A DNA stretch of 20,000 bases, taken from IMG/VR virus record IMGVR_UViG_3300008262_000226, positions 106,474 through 126,473 of that record; one strand, given 5' to 3'. The DNA is from an uncultured virus (IMG/VR IMGVR_UViG_3300008262_000226) (taxonomy: Duplodnaviria; Heunggongvirae; Uroviricota; Caudoviricetes). Both the position numbers and the translations under genes were made by a program. The notes under the pieces were generated by a model. It was not told the DNA's origin. It was given only the letters and a program-made list of their open reading frames with translations, and made no database searches. Below, piece after piece: positions 1 to 20,000 of this stretch; the first letter of the stretch is position 1, and every line of letters starts with the position of its first letter.

Positions 1-3000
1 ACACAAATAAAATTACTTGGGATGGTAATAGCAAGGGAACTGCATATGTTCACGCATATTTTTCTTATGAAAACGATTACTACATGATTCTTAAGGATCT
101 CACTGGTAATTCTGAAATTAAGTATGATAGTAATACAGTTACTACCTTTACTCAAGGATCTGTAACTGCTACTTTACTTGATCAACCAAATGGCGGAAGA
201 TCTGACATTTCTAATTTCCTTTATGTTGTGGAAGGAGCAAACGTTTACACTATGACTCCTGGCGACACTTTAAATGATGATCAAGGAGTGTCGTATACAA
301 TTGCTGAAGTAGAAGATTCTTCTGAACTTGAAAGCACTTTCTACATTTTTGATATTGATACTATCCGTAGAAGAATTGCTGGTCAACAAGATGGTGTGTA
401 TTATCTCACATGTTTACGTGGAGATATTAGACCTTTCCCAACTGGTTCTGGTGTTGGTGAAAACTTCAGAAACTTCAGATTCTCTCAACCAGTATCTAAG
501 TTATATCCAGAATTCTATAAGAACGACCCAGAATGGTATAAGGGAATAAGTGCAGCAACTGCCACGTTACTTGATCCACCACCAACAATTTCTGCGGCAG
601 ACAACTATATCCATGGTTTAGTTACGGTTAATGATTCCAAAGGATCTGTAACTAGAGAAACCGTTCTTGATTTTGTTGCTGATCCTGGAACAGGAAATTA
701 TACATATTCTGGAAATAATACAATTCAAGCTCAACCAGGATCAGCTTCTGCTGGATCTGAAGGCAGATTGATTCCTATTTCTGGCGATTCTCCATATCCA
801 ACAGAAGGAAAACTTTATATAGAACTTCGTAGACCATCTATTGCGCGTTCTGGCAACCATACCTTTGAATACCTTGGTTTCGGTCCTGGTAACTACTCAA
901 CTGGTTTCCCTGCGCGTCAGGAAGTGGTCTTAACTGATGTTCAAGACTTCTATGCTCAAGCTAAGCGTGAAGACGCTGGTATCGTCTTCTACACGGGTCT
1001 GAACTCCAATGGTGACCTCTACATTGGTAATCGCAAGATCAATGCTATTACTGGTGAAGAAACATTCCTAGAAAGAGCGGCATTAGTTGAATCTGAGGAT
1101 GAAGGAGATAGTATTGGCAATCTTGTAACTACTTTTGATACTCCAGTTACATTTAATCAAATCATCACAATTAATGGTGGTGATGGATCTGATGAAAGTT
1201 TCTTCAATTCTCCAGTTGTAATTAATAATGCAACTTCTTTCGGAACGGTAGAAAATTATCCTTCACTTAAGATTGTTACTGGAGAAGGAACTCCTGTTGG
1301 ATTTGATCAGTATTTAGAATATAATACTGTTGGTCAAAGAACAGGTGATATCGTCATTCATCAAAACAGAATTACTGCAGCTGTATTTGATTTCAATCCA
1401 AGAGGAACACAAGATTATACTATTAGAACTTCCATATCAAATATCACTCCAGATTTTAACAATACATTTGGGCAAACTACAGGATTTACTTCTCAAATTT
1501 TAGCAACTAATTTTGGAACTAGAGATCCGTTGAAGTCAGGTGATATGCTATTGAAGGGAGATCAAACTTCCTTTACTGGATCGTTAGGTTGGATATATGC
1601 TAATGATTACATTGCTATAACTAACAGATCTGATGGTCAAACAACACCTCAAGTTGTAGGTATTCAGGGTAATGCTACTGGAACATTTGCTAGAATTAAC
1701 TGGAATACTGGTATTAATAATGGTTCTCTAAGTATTAATAGTTCTACTCAAATTAGAATTACTAATGCTACTGGAACATTAGCAGTTACAAATGGTGTTT
1801 GGAATATTGTTCCAGGAAGTTTTAACGCTTCTAACAATTATATTGATGTTATTCTGAACTCTAATCTTTCTGTGTATCCAGTTAATCTTAATAATGGTAA
1901 AGGATACCCAGTTGATCAAGTAGCACAACCAAATATTGCAATCGCTCGTTCGTCTTCTCAATTTAAGGAGTGGGGTGTTCTAGGTGCAGAAGCAATTAGA
2001 ACAGAAACTTCTTCGATTGGAAATTACAAGTTAGGTATTAATACCGTTGCTCGTTCTCCACATTCTGCATATCTGACAGCATTTGTTTCTCCAGAAACAA
2101 CGCCAAGAGCAAATCTTGATGTTGTCGGTAATGCATTTATCAGTGGTAAGGCAATTAATTCTTATTTAACTGAGCAAACATCTACGAAGACAGAAACTAA
2201 TTTAGACAATGCTTTGGTTGTTGGTGGCAATAGTTTGAGTCTAAATGGTCCTGCTACATTCCGTGTTCAGACAACGAATAATGGTAGAGTAGGAATTAAT
2301 ACTTCTCTAGTTGATGTCGTAAATCCATCCAACGTTCTTGATAGAAATTTTGTAGTTGTAGGTAATGCTAGAATTACTTCAGATTTTGAATTAACAGGTG
2401 ACCTTCAAGTTAATGGTGGTGATTTAACTACAACTTCTCCATCTTTCAATTTATTAAATACTTCTTCTCCAGACATTTTAAACTTTGCTGGTGGTGCAGA
2501 AATATTTAATATTGGTCACACGACAACTGGAGCTCAAACAATTAATGTCGGCAATGCTGCTTCATCTAGTTATATTCAAGTTGGTAACGTTGCTACAGAA
2601 TCTGTTTTCAGAATTCATAGAAATTCATTAAACGCAATTGTTGATATTGCTTCCGTTGCTGATACTGTTGGTAATAGTTGTGAAGTTCAAATTGGCGGAG
2701 CATGGAACAATACTGCTAGCTTCACTGAAATACGCACCAGACAAACATTAATTGCTGGAGAATTAGAATTTGGAACTAGGTATGCTTCTGGAACTAGTCA
2801 GTCTAGAATTTTCACTCAGACTAGAGTTCTGAATGCATTTGATGGTGATCAAACCAATACAGTTAATCTTGCTACTAATGCAACTACCTTCAACCTCGGA
2901 TCTCTTGGTGGTAATACTACCATTAGAAATACTCTTAATGTTCTTGCAAGTGAAAACGTTAATGGTAATATTAGACTGAATGGTGGATTAAATGCAGGTA

Positions 3001-4907
3001 TTGTTGAAATTGTAAGAGGAAGATTCTCTACAACACCAGTCGCACACAACGTAGGAAATCTCGCAAACACCAACATTGATTATTATCAGTATAATACAAC
3101 TGGTAGAATAATTGATACTCAAGGTGTTGCACAATGGGGAGGAACTTCGTTCTTGGTTGCTGGTGGTCAAATTGCTGGTATTGATACTATTACAAATACT
3201 GGCGGAACAAATAGAAATCCTGGAACATATAGTTTCATTCCAGCAACAGGTGGAACTGGAACGGGTGCTACATTTACTATTAGCATTGCTAACGATAAAA
3301 CTCTTAATATTGATATTGTTAGCCCTGGATCTGGATATACTGATAATGACCTATTAATAATTACTGCTGCACAAATTGGTGGTGGAACTGGTGCTGGCAA
3401 TCTTACATTCCAAGTAAATGGTGTAAATGCTGGTGGATCTAGCTATTATCTACCAATTTCTACTCCTGGTGTGTTTGATTTCAGAGTTGGTGATCTTATT
3501 CTCATAGATCGTGGTGATGCAGCAACACCAGATAGTGTTGTTGTTTCTGGTGGTGGAAGCATTACTGGATTAAGAAATCAAGCAAACAGTGAGATTGTTC
3601 GTGTTACTGGATTAACAAACTTAAGTAATCCAAATGATCCAGAAGGTTTCCGAGTTCAAGTTATTCGTGGTCAGGAAGGAACACAGGTAAGAACAGATCA
3701 CCCACAAGGTTGTGTGCTTGCTAAATTAATTAAACAAACAAATGCAAGTTATATTACAGGATCTGATCTTAATAATGATGGAGTTTTAGATACACCTGTG
3801 ACGGGTATTTCAAATTCCTCTGTCAATGTTAATATTGGTGTTGCTGAATTTGGTGGAGTTCTTACTACCAGAGACTTCTTGAGATTATCTGGTTCAGAAA
3901 TCGTTGGTATTGCTAGAACGGTATCCACTGATATTCAAGTTCTTGAAGTTAACGATGGATCTTTAACACCCGCTACAGTATTCAAAGTAGAATCTACTAC
4001 TGGTAATACAATTATTGGTGGTAATCTTGGGGTTGGAACTGGATTTAATAAATTTACAGTTACTGGATCATCTGGAAACACTAATATTGCTGGAACATTA
4101 ACAACAGAGAACACATTAACTATTAATGGATCTACTATTCCTAATACTCAATTCTTTACTATTACTAACGGTGGTGCTACAGGAACTCCATTGAGAACTA
4201 CATTCCAGATTGATACTGCGAATGGTAATGTTAGAATGAATGGTGGAAACATCAACATCTATGGAACTGATGGAACAACACCTAGACTAACGTTTGTCAA
4301 TTCTTCGGGTGACTTTACCACATATGGTTCTTTCTCTGCTCTTGGAACGGGTGCTAGCACTTTTGGTGGTGATATTGTTGCTGCAGGTGATTTAACAATT
4401 AATGGTGGTGATATCACTGTTAATTCTGGAGGTAATCCTATTTTTGAGGTAAATAGTAATGGTTCTATGCGTATTGCTGGAATCAATAATTACTTTACTC
4501 AAACGGGTGGTAGAAGATGGGAGTATGCCGATGGATTTGTCATTAATGCTTTGGCAAACGTTAATTATTTTGTTAATGCTACACAAAATACGCTATTTAA
4601 ACTTCCTCAAAATGCTCTAATTGGTGATATGATTCGTATTATAGATATTGGTGGAAACTTAAATTATAATTTAAGTTTGATTGTAAGAGCTCCTGACAAC
4701 GTAAAAGTTCAGAACGCATCTGATAATACTGCAAGAAATATTGCTTCTGGTATTCCAGTTTCTGATTTTGTTGGATATAATGGTGGTGAAATGGTTGTTC
4801 AAACTCCATACGCTGCATTTGCACTAGTTTTTGCAGGATCTACAACTCCAGATGGCAACACTGCTGTTCCATCATCTATCGCTGGTTGGTATTTAATCGA
4901 AGTCTAA
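1..4907 (+). CDS. Giant virion structural / tail-fibre-like protein of T4-like cyanophage type, 5'-truncated by the window edge
   Basis: The frame is open from position 3 (TNKITWDGNSKGTAYVHAYFSYENDYYMIL...), so ATG84 is probably internal. T/G/N/S-rich beta composition. Contains the RRPSIARSGNHTFEYLGFGPGNYSTGFP block I recall from large cyanomyophage structural proteins, 'GRVGINT' fibre repeats, a 'GGTGTGATF..I.SPGSGY' repeat, and a C-terminal 'LP..A.IGDMIRIIDIGG...LVF...GWYL.EV' domain typical of T4-like tail/baseplate proteins. Confidence 0.8.
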   Translation, partial: TNKITWDGNSKGTAYVHAYFSYENDYYMILKDLTGNSEIKYDSNTVTTFTQGSVTATLLDQPNGGRSDISNFLYVVEGANVYTMTPGDTLNDDQGVSYTIAEVEDSSELESTFYIFDIDTIRRRIAGQQDGVYYLTCLRGDIRPFPTGSGVGENFRNFRFSQPVSKLYPEFYKNDPEWYKGISAATATLLDPPPTISAADNYIHGLVTVNDSKGSVTRETVLDFVADPGTGNYTYSGNNTIQAQPGSASAGSEGRLIPISGDSPYPTEGKLYIELRRPSIARSGNHTFEYLGFGPGNYSTGFPARQEVVLTDVQDFYAQAKREDAGIVFYTGLNSNGDLYIGNRKINAITGEETFLERAALVESEDEGDSIGNLVTTFDTPVTFNQIITINGGDGSDESFFNSPVVINNATSFGTVENYPSLKIVTGEGTPVGFDQYLEYNTVGQRTGDIVIHQNRITAAVFDFNPRGTQDYTIRTSISNITPDFNNTFGQTTGFTSQILATNFGTRDPLKSGDMLLKGDQTSFTGSLGWIYANDYIAITNRSDGQTTPQVVGIQGNATGTFARINWNTGINNGSLSINSSTQIRITNATGTLAVTNGVWNIVPGSFNASNNYIDVILNSNLSVYPVNLNNGKGYPVDQVAQPNIAIARSSSQFKEWGVLGAEAIRTETSSIGNYKLGINTVARSPHSAYLTAFVSPETTPRANLDVVGNAFISGKAINSYLTEQTSTKTETNLDNALVVGGNSLSLNGPATFRVQTTNNGRVGINTSLVDVVNPSNVLDRNFVVVGNARITSDFELTGDLQVNGGDLTTTSPSFNLLNTSSPDILNFAGGAEIFNIGHTTTGAQTINVGNAASSSYIQVGNVATESVFRIHRNSLNAIVDIASVADTVGNSCEVQIGGAWNNTASFTEIRTRQTLIAGELEFGTRYASGTSQSRIFTQTRVLNAFDGDQTNTVNLATNATTFNLGSLGGNTTIRNTLNVLASENVNGNIRLNGGLNAGIVEIVRGRFSTTPVAHNVGNLANTNIDYYQYNTTGRIIDTQGVAQWGGTSFLVAGGQIAGIDTITNTGGTNRNPGTYSFIPATGGTGTGATFTISIANDKTLNIDIVSPGSGYTDNDLLIITAAQIGGGTGAGNLTFQVNGVNAGGSSYYLPISTPGVFDFRVGDLILIDRGDAATPDSVVVSGGGSITGLRNQANSEIVRVTGLTNLSNPNDPEGFRVQVIRGQEGTQVRTDHPQGCVLAKLIKQTNASYITGSDLNNDGVLDTPVTGISNSSVNVNIGVAEFGGVLTTRDFLRLSGSEIVGIARTVSTDIQVLEVNDGSLTPATVFKVESTTGNTIIGGNLGVGTGFNKFTVTGSSGNTNIAGTLTTENTLTINGSTIPNTQFFTITNGGATGTPLRTTFQIDTANGNVRMNGGNINIYGTDGTTPRLTFVNSSGDFTTYGSFSALGTGASTFGGDIVAAGDLTINGGDITVNSGGNPIFEVNSNGSMRIAGINNYFTQTGGRRWEYADGFVINALANVNYFVNATQNTLFKLPQNALIGDMIRIIDIGGNLNYNLSLIVRAPDNVKVQNASDNTARNIASGIPVSDFVGYNGGEMVVQTPYAAFALVFAGSTTPDGNTAVPSSIAGWYLIEV

Positions 4908-4908
4908 T

Positions 4909-6138
4909 ATGTTTTACCAAGAAGTAAAATCCGCAAGGGCAGCTGCAATAGGCACCATCATGCCCTGGACAGGACCAATTAGTGACGTTCCTAAGGGATG
5001 GGTATTCTGTAATGGTCAAACTGTTACAGCAAGTGAGTATCCATTATTAGTTCAGGCAATAGGTGATACCTATAATGCAGGAACTTCAGATCTTGGTGGG
5101 TCTTTTCCTAATTATAGTGGAAGTATAGTTCTTCCTAGTTTAAATGGAAAAGCATTGATGGATTTGGAAGAATCATATTTTGCTAGTAGAGCAAGTGGTG
5201 GCACTGGAAGAGCAGCGGATACAAATACAGAGGCAAGAACTATTATTTCTCCGTATATTGGAACTAACTCTGATAATTCTATTCCAGTTATTTTTAATGA
5301 TGTCTATACTGATGTTATTTTTACATTAAATGATAGAAGTGGATATGGTGGTAGGATCAGAGGATCTAGTATTCAAAGAGGTGAGGCTTCTAGAACAGTT
5401 TATATTGCTCCAAGAAAATTAGGTAGAAATCATCTTAGGGGTCATAGACATTCTGGTAGTTACGACACCATATCTAGAACTCCAGATTCATCTCCTGGTG
5501 ATGGGGTAATTCCTTGGGATAATATGGAATTCAAATTTGGTCTTGGTATTCAAGACGTTGAACCAGGACCTCAGGGTGATGTTTATGGTTTGAACTTTCA
5601 AATGACGAGAGGTGATACGTGGTCGGATATAGAAAGCAGAAGTGGTTTTGGTAGTGGTCAGGCAGGAAGAACTGTTGCTGCTGTTTGGTCTGAAAATCCT
5701 CCCATAAACTTATTTCCTCAATCTGTTCGTAGAACTCCTATTTCTGGTGCATTGCAAGATGCAAGATTAACTTCTGGCAGAACTGTTTCTTATGGTATAG
5801 GTGGAGGAACTGTTACTGTTCCTAGTGGGTATACAAATTATTATGCTGATCTTGGAACATCTACAAATTATGGAACATTAAATAGTCATCCAGCATATGA
5901 TTTCAATCAAAACTCAGGAGCAATTGGATTTAATCCAGTTATAGAACCACATAATCATGACGAAATAGATGTAACTTTTGATACTGGAAATCTTAGACCA
6001 CAAAGTTCTTTGACGGCTAGTGCAAACATACCAGTAACTACTACATTAGATAATACTCAAAATAGATCGGTATTGCAAGTTAATTTTAATACTTCGCAAC
6101 CAGGATTAAATTGCATTTATATCATCAGAGCATACTAG
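4909..6138 (+). CDS. Phage tail-collar domain protein (short tail fibre / baseplate-associated, gp12-like), 409 aa
   Basis: N-terminal collar motif IGTIMPWTG...VPKGWVFCNGQ...EYPLLVQAIGDTY...LPSL. HxH motifs GHRH and PHNH. C-terminal 'QP.L...YIIRAY' closing strand typical of collar proteins. Confidence 0.85.
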   Translation: MFYQEVKSARAAAIGTIMPWTGPISDVPKGWVFCNGQTVTASEYPLLVQAIGDTYNAGTSDLGGSFPNYSGSIVLPSLNGKALMDLEESYFASRASGGTGRAADTNTEARTIISPYIGTNSDNSIPVIFNDVYTDVIFTLNDRSGYGGRIRGSSIQRGEASRTVYIAPRKLGRNHLRGHRHSGSYDTISRTPDSSPGDGVIPWDNMEFKFGLGIQDVEPGPQGDVYGLNFQMTRGDTWSDIESRSGFGSGQAGRTVAAVWSENPPINLFPQSVRRTPISGALQDARLTSGRTVSYGIGGGTVTVPSGYTNYYADLGTSTNYGTLNSHPAYDFNQNSGAIGFNPVIEPHNHDEIDVTFDTGNLRPQSSLTASANIPVTTTLDNTQNRSVLQVNFNTSQPGLNCIYIIRAY

Positions 6139-6147
6139 GATAAAAAA

Positions 6148-7059
6148 ATGGCAGTTAGATACGCTAATTACGCAAGAGAAAAATCTAGATTTGGTGGGTA
6201 TTGTGGTGCTATTATTATGCATTCAACTCCTGGAGTTGGAGTTAACAATGACCCTACTTCTGCAGTATTTAAAAATAATTTACCAGCTGGTTATTTAAAA
6301 TGTGATGGCACGGTAAAGAGTGTTAGAGATTTTTATGCTTTGGCTCAAATTCTTGGTGTTGGTGACGATTGTAGATTTAAAAAAGATGGAACTCAATTAA
6401 GAAATGCTGATCCCACGACAGGAGATTTGGGTCAATTTCAACTTCCAGATTTAGGATCTAAAGTTATTCTCCCAAACAGATCAACAGGAACATACGTTAA
6501 TGATAGAGTAGAAACGGATGGTGGAACAACATCCACAAATATTGTTAATAGAGTGGGACCTCAAATTGAGGTCGCTAGTAATGTGGGAAATCGTATAGAA
6601 GTAAATTATTCTGGAAATCTACAAGTAACTGCTGCAAGTGGAATTAATTTTAGTGGAAATGCAAAATACAATATGGTAAGCACTTTATCCACTACAACAT
6701 TAGGAATTGAAAATTTCCAAGGTCATGCTCACAATTCATCGCAAAGTTATTTAAATTTTTCTGCTACCCATAGAGTTGGATCAACAGGTGGTAAAGATGG
6801 TGGTAACTTAAGTGGAAATAGTGGATCTGGTAATGTGTTTGGAGAAACTCAGACAAATACTTCATCTCCATCAACACATAGTCATGGTATAATACGACCA
6901 ACAACATATAATCCTAATCCATTTACTTATTCTTATTCTCAATTTAACGCTCCACTAGATAATGTAGTTTCATATGTTGATATTGATATTCAAAATCAAG
7001 ATAAATTAGATCAGGTTGTAACTCCTTTTATTCTAATTGAATATTTAATTAAGTTCTAA
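6148..7059 (+). CDS. Phage tail-collar domain protein, 303 aa
   Basis: LPAGYLKCDG...FYALAQILGVG...FQLPDLGSK collar motif. HxH motifs GHAH and THSH. C-terminal 'PFILIEYLIKF'. Confidence 0.8.
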   Translation: MAVRYANYAREKSRFGGYCGAIIMHSTPGVGVNNDPTSAVFKNNLPAGYLKCDGTVKSVRDFYALAQILGVGDDCRFKKDGTQLRNADPTTGDLGQFQLPDLGSKVILPNRSTGTYVNDRVETDGGTTSTNIVNRVGPQIEVASNVGNRIEVNYSGNLQVTAASGINFSGNAKYNMVSTLSTTTLGIENFQGHAHNSSQSYLNFSATHRVGSTGGKDGGNLSGNSGSGNVFGETQTNTSSPSTHSHGIIRPTTYNPNPFTYSYSQFNAPLDNVVSYVDIDIQNQDKLDQVVTPFILIEYLIKF

Positions 7060-8768
7060 TGCCACAGTTAGCATCTATCACCAACACTCAAAATTATACT
7101 ATACCACAAGATGTTTATAGTATGCGTATACGCATCTATGGAGCAGGAGGTGGTGGAGAATTTATTAATAATAATGTTGCACTAACATCCACTGCTGGAA
7201 CTTCTGGTGGATCTTCGTCTTTTCTTGGATTAATTGCTGGTGGGGGAACTGGGGGTGGAATTGGTGGTAAAAATTCTGGTGGAAATGGGGGAGGAACTTC
7301 ATTTACTTACAATTGGTCTAATTTAGGAGCTACTATTTCTACAGTTTCTGGTTCTAGTGGTGGAATTAGCACAGGTGGAACTGGTGGAAATATTGCGGGG
7401 GTTACAAAAAATGGAGGAAACGGTACACCAGGGCAAGTTAGCTATACATCTAATGTATATCATGAATTTAATAATGAGACTAATGTTACTCTTTTTACTA
7501 GCAATAGCCCTGATTTGACAGTTTCAATTAATAACACTGGATCTCCTGACGGAACTCCATGTGGATTACCTCCTAGTGGAAAAAATTATGGAGTTTATTT
7601 TAATGTTCCTTTTGTTGATTCTAGTTATAGTGTAAGTGTATTTGGAGTATGTCAGCAAGCAGCTGCGGGTGGAACAGCTGGTGCTCCATATTCTTTGGAT
7701 GGAATTGGTGCTAAAAGTGCAAATGGATTTCAAATATGGTTTACTACGGGAGCTTGTAAAAATACTTACATTAGATGTTTTAGTTTTACTGCTACAGGAT
7801 TGAAGGTAGGAGCGCGTGGGAGAGGAGGTGGTGGTGGTGGAGCCCTAGAAACTACTCTTACTAGAGAAATGTTATTGGGATCTGGGGGGACATATTCACC
7901 AGGAACTACGCATACTGCTACAGTTGGGGGTGGTGGATCTAGAGGAGGGAATACTGCATTTGATGGTGCAAGTGGGTTGATTGATTTATATCTTTTGATT
8001 ATTCCTAGGATTAGTTTAAGTGCTACTAGAACACAAATTGCAGTTGGGGAATCTACTACATTAAATTGGTCAACCACTGGCGATGCTAGTAGTATTTCTT
8101 GGTCATCTGGAGGATTAACGAATGGAAATTTAGCTAGTAGCGCAACAGTTTCGCCAACAGTTACTACTACATATACTGCTACCGCGAGTGGATTGGGTGG
8201 AACTTCCCCACCAGCAAGTGTTACTATAGTAGTTTATCAGAGACCTACGGCTTCAATTACAGTTCCTTCTACTTTATTGTATGGTCAACAGGGAACAATT
8301 AGTTACGATACAAATTACGCTAATACTAGTATCACAATAACGCCAACATATAGTTATGATAATGGCACTGTAACTGGAACCGTAGTTAATATCACTCCAG
8401 CTGCTTCTGCTGAAAATGGCTCAGCAGGAACTCAAGTTGCTGGTAGTTTCACATCATCAATACCCTACAATAATTATGGACCTAGAACAGTTCAATATAC
8501 TTTAAATGCAGTTGGATCTGGTGGTAATACTACAGCACCTGTTACTAATACTACAATTATTATTGACGAAACTCCAGAAAATGTTAATATTCCTGAAACG
8601 GAAGATGCGTTTAAAAACCAAGATCCAGTTTTCTCTCCTGATTATGATGTTACTTCGAGTTATTTGCAAGTATTAGATATTGATATTCCAGTAGAAATTA
8701 AAGCTAGTGCCCCAATTAAAGTAGATAAAAATTTACAAGAAAACTGGCAGGATGTAAGGAGATTATAA
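7059..8768 (+). CDS. Putative adhesin / tail-tip protein A (Gly-rich head with lectin-like insert, Ig/PKD-like stalk, conserved 67-aa C-terminal module), 569 aa
   Basis: Start overlaps the upstream stop (TAATG). GAGGGG...GGGGGG glycine-rich domain and an Ig-like repeat 'GESTTLNWSTTGDAS...TTTYTATASG.GG'. C-terminus DETPEN...WQDVRRL is shared with the next two ORFs. Confidence 0.7.
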   Translation: MPQLASITNTQNYTIPQDVYSMRIRIYGAGGGGEFINNNVALTSTAGTSGGSSSFLGLIAGGGTGGGIGGKNSGGNGGGTSFTYNWSNLGATISTVSGSSGGISTGGTGGNIAGVTKNGGNGTPGQVSYTSNVYHEFNNETNVTLFTSNSPDLTVSINNTGSPDGTPCGLPPSGKNYGVYFNVPFVDSSYSVSVFGVCQQAAAGGTAGAPYSLDGIGAKSANGFQIWFTTGACKNTYIRCFSFTATGLKVGARGRGGGGGGALETTLTREMLLGSGGTYSPGTTHTATVGGGGSRGGNTAFDGASGLIDLYLLIIPRISLSATRTQIAVGESTTLNWSTTGDASSISWSSGGLTNGNLASSATVSPTVTTTYTATASGLGGTSPPASVTIVVYQRPTASITVPSTLLYGQQGTISYDTNYANTSITITPTYSYDNGTVTGTVVNITPAASAENGSAGTQVAGSFTSSIPYNNYGPRTVQYTLNAVGSGGNTTAPVTNTTIIIDETPENVNIPETEDAFKNQDPVFSPDYDVTSSYLQVLDIDIPVEIKASAPIKVDKNLQENWQDVRRL

Positions 8769-8769
8769 A

Positions 8770-9942
8770 ATGCCAATATATTCAACTAGTAGAGATGTAG
8801 GGTGGAATGCATGTACTCAAGGGCAAAATATTGCGTGGTCTTGGAGTGTGCAGAATAGCACTAGTTCTGATAGTTTTATATTTAATCCTGTTGCTATCGC
8901 TTTTACTTTAGATGGTCCTTCTAGACCAAATGCTCCATCTGTAAGTATTTCTGTAAACCCTTCTTCTATTATTAATAATGGATCATCTTCAGCAACATTA
9001 TCTTGGTCTGCTTCTGGAAACGTAAGTAGTGTTAGTGTTACTGATGTAAGTAGCCCTGGAACATCAGGAAGCAGAACTGTTCAGCCAACCTCTACTAGAA
9101 CATATACTATCACTGCAAGCGGTGAAGGTGGAACAAGTAATGCAAGTACAACTCTTACTGTATATCAACCACCAAATCTTACGTTATCTTTAGACAGATC
9201 TTCTATTGCCGCAGGAGAATCTACTACACTTAGATGGTCAACTACTGGAGACGCAAGCACAATTACATGGACTTCTGGTGGTATTACTAATGGCAACTTG
9301 AATAGTTTTACTACAGTTTCACCAACACAATCACAAACTTATTCTGCAACTGTTTCTGGATTAGGTGGTAGTGATAGTGATAGTATTAGATTAACAGTAT
9401 ATCAAAGACCAACAGTTTCATTGACTGTTCCAACTACATTAAATTATGGTCAACAGGGTATTATAAGTTATGAGAGTTGTTATAGCAATACATCATTAAC
9501 AATTACTCCATCTTACAGTTACTCTAATTCTTCTGGATCATCAACTGTAACTGGTGATGCTATTGCTCTACCCACACCAAATTCTGCTGAAGAAGGTGTT
9601 GGAATAAATTGTGTTAGTGGAACGTTAAATACTACTATACCTTACACTAGTTCTGGTCCTAGAACAGTTACTTACTCTTTAGCTGCAGTAGGTTCTGGCG
9701 GCGATCGAACAATTACTAATAGTGTAACAATTAATATCGATGAAACTCCAGAAAATATTAATGTTCCTGAAACAGATGAGTTATATAAACAACAAGAACC
9801 AATTTATACACCAAACTACACAATAACATCAAATTATTTAGAAATTGCTGATATTGATATCCCCGTGGAGATAAAATCTAATTTTCCGATTAAAGTGGAT
9901 AGAAATAGACAAGACAACTGGCAAGATTTAAGACAAATATAA
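8770..9942 (+). CDS. Putative adhesin / tail-tip protein B (short head, tandem Ig/PKD-like repeats, conserved C-terminal module), 390 aa
   Basis: Two 'TL.WS....S....TY..T.SG.GG' Ig-like repeats. Paralogous C-terminus DETPEN...WQDLRQI. Confidence 0.7.
   Translation: MPIYSTSRDVGWNACTQGQNIAWSWSVQNSTSSDSFIFNPVAIAFTLDGPSRPNAPSVSISVNPSSIINNGSSSATLSWSASGNVSSVSVTDVSSPGTSGSRTVQPTSTRTYTITASGEGGTSNASTTLTVYQPPNLTLSLDRSSIAAGESTTLRWSTTGDASTITWTSGGITNGNLNSFTTVSPTQSQTYSATVSGLGGSDSDSIRLTVYQRPTVSLTVPTTLNYGQQGIISYESCYSNTSLTITPSYSYSNSSGSSTVTGDAIALPTPNSAEEGVGINCVSGTLNTTIPYTSSGPRTVTYSLAAVGSGGDRTITNSVTINIDETPENINVPETDELYKQQEPIYTPNYTITSNYLEIADIDIPVEIKSNFPIKVDRNRQDNWQDLRQI
9208..9431 (+). repeat. Dispersed direct repeat copy 1 (in protein B gene): 99-bp perfect block 9208-9306 plus 81-bp block 9351-9431
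   Basis: By direct comparison, 9208-9306 is identical to 10940-11038, and 9351-9431 matches 11083-11163 with one mismatch (A9363/G11095). Constant offset of 1732 bp. Confidence 0.95.
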
Positions 9943-9943
9943 G

Positions 9944-11668
9944 ATGGCAACATACACAACAAATCAAACCGTAACAATACCAGCAAACGCAGCAAATGTT
10001 AGAGTTCAAGTTGCTGGAGCTCGCGGTGGTAATGGTGGAAATGACGGAAATCCTGGAGGAACTGGTGGTAATGGTAGAAGAGGAACTTTTTATCTATCCG
10101 ATTTTACTGCTAGAACATTAACATTAAATATTGGTCAATCTGGTGGTAACGGATTTGGGTGTGTTTCTAATAGTGGATCTGGTGGTGGAGGATCTGGAGT
10201 TGCTAGTGGTGGTAATGGTGGTCTTACTGGTCCTCAAGGATGCTCTGGTGGTGGTGGCGGCGGCGGCGGTGCTACTGGAGTATATGATTCTGTTGCTAGT
10301 GGTTGGATAATTGTCGCGGCTGGGGGTGGCGGAGCGGGTGGAGCTAGTTATCCTGATAGTTTTTTACGTGGTGGTGATGGTGGTTTTGGATTGGGTTTCC
10401 TTACTGGTGATGTAAATAGCATATCTAGAGGTGGTAATGGATCATCGCAAGGATTTGATGGGGGAGGTGGAGGTGGTGGTGGTGGTGGATGCCCAGGAGG
10501 CGGCGGTGGTAGAGAAGGAGCTGATGATAGAGCAGGTAGATATCCATCTGGAGGTGGTAGTGGAGGTGCCAGTTCATATAATTCTAGTTATGCTACTTTG
10601 AGTGGATCTGGCGATACTCATAATGGAAGTGGTTATGTAGATATTACTTACGATTTAATTAGCCCTAGTGCCACTAGTTTTACTGCTACTCCTTCTTCAA
10701 TTATACGAGGTCAATCTACTAGATTGGAGTGGACTACAACTAATACAGTTAGTGCATCAATTAATAATGGCGTTGGTAATGTAACGGTTCCTAATAGTTT
10801 TGTTGATGTGTATCCCACTCAAACTACAACATATGTTCTTAATTTAGTTGGATATGGTAATGCAACTGGATCTGCTCAAGTTACGATTACTGTATATCAA
10901 CCACCTATTTTAACTTTCACATTAGATAGAAATCCAATAGCCGCAGGAGAATCTACTACACTTAGATGGTCAACTACTGGAGACGCAAGCACAATTACAT
11001 GGACTTCTGGTGGTATTACTAATGGCAACTTGAATAGTAATGCCATAGTTTCTCCTTCAGAAAGCACAACATATTCAGCAGTTGTTTCTGGATTGGGTGG
11101 TAGTGATAGTGATAGTATTAGATTAACAGTATATCAAAGACCAACAGTTTCATTGACTGTTCCTGCAAGTATAAATTATGGTCAACAAGGAACAATATCT
11201 TATAGTAGTTCATATTCTAATACGAGTTTAATATTGCAACCTGTTTATACTTACGGAAGAGGAGTTGGAACAATTAACGGAACTGCAATAACTTTAACAA
11301 AACCAACTTCTGCTGAAAGTGGTGTTGGTATAACTACTGTTAATGGAACAATAACAACAGAAATACCATATAATACTACTGGTCCTTTTTCTGTTTCTTA
11401 TACTCTTACTGGTGTTGGTGGTGGTGGAGAAGCTTCCACTACTTCAGAAATACAAATTATAGTGGATGAAACACCCGAAAATATTAATCTACCAGAAACT
11501 GAAAATGTTTATAAATTGCAAGAACCAATTAATACACCAGATTATACTGTAACATCAAATTATCTTGCAGTTGATGGTGTTGACATTCCAGTTGAAGTAA
11601 GATCAAATAGACCTATTAAGGTAGATAGAAATCAGCAACAGGATTGGCAAGATATAAGACAACTATAA
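9944..11668 (+). CDS. Putative adhesin / tail-tip protein C (ALK/LTK- or gp38-like glycine-rich head, Ig/PKD-like repeats, conserved C-terminal module), 574 aa
   Basis: VAGARGGNG...IGQSGG...GGGGGGGGATG...IIVAAGGGGAG...GGGGGGGGG..GG.GG pattern of polyglycine-II sandwich domains. Ig-like repeats. C-terminus DETPEN...WQDIRQL. Confidence 0.7.
   Translation: MATYTTNQTVTIPANAANVRVQVAGARGGNGGNDGNPGGTGGNGRRGTFYLSDFTARTLTLNIGQSGGNGFGCVSNSGSGGGGSGVASGGNGGLTGPQGCSGGGGGGGGATGVYDSVASGWIIVAAGGGGAGGASYPDSFLRGGDGGFGLGFLTGDVNSISRGGNGSSQGFDGGGGGGGGGGCPGGGGGREGADDRAGRYPSGGGSGGASSYNSSYATLSGSGDTHNGSGYVDITYDLISPSATSFTATPSSIIRGQSTRLEWTTTNTVSASINNGVGNVTVPNSFVDVYPTQTTTYVLNLVGYGNATGSAQVTITVYQPPILTFTLDRNPIAAGESTTLRWSTTGDASTITWTSGGITNGNLNSNAIVSPSESTTYSAVVSGLGGSDSDSIRLTVYQRPTVSLTVPASINYGQQGTISYSSSYSNTSLILQPVYTYGRGVGTINGTAITLTKPTSAESGVGITTVNGTITTEIPYNTTGPFSVSYTLTGVGGGGEASTTSEIQIIVDETPENINLPETENVYKLQEPINTPDYTVTSNYLAVDGVDIPVEVRSNRPIKVDRNQQQDWQDIRQL
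10940..11163 (+). repeat. Dispersed direct repeat copy 2 (in protein C gene)
   Basis: Partner of 9208-9431. The 44-bp segment between the two blocks is clearly diverged. Confidence 0.95.
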
Positions 11669-11671
11669 ATA
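11664..11671 (+). promoter_or_regulatory. T4-type late promoter (gp55 sigma) TATAAATA
   Basis: Exact TATAAATA overlapping the stop codon of the 574-aa ORF, 31 bp before ATG11703, at the longest intergenic gap in the structural block. Confidence 0.75.
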
Positions 11672-11702
11672 ACATGGGAACTCATAACTAGACTGAACGA
11701 GG

Positions 11703-14627
11703 ATGCCATATCAATATTCTACAACACCGCTATACGTTGCTGAGGGTGATATTCTTCAGTTTAGATATCAAGCACCTCCTTTTTGGGATTATACCGAAAC
11801 AATTACTATTCAGATTGGTGGATTAACAACATACTGGTATGTTACTACAGTTCCAGAAGATTTTAGACCAGATCCTTTTCCTTTAAATGAAGTTAATGAT
11901 GCTTTGTTGGATACATATTATTATTTTGATCCAGTAGTATTCCAAGCAACAACTGGCAATTCAAATACTGTAACTGGATTAACTCCAACAACACAAGCTT
12001 CTGTTAGTTTGACTTCTAATTTTATCGGAACCGTTACTGATTATTCTTTGAGAATAAATGATGGAGCATGGTTTATTCCAGGATCTTCGACAACTGTTCA
12101 AAATGGAGATAAAATTGCTTTACGATTAAAATCTGGTGCTGGGAACCAAGAACTTAGAGAATTAGTTCTTGGTATTGGAACTGGGTATGAAACGTGGAGA
12201 GTAACTACTATAGCTATACCAAGAAATGAACCTATTCCATTTCCAAATTTTACAGATCTTACTGCTCAGTCATTAAACAAAGTAATTTATAGTAATGTTC
12301 TTCGTATTCAGGGATTGTTGAGACCAGCTGCTGTTCAAGTAGATAACGGCGCTTCATTTGCAATATCTAGCACAAATACAACAACTACAAATGCAGATGG
12401 ATTTGATGTATTAGATGGAGTAACGTTTGGAACTACAGGAACAATTTCAAACGGTCAATATTTGCAACTTAGAATGACCAGCCCAAGCACAGAGTTTACT
12501 TCTAAAACTACTGTTTTGGGGATTGGTGATATCACTAGTGGTTCTGATTGGGTTATCACAACAGGTCAAAGCTTATCAACTACTCCAACTAGTTTTACAT
12601 TTCCTGATATTAGTGGAGCAATTGAAAATTTCCTTCAACCATCTGCTGCTAGACCTGTTGGGGGAATAACTGGATTGGGAACTGGAATTAGTGTTCCTGT
12701 GGAATTAGTTTCAACTACTGCTTCTGAGGTTAAAGTTAAAATTAATAATTCTTCGATTGGTGTATTTCCTGCTACCGTTTCAAACGGAGACACAATAACT
12801 TTATATGCTAGATCTTCTTCTACTTTTGGGGCAAGTGTTGAGGTTAATGTGAAAGTTGGTGGAACTACGATTCCTACATGGAGAGTTCAAACAAATACAG
12901 GACCAGACACAACAGCAGATTTTACTCCACCAACAAATAAAACAAACCAAGTTCCAGGAACTTATGTATCTAGTTCGGTAGTTAGCATTACTGGAATTAA
13001 TAGGTCAATAACAATTAGTGCTACAAATAATGCATTAATTTCAATCGATTATGATACTGCAGTTGCTGGACCCAGAACATTTGATCCTACTGTAAATACT
13101 TCATTTTATTTGGTGTTACAATCTTCTTCTTCATTAAATACTACTGTTTCTACGAGTGTGACAGTAGGAACAGGAACTACAAATAATCCATTTACGTGGT
13201 CAGTTGGAACTTATGCAGTTGCACCTCCAGCACCTAGTTACGTTGGATCTTGGTATAGCAAAAAGAATGAGAAAGTAATTAGAAATGGATCAGGAACAAT
13301 CACTTCTATCCAGAAAACAAAATATGATGGATATTCAGTGGGAACTATTTTACCAATCTTGAAAGAAAGCACAGCTGCTGGTTATGGAACTTTAACCGCT
13401 GGAAGTCTTACTGCTAGATTCCCAGGATATTTACTTTGTGATGGATCTTCGTATAATGTAGCAGATTATCCAGTATTGTGGGAAGTAATTGGTAATACAT
13501 ATGGTGGAACTGGATCATATAATACTACAACAAAAGCATATAGTGGAACATTCAATGTTCCTGATTATAGAAATGTTAGAATGTGTGGAACTGGATTGAT
13601 AGATGGTAACAAAGGATCTTCGGCATTCTTGCCAGTTGATGGTGGTAGTGTCTTTAGTGTTGGATCAACGGGGGGATTTTGGTTTGTTGATAGTGTTGGT
13701 GTTGCTGGTCCTCTTCCATACGAACAAGTCGAAGCATCTTCAAACACTGCTACTACAGGAACTACCAGCCCATTCTTTACTTTGGGAACAGTAAAAACTA
13801 CTGGTGCTAACTTAGTTACAGCAGAAGTAAGTTTTACTACAATAGGAACTATTACTGCTCAGGTCGGACCAGTTTCTAGTGTCACTACTTCTGCTCCTTC
13901 GCATAGTCATACATATCTCAGTGCTGTGGTTGATGGTGATAGAGGAGATCCACTAATTCCTTGGGGAGCTAGAGCATTATTTGGAACTACTGCTGGTCCC
14001 ATTGATACTGGAAATGATTACGCGGGAGAATTTCCAGATGAATCTGAAGCAACCAATGCTCCTGGTGTTTGGCGACAGTTCCTCACTGGAAGATTTCCAA
14101 ATTTGGCAGCTGAATTGACTGCTGCTGGAACTTCTATTGGTGAATTGACAGGTCAGTTGACACGAGAAGGTGACACAAGAATTCAATACGAAAATCTATG
14201 GCCCAGTAATCTCACTGGATTAGATACAAGCAAATTAATTACTCTGAATACTACTGGAAATCGTGAAGTTGCTGGTGTTATTGATACAAATGCGACGACT
14301 TTTAGAATAGATGATTTTGTTTCTACATCTGGTTCGACGGAAACACACTCTCATTATATTACAACATCCATAGTTACCAATCCATTAACTGATTATTCTT
14401 ATGGAAATTCTTCTGGTTCTGGAACCAAGAATGGTTTGGGTGATGCTGCAAATACTTTAAGTATTTCTTTCAATGCATCTGAAACAGGAATAGGCGTTAA
14501 TGAAGGAACTTTTACAATGAATTCTACCATAAAAAATCCAGTTCCAGAAGTTGCTTTATCTCCAAATAGAACAGTTCCTATTTTAGCACCATTCCACAAA
14601 GTTAGATATATAATTAAAGCATACTGA
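11703..14627 (+). CDS. Tail fibre / baseplate-associated protein: N-terminal half-repeat + four ~110-aa Ig-like repeats + tail-collar domain, 974 aa
   Basis: Repeats end in WYVTT, WRVTT, WVITT, WRVQT and WSVGT, most with a 'V.NGD.I.L' motif. Collar motif VGTILP...FPGYLLCDGSSYNVADYPVLWEVIGNTYGG...FNVPDYR. HxH motifs SHSH and THSH. C-terminal PFHKVRYIIKAY. Confidence 0.8.
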   Translation: MPYQYSTTPLYVAEGDILQFRYQAPPFWDYTETITIQIGGLTTYWYVTTVPEDFRPDPFPLNEVNDALLDTYYYFDPVVFQATTGNSNTVTGLTPTTQASVSLTSNFIGTVTDYSLRINDGAWFIPGSSTTVQNGDKIALRLKSGAGNQELRELVLGIGTGYETWRVTTIAIPRNEPIPFPNFTDLTAQSLNKVIYSNVLRIQGLLRPAAVQVDNGASFAISSTNTTTTNADGFDVLDGVTFGTTGTISNGQYLQLRMTSPSTEFTSKTTVLGIGDITSGSDWVITTGQSLSTTPTSFTFPDISGAIENFLQPSAARPVGGITGLGTGISVPVELVSTTASEVKVKINNSSIGVFPATVSNGDTITLYARSSSTFGASVEVNVKVGGTTIPTWRVQTNTGPDTTADFTPPTNKTNQVPGTYVSSSVVSITGINRSITISATNNALISIDYDTAVAGPRTFDPTVNTSFYLVLQSSSSLNTTVSTSVTVGTGTTNNPFTWSVGTYAVAPPAPSYVGSWYSKKNEKVIRNGSGTITSIQKTKYDGYSVGTILPILKESTAAGYGTLTAGSLTARFPGYLLCDGSSYNVADYPVLWEVIGNTYGGTGSYNTTTKAYSGTFNVPDYRNVRMCGTGLIDGNKGSSAFLPVDGGSVFSVGSTGGFWFVDSVGVAGPLPYEQVEASSNTATTGTTSPFFTLGTVKTTGANLVTAEVSFTTIGTITAQVGPVSSVTTSAPSHSHTYLSAVVDGDRGDPLIPWGARALFGTTAGPIDTGNDYAGEFPDESEATNAPGVWRQFLTGRFPNLAAELTAAGTSIGELTGQLTREGDTRIQYENLWPSNLTGLDTSKLITLNTTGNREVAGVIDTNATTFRIDDFVSTSGSTETHSHYITTSIVTNPLTDYSYGNSSGSGTKNGLGDAANTLSISFNASETGIGVNEGTFTMNSTIKNPVPEVALSPNRTVPILAPFHKVRYIIKAY

Positions 14628-14634
14628 TTAATTT

Positions 14635-15294
14635 ATGACAATACAACCATATAGACCACTTGAGTTGATGCGAAATGATGCATTTACTAAATCTTCCTTT
14701 GATGATTTCATTGGAGTGTGGGAAGATTTTGTTCCGACATCATTTTGTGAAGAACTTATTCAGTATTTCGAAGATACGAGATCTTTGAATAGTAGTATTG
14801 CTCCAGGTGATTTGGAATCTGACTATCAAGAATTTGTTAGAGGTGAAGATCAGTATCAAGGAGCATTACATAGGAAAGATGTTTCTATGTTATTGAACTA
14901 CCATCAACAAGAATTGTCTTATAAAGTGCATCAATTTTTAACATCTTGTGTATTGCATTACATTGTTGAGTATGATCAACTTAGGAAAGTTCCTATGTTT
15001 TCCACTGATATAAAATTTCAAAAAACTTCCCCTGGCGGCGGGTATCATTTATGGCACTATGAAAATTCTGCAGCATCACATGCTCAGAGAGAATTAACAT
15101 GGATGATTTATTTAAATGATATTCCAGATGGAGAAGGAGAGACAGAATTTTTATATCAAAGAAGAAGAATTAAACCAAAGCAAGGAACTGTTGTTATATG
15201 GCCTGCTGGTATGACTCATGTTCATAAAGGAAATACAGTTCTAACAACAGATAAATACATATTAACAGGATGGTATATTAAATCAGGAAAATAA
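14635..15294 (+). CDS. 2OG-Fe(II) dioxygenase (prolyl-4-hydroxylase-like), 219 aa
   Basis: QKTSPGGGYHLWHYE (HxE), RELTWMIYLND...GEGETEF, IWPAGMTHVHKGN (distal His), KYILTGW. Family is common in cyanomyophages. Confidence 0.9.
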   Translation: MTIQPYRPLELMRNDAFTKSSFDDFIGVWEDFVPTSFCEELIQYFEDTRSLNSSIAPGDLESDYQEFVRGEDQYQGALHRKDVSMLLNYHQQELSYKVHQFLTSCVLHYIVEYDQLRKVPMFSTDIKFQKTSPGGGYHLWHYENSAASHAQRELTWMIYLNDIPDGEGETEFLYQRRRIKPKQGTVVIWPAGMTHVHKGNTVLTTDKYILTGWYIKSGK

Positions 15295-15297
15295 ATC

Positions 15298-16197
15298 ATG
15301 CCATATCAACCAATTTTTAGAACAGCTATAGTTGAGGCTGATTTCTTAAATAAAATTCTGATTACAACACCAACATTTGTTGAGGCGGGAGAAAAGATTC
15401 CTCTCAATAGAGTAAATATATCAGAAGAAATTTGTGAAAGATTTTTAAATGAACAAGTAGATTCATATTGGCACTCTGAAAAAGATAAATTAGAATATTT
15501 TGTTGCATATAATGATGGAACTTACTATTGTCAAAGAAAAAGAGTAAGGTATGATTTCGAAACAAAAACAAATTATTGGTCAACATATAATTTTAATGGA
15601 GCCTCTAAAGATCAAATAGAAGCATTAACAAATAAAATTCTTGATCTTACCGCTGCTCTTAGGGAATATAAAATTGCTGAGTATGAGGGTGTTCTTGAAA
15701 AGATTGATCAAGAGTTTATTTTCTTTGATCAAAGATGGTTGAAGAAATTCAGAGAAAAACAAATGATGTTATCTGCTTCTGATTGGAGAGTTCTTCCTGA
15801 TGTTGAGGATTCATATCCAGGCGAAAAGGATATGTGGATAAAGTGGCGTTCTACGATGAGATCGGAGACTGTAAAGAAACCTCAGGAATTTGAAACGAAT
15901 TTAGAATTTTTAAAATATTTGTATGACCATAAGTGGCCAATAGATCCAAAAAGATATAAAGAAAAATATCCAGATTCTGATGTTGAATACCTTTCTACTG
16001 AAGATCAATGGGTTAGTTATGATAGTGAAGCATCTACTGATTTTGTTGATTCTAGACTTGTCAATATTCTCAGTTCCAGTGGTGTTTATAGAGAAAAAAT
16101 TGTTGATATTAAACGATCTGTATTCGAACTTATTAAAGATCTTAGACTGGAAGACTTCACAGAAATTAATTACGATCAATATAATATTATAGAATGA
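15298..16197 (+). CDS. Conserved phage protein with tail-assembly-chaperone-like motif, 299 aa
   Basis: MMLSASDWRVLPDV...MWIKWRSTMR...WPIDP resembles the 'LL..SDW..LPD....W..YR..LR...WP..P' signature of Phage_tail_APC-type chaperones. Confidence 0.6.
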   Translation: MPYQPIFRTAIVEADFLNKILITTPTFVEAGEKIPLNRVNISEEICERFLNEQVDSYWHSEKDKLEYFVAYNDGTYYCQRKRVRYDFETKTNYWSTYNFNGASKDQIEALTNKILDLTAALREYKIAEYEGVLEKIDQEFIFFDQRWLKKFREKQMMLSASDWRVLPDVEDSYPGEKDMWIKWRSTMRSETVKKPQEFETNLEFLKYLYDHKWPIDPKRYKEKYPDSDVEYLSTEDQWVSYDSEASTDFVDSRLVNILSSSGVYREKIVDIKRSVFELIKDLRLEDFTEINYDQYNIIE

Positions 16198-16673
16198 TAC
16201 ATGAAATTGATTTACTAAATGATGATCAACTTCAATATATTAATGATTATTTTAACTATCTGACATTTAAAGATGGAAAAATTAGCAATCCTGGTATTTT
16301 GAAAGTATGTGAAACTGTTTTTGATGGTCCAGGTATTGCAGAACTTAATGATTATTGTCAGCAAATTATTTTAAATACAAATTTACCATTTTTGGTATCT
16401 AGAATATCACAAATTTATTTTGTAAAATATAGCGTTGGTGGTCAATATAAAGATCACTATGATTCTAATCCTTGTGGTGGAGTTAGACCAGATTACAGTA
16501 TGACTTGTTTTTTGAGTGATGATTATGATGGTGGTGAATTAGTTATAGAAAATGAAAAATCTGTAAAATTGAAAAGGGGCAAAGCAGTAGTATATCCAGG
16601 CAATTTACTTCATAGAGTAAATAAAGTAATGTCTGGAAGACGAGATGTTTTTATATGTTGGATTGAAATATGA
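16194..16673 (+). CDS. PKHD-type (PiuC/YbiX-like) 2OG-Fe(II) hydroxylase, 159 aa
   Basis: FKDGK near the N-terminus. YSVGGQYKDHYD (HxD), DYSMTCFLSDDYDGGELVI, VKLKRGKAVVYP..LLHRV.KV.SGRR.V.I.W. ATGA overlap with the upstream gene. Confidence 0.85.
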   Translation: MIHEIDLLNDDQLQYINDYFNYLTFKDGKISNPGILKVCETVFDGPGIAELNDYCQQIILNTNLPFLVSRISQIYFVKYSVGGQYKDHYDSNPCGGVRPDYSMTCFLSDDYDGGELVIENEKSVKLKRGKAVVYPGNLLHRVNKVMSGRRDVFICWIEI

Positions 16674-17188
16674 CTGAAATACTGTGTTATGATAATTTTT
16701 TTGAACAAAATGAATTCAAAAAAATACTTGAATATGTGGGCAGACCTTGTTGGGGATTTGGTCATGGAACATTTGATGAATCACATCCTCAATATAAGAA
16801 TAGCATTCCTTTTTGGGGTATGAATTTAGATGGAGAAGAGTATTTTACTAATTTTCTTCTAAATAAGATACAGGATAAAACTCAAACGAGATTTAAACTG
16901 CTGACAGTGTATGCTAATGGGCATACTTTTGGAACAAAAGGATCGTTTCACCAAGATTGGTATGACTATAGTGGGAGAACATTTCTTTTATATGCAAATA
17001 CTGATTGGAATGTAGAATGGGGTGGAAACACGGTTTTTGATTTGGGAAACGAAGAATATCAATTCTCTGTTCCTAAACCAAATACTGCTCTTTTATTCCC
17101 TGGTGTTATACCACATTATGCAGATGCCACTACCAGATTGTATACTGGTTTAAGAATAACAATAGCTTGGAAGTTACTTTTGGAGTAA
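16670..17188 (+). CDS. 2OG-Fe(II) dioxygenase, 172 aa
   Basis: YANGHTFGTKGSFHQD (HxD), TFLLYAN..W.VEWGG.T.F, PKPN.ALLFPG.IPHYA, RITIAWKL. ATGA overlap with the upstream gene. Confidence 0.85.
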   Translation: MTEILCYDNFFEQNEFKKILEYVGRPCWGFGHGTFDESHPQYKNSIPFWGMNLDGEEYFTNFLLNKIQDKTQTRFKLLTVYANGHTFGTKGSFHQDWYDYSGRTFLLYANTDWNVEWGGNTVFDLGNEEYQFSVPKPNTALLFPGVIPHYADATTRLYTGLRITIAWKLLLE

Positions 17189-17189
17189 A

Positions 17190-17531
17190 ATGAAACAGGA
17201 TTACGAAGTATTATACTTTCAAAATTTCATAGAAGAATCTGTAAAATCTTTAGGTAAACCTGCAATTTACCTCAGATCTTATGGGTGGAACAACAGCACA
17301 GACATTCAGAAAATCAATGATTCAATGGATGTTTATAGATCCATGCTTCCAGTTGACATGTTTAATGCACTTCATGATTCTGAATTTGTTTTTCTTTTAC
17401 TAGAAGATATGGAGGAAGCAATTCAATTTTGTGAAGATACATTTCCAAAAGATCAAGCAAGTTGTGAGAAAGAATTTTATATTCATTGCTCGATAATCAA
17501 CGAGCAGGGTCAAACGATATATTCAAATTAA
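17190..17531 (+). CDS. Hypothetical acidic protein, 113 aa
   Basis: Clean ORF, 1 bp from both neighbours. No motif recognised. Confidence 0.7.
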   Translation: MKQDYEVLYFQNFIEESVKSLGKPAIYLRSYGWNNSTDIQKINDSMDVYRSMLPVDMFNALHDSEFVFLLLEDMEEAIQFCEDTFPKDQASCEKEFYIHCSIINEQGQTIYSN

Positions 17532-17532
17532 T

Positions 17533-18411
17533 ATGTTTTCAGCAGAATTCACTACTTTTCACAAGTATAATTTGAGAACAAAAGAGAAAGTATCTACGGT
17601 TTCTATTATGCCGTATGATTACACTTCTTTGTATGACCCTCAGTATCTACCAGAATTGTCTGAAAAATCTTTTGATGTATTGAAGTCTTATTGTGCATAT
17701 AGATTTCTTCATACAGCCTATCCTTTGTATGATGATGCAAAATTAGTTAAAATTGAACACTGTGATGATAATATATTAAAATATGAAATAGTAAATTCTT
17801 TTCCTTACCATTTAATTTATACTGATACTAGAAATTGGAATCATTTTGTTTCTAGTATTCAGTGTGAAGAAATGAGATCATGTAAAAAATACATTGACAG
17901 AATGACTGACATAACTGATATTGGTGTCACTTATTTAACATCGGTAGAATATGATGAAAATTGTAATTTTTCTTATGTGAATATATTTGATTCTGATTAC
18001 AATTTAGTCGGATACGATGATAATATATCACTTCATTCGATGAATAATTATTGCAAATCTTTTGGTGGAACTAACTTGAAACCAGTGGGAGTGATTGGTT
18101 TTTCTCCATCTGGTAATATAAAATTTAATCTTAAACTTAATTACTATGATGGTGTCTATAGGTATGAAAAACTGTCACCCCTTCCTTCTAAAATAGAAAA
18201 TACTAGTAAGTCTTCGCAAAGAGAACAACAAATCAGTCAAATGGTTGCACATGGATTATTGGAACCAGAAGATCTTGATTTTATAGATTCTATTTCTACG
18301 GATGAAACACGCTGCGATTTCGAATATTTCCTGAACGAAGATGGTTCTATAAAAGAAATTTATGTATACAACTGCGTTGTATATGAATTTAAAAACCTTT
18401 TGGGGGCTTGA
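17533..18411 (+). CDS. Hypothetical protein, 292 aa (Tyr/Asn/Cys-rich, very AT-rich)
   Basis: Long ORF coupled to the upstream gene. No motif recognised. Confidence 0.7.
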   Translation: MFSAEFTTFHKYNLRTKEKVSTVSIMPYDYTSLYDPQYLPELSEKSFDVLKSYCAYRFLHTAYPLYDDAKLVKIEHCDDNILKYEIVNSFPYHLIYTDTRNWNHFVSSIQCEEMRSCKKYIDRMTDITDIGVTYLTSVEYDENCNFSYVNIFDSDYNLVGYDDNISLHSMNNYCKSFGGTNLKPVGVIGFSPSGNIKFNLKLNYYDGVYRYEKLSPLPSKIENTSKSSQREQQISQMVAHGLLEPEDLDFIDSISTDETRCDFEYFLNEDGSIKEIYVYNCVVYEFKNLLGA

Positions 18412-18437
18412 CAAGCGGTTGACATCCGTGCTACAGT
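18408..18437 (+). promoter_or_regulatory. Sigma70-like phage early promoter
   Basis: TTGACA (18408-18413), 18-bp spacer, extended -10 TGcTACAGT (TACAGT 18432-18437), 24 bp upstream of ATG18462. Coincides with a shift in codon usage/GC. Confidence 0.7.
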
Positions 18438-18461
18438 AGCAGAGCACTGAACAAGACACCC

Positions 18462-18695
18462 ATGAAAGGCATCATCGATTACGGTGACGACGGCGTAGTT
18501 CCGATGATTGATTCGGATGACGTTGAGAATGTCGTAGAAACCATTCTTGAGTATGTAGAGAATCGCTTTGAACTTCTTCACAAAGAAGGAGGTCGTGATC
18601 GTGACATCTTTGCTCTCGTTGAAGAGTTCCAAGAGTGGGGAGCTGCTGAGCAAGGCGACGAAATTTCTTACTTTACTTGCCCTACTTTTGGTTGA
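18462..18695 (+). CDS. Small acidic hypothetical early protein, 77 aa
   Basis: First ORF after the promoter. Strongly D/E-rich, with C-ending codons (ATC, TAC, GAC, TTC). No HTH recognised. Confidence 0.7.
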   Translation: MKGIIDYGDDGVVPMIDSDDVENVVETILEYVENRFELLHKEGGRDRDIFALVEEFQEWGAAEQGDEISYFTCPTFG

Positions 18696-18700
18696 TTATC

Positions 18701-19186
18701 ATGCTTTGGAACATTGACGCTCAAAAAGTTGCTGACGGTTACGGTATTAGTCTGGATGATTTTATTGACACCGTAAACGGTAGCGGCACATCACCAATTA
18801 CAGAAGTAGCAGTTGCTAACATTCTTGGTGGTCAACGTGTCGTTGGTAAACAACTTCCTTACGATGTGATTGCCAAGGAACGTATTAATCAATTGGTAGA
18901 AGTTCGTAATATTTGCAAGACACAATATGTTTATTTTTCGCCCTCTACCGCTACTGGTAAAGGTCGTTTTTACGATGAAAATGACTACCAAAAGAAATTG
19001 AGTTCGATTGATTCTTATGTCTTCTGTGATCTTCGTGCTCGCTTCACTGAACCTCCTAAGTTCTATGAAATTCCAGTTGACAAAGTAGTAGAATTGACGG
19101 ATAATGGAACAATCAAAGATGGTAAAGTAACGGTCAAGCAATTCTTTGATCTCTTCCCCTACGAACAATACGCTCTCAAACCCTGA
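18701..19186 (+). CDS. Putative type II restriction endonuclease, PD-(D/E)XK fold, RsaI-like (predicted GTAC), ~161 aa
   Basis: ATG18701, 5 bp after the upstream stop, is more plausible than TTG18677. Motifs PYDV (18857) ... VEVRNI (Glu at 18899) ... VYFSPS.ATGKGR.Y.E..Y.KKL..I..Y...D ... Y.IPV..V ... KV...F follow the order and size I recall for R.RsaI (GYDL...WEVRSI...VYFNPS..VGSGRKF.E.GF..K...I). The stop lies 1 bp before a DNA methyltransferase. Confidence 0.65.
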   Translation: MLWNIDAQKVADGYGISLDDFIDTVNGSGTSPITEVAVANILGGQRVVGKQLPYDVIAKERINQLVEVRNICKTQYVYFSPSTATGKGRFYDENDYQKKLSSIDSYVFCDLRARFTEPPKFYEIPVDKVVELTDNGTIKDGKVTVKQFFDLFPYEQYALKP

Positions 19187-19187
19187 T

Positions 19188-20000
19188 ATGAAAACAAACA
19201 TCATTCACGTTGGAGACAACATCACCAATCTGAAGAATCTTCCTGATTCTTCTGTGGATTTGTGTGTCACTTCGCCACCTTATTATAACCTGCGTGACTA
19301 TCAGAATGCAGGTCAAATTGGTGTGGAAAATACTGTGAGTGAGTATGTAGAGAATCTTTGCAAAGTATTTGATGAGATCTATCGTGTATTGAAACCGACT
19401 GGATCGTGTTGGGTCAATATTGCTGATACATACGATAAGAAGCGTTTGCTTCAGGTTCCTAGTCGTTTTGAGATTGCCATGTGTGATCGTGGATGGCAGC
19501 TCAGAAATGAAATTATTTGGAACAAACCTAATCCACAACCAATCTCTTCGAAGGATCGTTTCTGGTCTAATCATGAGAAGTTCTTTTGGTTTGTGAAGGA
19601 TGTGAAAAAATACTATTTTGATCGAGATCCTATTCTTGTGCCACAAGCAGAGATTAGTATTCGACGCATGTTCTCTAAGAACAATGTAGATAAGCGTAAG
19701 GATGCTAATGCATCTGAAAAGGAAGGATTTGCGATTTCATCCGTGAGTCAGGATAAGCATTATGCCCGTATGCGAGAAGAGATGGGTATCTCCAAAGATT
19801 TTGATTATGAGGCATTGATTGCTGCTGGCAAGTGCCCCATGCGACCAGAATTCAGCGTCTGGGAGGTCGCTAGCACCACCTACAAGGGCGCTCACTTCGC
19901 TGTCTACCCTCCCGATCTGATCGCCAAACCTGTTCTCTCGTGCTGCCCCTTAGACGGCGTTGTGGTCGATCCTTTTATGGGGTCTGGAACCACGGGTGAA
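19188..20000 (+). CDS. Beta-class DNA amino-methyltransferase (N6_N4_Mtase family, probably N4-cytosine), 3'-truncated; absent from the supplied ORF track
   Basis: My translation from ATG19188 is open to the window end (271 codons): MKTNIIHVGD...LPDSSVDLCVTSPPYY (motif IV, 19269-19283)...RVLKPTGS.WVNI.D...RNEIIWNKPNP...HE...HFAVYPPDL...VVVDPFMGSGTTGE (motif I, from 19968). Motif IV precedes motif I, which defines the beta class. SPPY suggests m4C. Confidence 0.95.
   Translation, partial: MKTNIIHVGDNITNLKNLPDSSVDLCVTSPPYYNLRDYQNAGQIGVENTVSEYVENLCKVFDEIYRVLKPTGSCWVNIADTYDKKRLLQVPSRFEIAMCDRGWQLRNEIIWNKPNPQPISSKDRFWSNHEKFFWFVKDVKKYYFDRDPILVPQAEISIRRMFSKNNVDKRKDANASEKEGFAISSVSQDKHYARMREEMGISKDFDYEALIAAGKCPMRPEFSVWEVASTTYKGAHFAVYPPDLIAKPVLSCCPLDGVVVDPFMGSGTTGE

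Follow-up and report, generated by a model that had tools for sequence, protein, structure and literature searches.

Complementary pieces of an Ig-like repeat appear to be encoded separately, side by side, in the fibre cluster of a T4-like cyanomyovirus

We analyzed a stretch of 20,000 nucleotides (the window) from an uncultured member of the Caudoviricetes, corresponding to positions 106,474 to 126,473 of IMG/VR record IMGVR_UViG_3300008262_000226. All large open reading frames of the window lie on the + strand; the features considered here are collected in Table 1. Three paralogues, A, B and C, stand in front of a 974-aa tail-collar protein (the fibre), and this gene order is common to the window, S-PM2 (p223-p226), Syn1 (Syn1_035-038) and S-CAM4 (gp231-233; two paralogues). 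When the 974-aa fibre was compared by tblastn with 50,697 phage records (E 1e-5), all 51 matching records were cyanophage or marine, with 38-44% identity, and T4 was not among them. Megablast of positions 7059-14627 against phage records gave no match, and a 100% identical fibre is present in IMG/VR contigs. Thus its gene order, shared with S-PM2, Syn1 and S-CAM4, and the cyanophage or marine origin of every tblastn match identify this region as a T4-like cyanomyovirus fibre cluster.

Table 1. Features of the window, with the evidence for each or a remark.
Feature	Position	Strand	Evidence or remark
Giant protein	enters from left window end, to 4907	+	ORF list
Two tail-collar proteins	4909-6138, 6148-7059	+	after giant protein, before the three paralogues
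Paralogue A, 569 aa	7059..8768	+	phrog_9770 'virion structural protein', E 9e-162
Module A, 67 aa, first-half-like (strands A-D by alignment to repeats)	8565..8765	+	module HMM E 1.6e-30
Paralogue B, 390 aa	8770..9942	+	without glycine-rich part; Ig-like units, C-terminal module
Module B, 67 aa	9739..9939	+	module HMM E 2.5e-32
Paralogue C, 574 aa	9944..11668	+	glycine-rich N-terminal part, Ig-like domains, C-terminal module
Module C, 67 aa, nearest to fibre gene	11465..11665	+	module HMM; partner in complex prediction
TATAAATA, late-promoter-like motif	11664..11671	+	overlaps stop codon of paralogue C; 32 nt before fibre ATG
Fibre, 974 aa, tail-collar protein	11703..14627	+	phrog_4924 'short tail fiber'
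Orphan second half of repeat (strands E-G by alignment)	11727..11849 (residues 9-49)	+	hhalign, HMM
Repeat R1	11859..12209 (residues 53-169)	+	repeat HMM
Repeat R2	12225..12563 (residues 175-287)	+	repeat HMM; AF2 model
Repeat R3	12576..12893 (residues 292-397)	+	repeat HMM; best full-length match of modules
Repeat R4	12906..13211 (residues 402-503)	+	repeat HMM; first half matched by module HMM and profile
Phage tail collar domain, PF07484	13422..13574 (residues 574-624)	+	E 1.3e-9, 38.3 bits against cut-off 24
2OG-Fe(II) oxygenases	3' of 974-aa fibre gene	+	Pfam/PHROG matches
Gene of PHROG family annotated tail assembly chaperone	15298-16197	+	PHROG

Paralogue A consists of a glycine-rich N-terminal part, which gave a weak Gly_rich_2 match (E 0.045), followed by Ig-like domains and a C-terminal module. 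The N-terminal parts of B and of the paralogues in relatives differ from the glycine-rich parts of A and C, a pattern that fits exchangeable distal parts. A vWA domain was at one stage supposed in other head types and was dropped, Pfam having found none. In this contig, the N-terminal part of paralogue B carries an in-frame deletion of 237 nt compared to sibling contigs.

To describe the fibre we built a repeat HMM from 44 repeats of 12 fibre homologues, including those of the window. In the 974-aa fibre the HMM found the four full units of about 110 aa that a first-pass annotation, made from the sequence by a model, had reported (i-E 8e-26 to 1e-30), and the coordinates given there for the repeats, the modules and the N-terminal half-domain proved exact when compared with the open reading frames and the HMM. 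R1-R4 match HMM positions 1-112, so each of them holds both halves of the unit. The repeat family has the pattern 'D.TPD.F.F ... V.NGD.I.LR ... IGG ... W.VTT' in a unit of about 100-115 aa, which also occurs in bacterial proteins (8 copies in P0118). Neither the repeat unit nor the module gave a match in Pfam, NCBIfam or PDB sequence searches, and the sole match of the fibre profile in the PDB was a weak one to a small beta-sandwich crystal protein (E 0.0018). AlphaFold2 (AF2) modelled R1 and R2, within fibre residues 1-290 (86-row alignment), as beta-sandwiches with pLDDT mostly above 90; block means for R1 were 83-96, but 65 across an insertion at residues 81-90. Fold matches of the repeat were to generic Ig-like, PapD-like and titin-like domains only, with Foldseek E from 2e-6 and low TM scores, and VIA-align gave Z of at most 8.3 (single domains Z 6-7.7, rmsd 2.4-3.5 A over 84-107 residues). 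As modelled, the repeat fold is a generic Ig-like sandwich. In the C-terminal half of the fibre, the HxH motifs H734/H736 and H882/H884 are invariant in 84 alignment rows; HxH motifs hold metal ions in trimeric fibres. Membership of the tail-collar family suggests that the fibre is a homotrimer, and the conserved HxH motifs fit this.

The extreme N-terminus of the fibre had been read as a second half of the repeat that stands alone, and this reading held. With hhalign, an alignment of residues 9-49 matched columns 76-115 of the 115-column repeat alignment (Prob 94.8%, E 5.5e-8) and columns 60-97 of 100 in an independent profile made from 17 repeats of P0116-P0118, three non-cyanophage-type proteins (95.5%, E 1.4e-8), and the repeat HMM detected the orphan second half in 12 of 12 fibres. 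On these alignments, fibre residues 9-49 are the second half only of an Ig-like repeat. Starting at residues 9-12, the orphan half begins 109 of 114 fibre homologues, the remaining five being two fragments and three distant proteins. It is also the most conserved stretch of the fibre, with a mean top-residue frequency of 0.72 compared to 0.55-0.64 for the second halves of R1-R4. In the AF2 monomer model only the last hairpin of the fibre N-terminus forms (31-38, 41-48): residues 1-50 have pLDDT 61-80, the stretch matching the strand 'TV.NGD.I.LR' is unpaired, and the first strand of the half is absent.

The module of the 574-aa paralogue C shares 60% identity with the one that ends A and 69% with the one that ends B; the module HMM E values for A and B in Table 1 come from a six-frame scan of the 126-kb genome. 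By eye, the module had been likened to a first half of the repeat. With a small module profile, the match to the repeats reached just P 0.055. In an enlarged comparison of 188 unique modules with 106 copies of each repeat, the module profile reached P 4.7e-4 against R4 over 35 columns (module 24-58 on R4 16-50) and P 0.0064 against all repeats; none of 60 column-shuffled controls reached the R4 score, none of 60 the all-repeats score, and 2 of 60 the score for R3. Furthermore, a scan of the 114 fibre homologues with the module HMM picked out R4, by its first half, in most of them; the best E was 3.9e-5 in that small database. A second clade, traced via P0280, has fibres of 1918-2012 aa that are 28-36% identical and carry the same orphan N-terminus, and its upstream paralogues end in '...EIPVEIKTDNPDVQIQINNGTW..R.I'. 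Second-clade modules scored 98.6% (E 8.6e-16) against the modules of the window, and 82.4% (E 9.9e-6) against R3 and 60.7% (E 8.2e-5) against all repeats; none of the 60 shuffles attained these scores. In a combined module profile, columns 4-59 align to R3 columns 2-58. The module alignments map onto first-half columns, weak R1 matches excepted (P 0.015 to 0.053), and by alignment the module runs from the repeat's 'D.TP' to the conserved aromatic (Trp, D-E loop) after the fourth strand, the fibre resuming at the next loop. The profile comparison that the first-pass annotation had proposed for the halves thus places both on the repeat, in complementary registers. Within the window's own clade the module resembles the first half only distantly (32% at best), and the stronger figures come by way of the second-clade bridge; the profiles point to a module that is a real but remote relative of the first half. 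The module is conserved more than the Ig domain that precedes it (0.63 compared to 0.50).

The two pieces are constant neighbours. We surveyed 94 loci with 57 unique fibre N-termini, 54 of the unique loci having at least 300 nt upstream, and a module lies upstream of the orphan half in all 54 of these; across unique loci the module mostly ends 30-96 nt before the half-domain. The order of module then fibre recurs in all 6 second-clade loci. A six-frame scan of the 126-kb genome detected three copies of the module and one of the orphan half, and no further first-half-like piece was found there. Natural fusions of the halves, which the first-pass annotation had proposed to look for in related phages, were not found: no open reading frame across the 94 loci holds both halves, no module precedes the half-domain in any of the 114 fibre homologues, and among the best 150 of 243 module-bearing representatives, in which the module was confirmed in 149, none has a second half or full repeat at E of at most 0.01. 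When longer fused forms were sought, P0280 alone came up, and it does not join a module to a fibre. In the same best 150 of 243 representatives, 147 of 162 module occurrences end at most 4 residues from the C-terminus; in the other 15, in 12 proteins, either a Gly/Pro/Ser/acidic linker and then a further paralogue or a short tail comes after the module. In some relatives, two or three modules share one polypeptide. Together, the alignments and the gene neighbourhoods support the view that the halves are complementary pieces of one Ig-like repeat, encoded separately and side by side.

Because only 34 nt separate paralogue C from the fibre gene and the pieces would join in the correct order, frameshifting, read-through or bypassing might link C to the fibre and make the domain in cis. 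The DNA between the genes argues against this. The four genes A, B, C and fibre are in frames 0, 1, 2 and 0; a TAA closes paralogue C, and a TGA at 11694-11696 shuts the fibre frame two codons before the ATG. Five unique loci have an oxygenase-like gene (about 200 aa) between the module gene and the fibre gene, and paralogues A and B do not adjoin the fibre gene at all. The motif TATAAATA, whose consensus we take to mark a late promoter, is present as a single copy in the window, a frequency that chance alone would give (one or more copies occur in 181 of 200 shuffles); a like motif, ATAAATA, lies at most 60 nt upstream of the fibre ATG in 29 of 43 unique relatives. Stop codons, frames, the intervening gene and the conservation of a like motif in relatives together exclude a translational fusion, in agreement with the first-pass view that a simple read-through fusion was unlikely, and we consider completion of the domain in cis extremely improbable.

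If the halves are made as separate chains, they might complete each other in trans, as the first-pass annotation had supposed. In an AF2 model of the last 155 aa of paralogue C (22-row alignment), the Ig-like domain has pLDDT 82-91; the module alone, which was to fold as a complete independent domain if that supposition were wrong, reaches just 42-73, low values that may come from the shallow alignment. We also predicted the complex of fibre residues 1-170 and module C with ESMFold2, using a separate alignment for either chain. The prediction was graded 'weak support', with a median score of 0.33 (runs 0.33, 0.74 and 0.31; best of 3 controls 0.00). Of 157 solved complexes, 116 attain this pass mark, as do 2 of 215 mismatched pairs; 18 of the 157 and both mismatches do so with a score of at most 0.60. 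At least 71% of contacts are common to the runs, and the partner pLDDT is at least 63. Moreover, the pLDDT of the module rises from 28 beside an unrelated chain to 63-70 with the fibre, and that of the fibre from 80-83 with unrelated partners to 90-93 with the module. Of the trans proposal, the complementarity of the halves, their adjacency and their poor modelling when alone thus stood, and the predicted complex lent it the modest score above.

Taken together, these sequence comparisons and models make it somewhat probable that the accessory proteins dock on the fibre by completing one Ig-like domain in trans. Each of A, B and C would comprise a variable N-terminal part, Ig-like spacers and the conserved 67-aa module. 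Strands A-D would come from the module and E-G from the fibre N-terminus, the fibre strands being inserted between module strands as in an ordinary Ig fold, a topology that we infer along with the mutual binding, the stoichiometry and the host-facing end of the assembly. The product would be a fifth repeat, tying the accessory protein non-covalently to the fibre N-terminus. The N-terminal parts of A, B and C may be receptor-binding heads. Evidence for A, B and C in the virion was not found: in the rows covered of a supplementary table of PMC3037559, the S-PM2 clusters T4-GC 737 and 740 bear no proteomic flag, which counts against the docking reading.

A different account is that the module is an anchor of its own to another part of the virion, such as the baseplate or another collar protein, and that the half-domain is a truncation relic or pairs elsewhere, the two sharing ancestry without contact. 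Consistent with this, the module keeps its place in the fused multi-paralogue proteins with a flexible linker after it, and so acts as a self-contained unit; the complex prediction is a weak pass, with two of three runs near 0.3; and the number of modules varies between loci. Nor did a mirror tree of 49 pairs find a specific signal of co-evolution: the distance correlation between half-domain and module was r 0.625, compared to 0.632 for the neighbouring Ig domain as control, and the partial r values of 0.24 and 0.19 indicate no co-evolution beyond shared descent. In one clade, a change of 'QFRF' to 'RLKF' in the half-domain was seen by eye to go with 'VDIN' to 'VEIE/D' in all its modules; this is a single event, and we do not count it as evidence. 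However, a self-sufficient anchor is hard to square with the low pLDDT of the module by itself and its still lower value beside an unrelated chain, a relic should not exceed the rest of the fibre in conservation, and neither an anchor nor a relic accounts for the adjacency in every locus with sufficient upstream sequence and in the second clade, or for the lack of any other first-half-like piece in the 126-kb genome. We therefore regard an anchor that never meets the half-domain as unlikely.

The number of modules bears on what docking would produce. The first-pass annotation proposed to search related phages for a varying number of paralogues, which is what the loci show, and supposed that one trimer could display up to three heads, which is not a rule: the 41 complete loci carry three modules in 28 cases, two in 7, four in 5 and one in 1, so module number is not matched to the three N-termini of a trimer. 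The prevalence of three modules, together with the polypeptides that hold two or three, could instead suggest that the modules of A, B and C bind one another in a hetero-oligomer, with the three half-domains of the fibre trimer packing into a beta structure of their own. Loci with one, two or four modules speak against such an arrangement, which also leaves the complementarity of two halves of one domain unexplained, and we rate it as quite improbable. Under docking in trans, the accessory proteins of a genome would be interchangeable in the same socket, since the modules that a given genome carries are all alike in kind. Carried further, the fibre could be a combinatorial display platform on which each half-domain takes any of the one to four module-bearing proteins, from its own genome or from a co-infecting relative, an extension that we hold to be doubtful. 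If true, a single virion could carry mixed sets of heads, and swap or deletion of a head (for example, the 237-nt deletion in paralogue B) would alter host range while fibre and baseplate stay unchanged.

In chaperone-usher pili, donor-strand complementation and exchange lead a strand from one subunit to complete the Ig-like fold of another. The proposed docking would be alike in that an incomplete Ig-like fold is finished by another polypeptide, which in pili gives a very stable non-covalent link, and CFA/I pilin fusion entries 3f83-3f85 are among the Foldseek matches of the repeat model. It would differ in the position of the split, which leaves one strand missing in pili but here divides the domain roughly in half (about 4-5 strands versus 3); moreover, the cluster contains no such chaperone or usher genes by Pfam or PHROG, and the partners are phage fibre proteins whose binding is proposed. 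Branched tailspike and fibre assemblies of CBA120-like and G7C-like phages likewise combine tandem receptor-binding proteins, a conserved docking piece and a shared scaffold; compared by description, they use whole N-terminal adaptor domains, whereas the window has a C-terminal half-domain. The T4 gp12 short tail fibre has the Collar domain in common with the fibre of the window, and we know of nothing in gp12 that corresponds to the orphan half or to the 500 aa of Ig-like repeats at the N-terminus of the window's fibre. The orthologues in S-PM2, Syn1 and S-CAM4 have the same C-terminal module and orphan N-terminus as the window and are annotated just 'virion structural protein' and 'short tail fiber protein'.

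In two distant relatives of the fibre, P0116 (1420 aa) and P0280 (1950 aa), the four repeats and the collar are preceded, in the same chain, by a glycine-rich domain. This is the order that the docking model predicts, but the junction has neither module nor half-domain, and P0280 itself retains an orphan half at its start, with modules encoded upstream. A BLASTP comparison of the glycine-rich parts of P0003 and P0280 gave no significant homology (E 0.078), and no locus for P0116 was found in viral contigs. The literature searched, including passages of PMC9910659 and PMC3037559, yielded no description of a split domain in these proteins, and no fibre structure of any T4-like cyanophage was found in it. 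By comparison with what is published, an Ig-like domain split in half between phage fibre proteins would thus be an arrangement that we did not find described, fold complementation itself being known from pili.

T4-like cyanophages rank among the ocean's most abundant viruses, yet their receptor-binding apparatus, for the most part unassigned, has no clear T4 counterpart. A conserved plug and socket, if true, would show which proteins hang on which fibre, and would explain why the paralogues vary in number and in their heads and keep one C-terminal piece. A natural split Ig-like domain that assembles from two chains would also be of interest to protein engineers. For the phages themselves, the plug and socket, if true, would offer a concrete target for the study of host range in cultured members such as S-PM2 and Syn1.

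The 67-aa module that ends each of the accessory paralogues A, B and C upstream of the fibre also occurs in relatives, both in fused and in reduced form. Among metagenome proteins, P0130, P0131 and P0133-P0140 (990-1791 aa) naturally combine two or three paralogues in a single chain, and after every internal module in them comes a Gly/Pro/Ser/acidic linker of ~40-60 aa. In the second clade, in which the fibres are 28-36% identical to that of the window, an ORF of 60-74 aa lies immediately upstream of the fibre and contains only the last third of the module ('EIKA.EPIQVRINGGEW..VR'). A possible role of this short ORF is that of a bare plug, or a cap, for the proposed socket, the orphan half-repeat at the fibre N-terminus; alternatively, it could be a remnant.

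Paralogue B of the window is itself a length variant, with 390 aa vs 469 aa in sibling contigs that encode a 100% identical fibre (compared: L004:4831-6237). The gap corresponds to a single in-frame deletion of 237 nt, by which residues 16-94 in the N-terminal part are lost, and outside of it 374/375 residues are identical to the sibling version. The deletion may represent a natural head-deletion variant, or else an assembly variant.

The collar proteins of the window share a C-terminal motif, and that of the fibre is invariant among 84 fibre homologues. Both fibre HxH motifs are likewise invariant across the 84 homologues and are similar to motifs that bind metal in the trimeric fibres of T4. 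Two metagenome contigs carry the fibre gene as two overlapping ORFs, which is a frameshift or sequencing error. The Ig-like repeat family of the fibre is without a Pfam model. The repeat is also present in the bacterial surface-type proteins P0118 (1020 aa) and P0117 (1657 aa). In one of them the N-terminus is signal-like and an Lcl_C domain is present; the other combines F5/8 type C domains with an N-methylation motif of the pilin type.

Coordinates of motifs, ORFs and genes
Feature	Detail	Location
Collar protein C-terminus	...CIYIIRAY	window 6109-6135
Collar protein C-terminus	...IEYLIKF	window 7030-7056
Fibre C-terminus	...VRYIIKAY	window 14598-14624
Giant protein C-terminus	...GWYLIEV	window 4878-4904
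Fibre HxH	H734/H736	window 13902-13910
Fibre HxH	H882/H884	window 14346-14354
Split fibre ORFs		L018:8001-9170 and 9152-10882
Split fibre ORFs		L007:649-2664 and 2636-3481
Short partial-module ORF	second clade	L098:8790-8969
Short partial-module ORF	second clade	L099:8748-8969
Short partial-module ORF	second clade	L100:8765-8974
Short partial-module ORF	second clade	L101:3045-3251
Short partial-module ORF	second clade	L102:1471-1680
Paralogue B		window 8770-9942
Oxygenase-type gene	2OG-Fe(II)	window 14635-15294
Oxygenase-type gene	2OG-Fe(II)	window 16194-16673
Oxygenase-type gene	2OG-Fe(II)	window 16670-17188
DNA methylase gene	N6/N4	window 19146-20000

The window ends within a gene for an N6/N4 DNA methylase (PF01555, E 5e-39) that continues past its right end. 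The fibre genes of the window are interspersed with three genes of the 2OG-Fe(II) oxygenase type, and in some relatives (L012, L018, L027, L028, L061 and L065) such a gene separates the fibre from the last paralogue. The fibre proteins may be substrates modified by the neighbouring 2OG-Fe(II) oxygenases.
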